NCBI GenBank assembly: GCA_016222915.1
Contig: JACRQA010000178.1
Coordinates: forward strand, 1-60,848
Length of the DNA stretch: 60,848 bases
DNA from: Nitrospirota bacterium
GTDB lineage: Bacteria > Nitrospirota > Thermodesulfovibrionia > UBA6902
Direction of reading: 5' to 3'
Part shown: positions 1 through 60,848 of the stretch, piece by piece
Position numbering within the stretch: position 1 is the first letter of the stretch
How the letters are laid out: the number at the start of each line of letters is the position of its first letter
Notes under the pieces: model-generated
Told to the model about the DNA's origin: nothing
What the model saw: the letters and a program-made list of their open reading frames with translations, nothing else
The model's database searches: none
Program-made: the position numbers and the translations under genes

Positions 1-1
1 C

Positions 2-214
2 ATCGACGAAGCACAATGCCGGATGCTTTTCAGGCAGGTCAAGGAGAACCTCAAGGACGTCAATTACGACGGGTCGCTGTTAAAACTCAATGATCTGCTT
101 CTGGCAGTCAATGGTAACGGGGAAATAGTAAGAGATATTTCCGGAAGCCCGTTGGTTGTCATCTGCAATTTTGAACATATATGGGAATGCTCCGATGTGC
201 CTATGTTTAGTTGA
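2..214 (+). CDS. 3' end of an unidentified protein, 5'-truncated by the window edge
   Basis: The frame is open from the window edge to TGA at 212-214. No motif recognised. Confidence 0.3.
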   Translation: MDEAQCRMLFRQVKENLKDVNYDGSLLKLNDLLLAVNGNGEIVRDISGSPLVVICNFEHIWECSDVPMFS

Positions 215-282
215 GGTCCGTTACAGGCGGGACTGACGGTACTACAGTATATATTTCTTAAGACAGCGGGTCATTTAAAAAA

Positions 283-356
283 AGCCACCGAGGGGAGTTG
301 AACCCCTAACCTCCGCATTACGAATGCGATGCTCTGCCGGATTGAGCTACGGTGGC
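283..356 (-). tRNA. tRNA-Thr (anticodon CGU)
   Basis: Hand-folded 74-nt cloverleaf. Acceptor GCCACCG/CGGTGGC, D-stem GCTC/GAGC, anticodon stem TCGCA/TGCGG with loop TTCGTAA, T-arm AGGGG-TTCAACT-CCCCT. A T-run follows the 3' end. Confidence 0.9.
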
Positions 357-505
357 TCGTTTTTTTGATTTCAGTTTTATATCATACACCAGAACCAAAC
401 TGCGATTCCACTGGTCTATATTACCGGTCCCGGAAGGAACAATAAAAGGAAAAATGAATGTGTGATTGATATACAGAAGGCGGGGGTAATGCGGATAGAG
501 AATGT

Positions 506-1045
506 CTATCCGCCCTCGGCGATTCTTTCTTCTTCTTCCTTACGTGTCTTACAGTCGATGCACAATGTCGTCACCGGCCTTGCCTCAAGACGCTTGAGGC
601 CTATTTCATTGCCGCATTCTTCACAAATGCCGTAAGGTCCGTTTTCAATAAGATCGATAGTTACTTCTATTTTTTTCAGCAGCATGCGTTCCCTGTCTCT
701 GAGCCTGAGCATGAAATTTCTGTCAGCTTCGGCAGTGGCCTGGTCCCCCATATCGGGGAAGTTGAGCTCTGACGGGAGACTGCTGAGAGTTTCTTCAGCT
801 TCCTTGAGCAGAGAGTCTCTTTGATTTATCAGATTTTGCTTTATCCGTTGTATTACGGCTTCTCTCTCTGTCAAAGGTTTTTGTGCGTCTGCCGTTTTCT
901 TTTTTGAAGGTACGGCTGCGGTTTCTTTCACGGGTTTTGACGATTTGGAAGGTGCTTTCATGTTCTTGTTTGAATCTTTCTTTACCGATTTAGTTGTCTT
1001 GACAGCTTTTATATTCGATTTTTTGGCTGTTGTTTTCTTTGTCAT
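506..1045 (-). CDS. DksA/TraR-family C4 zinc-finger protein with a lysine-rich N-terminal extension
   Basis: C-terminal CEECGNEIGLKRLEARPVTTLCIDCK four-Cys finger preceded by a coiled-coil-like region. The first ~60 aa are K/S/T-rich. Confidence 0.8.
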   Translation of the reverse strand: MTKKTTAKKSNIKAVKTTKSVKKDSNKNMKAPSKSSKPVKETAAVPSKKKTADAQKPLTEREAVIQRIKQNLINQRDSLLKEAEETLSSLPSELNFPDMGDQATAEADRNFMLRLRDRERMLLKKIEVTIDLIENGPYGICEECGNEIGLKRLEARPVTTLCIDCKTRKEEEERIAEGG

Positions 1046-1251
1046 ATTTACCCTCGGTAATTTAGTAAATTTTAAATAAGTTGTAAATTAACAGATTTAT
1101 TACAACTAAGTCAATCGCCTTCGATGTTTCTCAAAGTGTGTTACTCCTTGACAAAGCTTCTTTGATTAAATTAAGTTATCCCATAAAATTTGTGCCTGTA
1201 TATTGACCGGTTATTTATTGATATCGTCCCGGATTTGTACTGGAGGTAAGT

Positions 1252-1971
1252 ATGCTTTTGGGTGTAAATGTTGATCATGTGGCCACTGTAAGAGAAGCGA
1301 GAAGAGAAACCGAGCCGGACCCTGTGATTGCCGCTGAGCTGGCTGTCTGCGGGGGGGCGGACGGTATTACCGTGCACCTCAGGGAAGACAGACGGCACAT
1401 TCAGGATCGGGATGTAATAAATGTGAGGCGGAAAATATCAGTTGAATTAAATCTGGAAATGGCTGCTACAAAAGAAATGATAGGCATCGCGCTGAAAGTC
1501 AGACCCGAGCTTGTGACCCTCGTGCCTGAGAAGAGGGCCGAGCTGACTACAGAAGGCGGGCTTGACCTGGTAAAGGGCAGAAAGAAAATAAAATACGCAA
1601 TCGACATGATACAGCGCAGTGGGATTCCCGTAAGCCTTTTTATCAATCCCTCAGAGTCCGATATTGTCATTTCAAAGGAGCTGGGCGCCCGGATGATCGA
1701 AATTCATACGGGACTTTATGCAAATGCAAAAGGCAAAAATAAGACGGAGGAGCTTAGCAGGGTAAAGAAGGCAGTCAGGAAAGGCCTTGATTTGGGTCTG
1801 CAGGTAAACGCAGGTCACGGGCTTAATTTTTCAAATGTAAAAAAGATCGCTGCTATAAAGGGACTGAGAGGACTGTATATAGGCCACAGCATAATTGCCA
1901 ATTCGATTTATATGGGGATAGAAAAGACCGTGAGGGAGATGAAGAGATTGATTGATGCAAGTAATAAGTAA
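1252..1971 (+). CDS. pdxJ: pyridoxine 5'-phosphate synthase
   Basis: LGVNVDHVATVREARR...GADGITVHLREDRRHIQDRDV is the PdxJ signature. 239 aa. Confidence 0.95.
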   Translation: MLLGVNVDHVATVREARRETEPDPVIAAELAVCGGADGITVHLREDRRHIQDRDVINVRRKISVELNLEMAATKEMIGIALKVRPELVTLVPEKRAELTTEGGLDLVKGRKKIKYAIDMIQRSGIPVSLFINPSESDIVISKELGARMIEIHTGLYANAKGKNKTEELSRVKKAVRKGLDLGLQVNAGHGLNFSNVKKIAAIKGLRGLYIGHSIIANSIYMGIEKTVREMKRLIDASNK

Positions 1972-2095
1972 ATGAGTGGCTGATCTTCAGCAGCATAGCG
2001 CACGCTTTCAAGCTCCCCTTTGCATTGCCGCATAACGGGCCGGACCAGGTCAAGATTTCAACTGATAATTCTTAAGATATAAAAATGAAGCCGAT

Positions 2096-3718
2096 ATGTT
2101 GAAAATAGCAGATTCAGAAGAGATGCAGCGCATAGACCGTATCACCATTGAAAAATATGGTGTCCCCGGGACGGTCCTTATGGAAAGGGCGGGACTCAGT
2201 GTTGCTGCAAGAATAAATGACATTTATTTTCAGAATACACAAGAAGGAACACTGAACGCTGCCATAATCAGAGAAAGAAAGATACTGGTCCTCTGCGGTG
2301 GGGGTAATAACGGAGGCGACGGTTTTGTGATTGCGAGGGTACTGCACAATCAGGGCAGACGAGTCGAAGTTTACATGACTGCAAATCCCGCAAGCTTAAA
2401 AGGTGATACGAAAATAAATTATGACGCCGCCAAAAAATTCGGAGTTGTAATACGTCCGGCCGGTCATTTCCTGAAGCGGGTCCCTTCAGATGTTGACCGT
2501 AATTGTCTGATCGTCGATGCGCTTCTCGGCACAGGTTTAAGAAAAGAGGTTAGGGCGCCGCTTACTGACGTTATAAAGAAAATCAATCATCTGCCGGTCC
2601 CGGTTGTTTCCGTAGACATTCCGTCAGGCATTTCTTCAGATACAGGACAGATAATGGGATGTGCCGTAAAAGCGCGGTGCACAGTTACATTCGGCCTTCC
2701 CAAGAGAGGGCATTTCCTCTATCCGGGCGCTGAGTATGCCGGGCAGTTATATGTTGAAGAGATCGGCTTTCCCCGGACTCTGCTTGCTTCAGAAAGGATC
2801 AGGATCAACCTGGTGCAGAAAGAAGACGCCAGGTCTTTAATACCTGTAAGACCAAAATATTCTCATAAAGGGACATATGGTCACGTACTGATAGTCGCCG
2901 GGTCGAGGGGGAAAACAGGGGCCGCATTGATGGCGGCAAAGGCATGTCTGAGGGCTGGAGCAGGTCTGGTAACAATAGGCGTTCCCGAAACTCTTGTGAA
3001 TTCATTCCAATCAAGAGTTACCGAAGAGATGCTCCTTCCACTGCCTGATAAAGGCAACGGGACCCTTTCAATCGATGCTGCCGGTCCTGTCCTTGATTTT
3101 CTCAAGAAAGGGGTGAAGGTCCTTGCAATAGGTCCGGGGCTTTCAGCAGATAAAGAGATTTCTAAACTTGCCGGCATCCTCATAAGAGAATCCGGGAGTC
3201 CGATAGTGATCGATGCCGACGGGCTGAATGCAATTTCAGATCAAACCAGTGCATTAAGAAAGAGCAGCGCCCCTGTAATACTTACACCTCACCCAGGTGA
3301 AATGGCAAGATTATTAAGAAAGGGACCAGCGGGCAGTCAGCGCTCAGACGCGGCCTCCGGTCTGCGGGAAGCAATAGAGAAGGACAGGATCAACACAGCT
3401 CTTGATTTTGCCCGAAAAACAAAAACCTTTCTTGTGCTTAAAGGCGCTCCTACTATTACGGCAACGCCTCAGGGTGAAGCTTTCATAAATACAACAGGCA
3501 ATCCCGGAATGGCGACCGCAGGGACAGGTGATGTGCTGACAGGCATGATCTCTGCCTTTCTTGCACAAGGCATGTCTCCGGCGAACGCATCAATACTGGG
3601 GGTCTATCTGCACGGCCTCGCAGGCGATATCGTTGCAGGCAAGAAGGGACAACGCTCTTTAATAGCATCAGATATTATCAGTAGTTTGCCGATGGCTTTC
3701 AGATCAATTCGTGATTAG
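2096..3718 (+). CDS. nnr: bifunctional NAD(P)H-hydrate epimerase / ADP-dependent dehydratase
   Basis: N-terminal YjeF_N motif GGGNNGGDGFV. C-terminal carbohydrate-kinase motifs TPHPGEMARL and GNPGMATAGTGDVLTG. Confidence 0.92.
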   Translation: MLKIADSEEMQRIDRITIEKYGVPGTVLMERAGLSVAARINDIYFQNTQEGTLNAAIIRERKILVLCGGGNNGGDGFVIARVLHNQGRRVEVYMTANPASLKGDTKINYDAAKKFGVVIRPAGHFLKRVPSDVDRNCLIVDALLGTGLRKEVRAPLTDVIKKINHLPVPVVSVDIPSGISSDTGQIMGCAVKARCTVTFGLPKRGHFLYPGAEYAGQLYVEEIGFPRTLLASERIRINLVQKEDARSLIPVRPKYSHKGTYGHVLIVAGSRGKTGAALMAAKACLRAGAGLVTIGVPETLVNSFQSRVTEEMLLPLPDKGNGTLSIDAAGPVLDFLKKGVKVLAIGPGLSADKEISKLAGILIRESGSPIVIDADGLNAISDQTSALRKSSAPVILTPHPGEMARLLRKGPAGSQRSDAASGLREAIEKDRINTALDFARKTKTFLVLKGAPTITATPQGEAFINTTGNPGMATAGTGDVLTGMISAFLAQGMSPANASILGVYLHGLAGDIVAGKKGQRSLIASDIISSLPMAFRSIRD

Positions 3719-3742
3719 CAGATTTATCTCAGATTCAATGAC

Positions 3743-4429
3743 ATGATAATAACACCTCCGAATATCGTCTCACGGCATGTGAAAGCATTTTTTACTACAC
3801 GGGAATTTAATGGCAGCTACGATCATATGAGCAATGCCGTGGCGCATGAGTTAAATATTCCGGCAGGCAAAATATACCTGCCTGTTCAGATGCATACAAA
3901 CCGGATACAGGTCCTTGTTGCCGATACAACTCCGGAAGTGGCCGATGCGGTCATTACAAAAAGAAAAGAAATATATGTCGGGGTATTGGTGGCAGATTGC
4001 GTACCAATATTGCTGTACGATAAAGAACAAGAGGTCATCGGGGCAGTACATGCGGGATGGAGAGGGACGGCGCAACGGATACTGAAGGAGACAATCATGA
4101 CCATGCAGGAGAGGTTATTTTCACTGCCTGAGAATATATATATCGCGATAGGGCCAAGCATCAGAAAGTGCAGTTATGAGGTCGATAAAGAGGTGAAGGA
4201 CGCTGTCGAACATGCTACGGGACACGGGGATTATTATAGTAGTTCGGGAGACAAGTATTATATTGACCTTTCATCGGCAAACCGGATACAGGCATTATCA
4301 ACGGGTATCCCGGCAGACAACGTCTGGCAGTCTGAAGATTGTACTTTTTGTAATCCGCACAAATACTATTCTTACAGGCACAGCGGGGGAGGCACGGGAA
4401 GGCAGGGTGGTTTTATCGGAATGTGGTAG
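3743..4429 (+). CDS. pgeF: peptidoglycan editing factor PgeF (YfiH / laccase-domain family)
   Basis: VADCVPILLYD...GAVHAGWRGT and a C-terminal CTFC...YSYR motif. Confidence 0.88.
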   Translation: MIITPPNIVSRHVKAFFTTREFNGSYDHMSNAVAHELNIPAGKIYLPVQMHTNRIQVLVADTTPEVADAVITKRKEIYVGVLVADCVPILLYDKEQEVIGAVHAGWRGTAQRILKETIMTMQERLFSLPENIYIAIGPSIRKCSYEVDKEVKDAVEHATGHGDYYSSSGDKYYIDLSSANRIQALSTGIPADNVWQSEDCTFCNPHKYYSYRHSGGGTGRQGGFIGMW

Positions 4430-4487
4430 AATAGAAAACCGGTAAATTCTGATGCAACTGATCAATGGTTTTTATTAAGGAGGAATC

Positions 4488-4946
4488 ATGCTGACAGCAA
4501 GGGACATAATGACAAAGGATGTGATTTCCGTAAAACCGGAAGCTACGGTGGAAGAGCTTGCGCGGTTGCTGATGGAGCATAAGATCAGCGGAGTTCCCGT
4601 TGTGGACGAACAAAAAAATATCGTGGGGATCGTTACGGAAAATGATCTTATCAGAAAGAACAAGCGGCTGCACATTCCTACCGTAATCAGGCTGTTTGAC
4701 GCATATATAATGTTAGGCTCAGGCAAAGCGGAAGAGGAGATCAGGAAAATGGCGGCTACCACGGTTGATGAGATATGCACTAAAAAAGTTGTGTCGATAA
4801 AGGAAGATACTTCCCTTGAGGACATCGCGACAATTATGGCCGAAAAGCATATCCACCTGCTCCCCGTCCTGAGCGGCAGCGCAGTCGTTGGAATAGTCGG
4901 CAAGGCTGACATGGTTAGAGCTTTTACTTATGAAGCTTCAAAGTAA
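4488..4946 (+). CDS. CBS domain pair protein
   Basis: Two CBS repeats (DIMTKDVISV...GVPVVD; VDEICTKKVVSI...LLPVL). 152 aa. Confidence 0.85.
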   Translation: MLTARDIMTKDVISVKPEATVEELARLLMEHKISGVPVVDEQKNIVGIVTENDLIRKNKRLHIPTVIRLFDAYIMLGSGKAEEEIRKMAATTVDEICTKKVVSIKEDTSLEDIATIMAEKHIHLLPVLSGSAVVGIVGKADMVRAFTYEASK

Positions 4947-5361
4947 CAGCGATGCTGAGACAAAGGAAATCGGCCGCAGACTGGGGGAACACCTCAAACG
5001 GGGAGATGTTGTATGTCTTTATGGTGAGCTTGGCGCAGGCAAGACAACGATGGTCAAGGGGATTGCATCTGCCTTCGGCATTAACGAAAGGGACATAACC
5101 AGCGCCAGTTTTACTATTATCGCGGAATATAATATCAGCGTGCCTTTTTACCATATAGACCTCTACAGGATATCTCCGGATGAAGTATCGGAGCTTGGAC
5201 TGGGGGAGTATCTCGGGGCTGACGGTGTTGCTGTGATTGAGTGGGCCGAACGTGCCGAGGGAGAGATACCTGAACAGAGTGTCAGGGTAACTTTGCATCA
5301 TAAAGAAGACAATGCAAGAGAGATCGAAATAAAGGGCATCGATATCAGGGACTCTTATTGA
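4930..5361 (+). CDS. tsaE: tRNA t6A37 biosynthesis ATPase TsaE
   Basis: P-loop GELGAGKTTMVKG, then SASFTI and HIDLYRI motifs. 143 aa. Confidence 0.9.
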   Translation: MKLQSNSDAETKEIGRRLGEHLKRGDVVCLYGELGAGKTTMVKGIASAFGINERDITSASFTIIAEYNISVPFYHIDLYRISPDEVSELGLGEYLGADGVAVIEWAERAEGEIPEQSVRVTLHHKEDNAREIEIKGIDIRDSY

Positions 5362-5457
5362 AGAGGCTGCTTAACTGTTAAACTCCCGGGACACTGAGGA
5401 TGCATGGAAAGCTTTATTTTTTGACCGCAGTGAAAAGTCAGGTATAATTACTTTATC

Positions 5458-6303
5458 ATGAAAAAAATCGGGATAATCGCAAAAAAAGGTGAACCGGAGG
5501 CCATTAAAGCTATCAGAGAATTTATACGCCTGCTGAAAGGCCGGACATATAAATTGTATGTAGAGAATGATGTCGCAGCACTTCTTAAGATCGATGGTTG
5601 TCCGAGGAAAAAGATCCCTTCAATGGCGGACATAATCGTAGTATTCGGGGGTGACGGGACCCTTCTGAGTGTCACAAGGCTTGTAGGCAGTTCAGGCGTC
5701 CCGATTCTGGGGGTCAATCTCGGGAGTCTCGGCTTTATTACAGAGCTGAGCAAGGAAGAGATCAAAGACAGCATCGACATGGTTTTTTCGGACAAGCATT
5801 GTTTTGAAGAAAGAATAATGCTTCTGGCCGATGTATACAGGGGAGGTAAGAAGGTAATACAGAACAGCGCATTCAATGATGTTGTGTTGAACAAGAGCGC
5901 GCTCTCAAGAATGTTCGAGATCGACATACGTATCAACAATCAGTATGTCACAACATTCAGGGTCGACGGGTTAATAGTGTCCACTCCTACCGGTTCGACC
6001 GGGCATTCGCTTTCAGCAGGAGGCCCCATTATGTACCCCACGCTCGAATCATTTCTGCTGACTCCCATATGTCCTCACACACTTACAAGCAGGCCGATCG
6101 TGCTGCCGGACACATTCATATTGGAGGCCGGCATCAAGACCGGAGAGGACATATATATGACACTTGACGGCCAGGAAGGATTTCCTTTAAAGGTCAATGA
6201 TAAGGTGAGCATACGGAAGGCTGATTATAAGACAAAGTTTCTCATAGTCCATGACAGAGACTATTTCCGCATATTGCGGACCAAGCTGAAATGGGGAGAG
6301 TAG
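5458..6303 (+). CDS. nadK: NAD+ kinase
   Basis: GGDGTLL, NDVVL and DGLIVSTPTGSTGHSLSAGGPI motifs. Confidence 0.93.
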   Translation: MKKIGIIAKKGEPEAIKAIREFIRLLKGRTYKLYVENDVAALLKIDGCPRKKIPSMADIIVVFGGDGTLLSVTRLVGSSGVPILGVNLGSLGFITELSKEEIKDSIDMVFSDKHCFEERIMLLADVYRGGKKVIQNSAFNDVVLNKSALSRMFEIDIRINNQYVTTFRVDGLIVSTPTGSTGHSLSAGGPIMYPTLESFLLTPICPHTLTSRPIVLPDTFILEAGIKTGEDIYMTLDGQEGFPLKVNDKVSIRKADYKTKFLIVHDRDYFRILRTKLKWGE

Positions 6304-6315
6304 TCAATACAGTGA

Positions 6316-6350
6316 AGAGTTCAGAGTTAGGAGTTAAGTGTTTTAAGTTT
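6316..6350. repeat. degenerate heptanucleotide tandem repeat (AGAGTTN)x5, reverse complement of AACTCTN
   Basis: Read directly: agagttc agagtta ggagtta agtgttt taagttt, in the nadK-udg spacer. Confidence 0.6.
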
Positions 6351-6355
6351 TGGCG

Positions 6356-7102
6356 ATGAATAACAAAATTGAATTAATTGACAAGCTGAAAAAATCGTTG
6401 GAATTTTATCAGGAACTGGGGTTTGAATATTTACCCTTAAAAAGGGCTGATATTTCTAATGTAATATCAGCGGGAGCGGTTTCAGATTATAATCCGGCTA
6501 CGATCAGCTCCAACCAGCAGGTAGCAGAGCAACCGGTCGATTATTCTTCGAATAAAGAAATCACCCTTGAAGACCTTAAAAACGAAATAGGTGATTGCCA
6601 CAGGTGTAAGTTGTCCAAAGGCCGTAAAAATATTGTCTTTGGCGAAGGGAAGGCCGATGCGGATATCATGTTTATTGGTGAGGGTCCTGGCAGAGACGAG
6701 GATATACAGGGGAGACCCTTTGTCGGAGATGCCGGGAAGCTTCTCACCAATCTTATCCTGAAATTGGGACTAAGGCGTCAAGACGTTTATATAGCGAATA
6801 TAGTTAAGTGCAGGCCTCCGAGCAACAGGAATCCGGAAGAAGATGAAATATCAACATGCGCTCCTTTTGTTGAAAGGCAAATTGCGATAATTAAGCCGAA
6901 GGTAATTGTCTGTCTCGGTAAGATCGCGGCACAGACCCTTTTGAAGACTAATGTTCCAATCAGCAAGCTCAGGGGGAATTTCTTTAGTTATAAAAATATT
7001 CCGGTCATGCCTACATTTCATCCGGCATATCTGTTAAGGAACCCGAAAGATAAATGGCTGACTTGGGAGGACATGCAAAAAGTCCTTGATAAATTGAAAT
7101 GA
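6356..7102 (+). CDS. uracil-DNA glycosylase, family 4
   Basis: CHRCKL...VFGEG...IMFIGEGPGRDEDIQGRPFVGDAGKLL and HPAYLLRNP motifs. ATG at 6356 is preferred over the upstream TTG at 6350. Confidence 0.88.
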   Translation: MNNKIELIDKLKKSLEFYQELGFEYLPLKRADISNVISAGAVSDYNPATISSNQQVAEQPVDYSSNKEITLEDLKNEIGDCHRCKLSKGRKNIVFGEGKADADIMFIGEGPGRDEDIQGRPFVGDAGKLLTNLILKLGLRRQDVYIANIVKCRPPSNRNPEEDEISTCAPFVERQIAIIKPKVIVCLGKIAAQTLLKTNVPISKLRGNFFSYKNIPVMPTFHPAYLLRNPKDKWLTWEDMQKVLDKLK

Positions 7103-7172
7103 TATATTTATATAAAACCGTTGATGCTCAAACCGTGAAGCGGTTTAAAGTTATATTTATATTGGAGATGAA

Positions 7173-7676
7173 ATGAAACGATTGTGGGCGCCCTGGAGGA
7201 TGGAGTATATCCTTGACGATAAAAAACACGACGGCTGCTTATTTTGTAATGTCTCCGCTAAAGAGGGAAACAAGATAAGCAAAAGCAGAGATAAAAAGAA
7301 CCTTATATTACACAGAGGCAAGCATTGTTTTGTCATCTTGAACCGGTATCCATACAACAGCGGACACCTGATGGTGGTGCCTTATTTTCACACTCCGACT
7401 TTCGAAGGCCTGTCTGATGACGTCCTTTTTGATTTGATCAAGACCGTAGACAACTCCGTACGGATACTGAAGAAAGTCCTGCGTCCCGATGGCTTTAATA
7501 TGGGCCTTAATTTCGGCAAAGTTGCGGGTGCGGGGATGGAATCGCACATGCATATCCATGTCGTCCCCCGCTGGACAGGGGACACCGACAGTATGCCGAT
7601 TATCGCCGAGACGAGGGTCATGCCTGAACATTTAAGAAAGACGTATGATAAGATTCTCAAGTATTTCGTTAAATAA
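7173..7676 (+). CDS. HIT-family nucleotide hydrolase/transferase
   Basis: Histidine triad HMHIHVVPRW. N-terminal LWAPWRMEY is typical of the Ap4A-phosphorylase-like HIT branch. Confidence 0.85.
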   Translation: MKRLWAPWRMEYILDDKKHDGCLFCNVSAKEGNKISKSRDKKNLILHRGKHCFVILNRYPYNSGHLMVVPYFHTPTFEGLSDDVLFDLIKTVDNSVRILKKVLRPDGFNMGLNFGKVAGAGMESHMHIHVVPRWTGDTDSMPIIAETRVMPEHLRKTYDKILKYFVK

Positions 7677-7929
7677 ATCAGTCGTGAATGTTATGGGATG
7701 TTACATAAAGAGAGTCAGGAATTTTATACTTTAGTGAGGCTTTAAGACAGACTGTTAACTTCCAGCAGGTTAATATATCTGTTTATGTTTGATCCCGGGA
7801 AAACCGATACATAAGTCAACCTGTTTGAAAATATAGCAAATAAGCTAACCGGAAAATATTTGTACCGGAAGCTAGAATTTGATAAAAAGATATGTTAAAC
7901 TTACAAGTTGAAAATTCAAAAGGGAAAAT

Positions 7930-9360
7930 ATGAAAGAAAAAGACGTATTTGATGAGATAATCGAGGTAGGGAAAAAGCGAGGGGTCCTTACCTATGATGA
8001 AATCAACGAGGCCCTGCCATCGGAGTTCTTTACCCCTGACGAGATTGAAGACCTGATGGACCTTCTTAGTGATATGGGGGTGCGTATAGTTGATTCAGAA
8101 GAAGCCCTCCCGCTGGAAGAAGTAGAGCCCCAGGAATATGAAAAGACTGAAGATCTTGTTCAGGCTTACTTTCATTCGATGGGCGATATTTCCATCCTCT
8201 CTAAAGATGAAGAAGTAGAGCTGGCAAAAAAACTGGATGAAGGAAAAGAAATAATCGCAGAAATCGTTCAGACGATTCCATTAACGAAGAAGATTGAAAA
8301 GGATTACATCAGTGATGAAGATATGCTGGAAATGGAGGAAGATGAAAGGAAAGCTCATATAATTGAGCTTACCCTTTACAGACTTGAACTGTATGTTGAA
8401 GTTATTAATGATTTCAAGGCGGAACTGGACCAATATGGCGGGTCCCTCAAGACCCTTAAGACCCTGATAACGAGTGAAAAGAGCAAGAAAAGAGTTCGCG
8501 GCGCAATTCTGACTTCAATGGAAGAACTTGCCAACCGGGTCCAATTGACCTTCAGGAAAATCGAGGGAGAGATAGGCATAAAGGTTGACACATTGATAAC
8601 ACTGTGGGAGAGAATCAGCAGGGTCCAGGCATTTGTTCTTGAGGCAAAAAACGAATTAATTACACGCAATCTCAGGCTGGTAGTCAATATAGCGAAAAAT
8701 TATGTCGGTAGGGGACTGCCGCTTCTTGATCTCATTCAGGAAGGCAATATTGGTCTTATGAAGGCTGTAGATAAATTTAAACATGAGAAGGGGTTCAAAT
8801 TCAGCACATACGCAACATGGTGGATAAGACAGGCCATTACCAGGGCGCTTATTGATCAGACGAAAACGATCCGGGTGCCTGTGCATATGATGGAATTTTA
8901 TAACAGGGTCACTAAGGCATCAAGGGAATTGACGCAGGAATTGGGGCGGGAACCCACTGACGACGAAATAGCAAAAAAACTGATAGTCCCGACCAGGAAG
9001 GTTGAAGAAGTCTTCAGGGCCATCCAGGACCCGATTGCGTTGCAGACCCCTGTTGGCGATGAAGACACCGAATTGGAAGATTTCATTGGTGACAAGAACA
9101 GTCCTTCACCTTATGCTGATGCAGAAGGCAAGGAAATTTCGGGATACATCAAGAAAGTCCTTGGCACATTGACTCCAAAAGAAGAGAAGGTGATAAGGAT
9201 GAGGTTCGGGATCGGCGTTGACAGGGACCACACTCTTGAAGAGGTAGGAAGGCACCTCACAATTACCAGGGAGCGGGTAAGGCAGATTGAGGCAAAGGCA
9301 CTGAGAAAACTGAAACATCCAAGCAGGCTGAAGGCGCTCAAGGCACTGGTAAGCACTTAA
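7930..9360 (+). CDS. rpoD: primary RNA polymerase sigma factor (sigma-70)
   Basis: Region 2 NLRLVVNIAKNYVGRGLPLLDLIQEGNIGLMKAVDKF. Region 4 TLEEVGRHLTITRERVRQIEAKALRKL. Confidence 0.95.
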   Translation: MKEKDVFDEIIEVGKKRGVLTYDEINEALPSEFFTPDEIEDLMDLLSDMGVRIVDSEEALPLEEVEPQEYEKTEDLVQAYFHSMGDISILSKDEEVELAKKLDEGKEIIAEIVQTIPLTKKIEKDYISDEDMLEMEEDERKAHIIELTLYRLELYVEVINDFKAELDQYGGSLKTLKTLITSEKSKKRVRGAILTSMEELANRVQLTFRKIEGEIGIKVDTLITLWERISRVQAFVLEAKNELITRNLRLVVNIAKNYVGRGLPLLDLIQEGNIGLMKAVDKFKHEKGFKFSTYATWWIRQAITRALIDQTKTIRVPVHMMEFYNRVTKASRELTQELGREPTDDEIAKKLIVPTRKVEEVFRAIQDPIALQTPVGDEDTELEDFIGDKNSPSPYADAEGKEISGYIKKVLGTLTPKEEKVIRMRFGIGVDRDHTLEEVGRHLTITRERVRQIEAKALRKLKHPSRLKALKALVST

Positions 9361-9384
9361 GAACGAGCAAATTTATTATTCAAT

Positions 9385-9419
9385 AAAAAAGGTGAGCAAA
9401 AAAATTGCTCACCTTTTTG
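9385..9419. terminator. bidirectional rho-independent terminator between rpoD and the LysM gene
   Basis: aaaaaa-GGTGAGCAA-aaaaa-TTGCTCACC-ttttt. Perfect 9-bp stem flanked by an A-run and a T-run. Confidence 0.8.
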
Positions 9420-9438
9420 TTTTATCTCTAACTGTTGA

Positions 9439-10479
9439 TTATTCCCTGCCCCACTTTGTACCCAGGTTTATTTCCTGAGAATTCTGTAAAATGACCGCTC
9501 CCGATGTAGACGGCTTGAGAGATACTATTTGAATTTTACCTATCGGGCTTACTGCGGGCTGCTCTCTCAGAACGCTGAAAACATCACCGACTTTGATGCC
9601 GTCATTTTCGCCTTTATCCAGGAAAACTATGTTCCCTTCGCTTACCAAAAAAGAATTCATGTGAGATTCAATGACATACCCCTGTATATCAGGTGTCCGG
9701 GGAGTCTCAGGAACAAGAGGCGGTTCCATCTCCTGGTACGGCAACAGGCCATCGCCAATCAGGACATCTTCAAACGAATCCGTTATTCTTGCTTTTATCA
9801 TGTCACCATCCATACCGATTACTTCCAGGATGCCGGCTATCCTTATTTGGTGTCCTATCTTTTTTCCTGATACAGGATGCTTTACTATTTTTATATCTCT
9901 GATAGCAAAGAACCGCTTATTAGTCATGGAATTATCCCCGGAAAGAATCAATGCCGGTTTATTCGAAGAAGGAGACTTCGGTAGCTCTATGTATACGATA
10001 TCGTTTTTGCTGGTCATTTTCTGATTTGTCAGGGATGATGTTATTTCTCCGATACTTGGATAATCGTCCGATATCCAGCCGCTTGCAATATAGAGGTCTT
10101 TCTCGATGATATGTTTCCTCTGCAGTATCGGCGCATATTTCCAGATGGATTTAGTCTTTGATTCATGTTTTGGTCTTTCGACTTTTTGCTTTCTGGAAAC
10201 CGGTATTTCTTTGGCGGGTACGTCAGGCATTTGCATTAACTCTTCCCTGGAAGGGATCAATATTTTGGTCCCGGGGTAGATAAGATCAGGATTTTCAATA
10301 TGCGGGTTGACATTCCAGAGCTTGGGCCACAGAAAAGAGTCTTCCAGTTTTCTGGTGGATATGTCCCACAAGGTATCATTTTTTTCAACAATATATTCTT
10401 CTGATGAGAACGCCCCTCCATTGAGAAGTGTTATGGAAAAAATAAAGAACACAAGAAGGCAAAATAAAGTTTTTTTCAT
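9439..10479 (-). CDS. secreted LysM (peptidoglycan-binding) domain protein
   Basis: Signal peptide MKKTLFCLLVFFIFSITLL. LysM motif YIVEKNDTLWDISTRKL...LIYPGTKILIP. Confidence 0.8.
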   Translation of the reverse strand: MKKTLFCLLVFFIFSITLLNGGAFSSEEYIVEKNDTLWDISTRKLEDSFLWPKLWNVNPHIENPDLIYPGTKILIPSREELMQMPDVPAKEIPVSRKQKVERPKHESKTKSIWKYAPILQRKHIIEKDLYIASGWISDDYPSIGEITSSLTNQKMTSKNDIVYIELPKSPSSNKPALILSGDNSMTNKRFFAIRDIKIVKHPVSGKKIGHQIRIAGILEVIGMDGDMIKARITDSFEDVLIGDGLLPYQEMEPPLVPETPRTPDIQGYVIESHMNSFLVSEGNIVFLDKGENDGIKVGDVFSVLREQPAVSPIGKIQIVSLKPSTSGAVILQNSQEINLGTKWGRE

Positions 10480-10648
10480 TTTTACTCTCCCGTACTTTTA
10501 AAAGCGATTATTTGCATATACACTACAATAAAGCAGCGGTCATAATGTGTCAAGGTCTTCAATCACTAATATATAATTATCCGCAGATTGTTATTGAGGG
10601 ATGTCTCTTACTGAATAAAAGAAAATAGCATATGAAACATAATTGGAC

Positions 10649-11851
10649 TCATGTGCTGTAATGAGCATTTATTTTTATATACCCTTCTGTCAGATCGCAT
10701 GTAAGCGCCCTGGCACTTTCTTTTCCGTTTCCCAATTCAATTGTAATGATAATATTTTTAGTTAAGAGCGCGTTTCTTGCGGTTTTTTCTTTGCCGGTCC
10801 CCATGCCGTTGCTGACAAGTTTGACTTTATTGAGGCTGATATCTATCTTGTTTTCATTGACTGCAATGCCGGAGTAACCGATTGCGGCCATGATTCTGCC
10901 CCAGTTAGGGTCCCTTCCGTATACAGCGGTTTTTACGAGCATCGAATTCGCGACTGACAACGCAATTTTCCCGGCATCTGATTTTGACCTGGCCCCTTTT
11001 ACTATTACCTCAATTAATTTTGTTGCGCCTTCCCCGTCCTCGGCAATCATCCTGGCAAGGTCATACGATATTTCATTCAATGCACTTTTAAAAATACTGT
11101 AGTCAGGGGAACGCTTTGTTATAAGAGGATTATTGAGACGGCCGTTTGCCATGATCATTACCGTATCATTAGTGCTCATATCATTATCAACGGACAACAT
11201 GTTAAATGATCTGCTCGCGGCTTCCCTGAGCGCGGCATCAAGCGCCTGCGGGTTTATCGCTATATCAGTGACTATAAAACACAGCATCGTGGCCATATTC
11301 GGGCAGATCATTCCGGCGCCTTTTGCGATTCCAGCGATAGTCCCTTTTCGCCCCCCGATTTCTATTTGTTTGAAAGATATCTTTGCAAAGGTATCCGTAG
11401 TCATTATTGAAGAGGCTGTATGCTTTAAGGACAAAGGAGATAACTTTTTGATTAAATCTGGCAGAGCTTTTTTTATTGTCTCCACAGGAAATGGTCTGCC
11501 TATTATACCGGTGGATGAGGAATAAACAAGCCCGGGGGAAATACCGAGTTCATGAGCTGTACTCGTCATGATTTCACGGGCCGCTTTCATCCCTTTTTCA
11601 CCGGTACAGGCATTGGCATTGCCGCTGTTGATAATAATGGCCTGTGCTTTCCCGGATGAAATATTTTTGATGGCCAGTTTTACCGGTGCGGCTTTTATTC
11701 TGTTTGTAGTGAAAAGACCGACGGTGACGGCAGGGCACTCTGAGTATATCAGCGCCAGGTCCCTGTTGCCGGACTTTTTAATACCCGCTGGTATGCCTGC
11801 GAATTTGAAGCCAGGTATGGTGGTATTACGAATTTTGGGACCCCTTTTCAT
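10649..11851 (-). CDS. argJ: bifunctional glutamate N-acetyltransferase / amino-acid acetyltransferase
   Basis: ArgJ autoprocessing site PNMATMLCFIVTD and the MTTDT motif. Overlaps the argC stop (TGATG). Confidence 0.93.
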   Translation of the reverse strand: MKRGPKIRNTTIPGFKFAGIPAGIKKSGNRDLALIYSECPAVTVGLFTTNRIKAAPVKLAIKNISSGKAQAIIINSGNANACTGEKGMKAAREIMTSTAHELGISPGLVYSSSTGIIGRPFPVETIKKALPDLIKKLSPLSLKHTASSIMTTDTFAKISFKQIEIGGRKGTIAGIAKGAGMICPNMATMLCFIVTDIAINPQALDAALREAASRSFNMLSVDNDMSTNDTVMIMANGRLNNPLITKRSPDYSIFKSALNEISYDLARMIAEDGEGATKLIEVIVKGARSKSDAGKIALSVANSMLVKTAVYGRDPNWGRIMAAIGYSGIAVNENKIDISLNKVKLVSNGMGTGKEKTARNALLTKNIIITIELGNGKESARALTCDLTEGYIKINAHYST

Positions 11852-12882
11852 CAGGGGGCTGCTGGGGAGGACATCAGTCCGGCTGTTTCGTCAAAGCCAA
11901 ACATGATATTCATGTTATGTACGGCTGTGCCGGACGCCCCTTTTAAGAGGTTATCAATAGCGCTGACGATTATGAGGGTCTGCTTGTCAATTGTAACGGA
12001 TATGTCGCAATAGTTGCTTCCTTTGACAGCCTTGGTGGCCGGGTATATGCCGTTTTTCAATACTCTTACAAAAGGCTCCTTGTGATAAAATTGGTGGTAC
12101 AGTTTCTGCACATTCGATAGGGTCGTTTTCTTTTTCAGGCGAACGTAAATTGTGCTGAGTATTCCCCTGTCCATGGGGATAAGATGCGGAGTAAAGATGA
12201 TTTTTATTTTATTCTTTGAAAGAGAGCTCAGTTCCTGCTCGATCTCGGGTGTATGGCGGTGGACCCCGATTGCATATGCCCGGACGGATTCATTGACTTC
12301 GCAGAACATAAACGGCTGCGCAGGACTTCTGCCGGCGCCGGACGTTCCGGATTTTGAATCTATAATAATAGAGTTCGCATTAATAAAATCTTCCCCCATT
12401 ACCGGGGCAAGACCAAGGATGGCGCTCGTAGGATAACAACCTGGGTTGGCAACGATCGACGCTTTTTTGATTTTATTCCTGTAAAGCTCAGGCAAACCGT
12501 AAACGGCATTTTTCAGAAGAGGAGAGTAAAGGTGGGGAATCTTATACCACTCTTTGTATACCTCTGCGCTTTTCAGGCGGTAATCCGCAGAAAGATCGAT
12601 AACTCTTTTGCCGGCGTTATGAAAAAACGCCACAGTTTCCTGAGAAGTCTTATGCGGAAGACACAGAAAAAACAGGTCGGCCTTTTTTGTCAGGGCTTTT
12701 AAATCCAGAGCTTCGAATTTTAACGAGGTGTTTCTGACATTAAGAAATGTGTCGGAGATGAACAGGCCGGATGAACGTTCAGAGGTGACGGCAGTTACTT
12801 CCGTATTAGGATGTGACAGAAGAAGCCGTAATAGCTCAGACCCTGTATAACCACTTCCTCCTAAGATAGCGACTTTTAGCAT
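11851..12882 (-). CDS. argC: N-acetyl-gamma-glutamyl-phosphate reductase
   Basis: GGSGYTGSELLRLL Rossmann start and active-site ANPGCYPT. Confidence 0.93.
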   Translation of the reverse strand: MLKVAILGGSGYTGSELLRLLLSHPNTEVTAVTSERSSGLFISDTFLNVRNTSLKFEALDLKALTKKADLFFLCLPHKTSQETVAFFHNAGKRVIDLSADYRLKSAEVYKEWYKIPHLYSPLLKNAVYGLPELYRNKIKKASIVANPGCYPTSAILGLAPVMGEDFINANSIIIDSKSGTSGAGRSPAQPFMFCEVNESVRAYAIGVHRHTPEIEQELSSLSKNKIKIIFTPHLIPMDRGILSTIYVRLKKKTTLSNVQKLYHQFYHKEPFVRVLKNGIYPATKAVKGSNYCDISVTIDKQTLIIVSAIDNLLKGASGTAVHNMNIMFGFDETAGLMSSPAAP

Positions 12883-12993
12883 TTAATGACCGTGTGTTCA
12901 ATTGTAATGAGTTGTGAGTGTAACCAATAGTGTGACTTCTGCGATAATGTTGTCTGTTGATGAGATACACTCTTTGCTCATTACGGATTATAA

Positions 12994-13386
12994 TTATCTC
13001 TTTGAGAACTGGAAGCGTTTTCTTGCGCCCTTCTGGCCGTACTTCTTACGTTCTACCACTCTGGGGTCTCTCGTTAATAATCCTTCTTTTTTGAGTTTTC
13101 CCCTGAAATCCGAGTTGACCGATAACAAGGCACGCGAGATGGCATGTCTGATTGCAGCGGCCTGTCCGCTGTATCCTCCGCCTTTGACCCGTACTGTTAT
13201 ATCATATTTACCACTGACAGCAGCTACATTCAACGGCTGTTGTATAATCATCTTCATTGTCTCATGGGGGAAATATTGATTGAGCGCTTTTTTATTGACA
13301 ACTATATTGCCTGTCCCGGGTTTAACAGATACCTGAGCGATGGAAGTCTTTCTTCTGCCTGTTGCACTATATTGAATTTCTGCCAT
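12994..13386 (-). CDS. rpsI: 30S ribosomal protein S9
   Basis: GRRKTSIA...GGGYSGQAAAIRHAISRAL...KKYGQKGARKRFQFSKR. Confidence 0.97.
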   Translation of the reverse strand: MAEIQYSATGRRKTSIAQVSVKPGTGNIVVNKKALNQYFPHETMKMIIQQPLNVAAVSGKYDITVRVKGGGYSGQAAAIRHAISRALLSVNSDFRGKLKKEGLLTRDPRVVERKKYGQKGARKRFQFSKR

Positions 13387-13400
13387 TTGTTAAAAGCTCC

Positions 13401-13838
13401 TTATTGGATGTTAAGATTTAAAGTTTCCGGGTTCTGGGCTTTATGCGGATGGTCCGGTCCCCTGTATACCTTTAATTTGCTGAGCTGCTGTCTGCCGAGT
13501 CTGTTTTTCGGGAGCATGCCGCGGATTGCGGAAACAAGAATGCGTTCAGGATTTACTTCCATTATGTCCTTGGCGACTTCTTTTTTAATCCCCCCTGTAT
13601 AACCGGAATGATGATAATATGTCTTTTGTTCAAGTTTATTGCCTGTAAAGCGCGCCTTGTCCGCATTTACGATAATGACAAAATCTCCGGTATCGGTATT
13701 AGGAGTAAAAATCGGTTTGTTCTTACCCCTCAGCACCTTTGCGACCTGTGAGGCCAGTCTCCCCACGACCAAACCATCAGCATCTATAATATGCCATTTC
13801 TGTTCAACATCGGTTTTCTTAGTGAAAATTGTTTTCAT
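13401..13838 (-). CDS. rplM: 50S ribosomal protein L13
   Basis: KWHIIDADGLVVGRLAS and YYHHSGYTGG motifs. Immediately upstream of rpsI. Confidence 0.97.
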   Translation of the reverse strand: MKTIFTKKTDVEQKWHIIDADGLVVGRLASQVAKVLRGKNKPIFTPNTDTGDFVIIVNADKARFTGNKLEQKTYYHHSGYTGGIKKEVAKDIMEVNPERILVSAIRGMLPKNRLGRQQLSKLKVYRGPDHPHKAQNPETLNLNIQ

Positions 13839-13880
13839 ATGTCCTCTCTATACCAAGTTGCGAAATATTTTGAACATATC

Positions 13881-13910
13881 ATGATAATGGAATATGATTT
13901 TAATTGTCAA
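13881..13910 (-). promoter_or_regulatory. sigma70-like promoter for rplM-rpsI
   Basis: On the minus strand, TTGACA-18 nt-TATCAT, about 45 nt upstream of the rplM ATG. Confidence 0.5.
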
Positions 13911-13958
13911 TACTTGGAGTGAAAAAAGGGCAGAAAGCGGGTCAATCGATCAATGAAT

Positions 13959-14144
13959 CTATATCCTGTCACAAGAGCGATTAGACAATTGCTGCCAGAC
14001 AGAGGAGTCCATTTCATTGATATACTCTTCCAATGGATAATTTCTGCCGCAATCCATGCAGCGCAGAAAGACACTCTTTCAGCCGATTTTAAGGGTCAAC
14101 TGACCTTTACATTCTCTACAGTTCAGTCTTGATTCAGGATTCAT
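13959..14144 (-). CDS. small dual-CXXC zinc-ribbon ORF interrupted by one in-frame TGA (candidate Sec/readthrough codon, or a pseudogene)
   Basis: Strong SD (AAGGGGAG, 8 nt spacer) then ATG. Translation is MNPESRLNCRECKGQLTLKIG-TGA-KSVFLRCMDCGRNYPLEEYINEMDSSVWQQLSNRSCDRI. The TGA is at 14079-14081 and a hairpin starts 9 nt after it. Confidence 0.4.
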
Positions 14145-14526
14145 AATATATACTCCCCTTATGAAATTACCTCATTGTAAATATGATACGTTAGTCGGCA
14201 ATAAAAAGTGAAGCAACTTAAACTGGTAGCAGGTTGAGTTAATAACAACATTAAAAATTAGGCCGGGTATAACTGTAACGTTGCTTGATTTTTCGGAAGT
14301 AAATTGATAATAATGAATACATTGTAATTTATTTTACATTTCAACTTTAATTATTACATCATTTTTTATACTATCTGGTCTGAAACTGGCTTTATGAGGT
14401 ATATTTCCTTACTATGAGGGGAATGCTCATAACAATACATTTCTTTTTCAAACTGCACTTATCATTCTTTGTTATCAGGATGCAAAATATCTCAAAAATT
14501 ATTAATGGCGAATTACAGGTTTTATA

Positions 14527-15273
14527 GTGACGCAAGGGAATAAGACAGCTATTATCAGCGGAGCCACAAGAGGAATAGGCCGGGCCATAGCGATTGAGCT
14601 GGCACGTGAAGGTGTAAATATAAGCTTTAATTTTCTCAAAAGCCATGAGGACGCGCTTACTCTTGAAGAGGCAGTGATTAAGTCAGGCGGCAAAGCCAAA
14701 GCATTTCAAACAGACATCAAAGATTATGCCGCTGTTAAGTCATGGGTAGATAAGTCCAGAGAATTATTCGGCGGATTGGATATTGTTATTAATAATGCAG
14801 GTGTGATTAAAGATACGGCGCTTGCTCTCATGGCTCCCGAGGACTGGCATGAAGTCATAAATACAAATTTGGACGGGACATTCAATCTCAGCAGGGCTGC
14901 CATAATAGGACTTATAAAACAGAAGCACGGCGTAATCCTTAATATTACCTCTGTAAGCGGTATGGTCGGGATTGCCCGTCAAACTAATTATTCCGCCTCA
15001 AAAGCCGGAATCATCGGGTTTACAAAATCTCTTGCCAGGGAAGTTGCTCCATACAATATCAGAGTAAATGCCGTTGCGCCCGGTTTTATTGAGACAGATA
15101 TGCTTACCGGATTAAAAAAAGAATACAAGGAGCAGGTATTAAAACAGATCCCGTTAGCCAGATTGGGCAAGGCTGAAGAAGTGGCAAGACTTGTTAAGTT
15201 TCTGGTGAGTGATGATGCGGGTTATATTACAGGACAGACTTTTGTGATTGACGGCGGACTGAGTACGGTATGA
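14527..15273 (+). CDS. fabG: 3-oxoacyl-ACP reductase (SDR), first gene of the lipid cluster
   Basis: SGATRGIGRAIA, NNAG and YSASKAG motifs. 248 aa. Confidence 0.9.
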   Translation: MTQGNKTAIISGATRGIGRAIAIELAREGVNISFNFLKSHEDALTLEEAVIKSGGKAKAFQTDIKDYAAVKSWVDKSRELFGGLDIVINNAGVIKDTALALMAPEDWHEVINTNLDGTFNLSRAAIIGLIKQKHGVILNITSVSGMVGIARQTNYSASKAGIIGFTKSLAREVAPYNIRVNAVAPGFIETDMLTGLKKEYKEQVLKQIPLARLGKAEEVARLVKFLVSDDAGYITGQTFVIDGGLSTV

Positions 15274-15277
15274 AATA

Positions 15278-16510
15278 ATGAAAGAAAGACGAATCGTAGT
15301 AACAGGACTGGGAGTAATAGCGCCTAACGGGATAGGCAAGGATGCGTTCTGGCATGCCCTCAAAGAGGGACAGTCCGGGATCAAACGGGTAAAAAGATTT
15401 GATACAAGCCAGTTTAAAAGCAAACTGGCAGGTGAGATTGATAATTTCTCACCTGCTGTTTTTTTGGGACACAAAGGATTGCGGGACCTTGAGAGGACTT
15501 CAAGACTCCTTTGTTCTGCGGCTAAATTGGCGATTGAGGATGCGGGTCTCAGCATTAACCATGACAACACTGATGACATTGGGGTCTGTACAGGGACAAC
15601 TTTATCATCTTTATGGAATTTTGCGCAGTTTGATAAAGAGACGATTCAGGAAGGGCCTCTCTTTACGAATGTTGCGCTATTCCCGGGAACGGTAATGAAC
15701 GCGGCCTCAAGCCAGGTATCGATCCGGTTTAACATCCAGGGATTTAACACGACAATTTCTAATGGCTACAGTTCAAGCATAGACGCATTAAAATACGCCA
15801 TTGATTTTATAAAACTCAGACGGATCAAGGCGGTATTGGTCGGCGGGGTCGAAAGCCTCTCTCTGGTAAATTATAGCGGTTTCTATCGTTTGGGTTTTTT
15901 TGCCGGAATAAACGGCGAGGAAGTGTCCTGCCCTTTTGATAAAAGGAGAAACGGGATCATACTTGGTGAAGGGGCGGCTGTCGTCATTATTGAAGATGAA
16001 GAGTATGCCCGAAGCAGAAATGCGAGAATCTACGCAGAGGTAAACGGGATCGGAAATTGTTTTGAGGCGTATAAAATGGGTAAATATCATCCAGGGGCCA
16101 ATGGCCTGAAGGAAAGCATCAAAGAGGCCCTCAGGACTTCAGGAATAGGACCATCCGACATCGACTATATCAGCGCGTCCGCAAATTCAGTCCGGGAACA
16201 GGACAGGTTAGAGACAATGGCGATTAAAGGGGTCTTCGGCAAGTATGCATATAATATCCCGGTTAGTTCCATCAAATCAATGATAGGAGAAACATTCAGC
16301 GCCGGCGGGCTTTTTCAGATTTCAGCCTCAATAGGCAGTATGTATAAAGGTTTTATTCCCCCGACAATTAACTATGAAATGACCGATGAAGATTGCGATC
16401 TTGATTATGTTGCCAATAAATCACGTCTTACAAGAATCAACAATGTGTTGATCAATAACTATGGCCCCGGAGGAAGTAATGCGGCATTTATTTTATCGAA
16501 AGGGCATTGA
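15278..16510 (+). CDS. ketosynthase-like protein lacking the Cys-His-His triad (chain-length-factor-like)
   Basis: KS fold (VVTGLGVIAP...). The active-site ACASG is replaced by SNGYSS, HGTGT by SANSV, and the GH of the second His box by GE. Confidence 0.8.
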   Translation: MKERRIVVTGLGVIAPNGIGKDAFWHALKEGQSGIKRVKRFDTSQFKSKLAGEIDNFSPAVFLGHKGLRDLERTSRLLCSAAKLAIEDAGLSINHDNTDDIGVCTGTTLSSLWNFAQFDKETIQEGPLFTNVALFPGTVMNAASSQVSIRFNIQGFNTTISNGYSSSIDALKYAIDFIKLRRIKAVLVGGVESLSLVNYSGFYRLGFFAGINGEEVSCPFDKRRNGIILGEGAAVVIIEDEEYARSRNARIYAEVNGIGNCFEAYKMGKYHPGANGLKESIKEALRTSGIGPSDIDYISASANSVREQDRLETMAIKGVFGKYAYNIPVSSIKSMIGETFSAGGLFQISASIGSMYKGFIPPTINYEMTDEDCDLDYVANKSRLTRINNVLINNYGPGGSNAAFILSKGH

Positions 16511-16522
16511 GGAGGATTATCA

Positions 16523-16774
16523 GTGAGTAAAAACTACGAAGAAGAAATAAGGAACATGGTCTCGGATATTCTTGAGATCCCGGCTGAAAAACTTACGCCT
16601 GATGCGGATTTTTTCAGAGATTTAAATATCGACTCGCTTAAGGCGATTGAGATTGTCGCAGCATTTGAAAAAAAGTACAGGATAATCATCCCGGAACAGG
16701 ACATCCCGAAAATCAGGAACCTCAGGCAGGTAGTTGAGTACACGGCGCCGCTAAAAAAAGAAACGCATATATGA
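16523..16774 (+). CDS. acyl carrier protein
   Basis: 83 aa, with phosphopantetheine attachment motif LNIDSLKAIEIV. GTG start. Confidence 0.88.
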   Translation: MSKNYEEEIRNMVSDILEIPAEKLTPDADFFRDLNIDSLKAIEIVAAFEKKYRIIIPEQDIPKIRNLRQVVEYTAPLKKETHI

Positions 16775-17208
16775 GATGGGACAAGGCTAAGATCCAGTCT
16801 GTTTTGCCTCATCGGGAGCCGTTCCTTTTCATTGATGAGGTAATCGAAGTGGAAGGCACGGAGCGGATAGTGGCGGCAACATATTTAAGGGAGGAGGCAA
16901 GTTATTTCAAAGGTCATTTCCCCGGTAATCCCGTGATGCCCGGCGTATTGATTATCGAGGCAATGGCCCAGGCCTCGGTGATTCTGTTTTCGCTGGACAG
17001 ACCTGAGGTAGCGGCAGGACATCCTGATTATTATTTAGGAAAGGTCAAGTCGGAATTTCTCGCGCCGGCATACCCCGGTGATAAATTAATTGTTGAATCG
17101 AGAAAAGTGAAATTCCTTGATAATGCCGCGATTACGGAGACAGTAGTTAAAGTAGATGAAAGGGTCATAGCAAAAGCGAACCTTATATTCAGCATACAAA
17201 AGAAATAA
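16771..17208 (+). CDS. FabZ/FabA-type 3-hydroxyacyl-ACP dehydratase
   Basis: LPHREPFLFIDEV and HFPGNPVMPGVLIIEAMAQ motifs. ATGA overlap with the ACP gene. Confidence 0.9.
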   Translation: MRWDKAKIQSVLPHREPFLFIDEVIEVEGTERIVAATYLREEASYFKGHFPGNPVMPGVLIIEAMAQASVILFSLDRPEVAAGHPDYYLGKVKSEFLAPAYPGDKLIVESRKVKFLDNAAITETVVKVDERVIAKANLIFSIQKK

Positions 17209-17281
17209 ATAAACTGATCATGGAATTCCGCCGCATGGTTATGGATATCGAATTTTATTCGGACTATGGTTGTATCAAAGC

Positions 17282-18511
17282 ATGAAAACGTTTAACGTCC
17301 AGAAACGCAGGGTGGTGGTTACCGGGTTAGGGGTCGTGTCGTCGGTAGGGATCGGGAAAGATGATTTCTGGAAGGCGATAATCAGCGGCACATCCGGCAT
17401 CAGCAGGGTATCGTCATTTGATACAAAAGAATATAGATGTCATCATGCAGGGGAGATCAAAAATTTCCAACCCGAAGCGTTCATCAACAGAAGGAAACTG
17501 CCTTTTTTGGGTCGAACATCGCAACTATCAATCGCTGCCGCTGCCCTGGCATTAAATGATGCCAAATTCCCCCTGTCTAAAATCAATGCTCATAAAACCG
17601 GAATATTTATCGGGACTACGATGGGTGAAAGACTCATCGAAGAGGTAGTCGATGAATGGATAATAAAAGGCAGTTATGACATGAATAAAACAAAGATAGC
17701 GCAATCATCAGCCAATAACATACCTGCAAATATCGCGCTTTTCTTTAAGATTGACGGTCCTAATTATATGATCCCTACAGCCTGCGCTGCCGGTAACTAT
17801 GCTGTAGGATACGGTTTTGACTTTATCAAAAGAGGCGACCTGGAGTATGCCATTGTGGGCGGCGCCGATGCGTTCTCCAAACTTGCATTTACGGGTTTTC
17901 ATCGCGTCTATGCAATGGCCCCCGAGAAGTGCCAGCCTTTTGATAAAAACAGAAAGGGGATGCTTGTGGGAGAGGGAGCGGCTGTTCTTTTCCTGGAGTC
18001 AATGGAGTCGGCATTGAACAGGAATGCGGAAATATACGCGGAGATACCGGGTTACGGTATCAGTTGTGATGCCTATCATATGACCGCATCAAAGGCTGAT
18101 GGCATAGAAAAGGCGATACTGAAAGCCCTGAAATATACACGTATTAATAAGGAAGACGTTGACTATATTAATGCTCACGGGACCGGGACGCAGGGCAATG
18201 ATAAAACCGAGTGTTCTGTAATCAAAAGTGTTTTTAAAGACAGATATGAGTACATCCCTGTCAGTTCGATAAAATCCATGCTTGGCCATCCTATGGGAGC
18301 TGCTTCTGCAATTGAGGCGCTCGCCTGCTGTCTTACAGTTAAAGAAAACATCATCCCTCCTACAATAAATTTTGAGACCCCGGACCCGCACTGTAATGTG
18401 GATTGTGTACCCAATAAGGCAAAGGTGAAGAAGGTCAACATTGCATTGAATAATGCATTTGCTTTCGGCGGAAATAATTCTTGTCTTGTTGTTAAGAAGT
18501 TTCGGGAATAA
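17282..18511 (+). CDS. beta-ketoacyl-ACP synthase (FabF-like, triad intact)
   Basis: TACAAGNYA (Cys), NAHGTGTQGND (His) and SIKSMLGHPMGAAS (His). ATG at 17282 is preferred over the TTG at 17270. Confidence 0.9.
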   Translation: MKTFNVQKRRVVVTGLGVVSSVGIGKDDFWKAIISGTSGISRVSSFDTKEYRCHHAGEIKNFQPEAFINRRKLPFLGRTSQLSIAAAALALNDAKFPLSKINAHKTGIFIGTTMGERLIEEVVDEWIIKGSYDMNKTKIAQSSANNIPANIALFFKIDGPNYMIPTACAAGNYAVGYGFDFIKRGDLEYAIVGGADAFSKLAFTGFHRVYAMAPEKCQPFDKNRKGMLVGEGAAVLFLESMESALNRNAEIYAEIPGYGISCDAYHMTASKADGIEKAILKALKYTRINKEDVDYINAHGTGTQGNDKTECSVIKSVFKDRYEYIPVSSIKSMLGHPMGAASAIEALACCLTVKENIIPPTINFETPDPHCNVDCVPNKAKVKKVNIALNNAFAFGGNNSCLVVKKFRE

Positions 18512-18521
18512 TAAAAATATT

Positions 18522-19820
18522 ATGAAACAAAATAGAGTCGTAGTTACAGGGTTAGGTCCTATAGCTTCTACGGGAATCGGAAAAGACGCATTCTGGCAGG
18601 GGATCATTGACCAGAGGACCGGTTTAAGTTCAAGGGAATTTAACATTGACGGGGCATCCTGGGAGAGTTTCCCTGTCCATAGCGTAAAGGATTTTGATTT
18701 TGGAAGATTTCACGTAGATGAATTGGCCATAGCATATATGACGGACTGGAAGCAGGAAGGGCCGCCTGTTGATTTGTATTACCTTATGGCCGCAGTTGCG
18801 TTGTCCCTGGAAGACAGCGGGCTCAGATACGATTCCGGGGACAACGGTTTAAGCCTTGTTTTGACCCATGAAAATATGGGCCTCATGCCGTTTCTATATA
18901 AGCTCAGTGAGATATCATACGATGCCCTGAAATCCGAAACAGGCCCAAGCTTATCCAGGAAAGAATTCTATGAAAAGCTTTACCGTGATTGTCTGAAAAG
19001 CGGTTATGATGTTCAGACTTTCATGACATTGTTTCATGTGGCCAAGGCGTTTAATATCCATAACTACTCACTGTTTACAAACAATGCCTGCGCATCAGGG
19101 CTTTATGCCCTGGAATCCGCGGCGCAGATGATAAAATGCGGTCAGAGCTCCGCAGTTGTTGTGGCTGCATCGGAGTATACGGAAATATATAAATATCTCT
19201 GGTTCAGGGACATCGGCCTTTATTCCGGAGATGGAACGATCAGGCCGTATTCCAAGGACAGTAACGGCCTGGTCTTCGGTGACGGAGGGGTGGGAATAGT
19301 TTTGGAAGATTTGGAACATGCTGAAAAAAGAAACGCGCATATATACGCGGAGTACCTTGGCGGAGGGTTTCACCTTGAAGGGTGGAAAGTAACGACCCCT
19401 CAAATCGGGAGCGATTCATATCAAAAGGCCATATTGAAGGCCATATCACAAAGCAAAATTAATATAGAAGAAATTGAATTGCTGTGCCCGCATGGAGTGG
19501 GTTCTCAATCTATAGATTATTACGAGTCTAAGGCAATAACGGATATCTTCGGTTTAAATCCCGTGAAGCCTCTTATTACGGCTTTCAAACCTTATGTAGG
19601 CCATAACCTGGGGGGAAGCGCATTATTGGAAACCGCAATTCTTCTGCTGTCTCTCGAACATAAAACGGTGTTGCCTACTTTGAATTGTGAGAATGTCAAC
19701 CCTGTATTTAATATATCTCCGGTCAGAGAGAAAATAAAAAAAGAAGTGAATACGGCGATGAAAATATGCTGCGCCTTTGCAGGGTATAATTCAGCGGTTG
19801 TATTTAAGAGGTGGGACTGA
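18522..19820 (+). CDS. divergent beta-ketoacyl synthase family protein
   Basis: VVVTGLGPIAS, NNACASGLYA, CPHGVGSQ and VGHNLGGSA motifs. ATG at 18522 follows the upstream stop by 10 nt. Confidence 0.8.
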   Translation: MKQNRVVVTGLGPIASTGIGKDAFWQGIIDQRTGLSSREFNIDGASWESFPVHSVKDFDFGRFHVDELAIAYMTDWKQEGPPVDLYYLMAAVALSLEDSGLRYDSGDNGLSLVLTHENMGLMPFLYKLSEISYDALKSETGPSLSRKEFYEKLYRDCLKSGYDVQTFMTLFHVAKAFNIHNYSLFTNNACASGLYALESAAQMIKCGQSSAVVVAASEYTEIYKYLWFRDIGLYSGDGTIRPYSKDSNGLVFGDGGVGIVLEDLEHAEKRNAHIYAEYLGGGFHLEGWKVTTPQIGSDSYQKAILKAISQSKINIEEIELLCPHGVGSQSIDYYESKAITDIFGLNPVKPLITAFKPYVGHNLGGSALLETAILLLSLEHKTVLPTLNCENVNPVFNISPVREKIKKEVNTAMKICCAFAGYNSAVVFKRWD

Positions 19821-19821
19821 T

Positions 19822-21225
19822 ATGTCTCAGCGGTATGATTATGAAGCAATAATAATCGGCGCCGGCATAAGCGGTCTTGTGTGCGGATGCTATTTGGCCA
19901 AAGCCGGCTTGAAGACCCTGATTGTGGAAAAAAATGCAGGGCCGGGCGGATACTGTACGTCATTTAAGCGCGGGGGCTTTCAATTTGACGCATGCGTACA
20001 TTCACTAGGAAGCCTGAGGACCGGCGGTAACGTAAGGACCATTTTACAAGAATTAGATATTGAAGAACGATTAAGAATTACGAGACATGACCCGTCGGAT
20101 ATAATTATCGCCCCGGATTTTACGGTTCATTACTGGAACGATATAGATAAGACGGTGAGCGACTTCCAGAATATTTTTCCGGCGGAGTCGGAGAATATCA
20201 GGAAGTTCTTTGATTATATTCAGGGCTGCGAAGGTATTGCTCTTATGTCCTTAAAGTCCGTTACATTCCAGATGATGCTTGACAGGTATTTTAACGACTA
20301 TAGATTAAAGGCGGTCCTTTCACTTCCCGTATTGGGTAATGCCGGCTTGCCGCCGTCAAAAATATCATCAGTTACCGCTGTTCTTATTTACAAGGAATTT
20401 ATGTTGGACGGAGGGTATTGCCCGGATGGCTCTGTTCAGGCTTTAGCGGACATCCTGGCTGCGCGCTTTAGAGAGTTCGGCGGAGACATCTTTTTTTCCT
20501 GCGCCGCAAAAAGAATCAAAATAGAGGAGGGAAAGGTCCTTGGAGTTGAAACAGCAAAAAATGATATATTCTCATCTAAATATTTAATTTCCAGTATCGA
20601 TGCTACATCTACGTATATGTCTCTTATCGGTGAAACGGCTTCAGGTCAAAAGATAATGAGCTTATTAAATAAAATGGAGCCTTCCCTGTCTGCGTTCATT
20701 TTATATCTGGGGACAGACGGCAAACTCGAAAATGTTCGTAAAGATTCTGTTATATGGTCTATGCCGCATTATGATATAGATAATATTTATAATTTGACCG
20801 TGCAAGGTAAAGTCGATGAGTTGGACTGGTTCCTGTCGAGGTTATCGTCTAATCACAGTCTCTTTATGTTCGTTAATGTGCCTTTTGTCAATGAAGCATA
20901 CTGGCAGGACAACAAGAGAAGGTTGATTGATATTTATATAAATAAAATGGAACGGATATTCCCGGATTTATCACGCCATATAATATACAAAGATGCCGCT
21001 ACACCCATGACCTTAAATAAATGGACCTCAAACCATAAAGGGGCGTCTTATGGGTGGGCCAAGACACCTTCGCAGTTTGCTGTAACAGGTTTTACACAAA
21101 ATACGGCCATTGAGAATTTATATCTGACGGGCCACTGGACAACTTTATATCAGGGTGTGGGCGGGGTCGCATATCTGGGACGGGACACATCGAATAAGAT
21201 TTTAAAGAAGGAAACCGCTCAGTGA
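19822..21225 (+). CDS. CrtI/phytoene-desaturase-family FAD-dependent oxidoreductase
   Basis: N-terminal dinucleotide fold YEAIIIGAGISGLVCGCYLAKAGLKTLIVEKN..GGY. About 467 aa. The start lies 1 nt after the upstream stop. Confidence 0.8.
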   Translation: MSQRYDYEAIIIGAGISGLVCGCYLAKAGLKTLIVEKNAGPGGYCTSFKRGGFQFDACVHSLGSLRTGGNVRTILQELDIEERLRITRHDPSDIIIAPDFTVHYWNDIDKTVSDFQNIFPAESENIRKFFDYIQGCEGIALMSLKSVTFQMMLDRYFNDYRLKAVLSLPVLGNAGLPPSKISSVTAVLIYKEFMLDGGYCPDGSVQALADILAARFREFGGDIFFSCAAKRIKIEEGKVLGVETAKNDIFSSKYLISSIDATSTYMSLIGETASGQKIMSLLNKMEPSLSAFILYLGTDGKLENVRKDSVIWSMPHYDIDNIYNLTVQGKVDELDWFLSRLSSNHSLFMFVNVPFVNEAYWQDNKRRLIDIYINKMERIFPDLSRHIIYKDAATPMTLNKWTSNHKGASYGWAKTPSQFAVTGFTQNTAIENLYLTGHWTTLYQGVGGVAYLGRDTSNKILKKETAQ

Positions 21226-23330
21226 ACATATTTGCATTTGCAGGTGCCGTGCTTGGAACTACTTGTCTGTCGTTGGCATTGCTCGTTGCGATGAATAGGA
21301 AAACAACTCTGCATCGTATTTGGGCGTTATTTAATTTGTCAGTGGCCATATGGGGGATCGGGGCTTTTTTTATAGGAATCTCCACGACCCCTTCATCAGC
21401 CATAGTCAGCTGGAAACTGGCCCATGTCGGCGGTATCTTTATCCCCGTATGTTTTTTCCATACGATTTGCGTGTTTTGTGAAATTGATACTAAGCGAAAG
21501 CGGGCCATTCAATTCGCATATTTACAGGGATTTTTTTTCCTCTTCATGAATTTTACCGACTTTTTTATAACAAAGGTAAGGTTTGCCTTTAATTCTCTTT
21601 ATTATAATCAAGCTGCCGGCGCATGTTATCCGGTTTTTTTCATGATTTGGGTGGGCCTGGTCATTTGGGGACATTATGAATTGATAACGTACTATAAAAA
21701 AAGCAGCGGTATCAAGAGACATCAAAGTATATATTTCTTTATTGGAATGCTATTAGGATTTGCAGGGGGCAGCACCAACTTTTTCCCCATGTTCGGAATC
21801 GATATATACCCATTCGGTAATTTCACGATACCGATATATTGCCTTATTTCGACTTACGCTATCCTCCGTTATCGACTAATGGACATAAATCTTGTATTTC
21901 GAAAAAGCATGGTGTATTCACTTTCCGCCGGAATTATAACGAGTCTATTTGTAGTAATTGTTCTTACCATGACCAAATTCGTATCTAATGTGGCCGGTAG
22001 CAGCTCGTTTGCGATAACCACTCTTGCCGCCCTCACTATCGCGGTGCTTTTCAACCCTCTGAAAAACAAAATACAATCATTTATCGACAAGAGCTTCTAT
22101 AAAGGGAGATATGATTATTATCCGACGATCCGGAAAATAAGCCGTGAGCTTGTTACAATTTTTGACCTTGATGATTTGTTTAAATATGTTGGAAAAACTA
22201 TTTTGCAGACCCTCGGATTGAATAGTATCTATCTCTTACGGGCTGTACCCGGAAGTGGTTATGAAATTGTATATCATCAGTCGCACAATAATGACCATGA
22301 TAATACCGGGAAAGAAAATGTCGGAGAAGAAGACGAAGGCATGAATATAAAAATGACCTCTGAGCTGATTGAATTTTATAAAAAATCAGAAGATGTCCTC
22401 GTCAAGGACGAGCTGCCGGGACTTGAAAAAAATCTCGGGCGGGGAATAATAGAGCGCATAAAACAAGATTTGCTGCCTTTTAATGGAGAGGTAGTGGTCC
22501 CGGTGTTCAATGATAAGAAACTCACCCTTTTATTGGTCCTTGGGGAAAAAGTATCAGGTGACATGTATACCAATGAAGACATAAATCTGCTCGGTATTGT
22601 CTCTACTCAGTTGGCCGTCTCGATAAGAAATGCCATGCTGTACAAAGATAAAATGCATTCCGAACGACTTGCGTCAATCGGGATGATGTCCGCGACATTT
22701 GCTCATGAAGTAAGAAATCCGCTTACATCGTTAAAAACCTTTGCCCAGTTGATGCCGGAAAAATACAACGATGAGGAATTCAGGGTCTCGTTTTCCAAGA
22801 TCGTTGAAGGAGAAATCGAAAGAATCGACGGACTTATTAATGACCTCCTGGATTTTTCCACAGAGAGAAAATCGTCCCGTTCCAATAATTTCAACCTTGT
22901 GTCGCTCGTCGATGAAACAGTTGAGTATGTGAAGGGGAAACTCGACTTTGAAAGAAAGAATATAACCATAGAAAAAAATTACGGCGCCAGTGTGATTGAG
23001 ATGTCGGGTGATGCGACAAACCTGAAACAGGCATTTGTCAATTTAATTACAAACGGATGTCAGGCCATGTATGGAGAGGGTCTGCTTAAAGTCCAAATAA
23101 ACCCTAACGGGGAAAATGTGGATGTGGCGATAACCGACACGGGGGAGGGCATCCATCCGGATGACATTGCAAAGATTTTCGATCCGTTTGTCACTACAAA
23201 GGAAATGGGAATAGGTCTCGGGCTGGCCATAAGCAAGAGGATTGTGGAAGACCATAAAGGAAGCATCAAGGTGAAAAGCCGGTTATCACAAGGGACCACT
23301 TTTACAATTTCACTGCCTGTACAGAATTGA
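21222..23330 (+). CDS. sensor histidine kinase (multi-TM N-terminal sensor, GAF-like, HisKA, HATPase)
   Basis: About 7 predicted TM helices in the first 270 aa. H-box FAHEVRNPLTS. N/G boxes NLITNGCQA, DTGEGI and GIGLGLAI. Confidence 0.88.
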   Translation: MNIFAFAGAVLGTTCLSLALLVAMNRKTTLHRIWALFNLSVAIWGIGAFFIGISTTPSSAIVSWKLAHVGGIFIPVCFFHTICVFCEIDTKRKRAIQFAYLQGFFFLFMNFTDFFITKVRFAFNSLYYNQAAGACYPVFFMIWVGLVIWGHYELITYYKKSSGIKRHQSIYFFIGMLLGFAGGSTNFFPMFGIDIYPFGNFTIPIYCLISTYAILRYRLMDINLVFRKSMVYSLSAGIITSLFVVIVLTMTKFVSNVAGSSSFAITTLAALTIAVLFNPLKNKIQSFIDKSFYKGRYDYYPTIRKISRELVTIFDLDDLFKYVGKTILQTLGLNSIYLLRAVPGSGYEIVYHQSHNNDHDNTGKENVGEEDEGMNIKMTSELIEFYKKSEDVLVKDELPGLEKNLGRGIIERIKQDLLPFNGEVVVPVFNDKKLTLLLVLGEKVSGDMYTNEDINLLGIVSTQLAVSIRNAMLYKDKMHSERLASIGMMSATFAHEVRNPLTSLKTFAQLMPEKYNDEEFRVSFSKIVEGEIERIDGLINDLLDFSTERKSSRSNNFNLVSLVDETVEYVKGKLDFERKNITIEKNYGASVIEMSGDATNLKQAFVNLITNGCQAMYGEGLLKVQINPNGENVDVAITDTGEGIHPDDIAKIFDPFVTTKEMGIGLGLAISKRIVEDHKGSIKVKSRLSQGTTFTISLPVQN

Positions 23331-23413
23331 AGAATATATATATAATATTATAGTTTTTTTATCGTTAAGGCCGTTGCTGTATATAATTCGATTACCCGGG
23401 TGAAAATATAAGA

Positions 23414-25453
23414 ATGGAACTTCTGGCTTTATTAAGCGACAGCGATGATGTGATTATTCCTAATGTCAAGAAGGCCCTTCAACAATTCACGGTTTATCCC
23501 CTCAAGACACTGGAAGAACTTGAAGAATTATACAGTAATATCCCGCTGAATCTTTTCCTGATAGACAGTGATTCCCATAAAATGTTTTCTATCAGGGAGT
23601 TCCTGAACAAGCTTGATGAGAATAAAGTAGTGCTCATTACACGGGAGAAGCCTGATAAATATGAATTGGAAAATCTGCCGGGTAGTGTTTTTGATTGCGT
23701 TGACGCCGGAACGATCATGAACGACCTGCCGGTTGTAGTGAAACGGGCGCTTGAAAGGCAGCGGTTTGAGAGTGAGTTAAGGATGTTGAAACAGGCGCGG
23801 GACATAGTAAGACCGGCACAGGCGCAGGTCCTTAACAGGGGGGAAGTCGAGAATCCATCGGGACGCTATGAGTCGGTCCCTGCGGGGAAGTACATTCACG
23901 AGAAGGTCATTGTGAATTTTGCCAGGATGCTGACCGTAAGTTTTGATATGCGCAAGCTTCTGGACCATTTTATAGATTCCGTAATGGAAATAGCCCGCGT
24001 AAGCAAGATGTCCGTTATGCTTAAAGATAAGTCCTGGTTTCACGTAAGGGCGCAGTACGGTCTTGATCCGTACATCGCCGATAACATCAAGCTCGGAAAG
24101 GACAGCGCCCTCGCTTCCTGGCTGACAAAGACCGGACGGATACTGCACAAACCGGTCACTTTTGTAAGTTCTTCTTCGGTAAGTATTGCCGGCGAAATGG
24201 AGGCGCTGCAGTGTCTGATTTCATTCCCGATGATTTACAAGGGGAAGCTGATAGGGATTTTCAATATAGACAACAAAGTCACCGAGGAGCCGTTTTACAG
24301 GGAAGAATTAGAGATTATTTATGTATTGTGCAATTACCTCGCCGCTGCTGTGAAGGATGTGGACCTCTATCACCAGATGTGGTATCAGAAGGAATTTACT
24401 AATAATATCCTCTCCAGTATGAGCAGCGGGATGATAGCTATAGACAAGGATGAAAAAATAACCGTTTTTAATCAGCGGGCATCGGAGGTCCTGAATTTAG
24501 ACACTGCCCATATCATCGGCAGCGACCTGAGGGCGCTCCCGTCTCCATTGGGGGACATCCTGTATGAAACAATGGTGACCGGGAAGATGTACAAGCGTTT
24601 TGAAGTGATTATAAACCCCGCAAAACTGCCGCTCGGGATAAACAGTTACAGGCTCATTGACGAAGAGCGTAACGCTATTGGGGCGGGCATAGTGTTTTCC
24701 GATTTGTCCGATTCCAAGAAACTGGAGGAGCAGCGCAATAAGGCGGAAAAACTCAGGGCAGTCAACGACCTGATGGCCAAGATAGCCCACGAAGTCAGAA
24801 ATCCCCTTACATCCATCCAGACGTTTACGCAACTGCTGAATGAGAAATACGCGGATGACGACCTGAACAAATTCTATATCTCGACGGTAAGCCAGTCTAT
24901 AAGGATGCTTGACAGTCTGATCGACAAGCTGGTGACGTTTTCGAGCTCCCAGAATTATAATTTTGACAAAGTCGAGATAAATGATTTTATAAATGAAGCG
25001 GCGGCCTTTATTTCAAAAAATATTCCCGAGACCCACAAGTTTTCCAAACAATTGACCGATAAGACCCTGTATATCAACATTGACAGGAAGAATTTAATCA
25101 AGTCCGTCTATTATCTTGTGCTTAGCATTATCGACAGGACGCCGGACGGCACATTTATAACAATGAATACCAATGCAGTAGTAAAGGACGTCCCTTCCGT
25201 TGAGATAGCCATTTCATATACTGGGGATGAATTGGTCAGGGAGGGTAAGCAGGATTTACTGAAGCCTCTGCTGGACATTAAACATCTCGGGACCGAACTG
25301 AATATCCCTATAAGCCACAAGATTATCGAAGGGCACGACGGCAGTCTGGATATAAAAAGCGGGGATGGTGTAAATTCATTCATCATTAAATTGCCCATCC
25401 TGGACAGAAGGACCGCCAATATTTCGATTGAGGGAGGTCGTATCAGTGGATAG
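23414..25453 (+). CDS. cytoplasmic histidine-kinase-like protein (pseudo-receiver, GAF, PAS, HisKA, degenerate ATPase domain)
   Basis: H-box IAHEVRNPLTSIQTF and PAS-like SSGMIAIDKDEKITVFN. The C-terminal domain lacks recognisable DxGxG/GxGLG boxes. Confidence 0.75.
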   Translation: MELLALLSDSDDVIIPNVKKALQQFTVYPLKTLEELEELYSNIPLNLFLIDSDSHKMFSIREFLNKLDENKVVLITREKPDKYELENLPGSVFDCVDAGTIMNDLPVVVKRALERQRFESELRMLKQARDIVRPAQAQVLNRGEVENPSGRYESVPAGKYIHEKVIVNFARMLTVSFDMRKLLDHFIDSVMEIARVSKMSVMLKDKSWFHVRAQYGLDPYIADNIKLGKDSALASWLTKTGRILHKPVTFVSSSSVSIAGEMEALQCLISFPMIYKGKLIGIFNIDNKVTEEPFYREELEIIYVLCNYLAAAVKDVDLYHQMWYQKEFTNNILSSMSSGMIAIDKDEKITVFNQRASEVLNLDTAHIIGSDLRALPSPLGDILYETMVTGKMYKRFEVIINPAKLPLGINSYRLIDEERNAIGAGIVFSDLSDSKKLEEQRNKAEKLRAVNDLMAKIAHEVRNPLTSIQTFTQLLNEKYADDDLNKFYISTVSQSIRMLDSLIDKLVTFSSSQNYNFDKVEINDFINEAAAFISKNIPETHKFSKQLTDKTLYINIDRKNLIKSVYYLVLSIIDRTPDGTFITMNTNAVVKDVPSVEIAISYTGDELVREGKQDLLKPLLDIKHLGTELNIPISHKIIEGHDGSLDIKSGDGVNSFIIKLPILDRRTANISIEGGRISG

Positions 25454-26468
25454 CAGAGAACGTATTCTCGTAATTGATGATGAGCTTGCCCCAAGGGAGT
25501 CTATAAGGATGGTTTTAAAAGACCAGTATAAAGTATCGACGGCTTCCGGTGCGCTTGAAGGAATTGACATGATGGTCCATGATCCTTACGACCTTATTGT
25601 TATGGACATAAAAATGCCCCGGATGGACGGCATTACGGCCTTGCAGGAAATCAAGAAGAAGCATCCTGACACTGAAGTCATATTGTTAACGGCATACGCC
25701 AGCCTTGAAACCGCCAGGGACGCCATACGTTTCGGCGCATTTGATTATCTTATCAAGCCGTTTGATAAAGACGATGTTTTGATGGTTGTAGAGAAAGGCC
25801 TGAAGAAAAGGCGCGCCAACACTGGCTTGAAGCTGGAGAGAGACATATTACTTGACAGGGCCTCATATCTTGAAGACCAGGTAGGCAAGGCACGGAGCAA
25901 TATCATGACCTGTTATGAAGGGACGGTAAATGCGCTTATTCTTACCATAGACGCCAAAGACCATTATACATACAACCACTCCAACCGTGTGGCAAAGCTT
26001 TCATCCGCCATAGCAGGGGCGCTGGGTATTCCAGCCAAGACGATAAAAGAGATCGAAAATGCGGCCGCAATTCACGATATCGGAAAGATAGGGATAGAAG
26101 AGAACATCCTCAGGAAAAACGGAAAGCTTACTCTGGATGAATATACGGAAATAAAGAAACATCCCGCTATCGGCGCCAGGATCGTCCAGTCGGTGCCGTT
26201 TCTTGAAGACGCGATCCCTGTTATCCTTTACCACCATGAACGGTATGATGGAAAGGGGTATCCTGAAGGCCTTAAGGGAGAACAGATACCTTTGTCCGCC
26301 AGAATAGTCGTGGTTGCCGACGCCATTGATGCGATGATGAGCGCCAGGCCATACAGGGACGCTCTCACAATGAGCAAGGTAGAGAGTGAATTAAGGGAAA
26401 ATACGGACGCACAGTTTGATCCTGAGATTGTGGATATTATATTGAAGGGTAGGGTACCCCTTATATAG
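25446..26468 (+). CDS. response regulator with HD-GYP phosphodiesterase output domain
   Basis: Receiver motifs ILVIDDE...DLIVMDIKMPRMDG...KPF. HD-GYP motifs IHDIGKI and HHERYDGKGYPEGL. GTG at 25446 is preferred (SD GAGGGAGG). Confidence 0.88.
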   Translation: MDSRERILVIDDELAPRESIRMVLKDQYKVSTASGALEGIDMMVHDPYDLIVMDIKMPRMDGITALQEIKKKHPDTEVILLTAYASLETARDAIRFGAFDYLIKPFDKDDVLMVVEKGLKKRRANTGLKLERDILLDRASYLEDQVGKARSNIMTCYEGTVNALILTIDAKDHYTYNHSNRVAKLSSAIAGALGIPAKTIKEIENAAAIHDIGKIGIEENILRKNGKLTLDEYTEIKKHPAIGARIVQSVPFLEDAIPVILYHHERYDGKGYPEGLKGEQIPLSARIVVVADAIDAMMSARPYRDALTMSKVESELRENTDAQFDPEIVDIILKGRVPLI

Positions 26469-26479
26469 GCATTTCTTTT

Positions 26480-26506
26480 GTAGGGGCGAGGTCTTCCCTC
26501 CCCTGC
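26480..26506. repeat. GTAGGGGC-type imperfect palindrome between convergent genes (probable terminator)
   Basis: gtaggggcgagg-tctt-ccctcccctgc, located between the HD-GYP gene stop and the dapB stop. Confidence 0.5.
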
Positions 26507-26511
26507 AATCA

Positions 26512-27315
26512 TTATTTCAATCCCAGCACATCCTGCATATCATAGAGCCCTGGCGGTTGTTTGTAGACCCATTGAACGGCTTTAAGCGCCCCTCTTGCGA
26601 AGGTATCTCTGCTTGATGCCTTATGAGTTATCTCTATTCTTTCTCCCAGTCCTCCGAACAGCACAGTGTGCTCGCCCACGATGTCGCCTGCGCGGACCGT
26701 CTGAATGCCGATCTCTTTTTTAGTGCGCTCCCCTATCAGGCCGTGCCTTGCATAAACGGCAGTGTCTTCCAGGCTTCTGTTAAGGGCCGAGGCCAGGACC
26801 TGGGCCATTTTCATTGCAGTGCCGGACGGAGCGTCTTTTTTCAGCCTGTGATGGGCCTCAACTATTTCAACGTCATAGTCATCACCTGTGACTTTTGCGA
26901 TGTCTTCAAGGACTTTCAAAAGAAGGTTTACCCCAACACTCATATTAGGGGCAAAGACACACGGAGTGCCCTGAGCATAAAGCTTTATGTAGTCCACTTC
27001 GTCCTTGCTGAAACCTGTAGTGCCTATGACTATAGGCACAGGTTTGCCGGAGAGTGATTTCAGACATTCTATCGTTGCAGACGGGGATGAAAAATCAACA
27101 AGCACGTCGCCTTTTTCAATTGCCGTCTTTACATTGTCCGTAATCGTGACCCCCATTGTGCCCAGGCCGATGACAGCGCCTATATCTTTTCCCAGATGTT
27201 CATGTCCCTTTCGCTCTATAGCTCCGGTTAGTTTAATTTCAATAATATCTTTAGAAAGCGCGATGATGCGGCCTCCCATTTTGCCTGAGGCCCCTGATAC
27301 GATTAGGTTAATCAT
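26512..27315 (-). CDS. dapB: 4-hydroxy-tetrahydrodipicolinate reductase
   Basis: SGASGKMGG Rossmann start and [15 protein letters not shown] motif. The start is placed at MINLIVSG. Confidence 0.92.
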
Positions 27316-27496
27316 TATTTCTCTCCTGTTCTGAAGGCGGCATATCTGTTTCATCTTCAAGCCTGCCTTCAATTTTATATTCCTCTGATGCCCAGGCCCC
27401 GAGGTCGATCAGCTTACACCTTTCAGAACAAAAAGGCCTGTATGGATTGCCCTGCCATTCTTTCTTTTGTTTGCAAACCGGGCACTTGATCTTCAT
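27308..27496 (-). CDS. yacG: DNA gyrase inhibitor YacG-like zinc finger
   Basis: CPVCKQK...[24 protein letters not shown] matches the YacG signature. Confidence 0.8.
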
Positions 27497-27536
27497 ATCA
27501 AAGTTTGAGTCTCGCCGGACTCGCTTGAATTAATAA

Positions 27537-28433
27537 TTATTTAATATTTAATTGAATCTCAATTGTTCCTTCAAATACACTCACCGCCGGGCCCGTCATA
27601 TATACGTGATTGTCTTTTTCGGACCAGTGAATAAGGAGCTTGCCGCCCGGCAGGGACACGTTCACTTTTCTGCCTGTAAGTCCCAACAGCGCCGACACGA
27701 CCGCGGATGCACAAGCGCCTGTGCCGCAGGCCATTGTTTCACCGGCGCCTCTTTCCCACACCCGCATTTTTATGCGGCCTTCGCCCTGCTTCTGAATGAA
27801 CTCGACATTGGTCCTGTTAGGGAAAAGTTTATGGTTTTCTATCAGGGGGCCGACACTGTTCAGTTGCACCGAATCTGCGTCATCGACAACAATGACCGCA
27901 TGCGGATTGCCCATGGAAACACAGGTTATCTCATAAGTCTTATTGCCTGCCTTAAGCGGGTACCGGATTACTTTACCGTCTTGTAACCGGGGTCCCACCG
28001 TCTTTGATACTACCGGTATCTTTGCCGGTCCAAAGACAGGCTCTCCCATATCGATCCTGAAGAGGTCCCCTGATTTATATATATACTTGGTCCCGGCAAG
28101 GGTCTCTATTGAAAGGGACTCGATTGACTGACAATATTTCATGGCAAAGGCGCTGTCGTCGCAGAGCAGTATCTTGTCCCAGATATATTTGCCGAGACAG
28201 CGTATCCCGTTTCCGCACATCTCTACTTCGGAACCGTCCCCATTGAATATGCGCATCCTGAAATCCGCGCATTTTGAATGGCCCAAAAGCAGCAGTTGAT
28301 CTGCGCCGATCCCAAATTTACGGTGACAGAGTTTTTTCGACAGGCGGGACAGGTTTTTTAATTTCGCTTCCCTGTCGTCAATAACTATAAAGTCATTGCC
28401 CAGGGCGTGCATTTTTGTGAAATTGATTTTCAT
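27537..28433 (-). CDS. dapF: diaminopimelate epimerase
   Basis: FTKMHALGNDFIVID, CGNGIRC, MGNPHAV and ERGAGETMACGTGACA motifs. Confidence 0.95.
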   Translation of the reverse strand: MKINFTKMHALGNDFIVIDDREAKLKNLSRLSKKLCHRKFGIGADQLLLLGHSKCADFRMRIFNGDGSEVEMCGNGIRCLGKYIWDKILLCDDSAFAMKYCQSIESLSIETLAGTKYIYKSGDLFRIDMGEPVFGPAKIPVVSKTVGPRLQDGKVIRYPLKAGNKTYEITCVSMGNPHAVIVVDDADSVQLNSVGPLIENHKLFPNRTNVEFIQKQGEGRIKMRVWERGAGETMACGTGACASAVVSALLGLTGRKVNVSLPGGKLLIHWSEKDNHVYMTGPAVSVFEGTIEIQLNIK

Positions 28434-28438
28434 AACTG

Positions 28439-29698
28439 CTATTGCTTCAGGAATTCCGGTATCCTTGATCCCCTTATAAGATCACTATACGTCTCCCTCT
28501 CACGGATTACAAAGAACTCTCTGCCTTTGACGAGCACCTCTGCTACCCTGGGCCTGCTGTTATAATTTGAACTCATCGTAAACCCATATGCCCCGGCGCT
28601 CATGACAGCGAGCAAATCCCCACGGGACACTTTGTTCAGTTCCCTGTTTTTTGCGAGGAAGTCCCCGGATTCGCATATCGGCCCGACGAGGTCCGAGACT
28701 ACCTTTTTGCGGTTGTTTTTCTTCACCGGCAGCACATTGTGATACGCGTTATAAAGACTCGGCCTTATCAGATCGTTCATCCCGCCGTCTATGATGACGA
28801 ACTCCTTCTGCGGATGTTTCTTTATATAAAGTACCTTTGTCACGAGGACCCCGGCATTGCCCGATATCGATCTGCCCGGTTCCAGTATAAGATTGAAGTT
28901 GCCGTCTTTCATAAGAGGCAATATGGCCTTTGACAGCTCTGAAGGGTGGGGCGGATGTTCATTCCTATATGGAATTCCCAGCCCTCCGCCCATATCGATA
29001 TAGTCAATAGCGATTCCGTGCGACCTCAGCGTCTTTGCAAGCGATATTACTTTCTGCAGTGCGTCGACAAAGGGCCTTATCGTAGTTATCTGTGAGCCTA
29101 TATGTTTGTGTATCCCGAGGACGTTCAGGTTCGGCAGTTTTCGCGCCAGCTGGTAATGCTCCAGCGCTTCCTCTATGGGGATACCGAACTTGCTCTCTTT
29201 CAGTCCCGTTGAAATATAGGGGTGCGTTTCAGGATCGATATCAGGATTGACCCTTAGCGCGATCGGCGCCTTTTTCTTCATCCGTCCGGCAATTTCGTTG
29301 ATGGCCAGCATCTCGTCGGATGACTCGATATTGAACATTAGTATCCCGGCCTTCAGGGCCTGGGCAATTTCGTTTTCGGTCTTACCCACCCCTGCGTATA
29401 CGATTTTCCCGGATGGAATGCCCGCCTTGAGCGCGAGATGAAGCTCGCCTCCTGAAACAACATCAGCGCCGCAGCCGTTCCTGGCCAGAAGCCTCAGGAT
29501 TGCAAGGTTTGAATTGGCCTTAAGCGCAAAGCATATGGTATGGGGCTGCCCGTTAAACGCCTCCCTGTAGGCATTGAAATGTCTGAGAAGCGTATCATGA
29601 CTATAGATATAAACCGGCGTCCCTACCGCCTCCGCGATCTTCCTGACAGGGACATCTTCAGCATATAATTCTGAATTTTTATACTTAAAAGCGTGCAT
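28439..29698 (-). CDS. lysA: diaminopimelate decarboxylase
   Basis: PLP-Lys motif FALKANSN, plus HIGSQ, GGGLGIPY and CESGD. Confidence 0.95.
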   Translation of the reverse strand: MHAFKYKNSELYAEDVPVRKIAEAVGTPVYIYSHDTLLRHFNAYREAFNGQPHTICFALKANSNLAILRLLARNGCGADVVSGGELHLALKAGIPSGKIVYAGVGKTENEIAQALKAGILMFNIESSDEMLAINEIAGRMKKKAPIALRVNPDIDPETHPYISTGLKESKFGIPIEEALEHYQLARKLPNLNVLGIHKHIGSQITTIRPFVDALQKVISLAKTLRSHGIAIDYIDMGGGLGIPYRNEHPPHPSELSKAILPLMKDGNFNLILEPGRSISGNAGVLVTKVLYIKKHPQKEFVIIDGGMNDLIRPSLYNAYHNVLPVKKNNRKKVVSDLVGPICESGDFLAKNRELNKVSRGDLLAVMSAGAYGFTMSSNYNSRPRVAEVLVKGREFFVIRERETYSDLIRGSRIPEFLKQ

Positions 29699-29801
29699 GG
29701 TCCAATTGAATTTTTGTTCAGTTTATTTTATGAGTTACTATTATATATATTTATTCTGAGAATTTCATGAGAGATAAATTAATAGATATGATTCCGGTAT
29801 A

Positions 29802-31217
29802 ATGGAGCTACAGATGGAAATTTTACGAAAAGTACGCGAAACGATCAGGAAACATTCCATGCTCTCTGACGGGGACCATGTGCTTATCGGCCTGTCCGGA
29901 GGGCCGGACTCCGTTTGCCTTGCGCTCATTTTAGACAAGCTCAGGGAGGATTTCAAACTTCCATTGAGCGCCGTTTATGTTGATCACTCTTTAAGACCGG
30001 ATGAAATTAAAAAGGAGCTGGAATTCTGTGAAGGTCTCTGTAAAGAACTCCGGATAGATTTCCATGTCAGGAAGATAGAGGTAAAGAAGTATGCAGAGGC
30101 CGCCGGCATAAACCTCCACGAAGCGGCAAGGGAACTGCGGTATGCCGCTTTCGAGGAAGTGTCCCACAGCATTGATGCAGGCAGGACCGCGCTCGGACAT
30201 AATGCCGACGACCAGGCAGAAACTGTACTGATGAGGCTTTTCAGGGGTTCAGGCAGAAAAGGCATGACAGGTATTCCCCCCGTGAGAAAGAAAATAATCA
30301 GACCGCTCATTGAAATTGAGAGAAGCGAGATAGAGAAATTCCTTTCCATCAACTCCGGACTCTTAACTCTCAACTCTCAACTCCCTTTCATGGTCGACTC
30401 CTCAAATCTCAAGGAAGATTACTTCAGGAACTGGATAAGGCTTTCCTTGATGGAAAAGATCAAAGAAAAAAATCCGGCGGTAGTACGGGACATATGCAGG
30501 ACGGCCGGTATTTTCAGGGAAGAAGAGGAATACCTTGAGTTGATCGTGACCAAGACCCTTATGAGGATGATAAGCAGAAAAAGCGACAGTTCCATAGAGC
30601 TCTTTCTGTCCCCCCTGGAAAAAATTGAGACGCCTATATTGAGACGTGTCCTGAGAAGGGCGCTTGACGCGACCAGCGGGCTCAGGGGAATAACATTTAC
30701 GCATATTGAAGATATAGTCGGTCTATTAAAAAAGGGGAGGGCAGGGGACAGCATTGATCTTCCCGGCGATGTAAGGGTAGTAAGGGAATATTCACTCCTG
30801 AAGATAACTTCGGAAAAGCCTTCCATGCTTTCAGAATATGAAATGCGTCCTCCTTGCGAGATCATCCTCAGGGAAGCGGGCATGGTGGTAAGGGCAGCTT
30901 TTGAAGTAAACGGCGGCGACTACGGCGACGGAAAGGCTTCGGTACTTTTGGACGCCGGAAGTATGAAGTTCCCCCTCAGGATCAGGGCAAGGGCGGAAGG
31001 AGATTTTTTCTATCCTATGGGGTTCGGAAAAAAGAAGAAGCTCCAGGATTTTTTTGTTGATGAAAAGGTCCCGAGGGAGGAGAGGGGCCGGACGCCGATT
31101 GTTGTATCAGGTGATGATATCATATATGTTGCAGGTCACAGGGCGGATGAAAGGTTTAAAATAACCGAACAGACGGAAAGGTGTTTAAGGCTTACGATAA
31201 CAAAGGCGGAGAATTAA
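29802..31217 (+). CDS. tilS: tRNA(Ile)-lysidine synthase
   Basis: PP-loop [24 protein letters not shown] and DSSN...RNWIR motifs. Confidence 0.92.
30365..30385. repeat. heptanucleotide tandem repeat (AACTCTC)x3 inside tilS
   Basis: Read directly: aactctc aactctc aactccc. 21 nt, in frame, encoding part of LLTLNSQLP. Confidence 0.6.
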
Positions 31218-31219
31218 GC

Positions 31220-31999
31220 ATGGACCAGGAGCAGCTGCACCCGAAAATAATCGTCGTCATGCCCGCTTACAACGCGGAATCGACCCTTGAGAATACCTAT
31301 AAAGATATACCTGAAGGCGCAGTGGATGAAGTCATTCTTACGGATGACTGCAGCAAAGACAATACGGTTGAAATTGCCAGGAGATTAGGCATCACGGTTT
31401 ATACCCATGACAAAAACCTGGGTTACGGGGGTAATCAGAAAACCTGCTACGAGGCCGCATTAAAAAAGGGGGCTGACATAGTCGTCATGATCCATCCGGA
31501 TTATCAGTATGATCCACGGGTGATCCCTTTTGCCGCTGGCTTTATTATGACCGGTATTTGCGATGTTGTCCTGGGCTCGCGAATCAGGACGAGGCAAGAG
31601 ACCCTTGAAGGGGGGATGCCGGTTTATAAATACATCAGTAACCGCTTTCTGACATTGATTGAAAATATAGTTTTGGGTCAGAACATCGGCGATTTTCACA
31701 CTGGGTTCCGGGTCTACAGGAGGGAAGTCCTGGAAACGATAAATTACCGTCACAACTCAAATGACTTTATCTTCGATACGGAATTCCTGGCCCAGTCCGT
31801 TTATCACAAGTTCCGCATCGGGGACATACCGATCCCTACGAGATATTTCCCGGAGGCCTCATCGATAAATTTGAAGAGGAGCATCAAATACGGTTTGCAA
31901 ACTCTTCTGGTCATGGTAAAATTCATACTTCAAAAGACAGGACTTTTTCATTTCATAATCTTTGAAAGAGCAAAACAGGGAGGACACATTGACAGATAA
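31220..31999 (+). CDS. family 2 glycosyltransferase
   Basis: [14 protein letters not shown]...[14 protein letters not shown] (GT-A DxD region). ATG at 31220 has SD AAGGCGGAG. Confidence 0.85.
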
Positions 32000-33398
32000 A
32001 ATCAGAGTACGCTTTGCGCCGAGTCCCACGGGACATTTGCATATAGGAGGGGCAAGGACCGCCCTGTTTAACTGGCTATACGCCAGGCATAACAACGGGA
32101 CATTCATCTTGAGAATTGAAGACACGGACACGACCCGTTCCACGGATGAATATATCGAAGCAATCATCGAAGGTATGAAATGGCTTGGTCTTGACTGGGA
32201 CGAAGGCCCGTTCAGGCAGACCGACAGGTTTGACGTCTACAGAAACTATGCGGACCAGCTCATTAAGGAGGGCAGGGCGTATTACTGCTACTGCTCCCCG
32301 GAAGAGCTTGAAGCCAGGCGCAAGGAGTCGATGGCGCAGGGAAAGTCTCTCAAGTACAATGGCAAATGCAGGGACCTGAAGGGACCGGTCCCCGGCATTA
32401 AACCCGTTGTCAGATTCAGGATGCCGGTGGCGGGGCAGACCATTGTTGACGACCTGATAAAAGGCATGGTCACATTTGAAAATGAGCAGCTCGATGACCT
32501 GATAATACTTCGCTCAGACGGCACGCCGACATACAATCTGACGGTCGTGGTGGATGATGTGGACATGAAAATAACACACGTCATAAGAGGCGATGACCAT
32601 CTGAACAATACCCCGAAGCAGATCCAGCTCTACAATGCCTTCGGGTATCCCGTGCCCAAGTTCGCCCATCTGCCGATGATCCTTGGATCAGACAAGGCAA
32701 GGCTTTCCAAGAGACACGGGGCAACGTCAGTGATGGCTTATTACGATATGGGATATCTGCCGGAGGCGCTGGTGAATTACCTTGTGCGGCTCGGCTGGTC
32801 TTACGGCGACCAGGAGGTCTTCACGCGGGATGAGCTGGTAAAATATTTCTCCTTTGAGAACGTCGGTAAGGCGGCGGCTGTATTCAATCCGGAAAAGCTC
32901 CTCTGGCTGAACAGTCAATATATAATAAATTCTTCAACAGATAAACTTGCCGAACTCGTGATACCCTTTCTTGAAAAGAACGGTGTCATTGAAAAAGGGC
33001 AGGGCATGGACATGGCCTGGCTGTCAAAGGCCGTCGGAACTCTCAAGGAGCGCTCAAAGACAATGGTCGAACTGGCAAATTCCCTGCGCTACTACATAGC
33101 CGAAGACGTCGAGTACAATGAGAAGGCAAAGGAAAAGTTTCTAACTGAAAAGAGCCGTGATCTGCTGGCTGCATTGAAAGAGGCACTGACAGCCGTTCCC
33201 GAATTCTCCCACCATGAGCTTGAACAGGTCTTTAAATCGGTCGTGGAAACGCACGGCGTCAAACTCAAAGACCTGGCCCAGCCCGTCCGCGTAGCAATGA
33301 CCGGCGGCACCGAGAGTCCGGGGATATTTGAGGTGCTTGAGGTTTTGGGGAAGGAGAAGACGGTCACGAGGCTGGAGAGGGCGATAAAGGGGATTTAA
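31989..33398 (+). CDS. gltX: glutamate--tRNA ligase
   Basis: [22 protein letters not shown] (HIGH) and RLSKRHG (KMSKS). TTG at 31989 is preferred (SD GGGAGGA). The open frame extends up to 31962. Confidence 0.93.
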
Positions 33399-33438
33399 TA
33401 ATTAGCAGATGCCTGAGCCTCACCGCCGAGTCAGCTTG

Positions 33439-33494
33439 AAAAAGGGGGCAGGCCTTAGTGCTTTATTTCCGGAAATTCGGCCTGTCCCCTTTTC
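33439..33494. terminator. bidirectional hairpin terminator between gltX and the downstream convergent gene
   Basis: aaaaagggggcaggcc...(24-nt loop containing tttccggaaa)...ggcctgtccccttttc. Confidence 0.55.
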
Positions 33495-33503
33495 TGGGTC
33501 GGT

Positions 33504-34343
33504 TTATAGCATTGTATTTGGTTGAGGTTGCTCAGTAGGGGAAGGCGTAAACGTTTCAACTATTTCTTCGAATACGTTATTAATATTCAAATATACGCCA
33601 TAATAGATTATAAGGTCGTCCGGCCCTCTACCAGCGTCCCATCTTGCAGTTATAAAAGGTGTTACTTCTGAGTTATTATTGTAACGCAGTTCAACGGAAC
33701 CCTTGAACCGATGTTTATTATCAAATCTCTCGCTGTAGCCATAACCTAATTCTATTGCCGACCCCTTAAATGTATTACTGTCCGGGCTAAATCCGATACC
33801 AATGAAGCTGTCCGAAAGAAAGTCATTTTCCAGTCTGCTGTCGCTGGTCAGAATGAATCCTAACTGGGGTTTTAAGTAAATAGATTCAAGTTCGTTATCG
33901 AACGGCCTTATCACGGCTGCCAACGAACCTTCTGCAACCTCTGCATCCTTTACAATTTTTTCTAATGATTGATTATTGTTGATAGTCTCTCCTTCAACGC
34001 TTTTTCGACCGAGCCTGATACCGGCAACAAGATCAACCTGTACTTCCTTGACTTGTGGTTCCTGATTGACTTGTGCTGGCGGTTTGACTTGTTTTTTTAT
34101 TACGTTGAATTGTGCTGTTATGTCGAAGAATAAGTGATTGTCTTGAAAAAGTCTGTTGTCATCTGTAGTGGCCGTTTCTCCATTAGTTGGATTTAAGGTC
34201 GAGGTTTGAAATCCTGTTCTAAAAAATGCCTGTATTTTATCAGGCGTATCCTTGTTATGTTTTGCCGCATCCTTGTTATCATCTGCAAAGGAATCCACAG
34301 CAAGAATCATACAAATAATGAATAACGCAATTTTCTTCATCAT
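33504..34343 (-). CDS. secreted hypothetical protein (possibly outer-membrane beta-rich)
   Basis: Signal peptide MMKKIALFIICMILAVDSFA. Alternating hydrophobic pattern; no catalytic motif recognised. Confidence 0.55.
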   Translation of the reverse strand: MMKKIALFIICMILAVDSFADDNKDAAKHNKDTPDKIQAFFRTGFQTSTLNPTNGETATTDDNRLFQDNHLFFDITAQFNVIKKQVKPPAQVNQEPQVKEVQVDLVAGIRLGRKSVEGETINNNQSLEKIVKDAEVAEGSLAAVIRPFDNELESIYLKPQLGFILTSDSRLENDFLSDSFIGIGFSPDSNTFKGSAIELGYGYSERFDNKHRFKGSVELRYNNNSEVTPFITARWDAGRGPDDLIIYYGVYLNINNVFEEIVETFTPSPTEQPQPNTML

Positions 34344-34559
34344 GAAAGTACCCCCTCCTGAAATTGTGATACCATTTGGATTATAAGAGCTTAAGATGCA
34401 AATTTGTTAATAGTATTTTTGAATCGTCTAAGGTACGCTTTTCATGTATTCCTCCTTTGACAAAAGGGGCGGAACTGCACAAGAAACGATTCAGCGAGAC
34501 CATGCCCCCGTTTAATGTTCTTTACAGCCTCGTTATCTTACTTCAATAAGATGGGATTT

Positions 34560-34700
34560 TGCAAGAATTCAGCAGAGCAATACGGACAAGCAACTCGTCG
34601 ACCTCGCAGGCGCCTGCATCGGTTTGAAGCATGTCAAAGGGGACGAGTCCGCCAAGTCCGTGCTGGGGCACTTAAGCCACTCAAGCGCTCCATCCTATTG
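34560..34700 (-). pseudogene. frameshifted C-terminal remnant of an Xre/MbcA/ParS-type (DUF2384-like) antitoxin
   Basis: Two adjacent minus-strand frames read DGALEWLKCP and QHGLGGLVPFDMLQTDAGACEVDELLVRI. This resembles the W-L..P...LGG..P.D.L.T..GA.EV..LL.RI toxin-binding domain. There is no N-terminal part and no toxin gene. Confidence 0.4.
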
Positions 34701-34706
34701 GTGACT

Positions 34707-37406
34707 CTATTCCAGTCTCATCAGTCTCCGCAGGCTGCCTCGCCTGAGAAACAACTTATCGAAGAAGAAGAGGTGTATCCCTGTCAGTAGCGAGCCTATA
34801 CAAATAAGCCCGAGATTAAAGATAAAATTCTTTACAGTGCGCATTGGAAACAGCCACGCAAGGGCGGGGACTATGGTAATTGCCAAAGGAAGACCGATCT
34901 TTATAATGATCTCTCCCGGTGTAAAACCTCCTGCAAAGAACGGCTCGCCCCAGTTAATGGCAAGCCACCATATACCTGCCCCTGCGGCTGCCGCCGCAAT
35001 TAAAATGGAAACAGTAAGGAGGACCGGGCTGAGCCTCAATATCTTCAAGAAAGTCTGTTTCCCGGCCTTGAGTTGTTTCTCCAGGTCAATCCGCCGCTGA
35101 TCGGTCGAGCTTCCGTCTCTTCTCATTATGTCGCAAAGACAGAGGAACGGCCACCGTTTCTTAAGGTCTTCCTCTTTCTCTTCTATAAGCATAAAGCCTT
35201 TCCATGATGCTCGGCCGGTTTTGTGCTCTTCCTTCGCGGCAAGCTCTTTCAACTCATAGCGCGTCATCGCGTAGCCGCTCATCATCAGGGCATATGCCTC
35301 GACATCAGTGAACGAATCGAGGTCCGTGCGCAGGTCCGCCAGGCAGCTCTGAATATCACGGTCAATGCCGTATGGCGTCACGGTATCACGCTTCTTCCAT
35401 AGAAACTTGTCCTTGCTGCCGACCCAGGCTATGGGTTCGCGGTCGAGGTCCTTCTTAAGATGAACAAATAACAGTCCTTCGAGGGACCTGGAATCAACGC
35501 ATTCTCTAAGCGCGTCATACTCTGCCTCCCTGATGCGGTCCATAAATATCGAGTTCGACCGCAGCAGCACGCCGAGTCTTCCTGTCTGCGGCTTGACCTG
35601 GTCGTCCATCTGTCCGGAGGCGTCGCTGCAAATGATGATGCTGCACGATTCATCGAGAAGTCCTTGTACGCCCTGATTATCGTGAACGCCTCCATCAACC
35701 AGTTGCACGTGATAACCCGGATAGAGGCCTTTCAGCTCAAGGGGCTCAAACAGTCCCGAAACACATGCTGACGCGGCCACGGCCTGCCCCAGAGGATACA
35801 GACGTAAGGATTCCTTTTCAATATCCTCGTAATAGACCCTCCTGAACCGGGCATTCATGTCAATTTCATCGCCTATCAGTCCGGGGGGTTCTCCCATGAA
35901 CTTTGCCGTGAAGTGGAAATTATGCCCCGAATTCAGTGACGTGGTATTTATGAGCAGCACCGGGACCTTTGCGCGTCTTCTCCAGTTGACCTTGAGAGGA
36001 TTGAATTCTTCCCTTGGGCCTTCACCTTTCGGCCCGATCAGGAGGTCTTTCATGGATATGCTTTTTCGCGAACACGGACCGCCGGGAGTGTTGTTGAAGA
36101 TATGCTTCTGATACAGTTCGGACAGTTTGATGCTGCGCGTATAGTTGCGAGAAAAGGTTATCTTCAGGTTGGCCCAAAAATCTCCCATGGCGCGGACCCG
36201 CAGGTTCTTCTGCACGGCACAAAGAAAATTATGCTGCACCCTCTGGACGAGTATGATGTAGTCGTCCCTGGTCAGTTGTTTGTCTTCCGTGCTTTCGAGC
36301 ATGCGCTGGAGCTCAAGATAATAATAGGCCCCGACAATGCTGCCGCCCGACACAGTCGAGATCACCTCAACACTGCTGAGAATATCGGCCTCGGCAAGCG
36401 CGGCCAATGCGCCCAGATGATAAAGCGACGCGCGAAAGCCGCCGCCTGAAAGGGCGAGACCAACCTTTCCCCTGTGCGCGCGTATGACGTCCAGAGTATT
36501 CTCCCCAGTCAGCTCCTGCAAGGCCTTCCAAGCCGGGTGCCATTCCTTGCCGTCACCGGGTATCTCTATCCCTTGCATCTTCACGATAGAGATGAGTTGT
36601 CTTACTGTAGTCTGAAGTTTCCAGATGTCTTTTGTAAGCTTGTATGCCTGCTTAAGACAATGGCCTGCCTCTTCGTATTTCTTCAGTCCCATGTAAACTT
36701 CGGCGAGCGTAACATAAAGCCAGTAATCTTTTTTGAAGGCTTCGCCTTTTGTCTCTGCCTCTTCTTTTGCCTTTTCTTCCAGTTCTTTGATCAAACCTGG
36801 AAGCTCTTCCATCCTCTTAATACGTAATTTCTTTGCCTCATCTCCATAGTACTTCGAATCCTTCGGTGGTGTCCCTGCTTTTTTTTCCGCTTTTCTTGCT
36901 TGTGATGCGAGGATATCGAGGATAAAGGCGGCATTTATTCCGCCATAGCCCTTGTCAATTTCGGGCCTTTCCCATGCGCGGAGGTAGAATGCAAGTGAAG
37001 ACTGGATGTCCTCAATGCGTCCCCGGTATTCCCATAGACGCTTATATACTGCGCCGGCAAGCCCGAGGGTCTCGGGATCGCACTTATCTCCGAGGCCGAT
37101 CTTATCGAGAATAGCCAGGGCCTTTGGAAGCCTGACGGACACATGCTCGTCTTCGTTCTTGTACGTGCATATGGCCTTTCTCTGCTGAATCCAGCGGGCC
37201 TTATCTATTTTCGCCCGTTCCTTATCGTCAGATGCCTCCTTTTTAAGAAGGTCCTTCGGAAAATGCCCTTCCAGCCTTTCAATTACCTTCAGCGCAAGGC
37301 CGAACTCCATTTCAGATTCCAATTCTTTTTCAAGTTTTTCCAACTCACCCGCCGGAGTTGATGGATCCGAAAGCAGATTATTTGTCTTTACAACGATTGT
37401 TTTCAT
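34707..37406 (-). CDS. patatin-like phospholipase with a ~300-aa helical (TPR/DUF4071-like) N-domain and 3 C-terminal TM helices
   Basis: Oxyanion LSGGGFRAS, nucleophile elbow TVSGGS (GxSxG) and catalytic Asp DGGVHDNQG. N-domain motifs ICTYK, GLAGAVYKRLW and YGGINAAF. C-terminal hydrophobic helices. SD GAGGGGGA. Confidence 0.85.
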   Translation of the reverse strand: MKTIVVKTNNLLSDPSTPAGELEKLEKELESEMEFGLALKVIERLEGHFPKDLLKKEASDDKERAKIDKARWIQQRKAICTYKNEDEHVSVRLPKALAILDKIGLGDKCDPETLGLAGAVYKRLWEYRGRIEDIQSSLAFYLRAWERPEIDKGYGGINAAFILDILASQARKAEKKAGTPPKDSKYYGDEAKKLRIKRMEELPGLIKELEEKAKEEAETKGEAFKKDYWLYVTLAEVYMGLKKYEEAGHCLKQAYKLTKDIWKLQTTVRQLISIVKMQGIEIPGDGKEWHPAWKALQELTGENTLDVIRAHRGKVGLALSGGGFRASLYHLGALAALAEADILSSVEVISTVSGGSIVGAYYYLELQRMLESTEDKQLTRDDYIILVQRVQHNFLCAVQKNLRVRAMGDFWANLKITFSRNYTRSIKLSELYQKHIFNNTPGGPCSRKSISMKDLLIGPKGEGPREEFNPLKVNWRRRAKVPVLLINTTSLNSGHNFHFTAKFMGEPPGLIGDEIDMNARFRRVYYEDIEKESLRLYPLGQAVAASACVSGLFEPLELKGLYPGYHVQLVDGGVHDNQGVQGLLDESCSIIICSDASGQMDDQVKPQTGRLGVLLRSNSIFMDRIREAEYDALRECVDSRSLEGLLFVHLKKDLDREPIAWVGSKDKFLWKKRDTVTPYGIDRDIQSCLADLRTDLDSFTDVEAYALMMSGYAMTRYELKELAAKEEHKTGRASWKGFMLIEEKEEDLKKRWPFLCLCDIMRRDGSSTDQRRIDLEKQLKAGKQTFLKILRLSPVLLTVSILIAAAAAGAGIWWLAINWGEPFFAGGFTPGEIIIKIGLPLAITIVPALAWLFPMRTVKNFIFNLGLICIGSLLTGIHLFFFDKLFLRRGSLRRLMRLE

Positions 37407-37446
37407 TTCTGTCCCCCTCTCTATGAGTTCTTATGTTGATTACCCT

Positions 37447-37728
37447 CTATCGAACTATTGAAAAACCAAGAGCCATGATCGTCTTGAGCGTCTCCATTGC
37501 GGTGACGCGGTCGTATTCCTTTTCCGACTCCGGCAGCTCAGCATATGGCACAAGGTCAGGATGAGTCTTCTTTGCGTCGTCCCGGTTCGGCCCATAGGTC
37601 CATCCTTCGGCGATACGCTTTTGCGCCCAGAGGTCGTGGTTGTTTTCCGCGAGCTTCTCAGTCAGCTCGATCAGATAGTCAGGAAGCCGGATTGCTGATG
37701 TGTCTGTAGGTTTAGGAGTATAGTCCAT
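37447..37728 (-). CDS. stand-alone RyR (ryanodine-receptor repeat) domain protein
   Basis: 93 aa. LAENNHDLWAQKRIAEGWTYGPNRDDAKKTHPDLVPYAELPESEKEYDRVTAMETLKTIMALGF matches the RyR repeat consensus along its whole length. Confidence 0.85.
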   Translation of the reverse strand: MDYTPKPTDTSAIRLPDYLIELTEKLAENNHDLWAQKRIAEGWTYGPNRDDAKKTHPDLVPYAELPESEKEYDRVTAMETLKTIMALGFSIVR

Positions 37729-37807
37729 AAATATTTACCTCACTCTGTTAAATGATCTTCAATCTCCTACACATCCTTGTCCCGCAGGTGATGGCCCATT
37801 TTGTTTA

Positions 37808-40315
37808 TCATTGACCTTCAGCAATGTCACTCTCTATCGCTTCGAGGTTTTTCTTTACAGTTTTTGTACTTGGGTGATCCGGGCCGAGTTTATTCAAAAA
37901 GGTTTCATAACTCTTCAGTGCAAGGTCTTTAGCTTCCTGCAGCTCTCCCAAATCCTGTAGCACCAGAGCCAGATTGGATTGCCTTCTGGCAATAGAGGGA
38001 TGGGCGGGCTCAAAGTTTTTTTCATTAGCAGCGAGCGCCTTGCGCAGAAGGTCTTTTGCTTCCTGCAGCTCTGCCAAATCCTGTAGCACCAGAGCCAGAT
38101 TGGATTGCCTTATGGCAATAGAGGGATGCCCTGCCTCATAGCTTTTTTCATCAGAGACCAGGGCCTTGCGCAGAAGGTCCTTAGCTTCCTGCAACTCTCC
38201 CATATCCTTCAGCACCATAGCCAGATTGGATTGCCTTATGGCAATAGAGGGATGCCCCGGCTTATAGCTCTTTTCATCAGAGGCGAGGGCCTTACGCAGA
38301 AGGTCTTTAGCTTTCTGCGACTCTCCCAAAACCCATAGCACCGTAGCTAGATTGGATTGATATGTAGCAATAAAGGGATGGCCCGCCTCATAGTTCTTTT
38401 CAGCAGAGGCGAGGGCCTTGCGCAGAAGGTTCCTGGCTTCCTGCAGCTCTCCCAAATCCTGTAGCACCGTAGCCAGATTGGATTGACATATGGCAATAGA
38501 GGGATGCCCTGGTTCAAAGCCCTTTTCAGCATTAAAAAGCGATTGCCTGCCGTATTGTTCCGCGAGCCTGTACCTTCCCCATTTTCGATTGTGCCATCTA
38601 AGATAGTTTGATAAATTCATCGCCTGTTCCGCATTTATGAATTCAGACGCTAACAATGCATCTGCATGTGGAATTATTTTTTCCAATTCAAAATATGCCG
38701 ACGAGTCTTTATCATGTTGAACACGCCCCATTTCATCTACAACCGCATCCGCCACCTTGCCGAATAAGCCGCTGTCTTTCTCAATGGTGCTCCTGACAAA
38801 CCCTGATATGAGCCTGTGCAGCCACGGCTCGTTTTCTTCATTTAGGTTAATCATAGAGAGCTTTTTATCAAGTTCTCCAATGGCGTCTGAAAGAGGATCG
38901 TTAAAGATATCTCCGGCAGGCAGGGCCAGTACCTTTTTGAGCAGCTTTCTTGGGACTGAAACCGGCGCAAGCAACGACATGGCTTGCAGTACTGCCTTTG
39001 CAGTGTCCGAGGCAATGTCCCAGCTCATCCTGAAGGTCGCGGCCACCTCCTTTGTATGCCCGTCAGGGAGCTCGTTTGCATAGTTTTTTGCAAAGGCGTC
39101 AAGGGCCTTCATCGTCCCGGTCTTTTTTATCTCACCCACAAGTCTGCCGATGGTCAAGTCTGTCCTGATATTCAGGTAATTCCTCGCAAGCTCAAGCGCA
39201 AGCGGAAGCCCGCCGAGGAGTTCCACGAGGGCCTTCGCATTTTGACCGAATTTCCTGTCACCGGAGTCAAGCAGGCCGATGCCTTCCTGCGGAGTCATGA
39301 AATTAAGATTGATATGGGCACAAGTGAGATCGCGGCGTCTTGTGGTAACGAGCACATAGATGTTTTTTTGAGGCGGCAGCCAAGGTTGGAGTGCTTCAGC
39401 TTCAGGGAAATTATCAAGGACTACAAGCACGCGCTGAGAAGAGCTGAGCATTCTCCACAGCTCATGCAACTGCTCATCTTCCTTAAGCGTCCCTTCTATT
39501 TTGAATTTCGCCCCTTCGAGGACCTGGCTGATCAAAGTGGAGATGCCCCGGTCCGCATCAATCCAGAAGACGCCTCCCGGATAGTTAAGCCCGAAGCGGT
39601 GAACGTATTCTACGGCAAGCTGGGTCTTGCCCAGCCCCCCTGTCCCCATGACAGCGCCGACGCCTTCCACTGCCGCGGTCTTGCTCTCGCGCAATATATC
39701 ATGTATCTGCCACAGATCACTGACTCTTCCGACAAAACCATTGCCTAATGAACGATAAGGCATCCTGTGTCTTTCAGGAAGACGGCAGACAGGCGGCAGC
39801 TTTGCACGGTCCGCATGGGTTAGCGGCACAGGTGACATTGACTTAGGCAATGTTTCGACCCCCGGCATGCTCATGAGCCCGGCGACTTCTTTTGCCAGCT
39901 CAGATAAATCTGAATCGATTTGATGCTCATTCCCGCCTGAAAGCGGCCGACCATCCTTCGGCCTCGCCTGTATCTTCTTAAGCCAATCAACCTGGTTCCA
40001 CACGCATGGTTTAATAACCAATGGGATTACGCGTAGACCCTTTTCCTCCCTGTGCTTGAGAAGCCTCGGTATCTCTTCTTTAAGGATAAAATTTGAATTG
40101 AGAAAATCGGCTGAGATAAGAAGAATGGCTGCTGAACAGGCACCAATGGCCTTTTCAATCTCCGGGAACCAGTCGTCGCCACTGGCTATCCGGCGGTCGT
40201 CCCACACGCTTACGAGATTTTGCTTTGCAAGGACTCCAAGGTGAACTACCACCCTGTCCTTCCAAGCCTCATCCTTGTGGCTATAACTGATAAAGACTGT
40301 AGGGTTATCCGGCAT
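37808..40315 (-). CDS. TIR - NB-ARC (STAND NTPase) - TPR repeat protein
   Basis: TIR: VFISYSHKDEAWKDRV...ILLISADFLNSNFILKEE. NB-ARC: P-loop GTGGLGKTQLA, Walker B VLVVLDNF, LVTTRR and GGLPLALELA. Five or more 42-aa TPR units follow. The start is placed at MPDNPT (SD AGGAGGGGG). Confidence 0.9.
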   Translation of the reverse strand: MPDNPTVFISYSHKDEAWKDRVVVHLGVLAKQNLVSVWDDRRIASGDDWFPEIEKAIGACSAAILLISADFLNSNFILKEEIPRLLKHREEKGLRVIPLVIKPCVWNQVDWLKKIQARPKDGRPLSGGNEHQIDSDLSELAKEVAGLMSMPGVETLPKSMSPVPLTHADRAKLPPVCRLPERHRMPYRSLGNGFVGRVSDLWQIHDILRESKTAAVEGVGAVMGTGGLGKTQLAVEYVHRFGLNYPGGVFWIDADRGISTLISQVLEGAKFKIEGTLKEDEQLHELWRMLSSSQRVLVVLDNFPEAEALQPWLPPQKNIYVLVTTRRRDLTCAHINLNFMTPQEGIGLLDSGDRKFGQNAKALVELLGGLPLALELARNYLNIRTDLTIGRLVGEIKKTGTMKALDAFAKNYANELPDGHTKEVAATFRMSWDIASDTAKAVLQAMSLLAPVSVPRKLLKKVLALPAGDIFNDPLSDAIGELDKKLSMINLNEENEPWLHRLISGFVRSTIEKDSGLFGKVADAVVDEMGRVQHDKDSSAYFELEKIIPHADALLASEFINAEQAMNLSNYLRWHNRKWGRYRLAEQYGRQSLFNAEKGFEPGHPSIAICQSNLATVLQDLGELQEARNLLRKALASAEKNYEAGHPFIATYQSNLATVLWVLGESQKAKDLLRKALASDEKSYKPGHPSIAIRQSNLAMVLKDMGELQEAKDLLRKALVSDEKSYEAGHPSIAIRQSNLALVLQDLAELQEAKDLLRKALAANEKNFEPAHPSIARRQSNLALVLQDLGELQEAKDLALKSYETFLNKLGPDHPSTKTVKKNLEAIESDIAEGQ
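37915..38544. repeat. five tandem 126-bp repeats encoding the TPR array
   Basis: The landmark tgcgcagaag recurs, with small substitutions in some units, at about 37915, 38041, 38167, 38293 and 38419 (exact 126-nt period). The units are highly similar at DNA level. Confidence 0.85.
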
Positions 40316-40362
40316 GCCCCCTCCTGATTGTTTATCCGGTGAGACAGACAAAAGCCTCATGA

Positions 40363-40391
40363 ATATTACTATCAACAGGCTTTTAAATCAA
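40363..40391 (-). promoter_or_regulatory. sigma70-like promoter upstream of the TIR-NB-ARC-TPR gene
   Basis: On the minus strand, TTGATT-17 nt-TAATAT, about 48 nt upstream of the ATG at 40315. Confidence 0.4.
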
Positions 40392-40480
40392 GATTAAAAT
40401 TATTTGCCTTTGTCATTTGCGCCGCTGCCTTTTTGGCTGTATGCTTGTAGTTAATAGCAGTCAACCGAATAGAGGTGAAT

Positions 40481-41257
40481 ATGGAAAGCTCAAACGGTCC
40501 TAAACATAGAAGGACAACCTTGCTCTATATGCTTGCGCTGACCGGACTTGCACTCGCCGTCATCTTTGCATCGGCAGCCTTATTCTCCGGATTAGGGACG
40601 AGATGGAATATCTGGCATTTCAGGACCGGTCTTAGTGTGCTGCGCTACGCGGCTTATGGTGAGGCTGCTGTAGTTTTGATTTCACTGAGTGTATGTGTCA
40701 TTGCAGCATATAAACGGGTATGGAATGTCTTTGCTGTTTCGCTGACAGGTTTATTAATAGGGGCTGCGGTCTTTAGTGTGCCTTTTAACTGGGGAAGAAC
40801 AGCCAAAAGCGTACCACCCATTCATGACATTACAACAGACACGGAGGACCCTCCGCAATTTTCTGCTGTCCTGGCTCTTCGGAAAGATGCGCTGAATCCC
40901 GCCGAATATGGGGGGCAGGAGATCAGCGTCCTGCAGCGCGCTGCTTATCCTGACATAAGACCCGTGTTGCTTGATGTTCCGACTGAGCAGGTATTTGAAC
41001 TGTCCCTGAAGACCGCCCGCAAGATGGGATGGGACATTGTAAATGCGGACAAGGACAAAGGGCTGATAGAGGCAACGGACACGACCTTCTGGTTCGGGTT
41101 CAAAGATGATATCGTCATACGTATCAGCCAAGAAATCAGGGGCAGCAGGATCGACCTGCGTTCTGTATCTAGGGCGGGCAAGAGCGATGTGGGGACCAAT
41201 GCGCGGAGGATAAGAAATTTTGTGAAGGAGCTTGAGAAAGAGGCTGTGAAACCTTGA
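40481..41257 (+). CDS. DUF1499-like membrane protein
   Basis: Three N-terminal TM helices, then PPIHDITTDTEDPPQF and a C-terminal RSVSRAGKSDVGTNARRIR motif typical of DUF1499 proteins. Confidence 0.65.
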   Translation: MESSNGPKHRRTTLLYMLALTGLALAVIFASAALFSGLGTRWNIWHFRTGLSVLRYAAYGEAAVVLISLSVCVIAAYKRVWNVFAVSLTGLLIGAAVFSVPFNWGRTAKSVPPIHDITTDTEDPPQFSAVLALRKDALNPAEYGGQEISVLQRAAYPDIRPVLLDVPTEQVFELSLKTARKMGWDIVNADKDKGLIEATDTTFWFGFKDDIVIRISQEIRGSRIDLRSVSRAGKSDVGTNARRIRNFVKELEKEAVKP

Positions 41258-41313
41258 CCCGGTGCCCCATTCATCGCTGCCAAGTGAATGCTTTCATTCA
41301 GGAAGGAGTTGCT

Positions 41314-42342
41314 ATGAGAAAACAGGGAGCACCGGAATGTATTATCGTTGCCGCGCTCGTCTGCAGCTTTATCTTTGTATCGGGAAGTGAGAAGGCCTGG
41401 ACCCAGGGTCCTGTGAAGGACATGCGCGGTCAGACCTTTACTGATCCGTCAAAAACATTCCCCATGCCCGATGACTGGATAAAGCAGCCCATTAAGTACG
41501 ATAAGGAGAATGAGGGCGCTGATGTCGTCATAATGATGGACCAGGATATTTACCACACGCTTTTACCGTCCGTTCAGCAATTCGCAAAAGAAAAAAATCT
41601 GAAGATCATTATGATTGAGGGGACGTGCGGTATTGCTGCAGGGATGCTTGCGAAAAAGACGGCGGACATGGGAGGTTTCTGCTGCCCCGCTGGGGCGGAG
41701 GACAGGCTGCCGGGGCTCAGGTTCCATACCATCGGGATTGTGGCCAAGGCGTTTTTCGTCAATCCGGACAATCCGGTTGATAATATCTCCGAGACCCAGC
41801 TGCGTGACATATATCTCGGAAAGTTAAATCGCTGGTCGGAGCTGAAGACACAGGAAGGACAAAAGGGTCCGGACCGTGCGATAAAGCCCATCGGAAGGCT
41901 CCATTGCCCTTTAAGGCCCGGACACTGGAGGTTGCTGCTGGATGATAAGACAAAATTCGGGCCTGGCGTTTCAGAAGTAGGTTCGATTCCTGACATGATC
42001 GCGCAGGTTGCCTCAATTAAAGACGCGATCGGGTGGGAAGTGATGACCATGGCTGAGAGAAACAGGAAGTTAGGCACGGTCAAGCCGCTGAAGGTCAACG
42101 GTTACCGGCCTAACGATTCCGGCGCGCTTGCATTGCTGAAGTATCCATTCTACCGGACTTACCAGGTAACGACATGGGAGGGGAAGGGTGTGGAAAACCA
42201 AAATGCCGCACAATTAGTGCAATATCTGATCAAAGAGTTCGAGAAGCTTGATCCTGATAAATACGGCTTTGTGTCGCAGGGCCGGCTCAGGAAGGCAGGG
42301 TGGCGGTTCAGCGGGGATGAATTGACCGGGGAACCGAAATAA
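41314..42342 (+). CDS. periplasmic PstS-like (PBP-like 2) substrate-binding protein
   Basis: Signal peptide, then the type-2 PBP pattern ending LLKYPFYRTYQVTTW. ATG at 41314 has SD AGGAAGGAG. Confidence 0.65.
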   Translation: MRKQGAPECIIVAALVCSFIFVSGSEKAWTQGPVKDMRGQTFTDPSKTFPMPDDWIKQPIKYDKENEGADVVIMMDQDIYHTLLPSVQQFAKEKNLKIIMIEGTCGIAAGMLAKKTADMGGFCCPAGAEDRLPGLRFHTIGIVAKAFFVNPDNPVDNISETQLRDIYLGKLNRWSELKTQEGQKGPDRAIKPIGRLHCPLRPGHWRLLLDDKTKFGPGVSEVGSIPDMIAQVASIKDAIGWEVMTMAERNRKLGTVKPLKVNGYRPNDSGALALLKYPFYRTYQVTTWEGKGVENQNAAQLVQYLIKEFEKLDPDKYGFVSQGRLRKAGWRFSGDELTGEPK

Positions 42343-42348
42343 GGCCGT

Positions 42349-44595
42349 ATGAAAATGGACTCCCGTATCGACAGGATACTTTCCCGAGTCCCTCTTACAC
42401 CAAAGCTGCTGATTATTACTTTATTTGTATGGGGGCTGGTATGGGGCATTCTTGAATATTTACAGTCGAACCAACTTAAAAAAATAACTGATATTCAACT
42501 GACTCACCTGCTTGAGCAGCAGGCAAGGGAGAACAGAATACGTTTCGACAACTATGTAATGGCATACCATGACATGGCGGTGTTGATCGTATCGCAAAAG
42601 GCCTTTGTTGATCACGTCAGAGGGTACGCGGGATTTTCAGATGGGACCAAAGGCATTAAATACCATACCGAAATTCCTGCATGGCTTCCTGATGCATCGG
42701 TGATGCGGCATTTTGTCAGAATCCATAATGCCGTCCTGATAGACGGGATGGGCAGGGTCAGAGAGGTTTATCAGGGAACGTCCGGGATCGTCCCGCGGTC
42801 TCTTCTTCCTCCATCGGCCCTCCTTTTGAAGATGAGCAGGGGACAGAGCATGCTGACTGTTGTTGATGGCGTCCCTTATCTGATCGTCTCGGATGCCGTT
42901 AAAGACCCGAATCGGGGTGATACGCTTGCGCTGGCGCTTATCTCCCCTGTCGACGATGATTTCCTCTCTGCTTCACAGGGTGTCATATCCGGCAGGGGTA
43001 TTATCGCGCTGGTGGAAACAGCGCGTCAGCAGGTCGTTGCCAGCAATGCCCCTGATCTGATACCGGCGGGCACACAGCTTGATTTATTGGCAGACCGTTA
43101 TTTGATTACTTCCAAGGCGTTCTTTGATTGGGGCGGGTCAGAAATGCTTATGCAGTTTACTGCTTTGGTATCGAAGGATGAGCTGGCGGAGATGGGCAGG
43201 GCCATGCTTGTCGAGGGAAGGGTCCAGCGCTCCTTCATATCGCTTGCGCTTCTAATGTCATTTGCAATGATAATGTTTTGGATCACCGGGAAAATTCACC
43301 TGCTGACCGAGAATATCGGCGACTTCTCACATAATATTTTGAACATGCGCCTGCCGGAAATCAGCACGGGAAGAGACCAGCTCCGCATCCTTGAGGAGCG
43401 CTTTGCCATGTTTAAGGATGAAATTATAGGGTCGCGCGAAAAGCTGAAGAGACAGGCAGAAGAACTGCTGAGGGAAAAGACCGTGTATCTTGACACCCTC
43501 CTGCATTCCTCATCTATGGCGGTCGTAGCTACCGACCTTGATTTGAAGATCAAGTATTTCAACCCGACGGCGGAAACGCTTTTCAGTATCAGTGCAGAAA
43601 CCGCTATAGGGAAGACCGTCTCAGAAACGAAGCTTGATGAAAGGCTGGATATACCCTGTTTTGAAAAGATAATCAATGATTCCGATGGTGATGAAGAATG
43701 TATTTCCACCACAATTAACAAGACTGCAAAGGGAGAGCAAATCCTCGAATCAAAAGTCTCAATTGTAAAGGACGCGGAGGGAAATATAAGCGGGTTGCTT
43801 ATGATTACTCAGGACATAACGGAACGTAAGAAGGCGGAGGAGCAGAGATTGGAGCTTGAGCGGCAGCTTCTGCACTCTCAGAAACTGGAGAGTATCGGGG
43901 TGCTGGCAGGGGGGGTCGCCCATGACTTTAACAACCTGCTTATGGCGGTCCTCGGCAATCTCCACCTGGCCCTGATGAAGCTATCACCCGGTACCCCGGT
44001 CCGGACCCTGATCGAGCAGGCCATTCAGGCGTCAAATCGCACGGCCGACCTTACGCGCCAAATGCTGGCATATTCCGGTAAGGGGATGTTTATTATCGAG
44101 AAGCTGGATATAAACGAAATGGTAAAAGAGAATGCATCTCTGTTAAATTCCACCGTGGCCAAGACGGCGATGCTGGGTATTGACCTCCAGCCTGATATAT
44201 CAAGGATAGAAGCAGATTCAGGACAGATTCAGCAGGTAATTATGCACCTGCTTATCAATGCATCTGAAGCCATCGGCGAAAATACCGGGGTGATTATGTT
44301 ATCAACCGGAGAGATGGAATGTGATGAGACTTATTTAAGAGGAAGCAGGACCGATGAGGTCCCAAAAGCCGGACGCTTTGTCTATCTGGAGGTGTCGGAC
44401 ACGGGCAGCGGAATGGATGTGGAGACACAACAGCACATGTTCGATCCGTTTTATTCGACAAAATTCACCGGACGTGGATTGGGGATGTCGGCGGTTTTCG
44501 GCATTGTTCGCAGTCACCGGGGCGCAATTATGGTTGACAGCGTTATGGGACGGGGCACCACAATACGGGTCCTGTTTCCTGCAGAAGCCTTATGA
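42349..44595 (+). CDS. membrane sensor histidine kinase (periplasmic domain, PAS, HisKA, HATPase)
   Basis: H-box GGVAHDFNNLL, N-box HLLINASEA, G-boxes DTGSGM and GRGLGMS. PAS region is AVVATDLDLKIKYFNPTAE. Confidence 0.88.
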   Translation: MKMDSRIDRILSRVPLTPKLLIITLFVWGLVWGILEYLQSNQLKKITDIQLTHLLEQQARENRIRFDNYVMAYHDMAVLIVSQKAFVDHVRGYAGFSDGTKGIKYHTEIPAWLPDASVMRHFVRIHNAVLIDGMGRVREVYQGTSGIVPRSLLPPSALLLKMSRGQSMLTVVDGVPYLIVSDAVKDPNRGDTLALALISPVDDDFLSASQGVISGRGIIALVETARQQVVASNAPDLIPAGTQLDLLADRYLITSKAFFDWGGSEMLMQFTALVSKDELAEMGRAMLVEGRVQRSFISLALLMSFAMIMFWITGKIHLLTENIGDFSHNILNMRLPEISTGRDQLRILEERFAMFKDEIIGSREKLKRQAEELLREKTVYLDTLLHSSSMAVVATDLDLKIKYFNPTAETLFSISAETAIGKTVSETKLDERLDIPCFEKIINDSDGDEECISTTINKTAKGEQILESKVSIVKDAEGNISGLLMITQDITERKKAEEQRLELERQLLHSQKLESIGVLAGGVAHDFNNLLMAVLGNLHLALMKLSPGTPVRTLIEQAIQASNRTADLTRQMLAYSGKGMFIIEKLDINEMVKENASLLNSTVAKTAMLGIDLQPDISRIEADSGQIQQVIMHLLINASEAIGENTGVIMLSTGEMECDETYLRGSRTDEVPKAGRFVYLEVSDTGSGMDVETQQHMFDPFYSTKFTGRGLGMSAVFGIVRSHRGAIMVDSVMGRGTTIRVLFPAEAL

Positions 44596-44695
44596 TATGG
44601 AAAAATTGGGAAGGACTTTGGAAAAGGTCTTGTAGAAATAATCGGGTAAGAATAACGGACAAGTGCCGTTAGCCCAAACGGACGGCTGTCACGAG

Positions 44696-46156
44696 TCATC
44701 TCCTCCTTCCGCTGCCGAACAGCGAACCGAGCACCCCTCTGATTATCTGCCTTCCGACCTGGCTTCCTATCGCATGGGCCGCGCTCTTTGCGAGTGCTCC
44801 GAAAAGCTCTTCCGGTTGCGATTTAGGTCCAGCCTTCCTGCCTCTTGCAGAAGGTGTCTCCGGTTGCTCCTCGACCTTTTGCGCCACTTTTGCCTTCAAG
44901 TGTTCATAGGCTGACTCACGGTCTGTGACCTGTTCATAGTGGCCATATAGGACTGAGCCTCGGACAATCTGATTCCGTTCTTCAGGTGCTAGCGGAGTGA
45001 TACGACTTGAAGGGGGACAGATGAGCGCCCTCTCCACAATTGTCGGCGTGCCTTTTTCATCCAGGACGGAAACGAGGGCCTCGCCTACGCCCAGTTCCGT
45101 GATGGCCTTTGCAGTATCGAGCTTCGGGTTTGTCCGGAAGGTCTCCGCCGCTGATTTCACCGCCTTCTGGTCTTTTGGCGTAAAGGCCCTCAGCGCATGC
45201 TGTACCCTGTTGCCCAGTTGTCCGAGTACGGAGTCAGGAAGGTCCAACGGATTCTGTGTAATGAAATATATGCCTACGCCTTTTGAGCGGATAAGGCGGA
45301 CAACCTGTTCTATCTTGTCCACAAGCGCCTTCGGCGCATCGTCAAAGAGGAGATGTGCCTCATCAAAGAAGAAAACCAGCTTAGGTTTTTCGGGGTCTCC
45401 GGCCTCAGGGAGTTCTTCAAACAGCTCCGACATCATCCAGAGCAGGAAGGTCGAATAGAGCTTCGGGGACTGCATCAATTTATCGGCTGTAATAATATTA
45501 ATGACGCCTTTGCCCCTTGCATCGGTCTGCATTAGGTCCTCAAGATTCAGCGCAGGCTCTCCAAAGAACCTGTCTCCGCCCTGTTCTTCAATTGTAAGGA
45601 GACCGCGTTGGATAGCTCCTATACTCGCTGCGGAGATATTTCCATACTGTGTTTTGAATTGAGTTGAATTGTCTCCGACAAACTGTGCCATTGAGCGCAG
45701 GTCCTTAAGGTCCAGAAGCAGCAGTCCGTTCTCGTCGGCTATTTTAAAAATGATAGAGAGGACGCCGCTCTGCACTTCATTGAGATTTAATAGACGGCTT
45801 AAGAGAAGAGGCCCCATCTCAGAGATAGTGGTGCGTACGGGATGGCCCTGTTCACCGAAGACGTCCCAGAAGACAACAGGACATCCTTCAAAATGGAAAT
45901 CCCGAAATTGCAGCATCTGCACCCTCTCACTGATTTTGGGGTGTTCACTTCCGGGCAAGGCCATGCCTGAAAGGTCGCCTTTGACGTCTGCCATGAAAAC
46001 AGGCACGCCGATATTACTGAACTGTTCGGCAAGCACGCGGAGTGTGATGGTTTTGCCTGTCCCTGTAGCGCCGGCGATAAGCCCATGCCGGTTTGCCATT
46101 TTGGGAAGCAGAAATATCTCTTGTTCACCTTTTGCGATATATAACGGTTGGAGCAT
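44696..46156 (-). CDS. HerA-like / DUF853 (YjgR-type) P-loop ATPase
   Basis: Walker A GATGTGKT, Walker [11 protein letters not shown] and a glycine/arginine-rich C-terminal tail. Confidence 0.8.
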
Positions 46157-46227
46157 TATTACCTCCTAATAAATGTGCGTAAGGTACGATTAGAATAAAA
46201 GCAAATCCCTGTCATGTCAAGGCGCAG

Positions 46228-46257
46228 AGTAGGGGCATGGCGCGCCATGCCCCTACT
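46228..46257. repeat. perfect 30-nt palindrome AGTAGGGGCATGGCGCGCCATGCCCCTACT
   Basis: Verified self-complementary by hand. Lies in the divergent spacer upstream of glnS. Confidence 0.85.
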
Positions 46258-46330
46258 AACCTCTTTAATGTGGTAAAATAATCCCTTGAAAAAGGATGTG
46301 ATCTCATATTTAAGGTAAAGGGGTTAATGA

Positions 46331-48016
46331 ATGACTGCACCTGAATCCGCTCCTTCAAATTTTATCAAAGACATTATCACCGAAGATAACAAGACAGGCA
46401 AATACAGAGGACGCGTCCACACCCGGTTTCCGCCGGAGCCGAACGGTTACCTGCATATCGGCCATGCGAAATCCATCTGTCTTAATTTCGGCATTGCTGC
46501 GGAGTTCAAAGGTCTGTGTAATCTCCGCATGGACGACACCAACCCGACGAAAGAGGAAGTGGAGTACGTAGAATCGATCAAGCAGGATGTTCGCTGGGTC
46601 GGGTTTGACTGGCAGGAGAGGATGTATTATGCGTCAAATTACTTTGAGAGATTTTATGAATGCGCGGTGGACCTTATTAAAAAGGGCAGGGCATATGTCT
46701 GTGATCTTAGCCCTGATGAGATGAGACAATACCGGGGCACATTGACCGAGCCCGGAAAGGAAAGCCCTTATCGCGGCCGTTCAGTTGAAGAAAACCTCGA
46801 TCTGTTTGAGCGCATGCGCAAGGGTGAATTCCCAGACGGCTCACGCACATTGCGCGCGAAGATCGATATGACTTCCGGAAATATCAACATGCGCGACCCT
46901 GTCATATACCGGATTCTTCACTCTGAGCATCACATGACCGGGGACAAGTGGTGTATCTATCCGATGTACGACTATGCGCATTGTATCTCGGATTCAATCG
47001 AAGGGATAACTCACTCGATCTGCACTCTTGAATTTGAAGACCACCGGCCGTTGTATGACTGGTTTCTCGATGAGCTTGGGATGTATCACCCGCAGCAGAT
47101 TGAATTTGCCCGCCTCAATCTCACTTACACGGTGATGAGCAAAAGGAAATTCATCCAGCTTGTCGAAGGCGGATACGTAAGGGGCTGGGATGATCCGCGC
47201 ATGCCGACTATTTCAGGTCTTCGCAGGAGGGGATACACACCTGAGTCAATCCGTAATTTTTGTGACCGGATAGGTGTTGCAAAGGCGGCCAGCACCGTTG
47301 ATATGGCCCTGCTTGAATACTGCATCCGCGAAGATTTAAACAGGCGCGCGCCGCGAATGATGGCTGTGCTGCGGCCGTTGAAAATAATCATAACAAATTA
47401 CCCTGAAGACAAGGTTGATGAGCTTGACGCCATCAATAACCCGGAAGACCCTTCAGCCGGGACACGCAAGGTCCCGTTTTCACGCGAGCTTTACATCGAA
47501 CAGGAAGACTTCATGGAGGACCCTCCGAAGAAGTTTTTTCGTCTCGCACCCGGACGTGAGGTGCGGCTGCGGTATGCTTATTTCATTAAATGCGTTGACG
47601 TCGTGAAAGACGGCGCTGGGAATATAACCGAATTGCATTGCACATACGATCCCGCAACAAGAGGCGGAGACGCCCCTGACGGCAGGAAGGTCAAGGCAAC
47701 GCTGCACTGGGTCTCGGCTGAACATTCTCTTGCAGCCGAAGTGCGTTTGTATGATTACCTGTTTGCTCAGCCGAATCCTGAAGAAGGCACGGGAGACAAG
47801 GATTTCATATCCAAGCTTAACCCTAAATCTCTGGAGGTCCTGCAGGATTGCCGGGTAGAGCCGGGACTGTCTGGCGCATCTCCTGGGAATAAATACCAGT
47901 TTGAGAGGCTCGGTTATTTCTGTGTCGACCAGGATTCTTCACCGGAGAAGCTGATATTCAACCGCACCGTCACTTTAAAGGACACATGGGTGAAGATACA
48001 GAATGCGAACAAGTAA
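46331..48016 (+). CDS. glnS: glutamine--tRNA ligase
   Basis: [17 protein letters not shown] (HIGH) and TVMSKRK (KMSKS). 561 aa. Confidence 0.95.
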
Positions 48017-48025
48017 AATATTGTC

Positions 48026-48050
48026 GTAGGGGCATGGCGCGCCATGCCCT
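48026..48050. repeat. second copy of the GTAGGGGCATGGCGCGCCATGCCC palindrome (right arm shortened)
   Basis: gtaggggcatggcgcgccatgccct, 9 nt after the glnS stop. Confidence 0.8.
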
Positions 48051-48124
48051 TTCATCCGGCAAAGTCGTCGACCAGGAATCAGCAATTTAATGTAACTGTA
48101 AGGTTAATTAAGGGGTGAACGGCC

Positions 48125-48544
48125 ATGAGTAAGTCGAATGTTATTGTCGTCGATGATACGAGAGAGGTTTTAACATCCCTGGAAAGAGAGCTCCGGGACG
48201 AGCCATATAATATATTTTATGCCGGGGGCGGGGAAGAGGCATTAAAAATAATGTCTGAAAATCCCTGTAAAGTTATTATCTCTGATGTGAAGATGCCGAA
48301 GATGGACGGCTTTGAGCTTCTTGCGAAAGTCAGGGAGCGATACCCGGACATGATCAGGGTAGTGCTTTCGGGCCATGCGGATGTAAAGCTGGTCCTTGAT
48401 ATAGTGAACGAGAAGGGAATAGACAGGTATTTGACCAAGCCCTGGAATACTGCGGATGTAAAAGCGACGATTAATCAATGCATAGAACTATATGACTTGC
48501 GGAAGGAAGTGAAAGAGCTTCGCGAGCAGATAAAGAATAGATGA
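48125..48544 (+). CDS. single-domain response regulator (CheY-like receiver)
   Basis: VIVVDD...VIISDVKMPKMDG...LSGH...LTKPW. 139 aa. Confidence 0.88.
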   Translation: MSKSNVIVVDDTREVLTSLERELRDEPYNIFYAGGGEEALKIMSENPCKVIISDVKMPKMDGFELLAKVRERYPDMIRVVLSGHADVKLVLDIVNEKGIDRYLTKPWNTADVKATINQCIELYDLRKEVKELREQIKNR

Positions 48545-49536
48545 GAATGGAAAATATATCTGTAATCGGAGCCGGGAGCTGGGGTACGACCCTGGCAAAC
48601 CTTCTTGCAGAAAAGGGACACTGTGTAACGCTCTGGGCCTTTGAGAAGGACATCGCCGATAGCATAAGGCGTACGCGTATTAATCAGCTCTACCTTCCGA
48701 AAGTCACTTTATCTGAAAAATTGACGGTGACCGGGGACATGCATGAGGCTGTAACAAATGCCGCGTATATATTGAATGTGGTCCCGACACAATTTACGCG
48801 ACCTGTTTTCAGCAGCGCTGTAAAATACATCCCTGATAACGCGCAGATAATAAGCGCCTCAAAAGGCATCGAGCATGGGACCTTGATGACCGTTTCCGCA
48901 ATTCTCAATGACGTGACAAAACGGAAGGTCGCGGTGCTTTCAGGCCCCAGCTTTGCAGAAGAGGTCATTAAGAAATTACCTGCGGCGGTGACGATTGCCG
49001 CGAATGATCGTGATACCGCCATGCTTCTTCAGGATGTATTTAACACGGATTATTTCAGGGTATATACCAGCACCGACGTGCTTGGTGTGGAACTGGGAGG
49101 GGCGCTCAAAAACGTAATGGCCATTGCATCTGGCATATCTGAAGGACTCGGCCTCGGCGCCAGCACAAGGGCCGCTCTCATAACAAGGGGCCTTGCCGAG
49201 ATGATCCGGCTCGGTGTTGCAATGGGCGCAAGGGAAAAAACCTTTGACGGCCTGAGCGGGCTTGGGGACCTTGTCCTGACGTGCACAAGCACGCTTTCAA
49301 GAAATTATACTGTCGGCTATAAACTCGGACGGGGTGAGAAGCTGACTGAGATACTTTCGCAAATGAAAATGGTGGCTGAGGGGGTCGCTACCTCAAAATC
49401 GGCTTATGAACTATCGAAGAAGCATCAGGTGGAGATGCCCATCATCGAACAGATTTATAAAGTGGTGAATGAAGACAAGCGACCTTTTGATGCCGTGAGA
49501 GAACTTATGACAAGGAGTCTGAAGGCGGAATATTAG
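48541..49536 (+). CDS. gpsA: NAD(P)H-dependent glycerol-3-phosphate dehydrogenase
   Basis: VIGAGSWGTTLA, GPSFAEEV and LKNVMAIASG motifs. ATGA overlap with the receiver gene. Confidence 0.93.
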   Translation: MRMENISVIGAGSWGTTLANLLAEKGHCVTLWAFEKDIADSIRRTRINQLYLPKVTLSEKLTVTGDMHEAVTNAAYILNVVPTQFTRPVFSSAVKYIPDNAQIISASKGIEHGTLMTVSAILNDVTKRKVAVLSGPSFAEEVIKKLPAAVTIAANDRDTAMLLQDVFNTDYFRVYTSTDVLGVELGGALKNVMAIASGISEGLGLGASTRAALITRGLAEMIRLGVAMGAREKTFDGLSGLGDLVLTCTSTLSRNYTVGYKLGRGEKLTEILSQMKMVAEGVATSKSAYELSKKHQVEMPIIEQIYKVVNEDKRPFDAVRELMTRSLKAEY

Positions 49537-49765
49537 GGGCCTGTGATCAATTTTAACGTTGCATAATCAGGCAAGCGGCCTTGCCGTAAAAACTTTACAA
49601 TGCGATGAGATATTGAATAAACTTTGATGGCAGGACTAACGCTTGGTGAAGTTCAGGAAGACATTACTTATGCTTTCATGAATCTCGCCAAGGTATCCCA
49701 GGTAAAGCTTTTCCGTCAAGGCCGCTCGCCTGGGATCAATATTTAATACAATAGTAAGGTCAATT

Positions 49766-50533
49766 ATGGACAATAAAAAAATAAAATCGATTCTCGACTC
49801 GGTCAAGAGAGGGAAGACCCATGTAGCCGAAGCAATGGAACAGTTGAAGCACTTGCCGTATGAGGATTTGGGGATGGCAAAGGTCGACCATCACAGGGAG
49901 CTCAGGCATGGCATCCCTGAAGTGATATTTGCTGAAGGCAAGGAACAGGAAGACATTACAAGGATTGCCGAAGCCATGATCAGGAACAGCGGAAAGGCGC
50001 TGATAACGAGGGCCGGTAAAGCGGTCTTCAGGGACATCGAAGCCATGTGCAGAAGACACAAAATAAAGGCAGCGTATCATGAAAAATCACGCGTGATTAT
50101 GGCCGGAGGTTCTGGGGACAGGAAAGGCCGGATAGCCGTGCTGTGCGCGGGGACCTCGGACATGCCGGTCGCTGAAGAAGCGGCAGTCACCGCTGAATTC
50201 CTTGGAAGTAAAGTTGAGACCGTCACTGATATCGGTGTTGCCGGACTGCACAGAATTGTACATGCCGGCAAGGTATTCAGAGAGGCGAATGCATTGATCG
50301 TCGTTGCGGGCATGGAAGGCGCCCTTCCTTCTGTTGTAGGAGGGATGACGGACAAACCCATCATTGCCGTGCCGACCTCGGTAGGATACGGCACAAGTTT
50401 CGGAGGGCTTACAGCCCTGTTTGCGATGCTCAATTCATGTGTTCCGGGCATTGCTGTGATGAATATAGATAACGGCTTCGGCGCAGGGGTGCTTGCGCAT
50501 AAGATCAATTCGATAAAAAATAATAAACGATGA
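49766..50533 (+). CDS. larB: nickel-pincer cofactor biosynthesis protein LarB (PurE-like carboxylase/hydrolase)
   Basis: C-terminal PurE-like fold RIAVLCAGTSDMPVAEEA...VVAGMEGALPSVVGG...IAVPTSVGYG. Confidence 0.85.
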   Translation: MDNKKIKSILDSVKRGKTHVAEAMEQLKHLPYEDLGMAKVDHHRELRHGIPEVIFAEGKEQEDITRIAEAMIRNSGKALITRAGKAVFRDIEAMCRRHKIKAAYHEKSRVIMAGGSGDRKGRIAVLCAGTSDMPVAEEAAVTAEFLGSKVETVTDIGVAGLHRIVHAGKVFREANALIVVAGMEGALPSVVGGMTDKPIIAVPTSVGYGTSFGGLTALFAMLNSCVPGIAVMNIDNGFGAGVLAHKINSIKNNKR

Positions 50534-51753
50534 TTGCATACTTTGACTGCTTTTCAGGAATAAGCGGGGACATGACTTTGGGTGCGCTGGTTGATGCCGG
50601 TGTTCCGCTCTTAAAGCTCAAGCACGAACTGGCCCGCCTGCCTGTCAAGGGATATCGGTTGACTTCGAGAGAAGTAAAAAAGGCGGGGATGAGGGCGACC
50701 AAGGTTGATTTAATTTTGAACGACCCCTCTAAATCCCCCCTTAGTAAGGGGGGACTTAAGGGGAGGCATGCGTCAGGGGCGAGAAGATGGAAAGACATAG
50801 AGAAGATCATTGATGGCTCCACATTATCAGAGTCTATCAAACAAAAGGGGCTGCTCATCTTCAAGAGACTCTTTGAAGCTGAAGCCAGGGTACACGGCGG
50901 GCGGTTTGATGAAGTCCACTTGCACGAGCTTGGGGCTGTTGACTGTATTGTCGATATCTTCGGGTCATTGATCGGGCTTGATATCCTGGGCATCGATACA
51001 ATCTATTCATCCTCTGTGAATGTTGGAAGCGGTTCCATCAGGTCGGAGCACGGGCTCCTGCCGGTACCCGCACCCGCGTCTGTGGAATTATTGAAGGGTG
51101 TCCCTGTTTATTCATCGGGTGTGAAATTTGAACTTACTACTCCTACCGGCGCTGCCTTGATCTCATCTCTTTCCGCCGGCTTCGGCCCCATGCCGAACAT
51201 ACAAATTGTGAAAGCGGGAGTCGGCGCTGGTGACAGGGATTTCAAAGATCAGCCGAATATACTCAGGATGTTTATCGGAGAGAAGGCGGAAAAGAAGAGT
51301 CAGGGGTCAGGAGTCAGGAGTCAGAAGTCGGAAGATCCGATAACAGTCATCGAGACCAATATTGACGACATGAATCCCCAGGTTTATGAATATGTAATGG
51401 AGAAATTGTTCAAGGCCGGAGCACTCGATGTCTTCTTGACACAGATCATCATGAAAAAGGGAAGGCCGGGCATTAAACTGAGTGTGCTCTGTAATGAAGA
51501 TAAAAAAGGTCCCCTGTCTGAAATCATATTGAAAGAAACAACGAGCATAGGCCTGAGATTTTACACGGCTGAGCGTAAGACCCTTCAGCGTGAAATAGTC
51601 TCAATAGATACAAAGCACGGAAAGGTGAGAGTGAAGAAATCCCGGCTCGGCAAAGAAATTCAAAAGGCATCTCCTGAATATGAAGACTGCAGGAAGATAG
51701 CGAAGAAGTTTAATATACCTCTCTTGGAAGTTTTAAAAGCGGTCAGTTCATAG
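50530..51753 (+). CDS. larC: nickel insertion protein LarC (DUF111 family)
   Basis: N-terminal YFDCFSGISGDM, plus HLHELGAVD and TPTGAALI motifs. ATGA overlap with larB. Confidence 0.88.
   Translation: MIAYFDCFSGISGDMTLGALVDAGVPLLKLKHELARLPVKGYRLTSREVKKAGMRATKVDLILNDPSKSPLSKGGLKGRHASGARRWKDIEKIIDGSTLSESIKQKGLLIFKRLFEAEARVHGGRFDEVHLHELGAVDCIVDIFGSLIGLDILGIDTIYSSSVNVGSGSIRSEHGLLPVPAPASVELLKGVPVYSSGVKFELTTPTGAALISSLSAGFGPMPNIQIVKAGVGAGDRDFKDQPNILRMFIGEKAEKKSQGSGVRSQKSEDPITVIETNIDDMNPQVYEYVMEKLFKAGALDVFLTQIIMKKGRPGIKLSVLCNEDKKGPLSEIILKETTSIGLRFYTAERKTLQREIVSIDTKHGKVRVKKSRLGKEIQKASPEYEDCRKIAKKFNIPLLEVLKAVSS
51298..51332. repeat. heptanucleotide tandem repeat (AGTCAGG-like)x5 in the larC interdomain linker
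   Basis: Read directly: agtcagg ggtcagg agtcagg agtcaga agtcgga, encoding SQGSGVRSQKSE. Confidence 0.65.
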
Positions 51754-51909
51754 ATCATAGCTGTCAGCTATTGATGCCTGTAACATTAAATGTCCTATCT
51801 TTATTAATCTGTTATTCCGGCAGCCCTTAAAAAATCTAGCTACTTTCTCCTTTCACAACTCATGATCGCTCCACAACATTCGGTCTATGAAAATGATCAG
51901 GAAAATATC

Positions 51910-51938
51910 TTGGCAAAAGAAACGTAAAAAGATAGAAT
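51910..51938 (+). promoter_or_regulatory. sigma70-like promoter upstream of the ORF6N gene
   Basis: TTGGCA-17 nt-TAGAAT, 30 nt upstream of the ATG at 51969, which has SD AGGAGGGG. Confidence 0.45.
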
Positions 51939-51968
51939 ACGATATTCAATTTAATCAGGAGGGGACAG

Positions 51969-52496
51969 ATGCAATCAATAGTACCGGCTGAAGTAATCGA
52001 AAGAAAGATTCTGCTGATAAGGGGACAGAAGGTCATGCTTGACAGAGGTCTCGCAGATTTGTATGGTGTTGCGACAAAAGTATTGTTGCAGGCAGTCAAA
52101 AGGAACCTTACTCGCTTCCCTGACGATTTTATGTTTCAGTTGAATTATCAAGAAGTTGCAGCTTTGAGGTCACAAATTGTGACCTCAAAGACCGGCAGAG
52201 GCGGCCATCGGTATCAGCCCTATGTATTTAGTGAACAAGGCGTTGCCATGCTTTCAAGCGTATTGAACAGTGAACGGGCCATCCAAGTGAATATCGCTAT
52301 CATGGGGGCATTCGTTAAATTGAAAGAAATGCTCTCGACTAACAAAGAACTTGCTCACAAGCTGGCGCAGCTTGAGCGGAAGATAGAGAAACATGATGGA
52401 GAGATTAAATTGATCTTTGATGCCATAAGGCAATTGATGATTCCGCCGGAGACGAAGAAAAAGAAGATCGGGTTTGGGAGGGAGAAGGAGGGGTGA
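51969..52496 (+). CDS. ORF6N (KilA-N-related) domain protein
   Basis: IRGQKVMLDRGLADLYGVATKVLLQAVKRNLTRFPDDFMFQL...YVFSEQGVAMLSSVLNSERAIQVNI is the ORF6N signature. Confidence 0.85.
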   Translation: MQSIVPAEVIERKILLIRGQKVMLDRGLADLYGVATKVLLQAVKRNLTRFPDDFMFQLNYQEVAALRSQIVTSKTGRGGHRYQPYVFSEQGVAMLSSVLNSERAIQVNIAIMGAFVKLKEMLSTNKELAHKLAQLERKIEKHDGEIKLIFDAIRQLMIPPETKKKKIGFGREKEG

Positions 52497-52538
52497 CAAT
52501 GTTCCCCTCTTTGGCAAAGAGGGGTTAGGGGAGATTTT

Positions 52539-52733
52539 ATGAAGAAATTCTACGCGCACAGCATTGAGGGGAAGTCGGTTGATGAATGGCATCTGCTTGA
52601 GGAGCATTTGAAGGGGACGGCAAAGCTTGCGAAGTCCTTTGCGGATGAGTTCGGGTCGGGGGAATGGGGGTATTTGGCGGGGGTGTGGCATGATCTTGGG
52701 AAGTTATTTTGTTTGTATAAGCTGACGGGATAG
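52539..52733 (+). pseudogene. cas3 HD-domain N-terminal stub (truncated after the HDLGK motif)
   Basis: FYAHSIEG...WHLLEEHLKGTAKLAKSFADEFG...AGVWHDLGK is a Cas3 N-terminus. The frame stops 9 codons later, 38 nt before cas5. Confidence 0.7.
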
Positions 52734-52771
52734 CATAACATCATAAAACTACAAAGAAGGGGGGCTTATAA

Positions 52772-53413
52772 ATGGTTAAATCTTACGAGGTATCATTTGA
52801 GATCGCCGGGCCTGCTGCTATGTTTACCCGTCCGGATTCAGGTGCTGCTCAGGTGTCGTATCCTGCGCCGACATTTTCAGCCGCTAAAGGTATGTTTGAA
52901 GCAATTGCATGTCTGAGAGGAGATAAAGGGAGTGACCGTAAGGGAGCAGCAACCATTCGACCGACGAAAGTCGAAATCTGTGCCCCTCTCAAGTTTCACA
53001 AATACACCACTAACTACGGTGGGCCATTACGTAAAAGCAATCAGATGGCACAAGGCAGTTCCTATCAAATTCCTGCAACCATATTGATCGATGTTTGTTA
53101 TCGCCTCTATGGGATCGTGGAAGAGGTTAGCATGTCGCGTGATGGAACAAATCATAGGCATTACTTGCAGGACTTGTTTCATAGGCGACTAAAACAAGGA
53201 AAAGTTTACTATACGCCGTGCCTTGGATGGAAAGAGTTTGTGCCGTCTTATGTAGGAGCGTTCCGGGAAGCCACCAAGAAACAGGAAGACATCGATATGG
53301 TTATCCCTTCAATGCTTCACAGCGTCTTTGACAAGATATCAGATGGAGAAGTTGCTCCAAGATTCACTGTTGATGCAGTAATCAGGGAAGGAGAATTGAT
53401 CTATGCTAAATGA
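52772..53413 (+). CDS. cas5: CRISPR-associated Cas5, subtype I-C-like (Cas5c/Cas5d)
   Basis: FEIAGPAAMFTRPDSGAAQVSYPAPTFSAAKGMFEAIA is the Cas5d N-terminal signature. 213 aa. Confidence 0.85.
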   Translation: MVKSYEVSFEIAGPAAMFTRPDSGAAQVSYPAPTFSAAKGMFEAIACLRGDKGSDRKGAATIRPTKVEICAPLKFHKYTTNYGGPLRKSNQMAQGSSYQIPATILIDVCYRLYGIVEEVSMSRDGTNHRHYLQDLFHRRLKQGKVYYTPCLGWKEFVPSYVGAFREATKKQEDIDMVIPSMLHSVFDKISDGEVAPRFTVDAVIREGELIYAK

Positions 53414-55535
53414 ACTATATCAGCTATCTCGCAATCTACAACAATGCGGCATCGTATTTGGAACACTGCATCAGGACGTTAAAACACCGGGCAAGGGCGA
53501 TGGATTCATCATCGAAGTTGATAAGCAAGGCCAACCTGTGAACATCGAATTCACAGAGTCAACAAAAATGGCCAAGCTATGGACAATCAGGAAAGGCAAG
53601 CATAATAGTTTTCCCTATGTGAAGATTAAGCCATTGTGGGATTTAGATTTAGATGATTCGTTGAGGGACTACCTTAAATACGTCCGCAATAAGAAAGAGA
53701 CGAAGAATATTTATGCGGGGAAAATAAAAGAAATATTTGAGCCAGTTTGCAACGACAAAGAACTTAACAAGCATGATGTGATTATTTCTAAATGGGCGAA
53801 AACTAAAATACAGACATTACGTGATAAAGACGAAAAACTTGATGCTTTGCTCCAGTTGTCTGGACGTCTACCTGGCGACGGGAACAAAACAACTAAATTC
53901 ATTGCAATATTAGCGAGCCTATTTCTTCAGAAGATGCAGGCTTTCATTGATGAGGGCTTTGGTAAATCTGAAAAAGATGGCAAGACACGGCAGGAAATTA
54001 TTGAAACAGTAATTATAGGCAAGATTAAGAAAGAAAAGGGAAAAGAGAAAGCTGTTTGTGATGTTCCGTTATTTTTTGATATAAGCGATTGGCCTCAATA
54101 TTCTTGTCGTGTGGCTGATCCTGCAATGGGTAAGCTAGTTGGAGCGAACCTTCCGTCCGGACAGCAATCGGGTAAGCTAGGCATATCCGCGTTGGAAGGT
54201 CAGAAAAAAGTATTGCATTTAGGGCCTTATCCGGATCCGACATTACCGGCTGTTGGTATCGTGTATCTGTTTTCAATGAATGAAGTTATTCCATGCCATG
54301 ATAGATATAGACTGATCGGGTCTAAGATATTTCCTTCGAGCAGAGATGCCGTGGCGACCGTTCATGGAGCACTTCAGTGGTGTGTTGCAGATGAGCGAAG
54401 AGGAAAGACATGGCAAGGAGTGCCTAATATGAAGCGAAAGCAGGACTTGCTTATTTCTTATCTGGAAGAAAAACCTGAAAACGCTATCGAACTTGCGAGT
54501 CTTTTTGCAGCGCCGGATATAGAGGAAAGTATAACAGCCGAGGCTGTTTACGAGAATAAATCAAAAACTGTCTGTGATGCTCTGCGCGGAGCACCGGGCT
54601 TAAATGATAATTCTCAGGTCAATGTGCTTGTTATCAGTAAGGTTGATGAGGGGCGTGCTCAGGTAGTACTCAGCACTGCCTACAGCAGGAAGAATATCAT
54701 TCAAAGCGTGGAGGGGTGGACAACGGCGACTGACAATAGGCCATCATTTTCATTGTGGCTGCCGGGGAAGAAGGGGGAGAAGGCCAAGCAAGCCGAACCC
54801 TCAAGTCCTTCGCCCACGGATGTCATGAAATGCTTTCAGAACCAATGGATCAAGAATGGACTTGATAAACGAGATGTAACAGGCCTTTATTTGCGCCACG
54901 TGTATGATTTGTATCTTGGCGATACTTTTATTGCGCGGCAAGCGGCAAATAATTTCCTGACTCTTTCTCTTCAGCGACTCAGTGAGTTGTTGATCGGTTA
55001 TGGCGGCTCCGATCATATATCGAAAGCCCTCAAATTTGAAGTGATGAAGAAGAAGTATTCGACTGATGCCCGCAAAACCGTTCTGAACGCTATTTCAATT
55101 TTAGCGATTACGTTATATAAACTTGGCATAAAAAAGGAGGTCTACATGAAGAATGCGGCTTTTAATGTCGGCAGGATGCTTGCGCTTGCGGACAAATTGC
55201 ATTGTGAGTATTGCATTAATGTGCGCGGGAAGAATGAGACTGATGAAGAAAAGAAAAAATCAATTCCGGCTCAGTTAATCGGCAATGCTCTTATGCGTAC
55301 AGCATTGGATAATCCTTTAAAAGGACTGTCCCTTCTTAGTGAAAGGTTATTGATATATCAGGCATGGGCGACTAAGGCACAGGGTGATAATGTTGGATTG
55401 GCCAAGTGGGTCTTGGGCCAGATGGGACATGTTTCAGCAGAGCTGGAAAATGCCGATATTCCAAGGCAGGCTGATGACGCAGTAAAGGCACAGATATTAT
55501 TGGGCTATTTGGCACATATTAAAAACGAAGATTAA
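53403..55535 (+). CDS. cas8c: CRISPR large subunit, Cas8c/Csd1-like
   Basis: 710 aa, between cas5 and cas7 with an 11-nt overlap to cas5. Assigned mainly by position and size; the N-terminus resembles Csd1. Confidence 0.7.
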   Translation: MLNELYQLSRNLQQCGIVFGTLHQDVKTPGKGDGFIIEVDKQGQPVNIEFTESTKMAKLWTIRKGKHNSFPYVKIKPLWDLDLDDSLRDYLKYVRNKKETKNIYAGKIKEIFEPVCNDKELNKHDVIISKWAKTKIQTLRDKDEKLDALLQLSGRLPGDGNKTTKFIAILASLFLQKMQAFIDEGFGKSEKDGKTRQEIIETVIIGKIKKEKGKEKAVCDVPLFFDISDWPQYSCRVADPAMGKLVGANLPSGQQSGKLGISALEGQKKVLHLGPYPDPTLPAVGIVYLFSMNEVIPCHDRYRLIGSKIFPSSRDAVATVHGALQWCVADERRGKTWQGVPNMKRKQDLLISYLEEKPENAIELASLFAAPDIEESITAEAVYENKSKTVCDALRGAPGLNDNSQVNVLVISKVDEGRAQVVLSTAYSRKNIIQSVEGWTTATDNRPSFSLWLPGKKGEKAKQAEPSSPSPTDVMKCFQNQWIKNGLDKRDVTGLYLRHVYDLYLGDTFIARQAANNFLTLSLQRLSELLIGYGGSDHISKALKFEVMKKKYSTDARKTVLNAISILAITLYKLGIKKEVYMKNAAFNVGRMLALADKLHCEYCINVRGKNETDEEKKKSIPAQLIGNALMRTALDNPLKGLSLLSERLLIYQAWATKAQGDNVGLAKWVLGQMGHVSAELENADIPRQADDAVKAQILLGYLAHIKNED

Positions 55536-55558
55536 TAATCCAAAAAGGAGGCTTTGTT

Positions 55559-56422
55559 ATGTCAGACAAGACTGTAAATTTGGTTGATAAGAGAGCAACG
55601 GGTTTGTTGATAATCGAAGTGAGAAATTCTAACCCTAATGGTGATCCTGACCGCGAAAGCGATCCCCGGCAAAGACAGGACGGACGCGGTGAGATTTCGC
55701 CGGTATCATTCAAAAGGAAAGTGCGCGACCTTGTTGAAAGAAAGACAGGAACCGTATGGCTATCTGTTTCTAAGCAATTCTCTCCTGAGCTTGACCTAAG
55801 TAACTTCATGATTTCAGAAAGCCGCGAAACAAAGCTCACGGATATCCGCAATCTGAATGAAGAGCAGTTTACTGAGAAGTTTTGGGATGGTCGTATCTTC
55901 GGAAATACAGAACTGGAAAAGGGCAGAAATATACCGGTTAAAACGGGTGTAGTTCAGTTTGGGCTTGGAGTATCAGTGTCCCCGGTAGAAGTGAGACGTA
56001 TGACGACCACGAATCCTCCTGTTGAAGGAGATAAAAAAGTAGGAATGGCACCATTGGCATACCGCATTGTTCAACACGGGGTCTATTGTATGCCGTTTTT
56101 TGTTAACCCAACCGCTGCAAGCAAAACCCACTGCACTCAAGTCGATATTAAACTTCTATTAAAAATTATCCCCTATGCTTATACGCATACTGCATCCTAT
56201 ATTCGATCATGTGTCGAAATACGCCATGCGTGGTATATGGAGCATAAATCTGCATTAGGATCATGCTCCGACTTTGCCTTGATTGATGCATTAACCCCTG
56301 CGCGAAAGAAGGATCAGGACGCTGAGAAACCGTCAACGTCGTGGGACGATTATGAACCAAAAGAACTACCGAAGGAGTTACGAGAGAAATTGAATGACGT
56401 TAGGGACCTAATGAATGAATAG
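55559..56422 (+). CDS. cas7: CRISPR backbone subunit Cas7, Csd2-like
   Basis: EVRNSNPNGDPDRESDPRQ...GEISPVSFKRKVRDLVE is the Csd2/Csh2 signature. Confidence 0.88.
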   Translation: MSDKTVNLVDKRATGLLIIEVRNSNPNGDPDRESDPRQRQDGRGEISPVSFKRKVRDLVERKTGTVWLSVSKQFSPELDLSNFMISESRETKLTDIRNLNEEQFTEKFWDGRIFGNTELEKGRNIPVKTGVVQFGLGVSVSPVEVRRMTTTNPPVEGDKKVGMAPLAYRIVQHGVYCMPFFVNPTAASKTHCTQVDIKLLLKIIPYAYTHTASYIRSCVEIRHAWYMEHKSALGSCSDFALIDALTPARKKDQDAEKPSTSWDDYEPKELPKELREKLNDVRDLMNE

Positions 56423-58634
56423 CGAAGAGCCATTGGCGCATAGCGCAAAACCGGACAAGGGCATCCCTCCGCAGACATACGCAAAACACATAGCAGGAGT
56501 TATGGAGCGGGCAACTGAAAATATATCGGCGATGACGCAGTATTTTTCAGGGGATGCTCAGGTTTTGCAAGAGGTAGTAGAACGGGCGGCTCTGCTTCAT
56601 GATTTGGGTAAGCTGGATGTAGCTAATCAGGCGGTTTTAAAAAAAGGCGGCAAGAAACATTTGCCTTTGAATCATGTTGATGCCGGTTCAGCCTACTTAT
56701 CTGAAAGCAAAGAATTTGCAGCAGCCTTCTTTGTGTATGGACATCACATCGGGTTGCAATCTGTTCCATATGAGACCGGAAGGGAAGGCCTATTTTTGCG
56801 GGATAACAAAATTTACAAAGAGGTTGATCAAAAGATCGAGGACTACCTTGCTGACCATAAAAAGTGGTTCGGAGTAGTCGAGAAATCATCAGGAAAGAGC
56901 CCTAAAATAACAGGTTTGACAAGGCGGCTGGCTTTTTCGTGCATGGTCGATGGTGATTATGGCGATACAGCCGTGCATTATGGCGGCGAATCGGACAAGC
57001 TACCAGTAAGCCCGAAATGGGAAGATCGCCTTGTGAAATTAAATGAGTATGTTCAGGACTTGCAAAACAAACCCGACGCTTCAAAAGCGCGTAAAAAACA
57101 GAGGCAAAAGGCTTACGAGTCTTGCCGGAATGCGGACACACAGCCCAGCTTATACTCATGCGACAGTCCGGTAGGCACTGGTAAGACTACAGCAGTTATG
57201 GCTCATCTTCTCCGTGCAGCAATTGATAAAGAGTTGAGACATGTTTTTGTGGTATTGCCTTACACAAATATCATCAAACAATCAGTGGATGTTTATCGTA
57301 AGGCGCTTGTTATTACCGGCGAGAATCCTGAAGAAGTTGTTGCCGAACACCATCATCAAGCTGATTTTTCAAGCTATGACTTGCGTCAGCACGCTTCCTT
57401 GTGGACTGCGCCTATTATCGTAACAACAGCGGTTCAATTCTTTGAGACCTTAGGCGCGAATCATCCGGCTCAATTGCGAAAACTACATGAATTGCCGGGG
57501 TCTGCAATATTCTTGGACGAAGCACATGCAGCTATCCCTACCTGGCTATGGCCGCAGGCATGGCGCTGGCTGAAAGATTTGGCTGATAATTGGCGATGTC
57601 GTTTTGTATTTGCATCAGGGTCGCTTCCTCAGTTTTGGCGGAACGATAAGATCACAACAGCTATTGAGGATGTGCCGAATCTTTTGGGTGCTCAACAGCG
57701 GGTGCAAGCAAATAAGCAGGAAAAAGAGCGGGTAGTATATTTCGAGAACGAGGAAGAGTTTGATGTTAATGGTCTGATGAACTTTATACAGTCAAAAAAA
57801 GGACCAAGACTTGTTGTCTTAAATACTGTACAGTCTGCGGCAGTTCTCGCTTGGAAAATGCAAAAGACAGGTAAGCAAGTCACGCATTTGTCGACTGCAT
57901 TAACCCCTAATGACAGAGACGCCCTTGTTGAGGACATAAAAATGAGACTGCAAATAAAAGACGACACAGATTGGTCACTTGTAGCAACAAGCTGCGTTGA
58001 AGCAGGGATGGATTTCTCTTTCGCTACGGCATTCCGGGAAAGTTGTAGCGCCGCGAGCTTGATACAGATCGGCGGACGCGTTAACCGACACGGGAATTCA
58101 GCACAAGCAGAAGTGTTCGACTTTCGTGTTAATGATCCTCTCATGAAAAATAATCCCCAGTTAAGAACATCGAGAAATGTTTTAAAGACGTTATTTGAGG
58201 AGAAATATTTCGAGAGAAAAGACCCGACTGAAATAGTTTCAGAAGCAATGAGGCGTGAACTGATGAGCGATTTCGGTGATTTTGAGAGCAAGTCTAAGGA
58301 AATAACAGATCATGAAAATAAAAACGATTATCCTAAAGTGGCAGAGTTATGTAAGGTCATCGATGCCGATACACGGTTGGTAGTTGTATCACCTGAAATC
58401 GTTAATGCTTTGAAAGGGTATGAAAAAATTGATCCGGTAGACTTAATTCGCAATAGTGTGCAGATTCGATTTATCAAAATCAAGACGACTCAATTTAACA
58501 GTTTTTGTATCCCTGTTAATGATCATCGAGAGATATATGCTTGGCAAGGTAAATATGATGGCAAGTTTTTAGGGTATATGGAAGCTATAATCCCATTACT
58601 TGAACTGGATGTTGATGGGTTTGCAATATTATGA
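56415..58634 (+). CDS. cas3: Cas3 nuclease-helicase (HD plus SF2 helicase), full length
   Basis: HD motifs AHS, LLHDLGK, YGHHIG and MVDGDYGD. Helicase motifs SPVGTGKT, FLDEAHA and QIGGRVNRHG. Confidence 0.9.
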   Translation: MNSEEPLAHSAKPDKGIPPQTYAKHIAGVMERATENISAMTQYFSGDAQVLQEVVERAALLHDLGKLDVANQAVLKKGGKKHLPLNHVDAGSAYLSESKEFAAAFFVYGHHIGLQSVPYETGREGLFLRDNKIYKEVDQKIEDYLADHKKWFGVVEKSSGKSPKITGLTRRLAFSCMVDGDYGDTAVHYGGESDKLPVSPKWEDRLVKLNEYVQDLQNKPDASKARKKQRQKAYESCRNADTQPSLYSCDSPVGTGKTTAVMAHLLRAAIDKELRHVFVVLPYTNIIKQSVDVYRKALVITGENPEEVVAEHHHQADFSSYDLRQHASLWTAPIIVTTAVQFFETLGANHPAQLRKLHELPGSAIFLDEAHAAIPTWLWPQAWRWLKDLADNWRCRFVFASGSLPQFWRNDKITTAIEDVPNLLGAQQRVQANKQEKERVVYFENEEEFDVNGLMNFIQSKKGPRLVVLNTVQSAAVLAWKMQKTGKQVTHLSTALTPNDRDALVEDIKMRLQIKDDTDWSLVATSCVEAGMDFSFATAFRESCSAASLIQIGGRVNRHGNSAQAEVFDFRVNDPLMKNNPQLRTSRNVLKTLFEEKYFERKDPTEIVSEAMRRELMSDFGDFESKSKEITDHENKNDYPKVAELCKVIDADTRLVVVSPEIVNALKGYEKIDPVDLIRNSVQIRFIKIKTTQFNSFCIPVNDHREIYAWQGKYDGKFLGYMEAIIPLLELDVDGFAIL

Positions 58635-58707
58635 GGTACGCCAATCAATGACTATATTAAAGATCAATTTGAACAACTTTAAAACCATAAGAGGGGGACA
58701 ACACACA

Positions 58708-59301
58708 ATGACTAACCCAAAGGACCACCCACACCTCATCCCGCCGCACGGCGGCTACCGCAACCTGCGGTCTTATCAGACCGCTGAACTTGTCTACGAC
58801 TACACTGTGGTATTTTGCAACCGCTTTATCGACAAGAGATCGCGCACGCATGATCAAATGGTGCAGGCAGCGCGGAGCGGAGTGCAGAACATTGCAGAAG
58901 GTAGTATGGCTTCCGCGACCTCGAAGAAGACAGAGCTCAAACTGACCAGCGTTGCCCGAGCGAGTCTGGAAGAGTTGTTACTGGACTTCCAGGCTTTTCT
59001 CCGACAAAGGGGCTTGCGCATTTGGGCCAAAGATTCACCGGAGGCCCTTGCGGTGAGGAGAAAGTATCCGTCCGACAAGGCTGACAGGTCTGACACATCG
59101 CACATGTCCGATCCTTATTCTTTGAAGACAGCTTCGCCTGAGGTTGCAGCCAACACAATGATTTGTCTGACCAACCAGGCCAGCTATCTTCTTGGGCGAC
59201 AGCTTAAAAAGCTCGAACAGCAATTCCTGACAGAGGGCGGTTTCACTGAGAGGCTCTATAATGCGCGAACACAAATGCGCAATGGGAGAAGGAAGACTTG
59301 A
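58708..59301 (+). CDS. four-helix-bundle protein (23S rRNA IVS / Avd-like family) with C-terminal suffix domain
   Basis: LIPPHGGYRNLRSYQTAELVYDYTVVFCNRF...QNIAEGS and C-terminal TEGGFTERLYNAR. ATG at 58708 has SD GAGGGGGA. Confidence 0.75.
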   Translation: MTNPKDHPHLIPPHGGYRNLRSYQTAELVYDYTVVFCNRFIDKRSRTHDQMVQAARSGVQNIAEGSMASATSKKTELKLTSVARASLEELLLDFQAFLRQRGLRIWAKDSPEALAVRRKYPSDKADRSDTSHMSDPYSLKTASPEVAANTMICLTNQASYLLGRQLKKLEQQFLTEGGFTERLYNARTQMRNGRRKT

Positions 59302-59924
59302 ATTATACCGAAGATGAACTCATCATGCTCTCTGCCTTGCAACACCTTGTCTTCTGCGAACGGCAGTGTGCGTTAATCCATATTGAGCAACTGTGGTCTG
59401 AAAACGTACTGACTGCCGAAGGAAAGATCATACACGACAAAGTTGACACTGCAAACCGGGAATCACGAGGCAAGATTCGCATCGACTATTGTGTCCCACT
59501 GCGGTCACTGAGGCTCGGATTAATCGGCAAGGCGGATGTAGTTGAATTTCATCGGAAGGCCGACGGGATGTGGCAGCCTTTTCCTGTAGAATACAAACGA
59601 GGCAAACCCAAGATTGATGACAGCGATAAAGTTCAGCTTTGTGCTCAGGCGCTCTGCCTGGAAGAAATGCTCAATGTCGAGATTAGTGAGGGCGCTCTTT
59701 TTTACGGACAGACCCGGCGCAGGGAGGATGTTGTTTTCGATAACGCTTTGAGAATGGAGACAGAGGATACAGCAAGAAAGGTCCATGAACTTATCGCATC
59801 GGGCATTACACCAAAAGCCGAATATTCAAAGAAGTGCAAGCAATGTTCCTTGCTTGAGCTATGCATGCCGAGGATAAACAGGAAGGCGAGTAAATATTTA
59901 CTGATGGTAATCGAGGAGGAGTAA
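59298..59924 (+). CDS. cas4: Cas4 RecB-like exonuclease (4-Cys cluster)
   Basis: LQHLVFCERQCAL, GKADVVEF...VEYKRGK and C-terminal CKQCSLLELC. Confidence 0.88.
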   Translation: MNYTEDELIMLSALQHLVFCERQCALIHIEQLWSENVLTAEGKIIHDKVDTANRESRGKIRIDYCVPLRSLRLGLIGKADVVEFHRKADGMWQPFPVEYKRGKPKIDDSDKVQLCAQALCLEEMLNVEISEGALFYGQTRRREDVVFDNALRMETEDTARKVHELIASGITPKAEYSKKCKQCSLLELCMPRINRKASKYLLMVIEEE

Positions 59925-59927
59925 AGA

Positions 59928-60848
59928 ATGCCTATGAAGAAAAAGGGAGACAGCATGCCAATTAAAAGCAATTTACTTTTTTATCAGGCAGAGGACGGTA
60001 AAATCAGGCTTGAAGTCCGTCTGCAGGATGAAACGGTCTGGTTAAGCCAGAAGCTCATGGCGGAGCTTTTCCAGAAAGATGTACGAACGATCAATGAACA
60101 CATCATTAATATTTATGAAGAGGGAGAACTGGCTCCGGAGTCAACTGTCCGGAAATTCCGGATAGTTCGGACAGAAGGGAAAAGGGAAGTCGGACGGGAC
60201 ATTGATTACTACAACCTCGATGTGATTATTTCTGTAGGTTACAGGGTGAAGTCTCATCGCGGCACACAGTTCCGCATCTGGGCTACCCAGCGGCTGCGGG
60301 AGTACATTATAAAGGGGTTCACTCTGGACGATGAGCGGCTGAAGCAGGCCGGAGGCGGTAATTATTTTGATGAGCTGCTCGCCCGTATCCGGGACATACG
60401 GTCCTCTGAAAAAATCTTCTGGCGCAAGGTGCTCGATATTTACGCGACCAGCATAGACTATGATCCACACAATGATCTTTCTCAGAAATTCTTTGCTGTT
60501 ATACAGAACAAGATGCACTGGGCCGCCCATGGCCATACTGCCGCTGAAATTATTTACCACAGGGCGGATGCCGCTAAACCCAACATGGGAATGACTACAT
60601 GGCTGGGAGACAAACCTCGAAAGACTGACGCCGAAATCGCCAAGAATTATCTGAACGAGCAAGAGTTGGATGTGTTAAACCGTATCGTCACCATGTATCT
60701 CGACTTCGCCGAGCTTCAGGCCCTGAACCGCAAGCCTATGTATATGCGTGATTGGATTGCTAAGCTGGACGATTTTCTAAAGCTGACAGGCAGGGATATT
60801 TTGAGCCATGCGGGGAAGGTCACACATGATGATGCGTTGCAAAGGGCA
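59928..60848 (+). CDS. rhuM: RhuM-family protein, 3'-truncated by the window edge
   Basis: Open frame to the window end; not in the ORF track because it has no stop. LFYQAEDGKIRLEV...VWLSQKLMAELF, YYNLDVIISVGYRVKSHRGTQFRIWATQRLREYIIKGF. Confidence 0.85.
   Translation, partial: MPMKKKGDSMPIKSNLLFYQAEDGKIRLEVRLQDETVWLSQKLMAELFQKDVRTINEHIINIYEEGELAPESTVRKFRIVRTEGKREVGRDIDYYNLDVIISVGYRVKSHRGTQFRIWATQRLREYIIKGFTLDDERLKQAGGGNYFDELLARIRDIRSSEKIFWRKVLDIYATSIDYDPHNDLSQKFFAVIQNKMHWAAHGHTAAEIIYHRADAAKPNMGMTTWLGDKPRKTDAEIAKNYLNEQELDVLNRIVTMYLDFAELQALNRKPMYMRDWIAKLDDFLKLTGRDILSHAGKVTHDDALQRA

Follow-up and report, generated by a model that had tools for sequence, protein, structure and literature searches.

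Three co-oriented genes (g1, g2 and g3) of a Nitrospirota bacterium code for proteins that probably constitute a Thoeris-like abortive-infection module related to type VIII Thoeris, in which a STAND-gated TIR domain would produce the signal, a TPR-S-patatin protein would execute the response and a RyR-domain protein would buffer or terminate it. The operon is probably an anti-phage alarm whose sensor emits an NAD-derived signal to which a membrane phospholipase responds, with the RyR protein tuning the exchange between them. Its genes, domains, catalytic residues and layout are established, as are the recurrent synteny and the domain fusions of its components in other loci.

Gene layout and genomic setting

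The genes are found in the order g1, g2, g3 on the minus strand of the window (the whole stretch of 60,848 nt that was analysed). ORF calling gives intergenic gaps of 79 and 40 nt, in agreement with the preliminary description of this DNA. The features are the following (window coordinates).

40363..40391, minus strand: promoter-like site TTGATT-17 nt-TAATAT, 5' of g1 (direct sequence reading)
37808..40315, minus strand: g1, TIR-NB-ARC-TPR STAND protein, 835 aa from ATG 40315; predicted sensor and signal generator
39971..40297, minus strand: g1 TIR domain, ~aa 7-115 (Pfam TIR_2, 1.3e-14)
39185..39667, minus strand: g1 NB-ARC NTPase core (Pfam NB-ARC, 2e-8; P-loop GTGGLGKT; Walker B VLVVLDNF)
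37826..38608, minus strand: g1 kinesin-light-chain (KLC)-type TPR array (Pfam TPR_10/TPR_12, five repeats); predicted target-recognition sensor
37729..37807, minus strand: g1-g2 spacer, 79 nt, apparent remnant of an ancestral C-terminal coding tail (by-eye match to locus L081)
37447..37728, minus strand: g2, stand-alone RyR (R12-type) protein, 93 aa; predicted cADPR-isomer binder or glycosidase
34707..37406, minus strand: g3, TPR-S + patatin + 3 TM protein, 899 aa; predicted signal receptor and membrane phospholipase effector
36492..37406, minus strand: g3 N-terminal TPR-S / MAP3K_TRAF_bd-like helical domain, ~aa 1-305 (Pfam; AF2 model)
35667..36458, minus strand: g3 patatin domain (Pfam; oxyanion GGGFR 321-325, Ser353, Asp571)
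34752..35054, minus strand: three g3 C-terminal TM segments (Kyte-Doolittle: 785-819, 828-855, 861-885)

The ORF listing of g1 (37808-40375) begins at an upstream TTG; the likelier start is the ATG at 40315, which is preceded by the SD sequence AGGAGGGGG, read directly from the sequence. GAGG-type SDs lie upstream of both g2 and g3. The promoter-like site reported 5' of g1 is present as well. It scores 8/12 against the consensus, below the scanner cut-off of 9/12, and the same motif and spacing occur at the homologous locus L081, whose positions 262-403 align with window 40394-40253 (74%) over a stretch that includes the site. Near the g3 start the promoter scan gives only one 9/12 match (37406-37377). 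The g1-g2 spacer resembles by eye the end of a 57-aa TPR-tail ORF of L081, and the blastn alignment with L081 begins at the spacer edge (window 37812); the spacer appears to be the remnant of a formerly tighter junction.

The block had been proposed to belong to an accessory island for being richer in GC than the left half of the window and for abutting a decayed antitoxin fragment. The first statement holds (50.4% versus 42-46%), but the right flank is equal to the block (~50%) and the island argument fails; the tetranucleotide deviation of the block is the highest in the contig, though marginally so. Six-frame translation of 34331-34720 yields no recognisable antitoxin remnant. Seven genes flanking the operon were scanned; all are either housekeeping genes or without annotation, and the flanks do not form a defence island. 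No ThsI-like gene is found among the ORFs or these seven genes.

Domains and predicted biochemistry of the three proteins

The domain set assigned in the preliminary description (TIR, NB-ARC, TPR, RyR and patatin) was found in full by Pfam, and the motifs quoted for g1 and g3 are present in the translations. With its Walker A/B NTPase, N-terminal effector domain and C-terminal repeats (TPR_10/TPR_12, ~1e-36), g1 has the make-up of a STAND protein. Its NTPase region matches AfsR (8e-18) and its TPR array KLC TPR structures (~1e-21) in PDB, while in an alignment with Roq1/RPV1 the Glu of its NFILKEEI motif coincides with their catalytic Glu region. The best PADLOC match of g1 is the TIR of Thoeris ThsB (ThsB1, 4e-26), the others including SAVED-TIR (best model 6.5e-12) and models named Effector (5e-6 or weaker); among PADLOC models the g1 TIR therefore appears nearest to the signal-producing ThsB TIR. 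The Avs1-5 and bNACHT models do not match the g1 NTPase, PADLOC giving only matches to the TIR region and a weak one to mad8 (0.0097). The NCBIfam model FxSxx_TPR scores 272 bits on g1, under its cut-off of 300.

The Pfam RyR domain (PF02026, 2e-37) spans the full length of g2, whose structural matches are the RyR2 repeat (1e-70) and B. thetaiotaomicron 3NRT (5e-34). Identity to the phage proteins RyDEP and RyR Tad is 37% and 40%, respectively, while the host RyR family is ~50% identical to animal RyR repeats and thus far nearer to them than to the phage proteins. Residues H31, W34, H56 and D73 of g2, invariant in the alignment, correspond to H75, W78, H100 and D117 of RyDEP, so that all four ligand/catalytic residues are kept (for their roles in the RyDEP pocket see PMC13232231). 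Phage proteins with a RyR domain act on 2'/3'cADPR and cADPR as hydrolases or as sponges (PMC13232231; 10.64898/2026.06.04.730250; 2026 preprints). Binding or hydrolysis of a cADPR isomer is the concrete biochemistry predicted for g2, replacing the vague role of adaptor. Sequence alone does not separate a sponge from a glycosidase, since sponge-type phage homologues retain the same H/W/H/D residues as the hydrolases (PMC13232231), and whether g2 acts positively or negatively is likewise not readable from it.

Pfam detects TPR-S (PF20308; 8e-12, aa 70-162), a weak MAP3K_TRAF_bd (3e-4) and Patatin (5e-16) in g3, which bears out the early guess of a DUF4071/MAP3K_TRAF-like amino terminus. The AF2 model of g3 (pLDDT 77, pTM 0.80) has an all-helical N-terminal domain of high pLDDT and also shows as helices the three hydrophobic C-terminal segments, which correspond to the TM helices of the preliminary description and lie in a region conserved in 77/80 related loci. 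The patatin domain matches PlpD in PDB and its catalytic set (GGGFRAS, S353 in TVSGGS, D571GG) is invariant over 20 g3 homologues (alignment A1). Full-length homologues with both PF20308 and PF01734 number over 3000. The family occurs in 554 or more species genomes, with ~45% identity across phyla and a mean column identity of 55%, an unusual conservation for a defence gene. No PADLOC model matches g2 or g3, CapV included for the latter.

Recurrence of the linkage in other loci

In other contigs, RyR orthologues 83-88% identical to g2 lie between genes of the TIR-STAND or TIR-WD40 type and genes for TPR-S effectors. RyR has this position in L081, L085, L087, L088, L049 and L127. The L081 order is TIR remnant - RyR - TPR-S-patatin and includes an overlap of 4 nt; its g1 carries a large internal deletion and its RyR and patatin genes are intact. 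The operon is found at 83% DNA identity in different genomic contexts, in L081 beside tRNA-Glu. Gene order is RyR - unknown protein - pYEATS - TPR-S-patatin - TIR-STAND in L088, TIR-WD40 - RyR - pYEATS in L087, and TIR-NACHT-TPR paralogues - RyR - SLOG-TIR - 1782-aa protein in L085, the latter protein having lipase-like (LCAT), CHAT and TPR-S matches. In L049 and L127, RyR and TIR stand next to an NB-ARC-TPR-S-patatin-TM protein. In L147 and L113 the gene directly after RyR codes for a g1-like TIR-...-TPR or a TIR-NB-ARC-WD40 protein. TIR-STAND or TIR-WD40 genes adjoin RyR in L085, L087, L099, L113, L127, L135 and L147. Across 80 RyR-centred metagenome loci, the gene directly 3' of RyR codes for TIR_2 in 7/49 cases and for TPR-S in another 7/49, NB-ARC and SLATT being found there too. 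Of the RyR loci 5 kb or longer, 20/28 contain a TIR or TPR-S gene, and TIR ORF density falls ~9-fold, from 0.85 per 10 kb at less than 3 kb from RyR to 0.09 at more than 5 kb. RyR homologues are also linked to TIR or TPR-S genes by fusion or by translational coupling, in which start and stop codons overlap. RyR-TPR-S fusions occur in 8 loci (L101 checked by Pfam), and a single 2157-aa ORF of L034 codes for ParA-like-TIR-NB-ARC-TPR-S-patatin. The preliminary description named a lack of co-occurrence beyond chance as a refutation. Its core idea that STAND-TIR output licenses a membrane patatin, with RyR as regulator, withstands this and is supported: in other loci the parts are found together far more often than by chance, and they also occur fused.

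The fixed trio g1-g2-g3 is nevertheless rare. In 80 TPR-S-patatin loci surveyed for neighbours within 5 kb, RyR is found in only 4 and a TIR or ThsI-like gene in 44, neither of the latter two being detected in the other 36. The commonest neighbour of g3 homologues is a ThsI-like gene (Rossmann-like domain + TPR-S; 33/80). Neighbourhoods are hypervariable, with TIR, STAND, caspase/CHAT, SLATT, TCAD9 and toxin-antitoxin genes, and such variable, TIR/STAND-rich neighbourhoods are typical of conflict systems. The g1 homologues sampled (n=3, 51-53% identical) are stand-alone genes without a RyR or TPR-S neighbour, surrounded by housekeeping or toxin-antitoxin genes, so that the g1 TIR could act on its own as an effector that depletes NAD+, in the manner of Avs. 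The operon would then consist of two independent units side by side, an Avs-like g1 and a separate RyR + TPR-S-patatin module that answers another signal source, or none in this genome. We consider this rather unlikely. The solitary g1 homologues, the lack of STAND-TIR in most TPR-S-patatin loci (the ThsI-like TPR-S partner taking its place in 33/80), the retention of RyR-patatin in L081 despite the g1 deletion and the role of Avs TIRs as NADase effectors according to Yirmiya et al. (10.64898/2025.12.03.692087) speak for independence, but they are opposed by the one promoter-like site 5' of g1 (only the 9/12 match being found near the g3 start), the short gaps and the probable trace of a tighter g1-g2 junction. 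The repeated adjacency of RyR to TIR-STAND/TIR-WD40 genes in the loci listed above, the one-ORF fusion of L034 and the proximity of the g1 TIR to ThsB also argue for a single pathway.

Proposed mechanism and relation to known systems

In the Thoeris-like module that we favour, the initial steps follow TIR and STAND biology: the g1 TPR array would recognise an infection cue and NTP-dependent oligomerisation would gather the TIRs, which would turn NAD+ into a cyclic ADP-ribose-type messenger. Judging from the g3 domains and the type VIII Thoeris precedent, TPR-S would receive this messenger and switch on the patatin phospholipase, anchored to the inner membrane by the 3 TM, and the degradation of membrane lipids would lead the infected cell to die or to stop growing. 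Ligand binding by TPR-S is itself a prediction. The g2 RyR-domain dimer would, most likely, soak up or degrade basal messenger, so that the lipase fires only once production passes a threshold, and may also end the signal. Its gene lies within a host TIR/TPR-S operon and its homologues are fused to TPR-S, hence g2 is presumably a self-regulator; that it carries a domain used by phages against the signal suggests that the host tunes its own alarm.

The same architecture could operate with g2 in a positive role, as the true messenger receptor, docking on TPR-S to activate the lipase, or as a processor of the TIR product that, for example, opens a cADPR isomer and so yields the ligand that TPR-S in fact binds. 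This variant is quite improbable: type VIII Thoeris (TIR + ThsI) functions without RyR, cADPR in the medium being sufficient to halt growth of expressing E. coli (10.64898/2025.12.03.692087), RyR is near only 4/80 TPR-S-patatin loci, and the RyR-domain proteins characterised all turn signalling off (PMC13232231; 10.64898/2026.06.04.730250). It draws on the RyR-TPR-S fusions, on the start/stop overlaps of RyR with the downstream gene, which suggest equal-dose co-expression or a physical complex, on proteins or peptides being the usual TPR ligands and on the product of the RyDEP reaction being a defined ADPR anomer (PMC13232231). Under a non-immune reading the lipase would be a conserved enzyme of membrane-lipid remodelling or stress signalling that responds to NAD/ADPR and has accessory regulators. 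This would agree with the conservation of the g3 family, the housekeeping flanks and the PADLOC blank for g2 and g3, but is very improbable in view of the hypervariable, conflict-type neighbourhoods, of the operon being found in differing genomic contexts and of the protection against phage conferred by TIR + TPR-S systems (10.1101/2023.05.26.542521; 10.64898/2025.12.03.692087).

The Thoeris-like reading relates the operon to type VIII Thoeris, where a TIR protein is likewise encoded beside a TPR-S effector presumed to perceive the TIR-made messenger; the type VIII effector ThsI holds TPR-S and responds to canonical cADPR, as does the SLATT effector of type VII (Yirmiya et al., 10.64898/2025.12.03.692087). 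Note that SLATT and TPR-S, both effector domains of cADPR-responsive Thoeris types, are found among RyR neighbours. The operon has a TIR with an intact catalytic Glu (g1) and an adjacent TPR-S effector (PF20308 in g3). Unlike in type VIII, however, the TIR is not of the small ThsB type but is embedded with NB-ARC and TPRs in the 835-aa STAND protein, g3 has patatin + 3 TM in place of the CMP-hydrolase / nucleoside deoxyribosyltransferase-like enzyme of ThsI, and a RyR gene intervenes. STAND-fused TIRs were left out of the Thoeris survey of Yirmiya et al., in which Avs TIRs are treated as NADase effectors (10.64898/2025.12.03.692087). Burroughs & Aravind (J Bacteriol 2020, e00365-20) predicted that TPR-S (PF20308), a domain related to the ASK1 MAP3K_TRAF_bd region, acts as a sensor for signals derived from NAD+. 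Their work, as summarised in 10.1101/2023.05.26.542521, describes TIR, SLOG, patatin and caspase neighbours, with 'Patatin-Tpr assemblies' in 4/78 operons. The combination of TPR-S and patatin in g3, with a TIR gene two genes upstream, conforms to these systems; the summary mentions no RyR component or STAND-embedded TIR. Unlike in these systems and in BcTir/Tpr (10.1101/2023.05.26.542521), the core Tpr gene is absent from the window, the g3 TPR-S being fused straight to the lipase.

The tripartite TIR-NTPase-repeat architecture of g1 is that of Avs / bacterial NLR-like proteins and plant TNLs. In plants, too, the small messengers generated by the TIRs of TNLs are perceived by distinct lipase-like proteins, those of the EDS1 family. 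Relative to Avs, the g1 NTPase is NB-ARC/AfsR-like and its TPRs are of the KLC type; the TIRs of Avs presumably kill by depleting NAD+, while g1 is linked to a dedicated downstream effector. CapV of CBASS is, like g3, a patatin phospholipase, is activated by a nucleotide messenger and kills the cell via its membrane, but has a direct cGAMP site instead of a TPR-S sensor, while g3 is an integral membrane protein. No CD-NTase cyclase domain is found in g1, g2 or g3, and the seven flanking genes are of the housekeeping or unannotated kinds given above. RyDEP (DyoEdafos gp78) and RyR Tad (Pectobacterium phage CB1 gp68) share with g2 the PF02026 fold and the conserved H/W/H/D pocket. They are phage anti-defence proteins, whereas g2 is encoded within a host TIR/TPR-S operon, chromosomal and with housekeeping flanks, which is not the setting of a phage anti-defence gene. 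Host removal of a cyclic messenger has a functional analogy in the ring nucleases (Crn1-3, Csx3) and self-limiting Csm6 of type III CRISPR, where it sets a threshold or resets the system, as g2 would do here; folds and messengers are unrelated, and self-degrading CARF effectors parallel the RyR-TPR-S fusions.

The preliminary description knew of no system combining these components. This holds in so far as no PADLOC model covers g2 or g3, but not in view of the precedent in TPR-S/type VIII Thoeris signalling. The operon is a variant of TPR-S/Thoeris-type TIR signalling and not a categorically new system, its new elements being a RyR component encoded by the host, a TIR embedded in a STAND protein and the TPR-S-patatin effector.

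Organization and history of the operon

The trio of genes noticed in the preliminary description is borne out by ORF calling and by Pfam domains. The genes lie in the same orientation in the 60,848-bp window, an entire contig of a Nitrospirae MAG, and are spaced by 79 nt (g1-g2) and 40 nt (g2-g3), with ribosome-binding sites of the GAGG type ahead of g2 and g3. As called, the ORF of g1, the TIR-NB-ARC-TPR STAND protein, begins at TTG 40375; the convincing start is ATG 40315, which has AGGAGGGGG just before it and yields a protein of 835 aa (37808-40315).

Features of the operon in the window
34707-40375, minus strand: three ORFs in the same orientation (ORF calling)
34707-37406, minus strand: g3, 899 aa, with Pfam matches to TPR-S (PF20308, 8e-12), MAP3K_TRAF_bd (weak) and Patatin (5e-16)
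37447-37728, minus strand: g2, 93 aa, RyR domain over its full length (Pfam, 2e-37)
40391-40363: candidate promoter TTGATT-17-TAATAT upstream of g1, 8/12 consensus positions

The sigma70-like promoter proposed ahead of g1 stands in part. Its motif is present, and recurs in the homologous locus L081 within a stretch that can be aligned with the window. Its score of 8/12 keeps it off the list of the sigma-70 scanner, and the alignment with L081 is the only reason for which it is retained as plausible. The operon is flanked on one side by genes coding TilS, a GT2 glycosyltransferase, GltX and an unannotated secreted protein of 279 aa, and on the other by genes coding a DUF1499 protein, a PBP-like protein, a PAS histidine kinase and a HerA-like ATPase. 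None of the scanned flanking genes is a defence gene. The HerA-like ATPase (HerA_C, 1.5e-230; 44696-46156, minus strand) is found 4 kb off the operon; some defence systems include HerA partners. The GC content of the operon block (50.4%) equals that of the right flank (~50%), which disposes of the GC-rich accessory island seen by eye, and six-frame translation yielded no remnant of the decayed antitoxin that had been thought to abut it.

Locus L081 (1-3738; JGI Ga0373622_0048710) codes a TIR remnant, RyR and a TPR-S-patatin protein in this order, with a 4-nt overlap, and its patatin is 84% identical to that of the window. The two DNAs share 83% identity from the g1 end through g3 and 74% over the promoter and first g1 codons, while in L081 ~2.4 kb of g1 have given way to a TIR stub of 75 aa and a TPR tail of 57 aa. 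L081 is a copy in decay, or else a working RyR-patatin pair that does without its TIR-STAND. The 79-nt spacer between g1 and g2 (37729-37807) resembles by eye the 3' end of the L081 TPR-tail ORF, which argues that the g1-g2 junction was formerly tighter; the window g1 seems to have gained an earlier stop, the ancestral one having been a few nucleotides away from the SD of g2. The L081 operon is positioned directly downstream of tRNA-Glu (21-98) whereas the window copy is found amid housekeeping genes, pointing to a mobile module.

The TIR-STAND protein and the predicted TPR-S-patatin effector

In protein g1 Pfam finds TIR_2 (1e-14), NB-ARC (2e-8) and TPR_10/12, the last as five repeats of KLC type, and the translation shows a P-loop, GTGGLGKT, and a Walker B motif, VLVVLDNF. 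In an alignment with Roq1 and RPV1, two TIRs of plants, the Glu-Glu pair of NFILKEEI in its TIR falls in their catalytic Glu region. The nearest PADLOC model of this TIR is the signal-producing Thoeris ThsB (4e-26); the best SAVED-TIR model has 6.5e-12, and models named Effector have 5e-6 or weaker. The PADLOC matches of g1 are confined to the TIR region, no Avs/NLR model matching its NTPase, and among NCBIfam models FxSxx_TPR reaches 272 bits, under its cut-off of 300. The three close g1 homologues sampled as a synteny probe are stand-alone genes, which makes the three-gene reading weaker, not stronger. The homologue search recovered g2 and g3 at 100% identity and missed the window's own g1, for which the best match had 46% identity; either the source record annotates g1 differently or as a pseudogene, or the word-index search on a TPR-rich query hid it. 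Note that a solved 824-aa 'Tetratricopeptide repeat protein' (PDB 9m0n / 9umd) begins with a TIR that bears a weak resemblance to the g1 TIR (E 0.005) and may be an experimentally studied protein combining an N-terminal TIR with TPR repeats.

The carboxyl terminus of g3 has three hydrophobic helices, and residues G321-G323/R325, S353 and D571 are invariant in the homologue alignment. Neither g2 nor g3 matches a PADLOC model, and NCBIfam gave nothing useful for either. Foldseek comparison of the g3 AF2 model to the PDB returned generic TPR matches alone, none with E < 1e-3, with ASK1 (8qgy_B) at rank 41; the relation between TPR-S and ASK1 therefore stands on Pfam alone. The g3 family is full-length and strongly conserved, with more than 3000 matches of ~45% identity in many phyla and relatives in at least 554 species genomes. 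Its gene neighbourhoods, assessed in 80 loci with flanks of up to 10 kb per side, are highly variable. The most frequent partner, found in 33 of these loci, is a ~440-aa protein with a Rossmann-like amino terminus and TPR-S; by its architecture it looks like the 'core Tpr'/ThsI type of protein described in 10.1101/2023.05.26.542521 and 10.64898/2025.12.03.692087. Our own profiles place a TIR gene no more than 5 kb from the g3-family gene in 23/80 loci, and either a TIR gene or the ~440-aa partner in 44/80; RyR is nearby in only 4/80. These counts identify RyR and the STAND-embedded TIR as accessory to the g3 effector family and not as its core.

Host RyR proteins and their gene neighbourhoods

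Host-encoded RyR is the most interesting element of the operon. As a family, stand-alone RyR proteins (~94 aa) are remarkably conserved, with 65-89% identity between phyla. Protein g2 shares ~50% identity with repeat 1 of animal RyR2 (1e-70), has a relative in B. thetaiotaomicron (3NRT), and is 37-40% identical to the phage anti-Thoeris proteins RyDEP and RyR Tad. Its H31, W34, H56 and D73, which do not vary within the host family, line up with H75, W78, H100 and D117 of RyDEP. The nearest g2 orthologues occupy operons of the same kind, in L081 and in the first three loci listed here.

RyR operons and domain fusions in other genomes and metagenomes
L088: RyR, 232-aa unknown protein, pYEATS, TPR-S-patatin, TIR-STAND
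L085: three TIR-NACHT-TPR paralogues, RyR, SLOG-TIR, 1782-aa protein with DUF7379, LCAT, CHAT and TPR-S matches
L087: caspase, TIR-WD40, RyR, pYEATS
L101 (10001-12265), L107, L124, L128, L145, L151, L159 and L152 (524 aa): RyR-TPR-S fusions
L034 (7361-13831; Chthoniobacter MAG): single 2157-aa ORF with ParA-like, TIR, NB-ARC, TPR-S, patatin and TM
L049 (6145-12610; Bryobacterales MAG) and L127 (7021-17741): one cluster with RyR, a TIR protein and an NB-ARC-TPR-S-patatin-TM protein

The dense L085 locus (1-16279; Nitrospirae GCA_016217675.1, JACRHC010000056), which also codes a PhdYeFM antitoxin and a small TIR and whose SLOG-TIR has SLOG of the LDcluster4 type, shows this theme on a much larger scale, again in the Nitrospirae. 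In L088 (389-1391) and L087 (8334-9334), RyR is separated from the effector by genes for an unannotated protein of 180-232 aa and a 100-aa prokaryotic YEATS (PF03366/PF20305), and the 1195-aa protein P0081 has YEATS/pYEATS, TPR-S and patatin matches within one chain. pYEATS may be a further optional component.

Same-strand immediate neighbours of RyR were annotated with Pfam in 80 metagenome loci. Downstream (n=49) they include TIR_2 (7), TPR-S (7), TCAD9 (4), NB-ARC (3), nSTAND5 (3) and SLATT (2); upstream (n=54), RyR (7), TrkA_N (3), SLATT (3), TIR (2), TPR-S (2) and NUDIX (2). With our own profiles, 20 of the 28 RyR loci of at least 5 kb have a TIR or TPR-S gene. TIR ORFs reach 0.85 per 10 kb at less than 3 kb from RyR vs 0.09 beyond 5 kb, a ~9-fold enrichment, and TPR-S 0.49 vs 0. 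The jackhmmer TIR profile gave at least one false positive, a phosphofructokinase (L095 4032-6776), so that TIR counts from own profiles are approximate and the Pfam neighbour counts safer. Directly after RyR are found a g1-like TIR-...-TPR_10/12 protein in L147, with a 4-nt overlap, and a TIR-NB-ARC-WD40 protein in L113. At L126 386-5303, L095 7028-10573 and L129 2091-5086 the stand-alone RyR adjoins a large protein that also ends in RyR, such as TrkA_N-RyR (626 aa) in L126 and a 908-aa protein with a weak nSTAND5 match in L095. RyR thus has partners of NAD-binding and STAND type as well, with no TIR in view.

Fusion to TPR-S was detected with own profiles in eight loci (seven proteins of ~755 aa and one of 524 aa) and confirmed by Pfam for L101. 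The carboxyl-terminal ~470 aa of the ~755-aa fusions are matched by no Pfam model and could form an effector domain so far undescribed. The giant ORFs of L034, L049 and L127 combine ParA/CbiA-like, (TIR), NB-ARC, TPR-S, patatin and TM, with RyR and a separate TIR gene upstream in L049 and L127; TPR-S occupies in them the usual position of the STAND sensor repeats. Fusions join every element of the trio. It is unlikely that g1 is autonomous and merely adjacent to RyR and patatin: its sampled homologues stand alone and L081 has it deleted, while the operon structure, the repeated adjacency of RyR to TIR-STAND genes and the L034 fusion oppose this reading.

An origin of g2 as a prophage anti-defence gene was rejected, as there are no phage genes nearby and g2 is coupled, elsewhere fused, to host effector genes. 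An unannotated 8.5-kb contig from human faeces labelled 'UNVERIFIED Bacteriophage sp.' (MT836850.1; L175 7046-7348) codes a RyR protein 64% identical to g2. Verified phage RyR proteins are 40% or less identical to g2 over comparable lengths, far below this value, and L175 may stem from misbinning of a bacterial fragment or from a recent transfer of the gene from host to phage.

Candidate signalling pathway and relation to known systems

Burroughs & Aravind (2020), as summarized in 10.1101/2023.05.26.542521, defined TPR-S as a TPR scaffold and predicted that it senses signals derived from NAD+; the neighbours that the summary lists are TIR, SLOG, patatin, calcineurin and caspase. Anti-phage activity was reported for BcTir/Tpr (10.1101/2023.05.26.542521). 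Type VIII Thoeris (TIR and ThsI, a CMP-hydrolase-like domain with TPR-S) was validated and is specific for canonical cADPR, as is type VII (TIR and SLATT) (10.64898/2025.12.03.692087). Both types were probed for toxicity with cADPR isomers supplied in the culture medium. That survey by Yirmiya et al. left out Avs-type and stand-alone TIRs, and its tables contain 'SLOG Patatin' and neither TPR-S-patatin nor RyR (10.64898/2025.12.03.692087). Thoeris-type systems make cADPR-family messengers that phage RyR-domain proteins destroy or sponge, overcoming the defence, as described in two 2026 preprints (PMC13232231; 10.64898/2026.06.04.730250). RyDEP opens 2'/3'cADPR as a glycosidase, for which H75/D117 form the dyad while W78 stacks on the adenine and H100 sits on the phosphates, and further homologues are nanomolar sponges (PMC13232231). 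RyR Tad is a sponge for 3'cADPR, 2'cADPR and cADPR (10.64898/2026.06.04.730250). Host-encoded RyR genes in TIR operons are mentioned neither in the RyDEP preprint (PMC13232231) nor in the available part of the RyR Tad one (10.64898/2026.06.04.730250), and several literature searches for TPR-S/RyR/patatin combinations found nothing.

Synteny and fusions support in silico the earlier proposal that the TIR-STAND output licenses the patatin with RyR as regulator. The view that the module has no precedent gives way to its placement as a variant of Thoeris/TPR-S TIR signalling. In the mechanism that we infer, the g1 TPR array would detect an infection cue and the NB-ARC module would drive oligomerization, activating the TIR to produce a cADPR-type messenger. 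Its perception by the g3 TPR-S would turn on the membrane-anchored patatin lipase and lead to abortive infection, while a g2 dimer would set the threshold by binding or cleaving the messenger and may also reset the system. RyR is associated with TPR-S and SLATT, two effector classes responsive to canonical cADPR, which weakly suggests that the signal may be cADPR itself. A positive role of RyR, as receptor or signal processor, is quite unlikely given that type VIII Thoeris functions without it. A non-immune lipid-remodelling function, whose sole support is the high conservation and the housekeeping flanks, is highly improbable.

It is possible, if short of likely, that host RyR proteins, which share ~50% identity with animal RyR repeat 1-2, are integral buffers or terminators ('ring nucleases') of cADPR-based Thoeris-like immunity, wired to TIR-STAND generators and TPR-S/SLATT effectors, and the evolutionary source of phage RyDEP/RyR Tad and of the nucleotide-binding R12 module in ryanodine receptors of animals. 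If true, this would be a direct tie between immune signalling in bacteria and the control of calcium release by cADPR. No host-encoded off-switch or threshold-setter for cADPR-family messengers was found described in the searchable literature. Were g2 to play this role, the origin of the phage counter-defence would be explained, a small and highly conserved bacterial protein would be at hand to probe ligands of the animal RyR R12 repeat, and TIR signalling would gain a counterpart of the CRISPR ring nucleases. The locus also takes the TPR-S sensor to a predicted membrane phospholipase effector, outside current defence-finder models. Its organization, in which a lipase effector encoded apart is coupled to a TIR of STAND/NLR type, is reminiscent of plant TNL-EDS1 immunity, here in a bacterial operon.

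What the first reader, a model, noticed from the sequence alone, without database searches (positions are those of the whole stretch)
37447..37728. Stand-alone RyR-repeat protein wedged between a TIR enzyme and a lipase effector
The 93-aa ORF is essentially one ryanodine-receptor repeat: AENNHDLWAQKRIAEGWTYGPNRDDAKKTHPDLVPYAELPESEKEYDRVTAMETLKTIMALGF. Bacterial RyR-domain proteins have no assigned function that I know of. Its position between a TIR gene and a patatin gene suggests an adaptor, ligand-binding or inhibitory role. TIR is a family that makes NAD-derived signals, including cADPR isomers in Thoeris-type systems. Animal RyR channels are modulated by cADPR. That is only an analogy, but it gives a testable idea that the RyR repeat is a nucleotide-signal or protein-protein module.
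Basis: inference. Interest (0 to 1): 0.6.

Follow-up and report, generated by a model that had tools for sequence, protein, structure and literature searches.

The report
Host RyR nucleotide pocket in TIR operon
A tiny bacterial protein made of a single ryanodine-receptor repeat keeps the pocket that phage proteins use to capture or cut cyclic ADP-ribose alarm signals, and it sits inside a TIR-to-lipase immune operon, so it is most likely a built-in regulator of that signal.

Summary
ORF 37447-37728 (-) encodes a 93-aa protein that is one complete RyR domain (Pfam E 2e-37). It lies between a TIR-NB-ARC-TPR STAND gene and a TPR-S-patatin-TM lipase gene.

Two 2026 preprints show that phage RyR-domain proteins bind or cleave 2'/3'cADPR. 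The window protein keeps every ligand or catalytic residue with identical spacing (H31, W34, R49, H56, D73).

In 80 related loci from at least 8 phyla, a TIR gene lies within 2.5 kb in 28. Of these, 27 are on the same strand and 16 are within 150 bp. That is roughly 150 times the background TIR density. In this genome the only RyR gene and the only TIR gene are neighbours.

TPR-S effectors are far commoner than RyR (69 against 4 of 401 genomes), and close patatin relatives work with TIR alone. RyR is therefore an optional accessory, not the obligatory receptor.

Best reading: a Thoeris-like system (TIR-STAND to NAD-derived signal to TPR-S-gated lipase) in which RyR buffers or degrades the signal. 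A co-receptor role is not excluded.

I found no paper describing host-encoded stand-alone RyR in TIR operons. This scan has noted TIR-RyR cassettes on other genomes before.

The parts
37808..40375 (-). TIR-NB-ARC-TPR STAND protein, the predicted infection sensor and signal synthase. The ORF as listed is 855 aa from a TTG; the likely real start is M21 at 40315.
   Evidence: Pfam gives TIR_2 E 1.3e-14 (res 27-135), NB-ARC E 2e-8 (237-397) and TPR_10/TPR_12 E 1e-36. The best PADLOC hit is ThsB1 at E 4e-26. Motifs present are FISYS at 28, Walker A GTGGLGKT at 244 and LVVLDN at 317.
40076..40078 (-). Codon of the TIR catalytic glutamate (E100 of the listed ORF).
   Evidence: This column is at least 90% conserved in the alignment of 60 TIR domains found next to RyR genes (A5). 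The local sequence is FILKEE at 96-101.
37447..37728 (-). Stand-alone single RyR (R12-type) domain protein of 93 aa. It is predicted to form a homodimer with cADPR-type nucleotide pockets.
   Evidence: Pfam RyR E 2.1e-37. AF2 pLDDT 95.7, TM 0.95 to the B. thetaiotaomicron RyR dimers. 36.7% identity to RyDEP gp78 and 40% to RyR Tad gp68.
37636..37638 (-). RyR H31 codon, equivalent to RyDEP H75 (general base) and RyR Tad H129.
   Evidence: Alignment A6 and residue mapping. Invariant in 36 homologs.
37627..37629 (-). RyR W34 codon, equivalent to RyDEP W78 and RyR Tad W132 (stacks on adenine).
   Evidence: Invariant in alignment A1.
37561..37563 (-). RyR H56 codon, equivalent to RyDEP H100 and RyR Tad H154 (phosphate contact).
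   Evidence: At least 90% conserved in alignment A1.
37510..37512 (-). RyR D73 codon, equivalent to RyDEP D117 (general acid) and RyR Tad D171.
   Evidence: Invariant in alignment A1.
34707..37406 (-). TPR-S-patatin-3TM protein of 899 aa, the predicted signal-gated membrane phospholipase effector.
   Evidence: Pfam TPR-S E 8.4e-12 and patatin E 5.1e-16. It belongs to a family of at least 2962 proteins with the same architecture.
36921..37199 (-). TPR-S (PF20308) sensor repeat region of the lipase (residues 70-162).
   Evidence: G000:C135:36921-37199, E 2.6e-13.
35694..36446 (-). Patatin catalytic core: oxyanion GGGFR 321-325, nucleophile S353 in TVSGG, and D571 in DGG.
   Evidence: Motif scan. 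Pfam patatin covers residues 317-580.
34752..35054 (-). Three C-terminal hydrophobic helices (residues about 785-885) that would anchor the lipase in the membrane.
   Evidence: Kyte-Doolittle scan, 19-residue windows scoring above 1.6.

Best explanation
The three genes form one Thoeris-like abortive-infection operon.

Step 1 (inferred from architecture): the TIR-NB-ARC-TPR STAND protein recognises a phage component with its TPR array and oligomerises through the NB-ARC. This brings its TIR domains together, and they convert NAD+ into a cyclic-ADPR-type nucleotide.

Step 2 (inferred): the nucleotide is read by the TPR-S domain of the membrane-anchored patatin lipase. The lipase then degrades membrane phospholipid and kills or arrests the infected cell.

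Step 3 (the finding itself): the 93-aa RyR protein is a homodimeric, R12-like nucleotide pocket that binds the same TIR product. Because it is co-expressed with the system, it acts as a host-encoded buffer or off-switch. It either titrates leak signal as a sponge or cleaves the ribose-ribose bond as a RyDEP-like glycosidase. The lipase therefore fires only when TIR output exceeds a threshold, and signalling can be reset afterwards.

Shown here: domain identities, conservation of all ligand and catalytic residues, strong and phylogenetically scattered TIR-RyR linkage, and dispensability of RyR in related TPR-S systems. Inferred: the ligand, the direction of regulation, and sponge versus enzyme.
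For: 1. Fold and pocket. Pfam RyR E 2e-37. The AF2 model has pLDDT 95.7 and TM 0.95 to B. thetaiotaomicron RyR dimers, and it matches the human RyR3 R12 structures solved with ATP, ADP or dantrolene.

2. Ligand residues. Window H31/W34/R49/H56/D73 align column for column with RyDEP H75/W78/R93/H100/D117 and with RyR Tad H129/W132/K147/H154/D171. In the preprints these residues contact 3'cADPR/ADPR and are needed for binding or cleavage (PMC13232231 sections 4-5; 10.64898/2026.06.04.730250). They are invariant or nearly so in 36 host homologs.

3. Linkage to TIR.
- The own genome has exactly one RyR and one TIR_2 match, 80 bp apart.
- Of 80 related loci, 28 have TIR within 2.5 kb (25 of the 55 with full flanks). 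27 are on the same strand and 16 are within 150 bp, across 8 phyla.
- TIR density falls from 0.145/kb next to RyR to 0.012/kb at 9-10 kb. Background is 0.0009/kb in five whole genomes, and in all five a TIR lies within 6 kb of the RyR.
- The linkage needs at least 20 changes on the RyR tree, so it is not one inherited block.
- Pfam-annotated contigs show TIR beside RyR in 5 of 7.

4. Same logic with swapped effectors. The 88%-identical RyR in a Nitrospirota MAG sits between TIR-NACHT-TPR genes and a TPR-S-bearing LCAT/CHAT effector. The 84%-identical patatin has the same TIR | RyR | patatin order.

5. RyR is optional. TPR-S occurs in 69 of 401 genomes of the phylum sample and RyR in 4. Patatin relatives at 47-51% identity have no RyR, and one of these pairs with a TIR gene alone.

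6. The TPR-S class is linked to TIR signalling. Type VIII Thoeris (TIR + TPR-bearing ThsI) signals with canonical cADPR (10.64898/2025.12.03.692087).

7. Viral copies of this RyR subfamily rarely sit next to TIR (1 of 14), as expected for counter-defence use.
Against: - No binding, cleavage or phenotype data exist for any host-encoded RyR.
- Residue conservation cannot separate sponge from glycosidase, because RyR Tad keeps the H/D dyad yet only binds. It also cannot separate an inhibitor from a receptor.
- In 32 of 80 loci the small RyR sits beside a large protein with C-terminal RyR repeats fused to RelA_SpoT, SLOG, TrkA_N, AAA or TPR-S modules. There the RyR looks like a sensor, so a positive role for the small copy is plausible too.
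- 26 of 80 loci show none of TIR, TPR-S or a second RyR within 2.5 kb.
- R12 domains also bind ATP and ADP, so the ligand need not be a TIR product.
- TIR-STAND proteins are usually read as NAD+-depleting effectors, not signal synthases.
- My TIR calls used an iterated in-house HMM. It was checked by alignment motifs, but Pfam TIR_2 alone flagged only 12 of 153 immediate-neighbour ORFs.
Confidence: 0.45

Rival explanations
1. Positive co-receptor or adaptor. The RyR dimer is the primary receptor of the TIR product. Once loaded with ligand, it docks onto the TPR-S repeats of the lipase and activates it.
For: TPR repeats typically bind proteins or peptides. RyR lies immediately upstream of the TPR-S lipase here and overlaps its start codon in the 84%-identical system. 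TPR-S lies within 1 kb of the small RyR in 8 loci. RyR domains fused to effector-like proteins look like sensors.
Against: Most TPR-S systems lack RyR: 69 against 4 of 401 genomes, and patatin relatives at 47-51% identity have no RyR, one pairing with a TIR gene alone. Type VIII Thoeris works as two genes. The small RyR also accompanies TIR without any TPR-S protein in most linked loci.
Confidence: 0.22
2. Signal-processing enzyme. RyR acts as a glycosidase that converts the primary TIR product (for example 2'/3'cADPR) into the molecule that actually gates the TPR-S lipase.
For: The H31/D73 dyad of the RyDEP glycosidase is intact, and the gene sits between synthase and effector.
Against: The RyDEP product is plain linear ADPR, a common metabolite and therefore a poor alarm signal. 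RyR is dispensable in related systems.
Confidence: 0.08
3. General adenine-nucleotide (ATP/ADP) sensor, or a protein unrelated to the flanking genes and adjacent only because all three lie in a variable island.
For: Human RyR3 R12 binds ATP, ADP and AMP-PCP. 26 of 80 loci show no TIR, TPR-S or second RyR neighbour. The module lies in an 11.3-kb segment missing from a same-genus genome.
Against: TIR is enriched about 150-fold, lies on the same strand in 27 of 28 cases and within 150 bp in 16 of 28, across 8 phyla. In the own genome the single TIR and single RyR are adjacent.
Confidence: 0.1
4. Guard or decoy logic. The host RyR holds a basal pool of signal or occupies the effector, so that phage sponges or hydrolases that disturb this equilibrium trigger the lipase (Panoptes-like detection of immune evasion).
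For: There is precedent for systems that sense phage sequestration of nucleotides (PMC12657218 and PMC13640721, abstracts). The host protein is homologous to phage anti-Thoeris proteins.
Against: No constitutive synthase is evident. The STAND architecture implies infection-triggered TIR activation. Nothing in the data specifically supports this reading.
Confidence: 0.05

Closest known systems
Phage RyDEP (mycobacteriophage DyoEdafos gp78) and RyR Tad (Pectobacterium phage vB_PatP_CB1 gp68), the RyR-domain anti-Thoeris proteins (preprints PMC13232231 and 10.64898/2026.06.04.730250)
   Same: Same Pfam family (PF02026). 36.7% and 40% identity over the domain. Identical spacing of the H/W/R-or-K/H/D pocket residues. 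Small, probably dimeric proteins.
   Different: The window protein is encoded by the host chromosome inside a TIR operon, not by a phage. It has no N-terminal extension. It is much closer to cellular stand-alone RyR proteins (65-89% identity) and to animal RyR repeats (about 50%). The presumed role is self-regulation of immunity rather than evasion. Activity is untested.
Type VIII Thoeris (ThsB TIR + ThsI, a CMP hydrolase with the Burroughs-Aravind TPR; signal is canonical cADPR) and the TIR/TPR-S systems predicted by Burroughs & Aravind 2020
   Same: A TIR gene is paired with an effector that carries the TPR-S class of repeats (PF20308). The predicted logic is the same: TIR-made NAD+ derivative, TPR sensor, toxic effector.
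   Different: The effector here is a membrane patatin lipase, not a CMP hydrolase. The TIR is fused to an NB-ARC-TPR STAND module, a class the Thoeris survey deliberately excluded. There is also a third gene, RyR. I could not compare directly with a ThsI sequence, and the 2020 paper was not held.
Bacteroides thetaiotaomicron stand-alone 'putative ryanodine receptor' (PDB 3NRT, 4N05, 6UAG, 6UAM)
   Same: 58-60% identity, TM 0.95, about the same length, and crystallised as dimers that mimic the animal R12 tandem repeat.
   Different: Those entries carry no assigned function. I did not examine the B. thetaiotaomicron locus itself. Related Bacteroidota loci carry TIR plus a large RyR protein rather than a STAND and a lipase.
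Ring nucleases of type III CRISPR (Crn1-3, Csx3): a functional analogy only
   Same: A small host-encoded protein, co-located with a nucleotide-signalling immune system, that would remove or sequester the second messenger to set a threshold and reset the system.
   Different: No homology, a different messenger (cOA against ADPR-derived), and the function is proven there but only inferred here.
Bacterial TIR-STAND / Avs-type NLR-like proteins
   Same: Gene 1 has the N-terminal TIR, central NB-ARC with Walker A and B motifs, and C-terminal TPR sensor array.
   Different: Those act as single-gene NAD+-depleting systems. Here the TIR-STAND is operonic with a signal-pocket protein and a TPR-S-gated effector, which suggests signal synthesis as in plant TNLs.

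Membership tests
RyR / R12 domain family (Pfam PF02026) | Sequence match to the RyR domain model above the gathering score | tested here: met
   127.7 bits against a cut-off of 27.4, E 2.1e-37, model positions 1-90 of 91.
RyR / R12 domain family (Pfam PF02026) | Helical hairpin fold of a single RyR repeat | tested here: met
   AF2 pLDDT 95.7. TM 0.95 to 3NRT and 0.8-0.9 to the human RyR3 R12 domain.
RyDEP / RyR Tad cADPR-targeting proteins | Conserved pocket residues (RyDEP H75, W78, H100, D117; RyR Tad H129, W132, K147, H154, D171) | tested here: met
   Window H31, W34, R49, H56 and D73 fall in the same alignment columns.
RyDEP / RyR Tad cADPR-targeting proteins | Binding or hydrolysis of 2'cADPR, 3'cADPR or cADPR | not testable with these tools
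   This needs purified protein and ITC, EMSA or LC-MS.
RyDEP / RyR Tad cADPR-targeting proteins | Phage-encoded counter-defence context | tested here: not met
   The gene lies in a bacterial chromosome contig between gltX and housekeeping genes, in an operon with TIR and a lipase. The subfamily has at least 546 cellular loci against 14 viral contigs.
Thoeris-type TIR signalling defence | ThsB-like TIR with a catalytic glutamate | tested here: met
   TIR_2 E 1.3e-14. PADLOC ThsB1 E 4e-26. E100 lies in the conserved Glu column.
Thoeris-type TIR signalling defence | Co-operonic effector with a dedicated signal-sensing domain | tested here: met
   TPR-S (PF20308) is fused to patatin + TM, on the same strand with gaps of 79 and 40 bp. 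That TPR-S is the sensor is a literature inference.
Thoeris-type TIR signalling defence | Infection-triggered production of an NAD+-derived signal, and phage protection | not testable with these tools
Type VIII Thoeris specifically | ThsI effector (CMP-hydrolase domain + TPR) | tested here: not met
   The effector is patatin + TM, and no CMP-hydrolase family is among its Pfam hits.
STAND / NLR-like NTPases | NB-ARC/NACHT NTPase with Walker A and B motifs, flanked by an effector and a repeat sensor | tested here: met
   NB-ARC E 2e-8. GTGGLGKT at 244 and LVVLDN at 317. Five TPR_10 units.
Patatin-like phospholipases | Oxyanion GGGxR/K, nucleophile serine in a GxSxG-like motif, and catalytic Asp in DGG/DGA | tested here: met
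   GGGFR at 321, TVSGG at 351 (the first Gly is replaced by Thr) and DGG at 571. Pfam patatin E 5e-16.

The most novel reading that the evidence does not exclude
Stand-alone host RyR proteins are a widespread, previously unrecognised class of built-in regulators of TIR immune signalling. They would act as cADPR-isomer sponges or glycosidases that set the firing threshold and reset the system, the ADPR-world counterpart of CRISPR ring nucleases. They would also be the cellular source from which phages captured RyDEP and RyR Tad. As a corollary, bacterial TIR-STAND (NLR-like) proteins can act as signal synthases feeding separate TPR-S-gated effectors, as plant TNLs do.
Probability: 0.35. Interest if true: 0.8.

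Novelty: new variant of a known kind. Interest (0 to 1): 0.66.

Why it matters
Until 2026 the RyR repeat had no known biochemical role outside animal channels. Two preprints now show that phages use it to capture or destroy TIR-made cyclic ADP-ribose signals.

The same pocket occurs in host-encoded form, wired into TIR operons across many phyla. That suggests bacteria themselves use RyR modules to tune TIR signalling, and that phages borrowed a host regulator. It would also give TIR signalling its first candidate dedicated off-switch or threshold device.

The locus further links an NLR-like TIR-STAND sensor to a separate signal-gated lipase, the logic of plant TNL immunity.

All of this can be tested directly with a 93-aa protein and a three-gene operon in a laboratory strain. 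It also bears on the old question of whether the R12 domain of animal ryanodine receptors binds cADPR-type ligands.

Tried and rejected
- PADLOC has no model for the RyR or the lipase; only the TIR hit ThsB.
- The promoter and terminator scan was no better than shuffled sequence, so operon status rests on spacing and strand.
- GC content across 28-48 kb is flat at 0.45-0.54, so there is no compositional sign of transfer.
- The phylum-wide RyR search was low-yield, with 4 of 401 genomes positive. I therefore used the genome-contig scan for the survey.
- Burroughs & Aravind 2020, which defined TPR-S, is not held by DOI or PMC id. I cannot say whether they listed RyR as a neighbour. A preprint that re-analysed their 78 operons does not mention it, and neither do the Aravind-lab eLife 2020 and 2021 papers or the 2026 ParA preprint.
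- The look-up of the Thioalkalivibrio patatin homolog found no record.
- The RyR tree is poorly resolved (99 columns) and the phage proteins sit on very long branches, so the direction of host-phage transfer cannot be read from it.
- I considered that the gene is a prophage anti-defence gene lying beside TIR by chance. I rejected this because of same-strand, sub-150-bp linkage in many phyla and the rarity of the subfamily in viral contigs.

Full report
**Observation**

The ORF at 37447-37728 on the minus strand is real. It has an ATG start, 93 codons and a GAGG ribosome-binding site about 9 nt upstream. It is a complete single RyR domain:
- Pfam PF02026 gives E 2.1e-37 and covers 90 of 91 model positions.
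- It matches all four repeats of animal RyR1-3 and the stand-alone Bacteroides thetaiotaomicron protein 3NRT by sequence.
- An AlphaFold2 model built on 36 homologs has pLDDT 95.7. It superposes on the B. thetaiotaomicron dimers with TM 0.95 at 58-60% identity, and on the human RyR3 Repeat12 domain solved with ATP, ADP and dantrolene.

- Upstream, with a 79-bp gap, lies a TIR_2 + NB-ARC + TPR STAND protein. Its TIR is most like Thoeris ThsB in PADLOC (E 4e-26). It keeps the FISYS motif, the catalytic glutamate (E100) and Walker A and B motifs.
- Downstream, with a 40-bp gap, lies an 899-aa protein. It has an N-terminal TPR-S domain (PF20308), an intact patatin core (GGGFR, S353, D571) and three C-terminal hydrophobic helices.

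**What is known about the domain**

- Lopez Rivera et al. (PMC13232231) found that mycobacteriophage DyoEdafos gp78, named RyDEP, is an RyR-domain glycosidase. It cleaves the ribose-ribose bond of 2'cADPR and 3'cADPR. H75 and D117 form the catalytic dyad, W78 stacks on adenine and H100 contacts the phosphates. Other phage homologs are nanomolar sponges.
- A second preprint (10.64898/2026.06.04.730250) shows that Pectobacterium phage gp68, named RyR Tad, sequesters 3'cADPR. It also binds 2'cADPR and canonical cADPR. The residues involved are H129/W132, K147/H154 and K170/D171.

I fetched both phage genes and aligned them with the window protein. H31, W34, R49, H56 and D73 fall in exactly those columns. 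The same residues are invariant or nearly so in 36 cellular homologs. The pocket is therefore intact. The sequence cannot say whether the protein cleaves or only binds, because RyR Tad keeps the dyad yet is a sponge.

Stand-alone RyR proteins of about 94 aa are common and highly conserved, at 65-89% identity across phyla.

Seven Pfam-annotated contigs carrying close homologs showed TIR genes beside RyR in five, and TPR-S proteins in two.

A scan of one genome per species found at least 546 relatives. I analysed the best 80 loci with 10-kb flanks, using six-frame ORFs and iterated HMMs seeded from the window proteins. The TIR hits were checked by alignment: FISYS and the catalytic Glu are at least 90% conserved.

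Results for features within 2.5 kb of the small RyR:

| Feature | Loci out of 80 |
|---|---|
| TIR gene | 28 (25 of the 55 loci with full flanks) |
| NB-ARC STAND | 10 |
| TPR-S | 9 |
| Patatin | 2 |
| Second, large RyR-domain protein | 32 |

Further details of the TIR linkage:
- Of the 28 TIR-linked loci, 27 have TIR on the same strand and 16 have it within 150 bp. They come from 8 named phyla.
- TIR density falls from 0.145 per kb in the first kilobase to 0.012 per kb at 9-10 kb.
- Five whole genomes gave a background of 0.0009 per kb, and in each of them one TIR lies within 6 kb of the RyR.
- In the window's own 3.0-Mb assembly there is exactly one RyR match and one TIR_2 match, and they are neighbours.
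- On a poorly resolved RyR tree the TIR-linked state needs at least 20 changes, so the association is not one inherited block.
- Pfam run directly on 153 crude immediate-neighbour ORFs gave TIR_2 in 12, TPR-S in 8 and RyR in 10. It also gave NUDIX, RelA_SpoT, SLATT and patatin in two or three each.
- The same RyR subfamily is rare in 2.9 million viral contigs (14 loci), and TIR is adjacent in only one of those.

**The system around it**

Pfam names PF20308 'Tetratricopeptide Repeats-Sensor'. From memory, it was introduced by Burroughs and Aravind (J Bacteriol 2020) as a TPR scaffold predicted to sense TIR-made NAD+ derivatives; that paper was not held. The Sorek-lab survey of TIR signalling systems (10.64898/2025.12.03.692087) validated type VIII Thoeris. 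That system pairs a TIR with ThsI, a CMP hydrolase carrying this TPR, and it signals with canonical cADPR. The survey explicitly excluded Avs-type TIR-STAND proteins and does not mention RyR.

The lipase here belongs to a large family with the same TPR-S-patatin architecture, at least 2962 proteins at E <= 1e-10. Three relatives were checked for context:
- The 84%-identical relative has the same TIR | RyR | lipase order, with the RyR stop overlapping the lipase start.
- Relatives at 51% identity have no RyR and no Pfam-detectable TIR.
- Relatives at 47% identity pair with a TIR gene and have no RyR.

In a 401-genome sample of the window's phylum, TPR-S is present in 69 genomes and RyR in 4. 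Only this genome has both.

The closest RyR (88% identity, a Nitrospirota MAG) sits among TIR-NACHT-TPR genes, a SLOG-TIR gene and a giant LCAT/CHAT effector that ends in TPR-S. The recurring unit is therefore TIR (often STAND-fused) plus a TPR-S-gated effector of variable type, with RyR as an optional third part.

The whole module lies in an 11.3-kb stretch (about 33.4-44.7 kb) between gltX and a 486-aa ATPase gene. In a same-genus genome those two genes are only about 50 bp apart. GC content gives no transfer signal.

**Mechanism**

The best-supported model is a Thoeris-like abortive-infection pathway:
1. The STAND protein senses infection and oligomerises its TIR domains.
2. The TIR domains make a cADPR-type nucleotide.
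3. The TPR-S domain of the membrane lipase reads it, and the lipase destroys the membrane.

The RyR protein binds the same nucleotide. I favour a negative, threshold-setting role (sponge or glycosidase) for three reasons:
- RyR is dispensable in closely related and in validated TPR-S systems.
- It accompanies TIR regardless of effector type.
- Its only characterised relatives remove signal.

A stoichiometric high-affinity binder co-expressed with a catalytic synthase would absorb leak and give a sharp switch. An enzyme would add a reset function. This is functionally analogous to the ring nucleases of type III CRISPR.

The main rival is a positive co-receptor that docks on the TPR-S. In 32 of 80 loci RyR repeats are fused to the C-termini of effector-like proteins carrying RelA_SpoT, SLOG/LSDAT, TrkA_N, AAA or TPR-S modules. 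There the RyR looks like the sensor, which keeps this rival alive. Processing-enzyme, guard and unrelated-ATP-binder readings are less likely.

All steps beyond domain identity, residue conservation and genomic linkage are inference.

**Novelty and verdict**

The domain's ligand function is known only for phage proteins, and only from 2026 preprints. TIR/TPR-S systems are known. I found no description of host-encoded stand-alone RyR genes embedded in TIR operons. Only those two preprints link RyR to Thoeris in the searchable library, and neither discusses host contexts.

Earlier notes of this scan report TIR-RyR cassettes in at least eight other genomes. Most have RyR fused to channel-like or ATPase effectors, and some also have a free small copy. 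The theme is therefore recurrent in the scan. The present locus adds the STAND + TPR-S-lipase configuration and the quantitative linkage test.

I class it as a new variant of a known kind (Thoeris-like TIR signalling). It is of good interest because the hypothesis is sharp and cheap to test.

Noticed in passing
L019-L094 (e.g. L019:6967-9999, L040:4633-7653, L046:7118-9943): In 32 of 80 loci the small RyR gene is adjacent to a 600-1000-aa protein that ends in one or two RyR repeats. The N-terminal parts include RelA_SpoT + LSDAT/SLOG, TrkA_N, AAA, TPR-S, guanylate cyclase or STAND modules. These look like effectors that use RyR as their sensor domain.
   Followed up: partly
window 33400-44700: In a same-genus genome (G350, contig C152) gltX is followed after about 50 bp by the homolog of the 486-aa ATPase gene at 44696-46156. 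An 11.3-kb block is therefore variable between close relatives. It holds the 279-aa signal-peptide protein, the three-gene module, DUF1499, a periplasmic-binding-like gene and a histidine kinase. The glycosyltransferase at 31181-31999 is also unmatched there.
   Followed up: partly
L001 / L015 (Nitrospirota MAG JACRHC010000056.1): This is a dense TIR island around the 88%-identical RyR. It holds three TIR-NACHT-TPR genes (one with an N-terminal ParA-like AAA_31 domain), a 217-aa TIR, a SLOG(LDcluster4)-TIR, and a 1782-aa DUF7379-LCAT-CHAT-TPR-S protein.
   Followed up: no
L003:9032-9334 and protein P0201: Prokaryotic YEATS (pYEATS) appears twice. It is a separate gene two genes downstream of a small RyR, and it is fused to the N-terminus of a 1195-aa TPR-S-patatin homolog. 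It may be another optional accessory of these systems.
   Followed up: no
L004:6683-7102 and Pfam tallies of neighbours: NUDIX hydrolase genes lie next to RyR-TIR cassettes in at least two loci, and SLATT_1 two-TM effectors in three. Both fit ADPR-nucleotide signalling contexts.
   Followed up: no
window 37915-38544: The TPR sensor of the STAND protein consists of five highly similar 42-aa TPR_10 units (Pfam reports five stretches). This suggests recent repeat expansion or homogenisation in the sensor.
   Followed up: no
phage records MT836850.1 and MT837259.1 (hits H1, H2): Two unannotated 'Bacteriophage sp.' contigs from human faeces encode host-type small RyR proteins at 64% and 56% identity. 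That is far closer than any characterised phage RyR protein (35-40%).
   Followed up: no
window 33504-34343: A 279-aa minus-strand ORF with an N-terminal signal-peptide-like segment lies directly downstream of the lipase gene and has no Pfam match. It is unclear whether it belongs to the module.
   Followed up: no

Follow-up and report, generated by a model that had tools for sequence, protein, structure and literature searches.

Canonical subtype I-C loci have the gene order cas3-cas5-cas8c-cas7-cas4-cas1-cas2, and subtype I-B loci are arranged as cas6-cas8b-cas7-cas5-cas3-cas4-cas1-cas2. The locus described here departs from the I-C order: cas3 follows cas7 in the window (the whole stretch of DNA analysed, 60,848 nt, which is an entire contig and ends at 60848 inside the RhuM gene) and in all related loci, and the first position of the operon, that of the canonical cas3, holds only a cas3 remnant of 64 codons in the window. 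An earlier note on this DNA had listed a stub, cas5, cas8c, cas7, cas3 and cas4, and all six were found on the plus strand at the positions it gave (Table 1). It had missed a four-helix-bundle gene between cas3 and cas4 and a RhuM gene after cas4. The four-helix-bundle gene occupies the same place in many variant and canonical loci; its ORF is open from 58600 (58600-59301), and the start at 58708 is the probable one. The ORF6N gene also lies 5' of the stub in L017, L027, L038 and L080. The source genome is a MAG of 227 contigs, 94% complete with 3.7% contamination. No cas1, cas2 or array, nor any repeat like that of the closest relative, G025, was found in this 94% complete assembly, so the full locus in this organism is inferred from G025. 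Past cas4, G025 carries RhuM, then cas1, a PDDEXK_3 gene, cas2 and 21 copies of the 32-nt repeat GTCGCTCCCCGCGCGGGAGCGTGGATTGAAAC, with the palindromic core CTCCCCGCGCGGGAG and the 3' end ATTGAAAC, which we take to be a typical I-C repeat.

Table 1. Features of the cas locus in the window.
Feature	Position	Strand	Remarks
ORF6N-domain accessory gene	51969..52496	+	Locus left edge; Pfam ORF6N E 2.8e-32; PADLOC candidate system PDC-S05 E 1.8e-57
cas3 stub, 64 codons	52539..52733	+	First ~55 residues of canonical I-C Cas3 HD domain and a 9-residue unrelated tail
Junction/intergenic piece, ends at cas5 start codon	52734..52771	+	85-98% nucleotide identity among window, L011, L015, L025, L027
cas5 (Cas5c-like, divergent), 213 aa	52772..53413	+	PADLOC Cas5c E 2e-19; Pfam Cas_Cas5d E 1.3e-10
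cas8c of variant lineage (large subunit), 710 aa	53403..55535	+	PADLOC PDLC01562 Cas8c (CAS-I-C) E 1.9e-146
cas7, 287 aa	55559..56422	+	Pfam Cas_Cas7 E 1e-51
cas3 of variant cassette, HD nuclease and SF2 helicase, 739 aa, complete	56415..58634	+	PADLOC Cas3c PDLC01765 E 4e-101, 338 bits
Four-helix-bundle (23S rRNA intervening-sequence type) accessory gene	58708..59301	+	TIGR04258 4helix_suffix E 1.2e-23; TIGR02436
cas4, 208 aa, canonical I-C backbone	59298..59924	+	TIGR00372 E 2.7e-43; PADLOC Cas4c E 2e-88
RhuM-family accessory gene, between cas4 and cas1	59928..60848	+	Pfam Virulence_RhuM E 3.9e-114; cut by contig end

The effector genes were assigned by profile matches. The Cas8c match to PDLC01562 covers the full length (residues 1-708), but the protein has no match to Pfam Cas_Csd1 or to any NCBIfam model and therefore represents a divergent Cas8c family. 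Cas5 matches Cas5c profiles best, with the NCBIfam Cas5c model at 35.9 bits, below its cut-off of 85; Cas7 reaches 108 bits on NCBIfam Csd2 against a cut-off of 182, and its top PADLOC profile is common to I-B and I-C. No cas6 was found among the ORFs of 52539-60848, all of which are accounted for, and Cas5c appears from its sequence to take the place of Cas6 as is usual for subtype I-C. Two further marks of the subtype are present, a Cas8c large subunit and a single-chain Cas3 that joins an HD domain at its N-terminus to an SF2 helicase. The claim that a complete HD-helicase cas3 lies between cas7 and cas4 held up: cas3_HD (46.9 bits, above the cut-off of 43.45), cas3_core, DEAD and the Cas3 C-terminal domain were all found, and H25, H62-D63, H87, H110-H111, D179 and the GTGKT and DEAH motifs are invariant in A1, catalytic residues included. 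This Cas3 scores 338 bits on the Cas3c profile, compared with 685-776 bits for canonical Cas3c proteins.

The 64-codon ORF had been read as the start of a Cas3 HD domain, and the similarity is significant. Its translation carries the motifs MKKFYAHS...EEHL...WHDLGK and matches PADLOC Cas3c (E 3e-13, profile positions 11-59 of 612) and NCBIfam cas3_HD TIGR01596 (E 2e-8, positions 1-45 of 178), the latter at 34.5 bits and thus below the curated cut-off of 43.45. A profile built from stubs matches residues 11-57 of the solved type I-C Cas3 chains 8zns_A and 8g9u_P. The metal ligands of NlaCas3 are H8, H25, H52, D53, H118 and H119 (PMC11417383); the stub retains equivalents of the first four only, without H118/H119, and therefore would not be an HD nuclease by itself and is presumably non-functional as a nuclease. 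As the earlier note held, it is not a copy of the N-terminus of the full-length cas3 in the window (24% identity, E 0.025). Canonical cas3 N-termini from cas3-first loci of related Nitrospirota are 58-66% identical to it, and at the DNA level its 141-nt core is closest to the 5' end of the full-length cas3 of G034 (89%). Judged by these matches the ORF truly encodes a Cas3 HD N-terminus and is what remains of the head of an older canonical cas3 that stood at the canonical site. The description of that cas3 as "decapitated" was misplaced, since what survived is the head and what disappeared is the body.

The position of cas3 after cas7 is not a local rearrangement, as had been supposed. In a sample of 37 related loci retrieved with Cas5, the order cas5-cas8c-cas7-cas3-(4HB)-cas4-(RhuM)-cas1, in which 4HB is the four-helix-bundle gene, was present in all that have enough sequence. 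These cas3-last loci span at least 10 phyla, including Nitrospirota, Planctomycetota, Thermodesulfobacteriota, Myxococcota, Bacillota, Chloroflexota, Armatimonadota and Spirochaetota; the order was also seen in stub-less loci (Bacillota, Armatimonadota, Spirochaetota) and on the 3.58-Mb record OY970295.1, titled "chromosome: 1". The cas3-last layout is conserved across the sub-lineage. The earlier note had considered that the order might be the conserved layout of an already named variant; conserved it is, but we found no published name for a cas3-last I-C variant, and the sub-lineage is widespread and apparently undescribed.

Identities and trees drew the module boundaries within the locus. 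Cas3 identity was 75-81% in type A loci and 40-46% in type B loci, co-varying with cas5/8/7, whereas cas4 identity was 70-78% in type A and type B alike, co-varying with cas1 and the stub. The type A loci form one clade with 100% support on the Cas3 tree; on the Cas4 tree type A, type B and canonical loci are interleaved, the window cas4 lies in such a mixed clade, and monophyly of type A is rejected (p-AU 0.002). The effector module and the adaptation module are discordant. The cas3 gene travels with cas5/8/7 as one cassette, and the stub, cas4, cas1, the four-helix-bundle gene and RhuM are the canonical I-C backbone. Canonical cas3-first loci of related Nitrospirota have cas4 at 60-77% and cas1 at 65-81% identity, together with the same four-helix-bundle and RhuM inserts. 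The proposal of module shuffling was therefore right in that shuffling occurred and the stub is a remnant of the canonical-site cas3, but its boundaries did not stand: cas3 belongs with cas5/8/7, and the Cas3 and Cas4 trees speak against a cas3-cas4 cassette.

In a syntenic relative, L027, the stretch GpsA-LarB-LarC-ORF6N-stub is present as in the window, at 64-75% aa identity; its cas5/8/7/3 are 48/25/46/40% identical to those of the window and the following cas4 is 78% identical, so that a different cassette occupies the same slot. This shows in-situ replacement at a syntenic site. L024 is an intermediate, in which a canonical cas3 is followed by the variant cas5-8-7-3 and then by canonical cas5c-cas8c-cas7c-cas4-cas1. 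The 3' end of the stub together with 52734..52771 is the best-conserved DNA of the locus edge, and nucleotide identity between type A and type B loci falls to 40-65% inside cas5.

Stubs are not confined to the cas3-last layout. They were found 5' of a full canonical cas3 (L071, L074, L078, L080, L081, L085), of a type I R-M system (L077), of cas4-cas1 alone (L087) and without any cas genes behind them (L088, L089). Given this recurrence ahead of unrelated cargo, the arrival of the present cassette, proposed earlier as the origin of the stub, need not have been what created it. An even sample of 401 Nitrospirota genomes yielded about 37 full-length frames; short ones occurred in about 33 of the genomes. 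Many stubs retain a start codon and adjoin or overlap the first gene of the operon; copies decayed by frameshift, loss of the start codon, insertions or stops were seen in L011, L016, L023, L036, L039, L042, L046, L084, L014 and L060. The truncation points mostly cluster a few codons past HDLGK, a pattern that simple random deletion does not predict.

The dN/dS of stubs was 0.04-0.35 in all pairs, and 0.04-0.32 among 12 stubs with synonymous sites near saturation; the protein-based retrieval of stubs favours low dN. Six independent pairs gave 117 synonymous to 80 nonsynonymous differences (p 4e-30), and private changes on stub lineages, 87 of them synonymous and 78 nonsynonymous, were still skewed towards the synonymous kind, with about 1:3.3 expected under neutrality (p 4e-16). 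The stub is conserved beyond the expectation for a neutral relic, which counts against its being a scar or passenger, as do the start codons retained beside the operon and the clustered truncation points. These figures would suit a functional small protein of about 50-60 aa, derived from the Cas3 HD N-terminus and maintained by selection at the start of I-C operons; it might serve as a regulator, as a leader ORF coupled in translation, or as a decoy for Cas3-binding inhibitors. Also in its favour are another 41 clusters at 90% identity (lengths of 50-111 aa, several of them from contigs of 20-196 kb), H7 and H23 invariant across 35 stubs, stop codons that overlap or adjoin the next start codon (L017, L029, L036, L074) and single tails common to groups of stubs whose bodies differ. 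We nevertheless consider such a protein unlikely. The nearest DNA relatives of the stubs in the window, L027, L075 and L078 are 5' ends of full-length cas3 (86-90%); pN/pS was the same for stub-stub (0.27), full-stub (0.32) and full-full (0.31) comparisons, and private changes did not differ between stubs and full-length genes (Fisher p 0.27). Selection acting on the stub as such is thus unproven: its closest DNA is that of a full-length gene, and the ratio in full-length genes is no different. In addition, about half of the copies are broken in a locus sample not picked for the stub, that of G025 is frameshifted and lacks a start codon, the D of the HD motif and the C-terminus are frequently lost, stubs remain at sites without any cas gene, and the AlphaFold model is of moderate confidence (pLDDT 75.6). 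The stub is probably a passenger whose protein-like conservation was inherited from full-length cas3 genes. That it is a selected I-C element of one kind or another is a tentative, rather doubtful idea: it might be an HD-fragment micro-protein that modulates Cas3/Cascade or couples operon translation, in which case a two-helix HD fragment would have retained H7 and H23, or a maintained "landing pad", whose conservation would permit swaps of effector cassettes and other defence systems between distant lineages.

The arrangement of the locus admits other readings. A site-specific insertion hot spot, at which mobile defence cassettes would use an att-like target within the conserved coding sequence of the HD motif, could explain the HDLGK clustering in place of homologous exchange; independent-looking junctions do fall in one place ahead of differing cargo (variant cas5, full cas3, toxin-antitoxin pairs, R-M), and L076, L078 and L086 have 2 or 3 tandem stubs. 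We regard this as improbable, as no integrase or recombinase was found among the called genes adjoining stubs, the 3' remainder of the interrupted cas3 was not seen, about one quarter of the truncated forms end later, past YSxEFQ, and the mosaic identity profile agrees with homologous recombination. The join advanced by the earlier note would have united, in this lineage, a cas5-cas8c-cas7 cassette with a cas3-cas4 cassette whose ancestry was different and I-B-like. It draws on the I-B-like placement of cas3 and on matches of Cas3 to Cas3b profiles (236 bits), but is very improbable: it is already contradicted by Cas3 tracking Cas5/8/7 across loci where Cas4 does not, by Cas3c as the top Cas3 profile, by the four-gene order kept in all related loci, stub-less ones included, and by L024, where the four genes form one block between canonical cas3 and canonical cas5c. 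A chimeric contig of unrelated cas fragments, an assembly or binning artefact, might be suspected from the fragmentation and contamination of the MAG; its probability is next to negligible, given that the same order with 75-89% identical proteins recurs in many independent assemblies, including OY970295.1 and contigs >100 kb, and that composition is even across the locus.

The explanation that we find probable, taken as a whole, is that a four-gene cassette in what would be the native gene order of the sub-lineage, cas5-cas8c-cas7-cas3, sits within a canonical I-C backbone, with the stub as a remnant of replacement; by its gene content the window would hold a functional-looking type I-C interference module of a distinct sub-lineage. 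The left flank of the cassette would be the first ~55 codons of a canonical cas3, and the right flank cas4, cas1, cas2 and a typical I-C array, among which small accessory genes are interspersed (four-helix-bundle, RhuM and, in relatives, PDDEXK_3). The replaced stretch would extend from just past the HD motif of the old cas3 through the end of the old cas7. Stubs may be markers of the left edge of a slot that repeatedly exchanges its effector cassettes and other defence genes, presumably through homologous recombination in which the stub region and cas4/cas1 serve as the homology arms.

Compared with canonical I-C (Dvulg) systems, such as those of Desulfovibrio vulgaris, Bacillus halodurans and Neisseria lactamica, the locus shares the lack of cas6, the Cas5c-like and Cas8c-like subunits, a Cas7 that may be of the Csd2 kind, the fused HD-helicase Cas3 and a cas4-cas1-cas2 adaptation module (cas1 and cas2 as read in G025). 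It differs in that cas3 stands after cas7 instead of before cas5, Cas8c lacks a Pfam Csd1 or NCBIfam match, neither Cas5 nor Cas7 reaches the NCBIfam I-C cut-offs, and Cas3 scores less than half of canonical Cas3c on the Cas3c profile. With subtype I-B it shares a cas3 at the 3' end of the effector genes, ahead of cas4, but it has no cas6 and the order cas5-cas8-cas7 instead of cas8-cas7-cas5; the large subunit matches the Cas8c and not the Cas8b profile, and Cas3b, Cas5b and Cas7b profiles score below the I-C ones, bar one Cas7 profile shared by I-B and I-C. The locus also resembles variable defence-island slots: between conserved borders, the stub (often with ORF6N) on the left and cas4/cas1 on the right, lies interchangeable cargo, which may be either of two cassette types, a canonical cassette, a toxin-antitoxin pair or an R-M system. 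It departs from such slots in having no integrase among the called genes beside stubs and in that a cas gene fragment, rather than a housekeeping gene, forms its left border.

C135, one of the 227 contigs of the source MAG, is covered entire by the window (60,848 bp). Family scans confirmed every gene of the locus, so the ORFs described in the earlier note were correct; its gene list held for the cas genes and the stub, and left out two accessory genes, one on each side of cas4. Within a canonical I-C backbone stands an intact interference module of unremarkable appearance, which belongs to a conserved type I-C sub-lineage with cas3 last (order cas5-cas8c-cas7-cas3). Small accessory genes (ORF6N, a four-helix-bundle (4HB)/23S-rRNA-IVS protein and RhuM) are interspersed with the cas genes of this locus and of many related ones, and both ORF6N and RhuM match the PADLOC candidate defence system PDC-S05. 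Immediately to the left of the defence locus lie GpsA, LarB-like and LarC-like housekeeping genes.

Features of the window locus and of compared loci (L) and proteins (P)
Sequence	Feature	Coordinates	Strand	Basis
Window	GpsA, LarB-like, LarC-like genes	48541-51753		
Window	ORF6N gene	51969-52496	+	ORF calling, family scan
Window	hairpin	52503-52528		
Window	stub, 64 codons	52539-52733	+	ORF calling, family scan
Window	cas5	52772-53413	+	ORF calling, family scan
Window	large subunit (Cas8c), 710 aa	53403-55535	+	ORF calling, family scan
Window	cas7	55559-56422	+	ORF calling, family scan
Window	cas3, 739 aa	56415-58634	+	ORF calling, family scan
Window	4HB gene	ORF 58600-59301, likely start 58708	+	ORF calling, family scan
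Window	cas4	59298-59924	+	ORF calling, family scan
Window	RhuM gene, broken off by contig end	59928-60848	+	ORF calling, family scan
L007	PDDEXK_3 gene	15418-15804		
L024	tandem I-C effector sets	7341-20594		
L077	stub and type I R-M system	9001-17728		
L036	~25-codon insertion	9729-10004		
L060	~25-codon insertion	~2170-2400		
L014	~25-codon insertion	8782-9021		
P0186, P0188	~25-codon insertion			
L014	toxin-antitoxin pair	9216-9813		
L039	toxin-antitoxin pair	~8900-9218		
L060	toxin-antitoxin pair	~2400-3200		
L078	toxin-antitoxin pair	4821-5517		

The earlier note had read the gene order as a rearrangement. As a one-off event this does not hold, since among 37 loci retrieved by Cas5 alignment from contigs, with one genome per species, every sufficiently long locus has the order cas5-cas8c-cas7-cas3-(4HB)-cas4-(RhuM)-cas1. 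The lineage spans at least 10 phyla and takes in anammox bacteria, Paenibacillus and Nitrospirota; represented are Nitrospirota, Planctomycetota (Brocadia, Kuenenia), Thermodesulfobacteriota, Myxococcota, Bacillota (Paenibacillus popilliae, Negativicutes), Chloroflexota, Armatimonadota and Spirochaetota, and one variant locus is present in a 3.58-Mb record titled 'chromosome: 1' (OY970295.1). The CAS-I-C Cas8c profile matches the large subunit end to end (E 1.9e-146), and this protein gave no match to Pfam Csd1 or to NCBIfam models. Cas5, Cas7 and Cas3 have I-C models as their best matches, at scores well under canonical ones. These low-scoring I-C matches, together with the conserved order, indicate a divergent I-C sub-lineage in which cas3 normally stands last. 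The source genome yielded neither a canonical cas3 nor a cas1 or an I-C repeat. In the closest relative, G025, with proteins 81-87% identical to those of the window, cas4 is followed by RhuM, cas1, a PDDEXK_3 gene, cas2 and an array with 21 copies of GTCGCTCCCCGCGCGGGAGCGTGGATTGAAAC, a typical I-C repeat. The PDDEXK_3 gene of G025, between cas1 and cas2, is of the GxxExxY type.

Two types of effector cassette occur among the variant loci. Type A loci resemble the window (Cas8c 53-84%, Cas3 75-81% identity), and type B loci are distant from it (24-31% and 40-46%). Despite their different effectors, type B loci of Nitrospirota and neighbours have Cas4 at 70-78% and Cas1 at 77-96% identity. Canonical, cas3-first loci of related Nitrospirota, including one from the window's own family (G007), have Cas4 and Cas1 at 60-77% and 65-81% identity and share the 4HB and RhuM inserts, and the N-termini of their Cas3 proteins show 58-66% identity to the stub. 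Type A forms a clade with 100% support on the Cas3 tree. On the Cas4 tree, canonical, type B and type A loci are interleaved, and type A monophyly was rejected (delta lnL 87, p-AU 0.002) in a constraint test run after an initial Cas4 tree had been seen, with groups set by Cas8c identity. The discordant ancestry anticipated in the earlier note was thus found, at other boundaries than it had drawn. Because Cas3 and Cas8c covary while Cas4 and Cas1 stay similar across both types, and because the trees disagree, cas3 is part of the cas5-cas8c-cas7 cassette and is not joined to it with cas4; the same identities and discordance put cas4, cas1, the accessory genes and the stub in one group.

L027, a type B locus, matches the window in synteny, with 64-75% amino acid identity for GpsA, LarB, LarC, ORF6N and the stub and 85% DNA identity between the two stubs. 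Beyond the stub it carries a type B cassette (Cas5/8/7/3 at 48/25/46/40%), then Cas4 at 78%. Since the GpsA/LarB/LarC trio flanks both loci, the chromosomal site of the slot is fixed. DNA identity is highest (85-98%) from the 3' end of the stub through its tail and the intergenic stretch before the cas5 ATG, and collapses within cas5. Between L015 and L027, identity is only 60-73% over the 5' part of the stub but 92-98% at the junction, a mosaic indicating recombination inside the stub. L024, from a Paenibacillaceae MAG, is an intermediate arrangement, with canonical cas3, variant cas5-8-7-3, canonical cas5c-cas8c-cas7c, cas4 and cas1 in this order. It carries a pair of complete I-C effector sets, one behind the other, with a single cas4 and cas1, and stops inside cas1. 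The comparison with L027 shows an effector cassette exchanged in place at a syntenic site.

The stub is a genuine cas3 remnant that marks a recurrent border of cassette exchange. Its similarity to Cas3 HD domains, asserted in the earlier note, proved significant: family scans match only the first quarter of the domain, with TIGR01596 at E 2e-8 (positions 1-45 of 178, under the curated cut-off) and PADLOC Cas3c at E 3e-13. The N-terminus of the full cas3 is only 24% identical to the stub, as expected from the earlier note, which rules out the stub as its copy; a cas3 split between the stub and the downstream ORF is ruled out by the complete N-terminus of every downstream cas3. The metal ligands of NlaCas3 are H8, H25, H52, D53, H118 and H119 (PMC11417383), and the stub keeps equivalents of only the first four (H8, H25, H52, D53), so it cannot be a nuclease. 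An AlphaFold model predicts for the most part a single long helix (pLDDT 75.6). At the scan tool's threshold, no sigma-70-like site was found in the junction or immediately 5' of the stub. A hairpin with a perfect 10-bp stem (CCCCTCTTTG / CAAAGAGGGG) and no T-run 3' of it lies in the 42 nt that separate ORF6N from the stub.

Such stubs occur generally at the edges of I-C loci. Of the 37 variant loci, 18 have stub-like sequence just 5' of cas5; about half of these copies are open frames with a start codon, and the others are frameshifted, start-less, truncated or carry a small repeat-like insertion (the G025 copy lacks a start codon and is frameshifted by +1). A stub profile gave 5,724 matches among 1.84 billion representatives. 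Among the best 150 of these, 136 could be classed: 56 are short proteins departing from Cas3 sequence a few residues from HDLGK, 34 break later, and 46 are canonical Cas3c, full or cut by the contig (for example P0015, 760 bits with the Cas3c profile). A search with the window stub added 41 further 90%-identity clusters with lengths of 50-111 aa; contigs of 20-196 kb carry several of them. In contexts drawn from these clusters and an even Nitrospirota sample, stubs precede the cas3-last cassette (L079, L084, L090), a full canonical cas3 that has an N-terminus of its own (L071, L074, L078, L080, L081, L085), at times with toxin-antitoxin, Bro-N, ORF6N or IVS-protein genes between, a type I R-M system (L077) or cas4-cas1 alone (L087), or stand without any cas genes (L088, L089); two or three can share a locus (L076, L078, L086). 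In the 401 evenly sampled Nitrospirota genomes, full-length frames numbered about 37, and about 33 genomes had short frames, some of them at contig ends. No integrase was found among stub neighbours in the loci inspected. The 55-column stub tree is unresolved and needs 24 changes, and its well-supported branches are compatible with a single origin.

At L077, HsdR, AAA_14, HsdS and other genes come straight after a stub like that of the window (75% identical), in the place of cas genes; the called upstream genes of L074, where the stub precedes a full cas3, share some domain families with L077 (FHA/VWA, PP2C). Stubs of several unrelated loci contain one and the same ~25-codon insertion (...GGDCPRFTDGAKRSRRIGTVPG... 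or ...EGTVPDLRTE.S.VVE.GLSPAKR...), which suggests a small mobile repeat that inserts into the stub. In several loci, toxin-antitoxin pairs (Phd/RelE-like, MNT/HEPN, MazE/PIN) are inserted after the stub and ahead of the first cas gene.

We considered whether the stub is a product of selection for function and not a pure relic. Pairwise stub dN/dS is 0.04-0.35, with synonymous sites near saturation and retrieval by protein similarity favouring low dN, and looks like that of a coding gene under constraint. Break points cluster after HDLGK, the start codon of the next gene is frequently abutted or overlapped by the stub stop, and some sets of stubs have a common tail yet different bodies, all of which speaks against a pure relic. 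However, the nearest DNA relative of the window stub's 141-nt core is the 5' end of a full-length canonical cas3 from the same family (G034, 89%), nearer than every stub, and the L027, L075 and L078 stubs are likewise closest to full-length cas3 5' ends. pN/pS is alike between stubs (0.27), between full-length genes and stubs (0.32) and between full-length genes (0.31). Counting private codon differences only, stub lineages have 87 synonymous and 78 nonsynonymous changes and full-length lineages 33 and 20 (Fisher p 0.27), both far from neutral. With full-length cas3 nearest in DNA and the ratios equal, the constraint may be a legacy of former membership in a functional cas3, or recombination with such a gene may have renewed it, and we regard selection for function as unlikely. 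Were the stub selected, it would be a new type of small cas-locus component.

As cas3 remnants, stubs offer a rare, readable record of CRISPR-Cas effector modules replaced in place, with adaptation module and array retained, and bear on how hosts switch interference machinery, for example under anti-CRISPR pressure, while keeping their spacer memory. Literature searches found no paper naming or describing the cas3-last layout or such stubs; because Pfam and NCBIfam also miss its Cas8c, annotation pipelines may call such loci incomplete or rearranged. The variant lineage differs from canonical type I-C in the place of cas3, which comes first in canonical loci and last, after cas7, in the variant.
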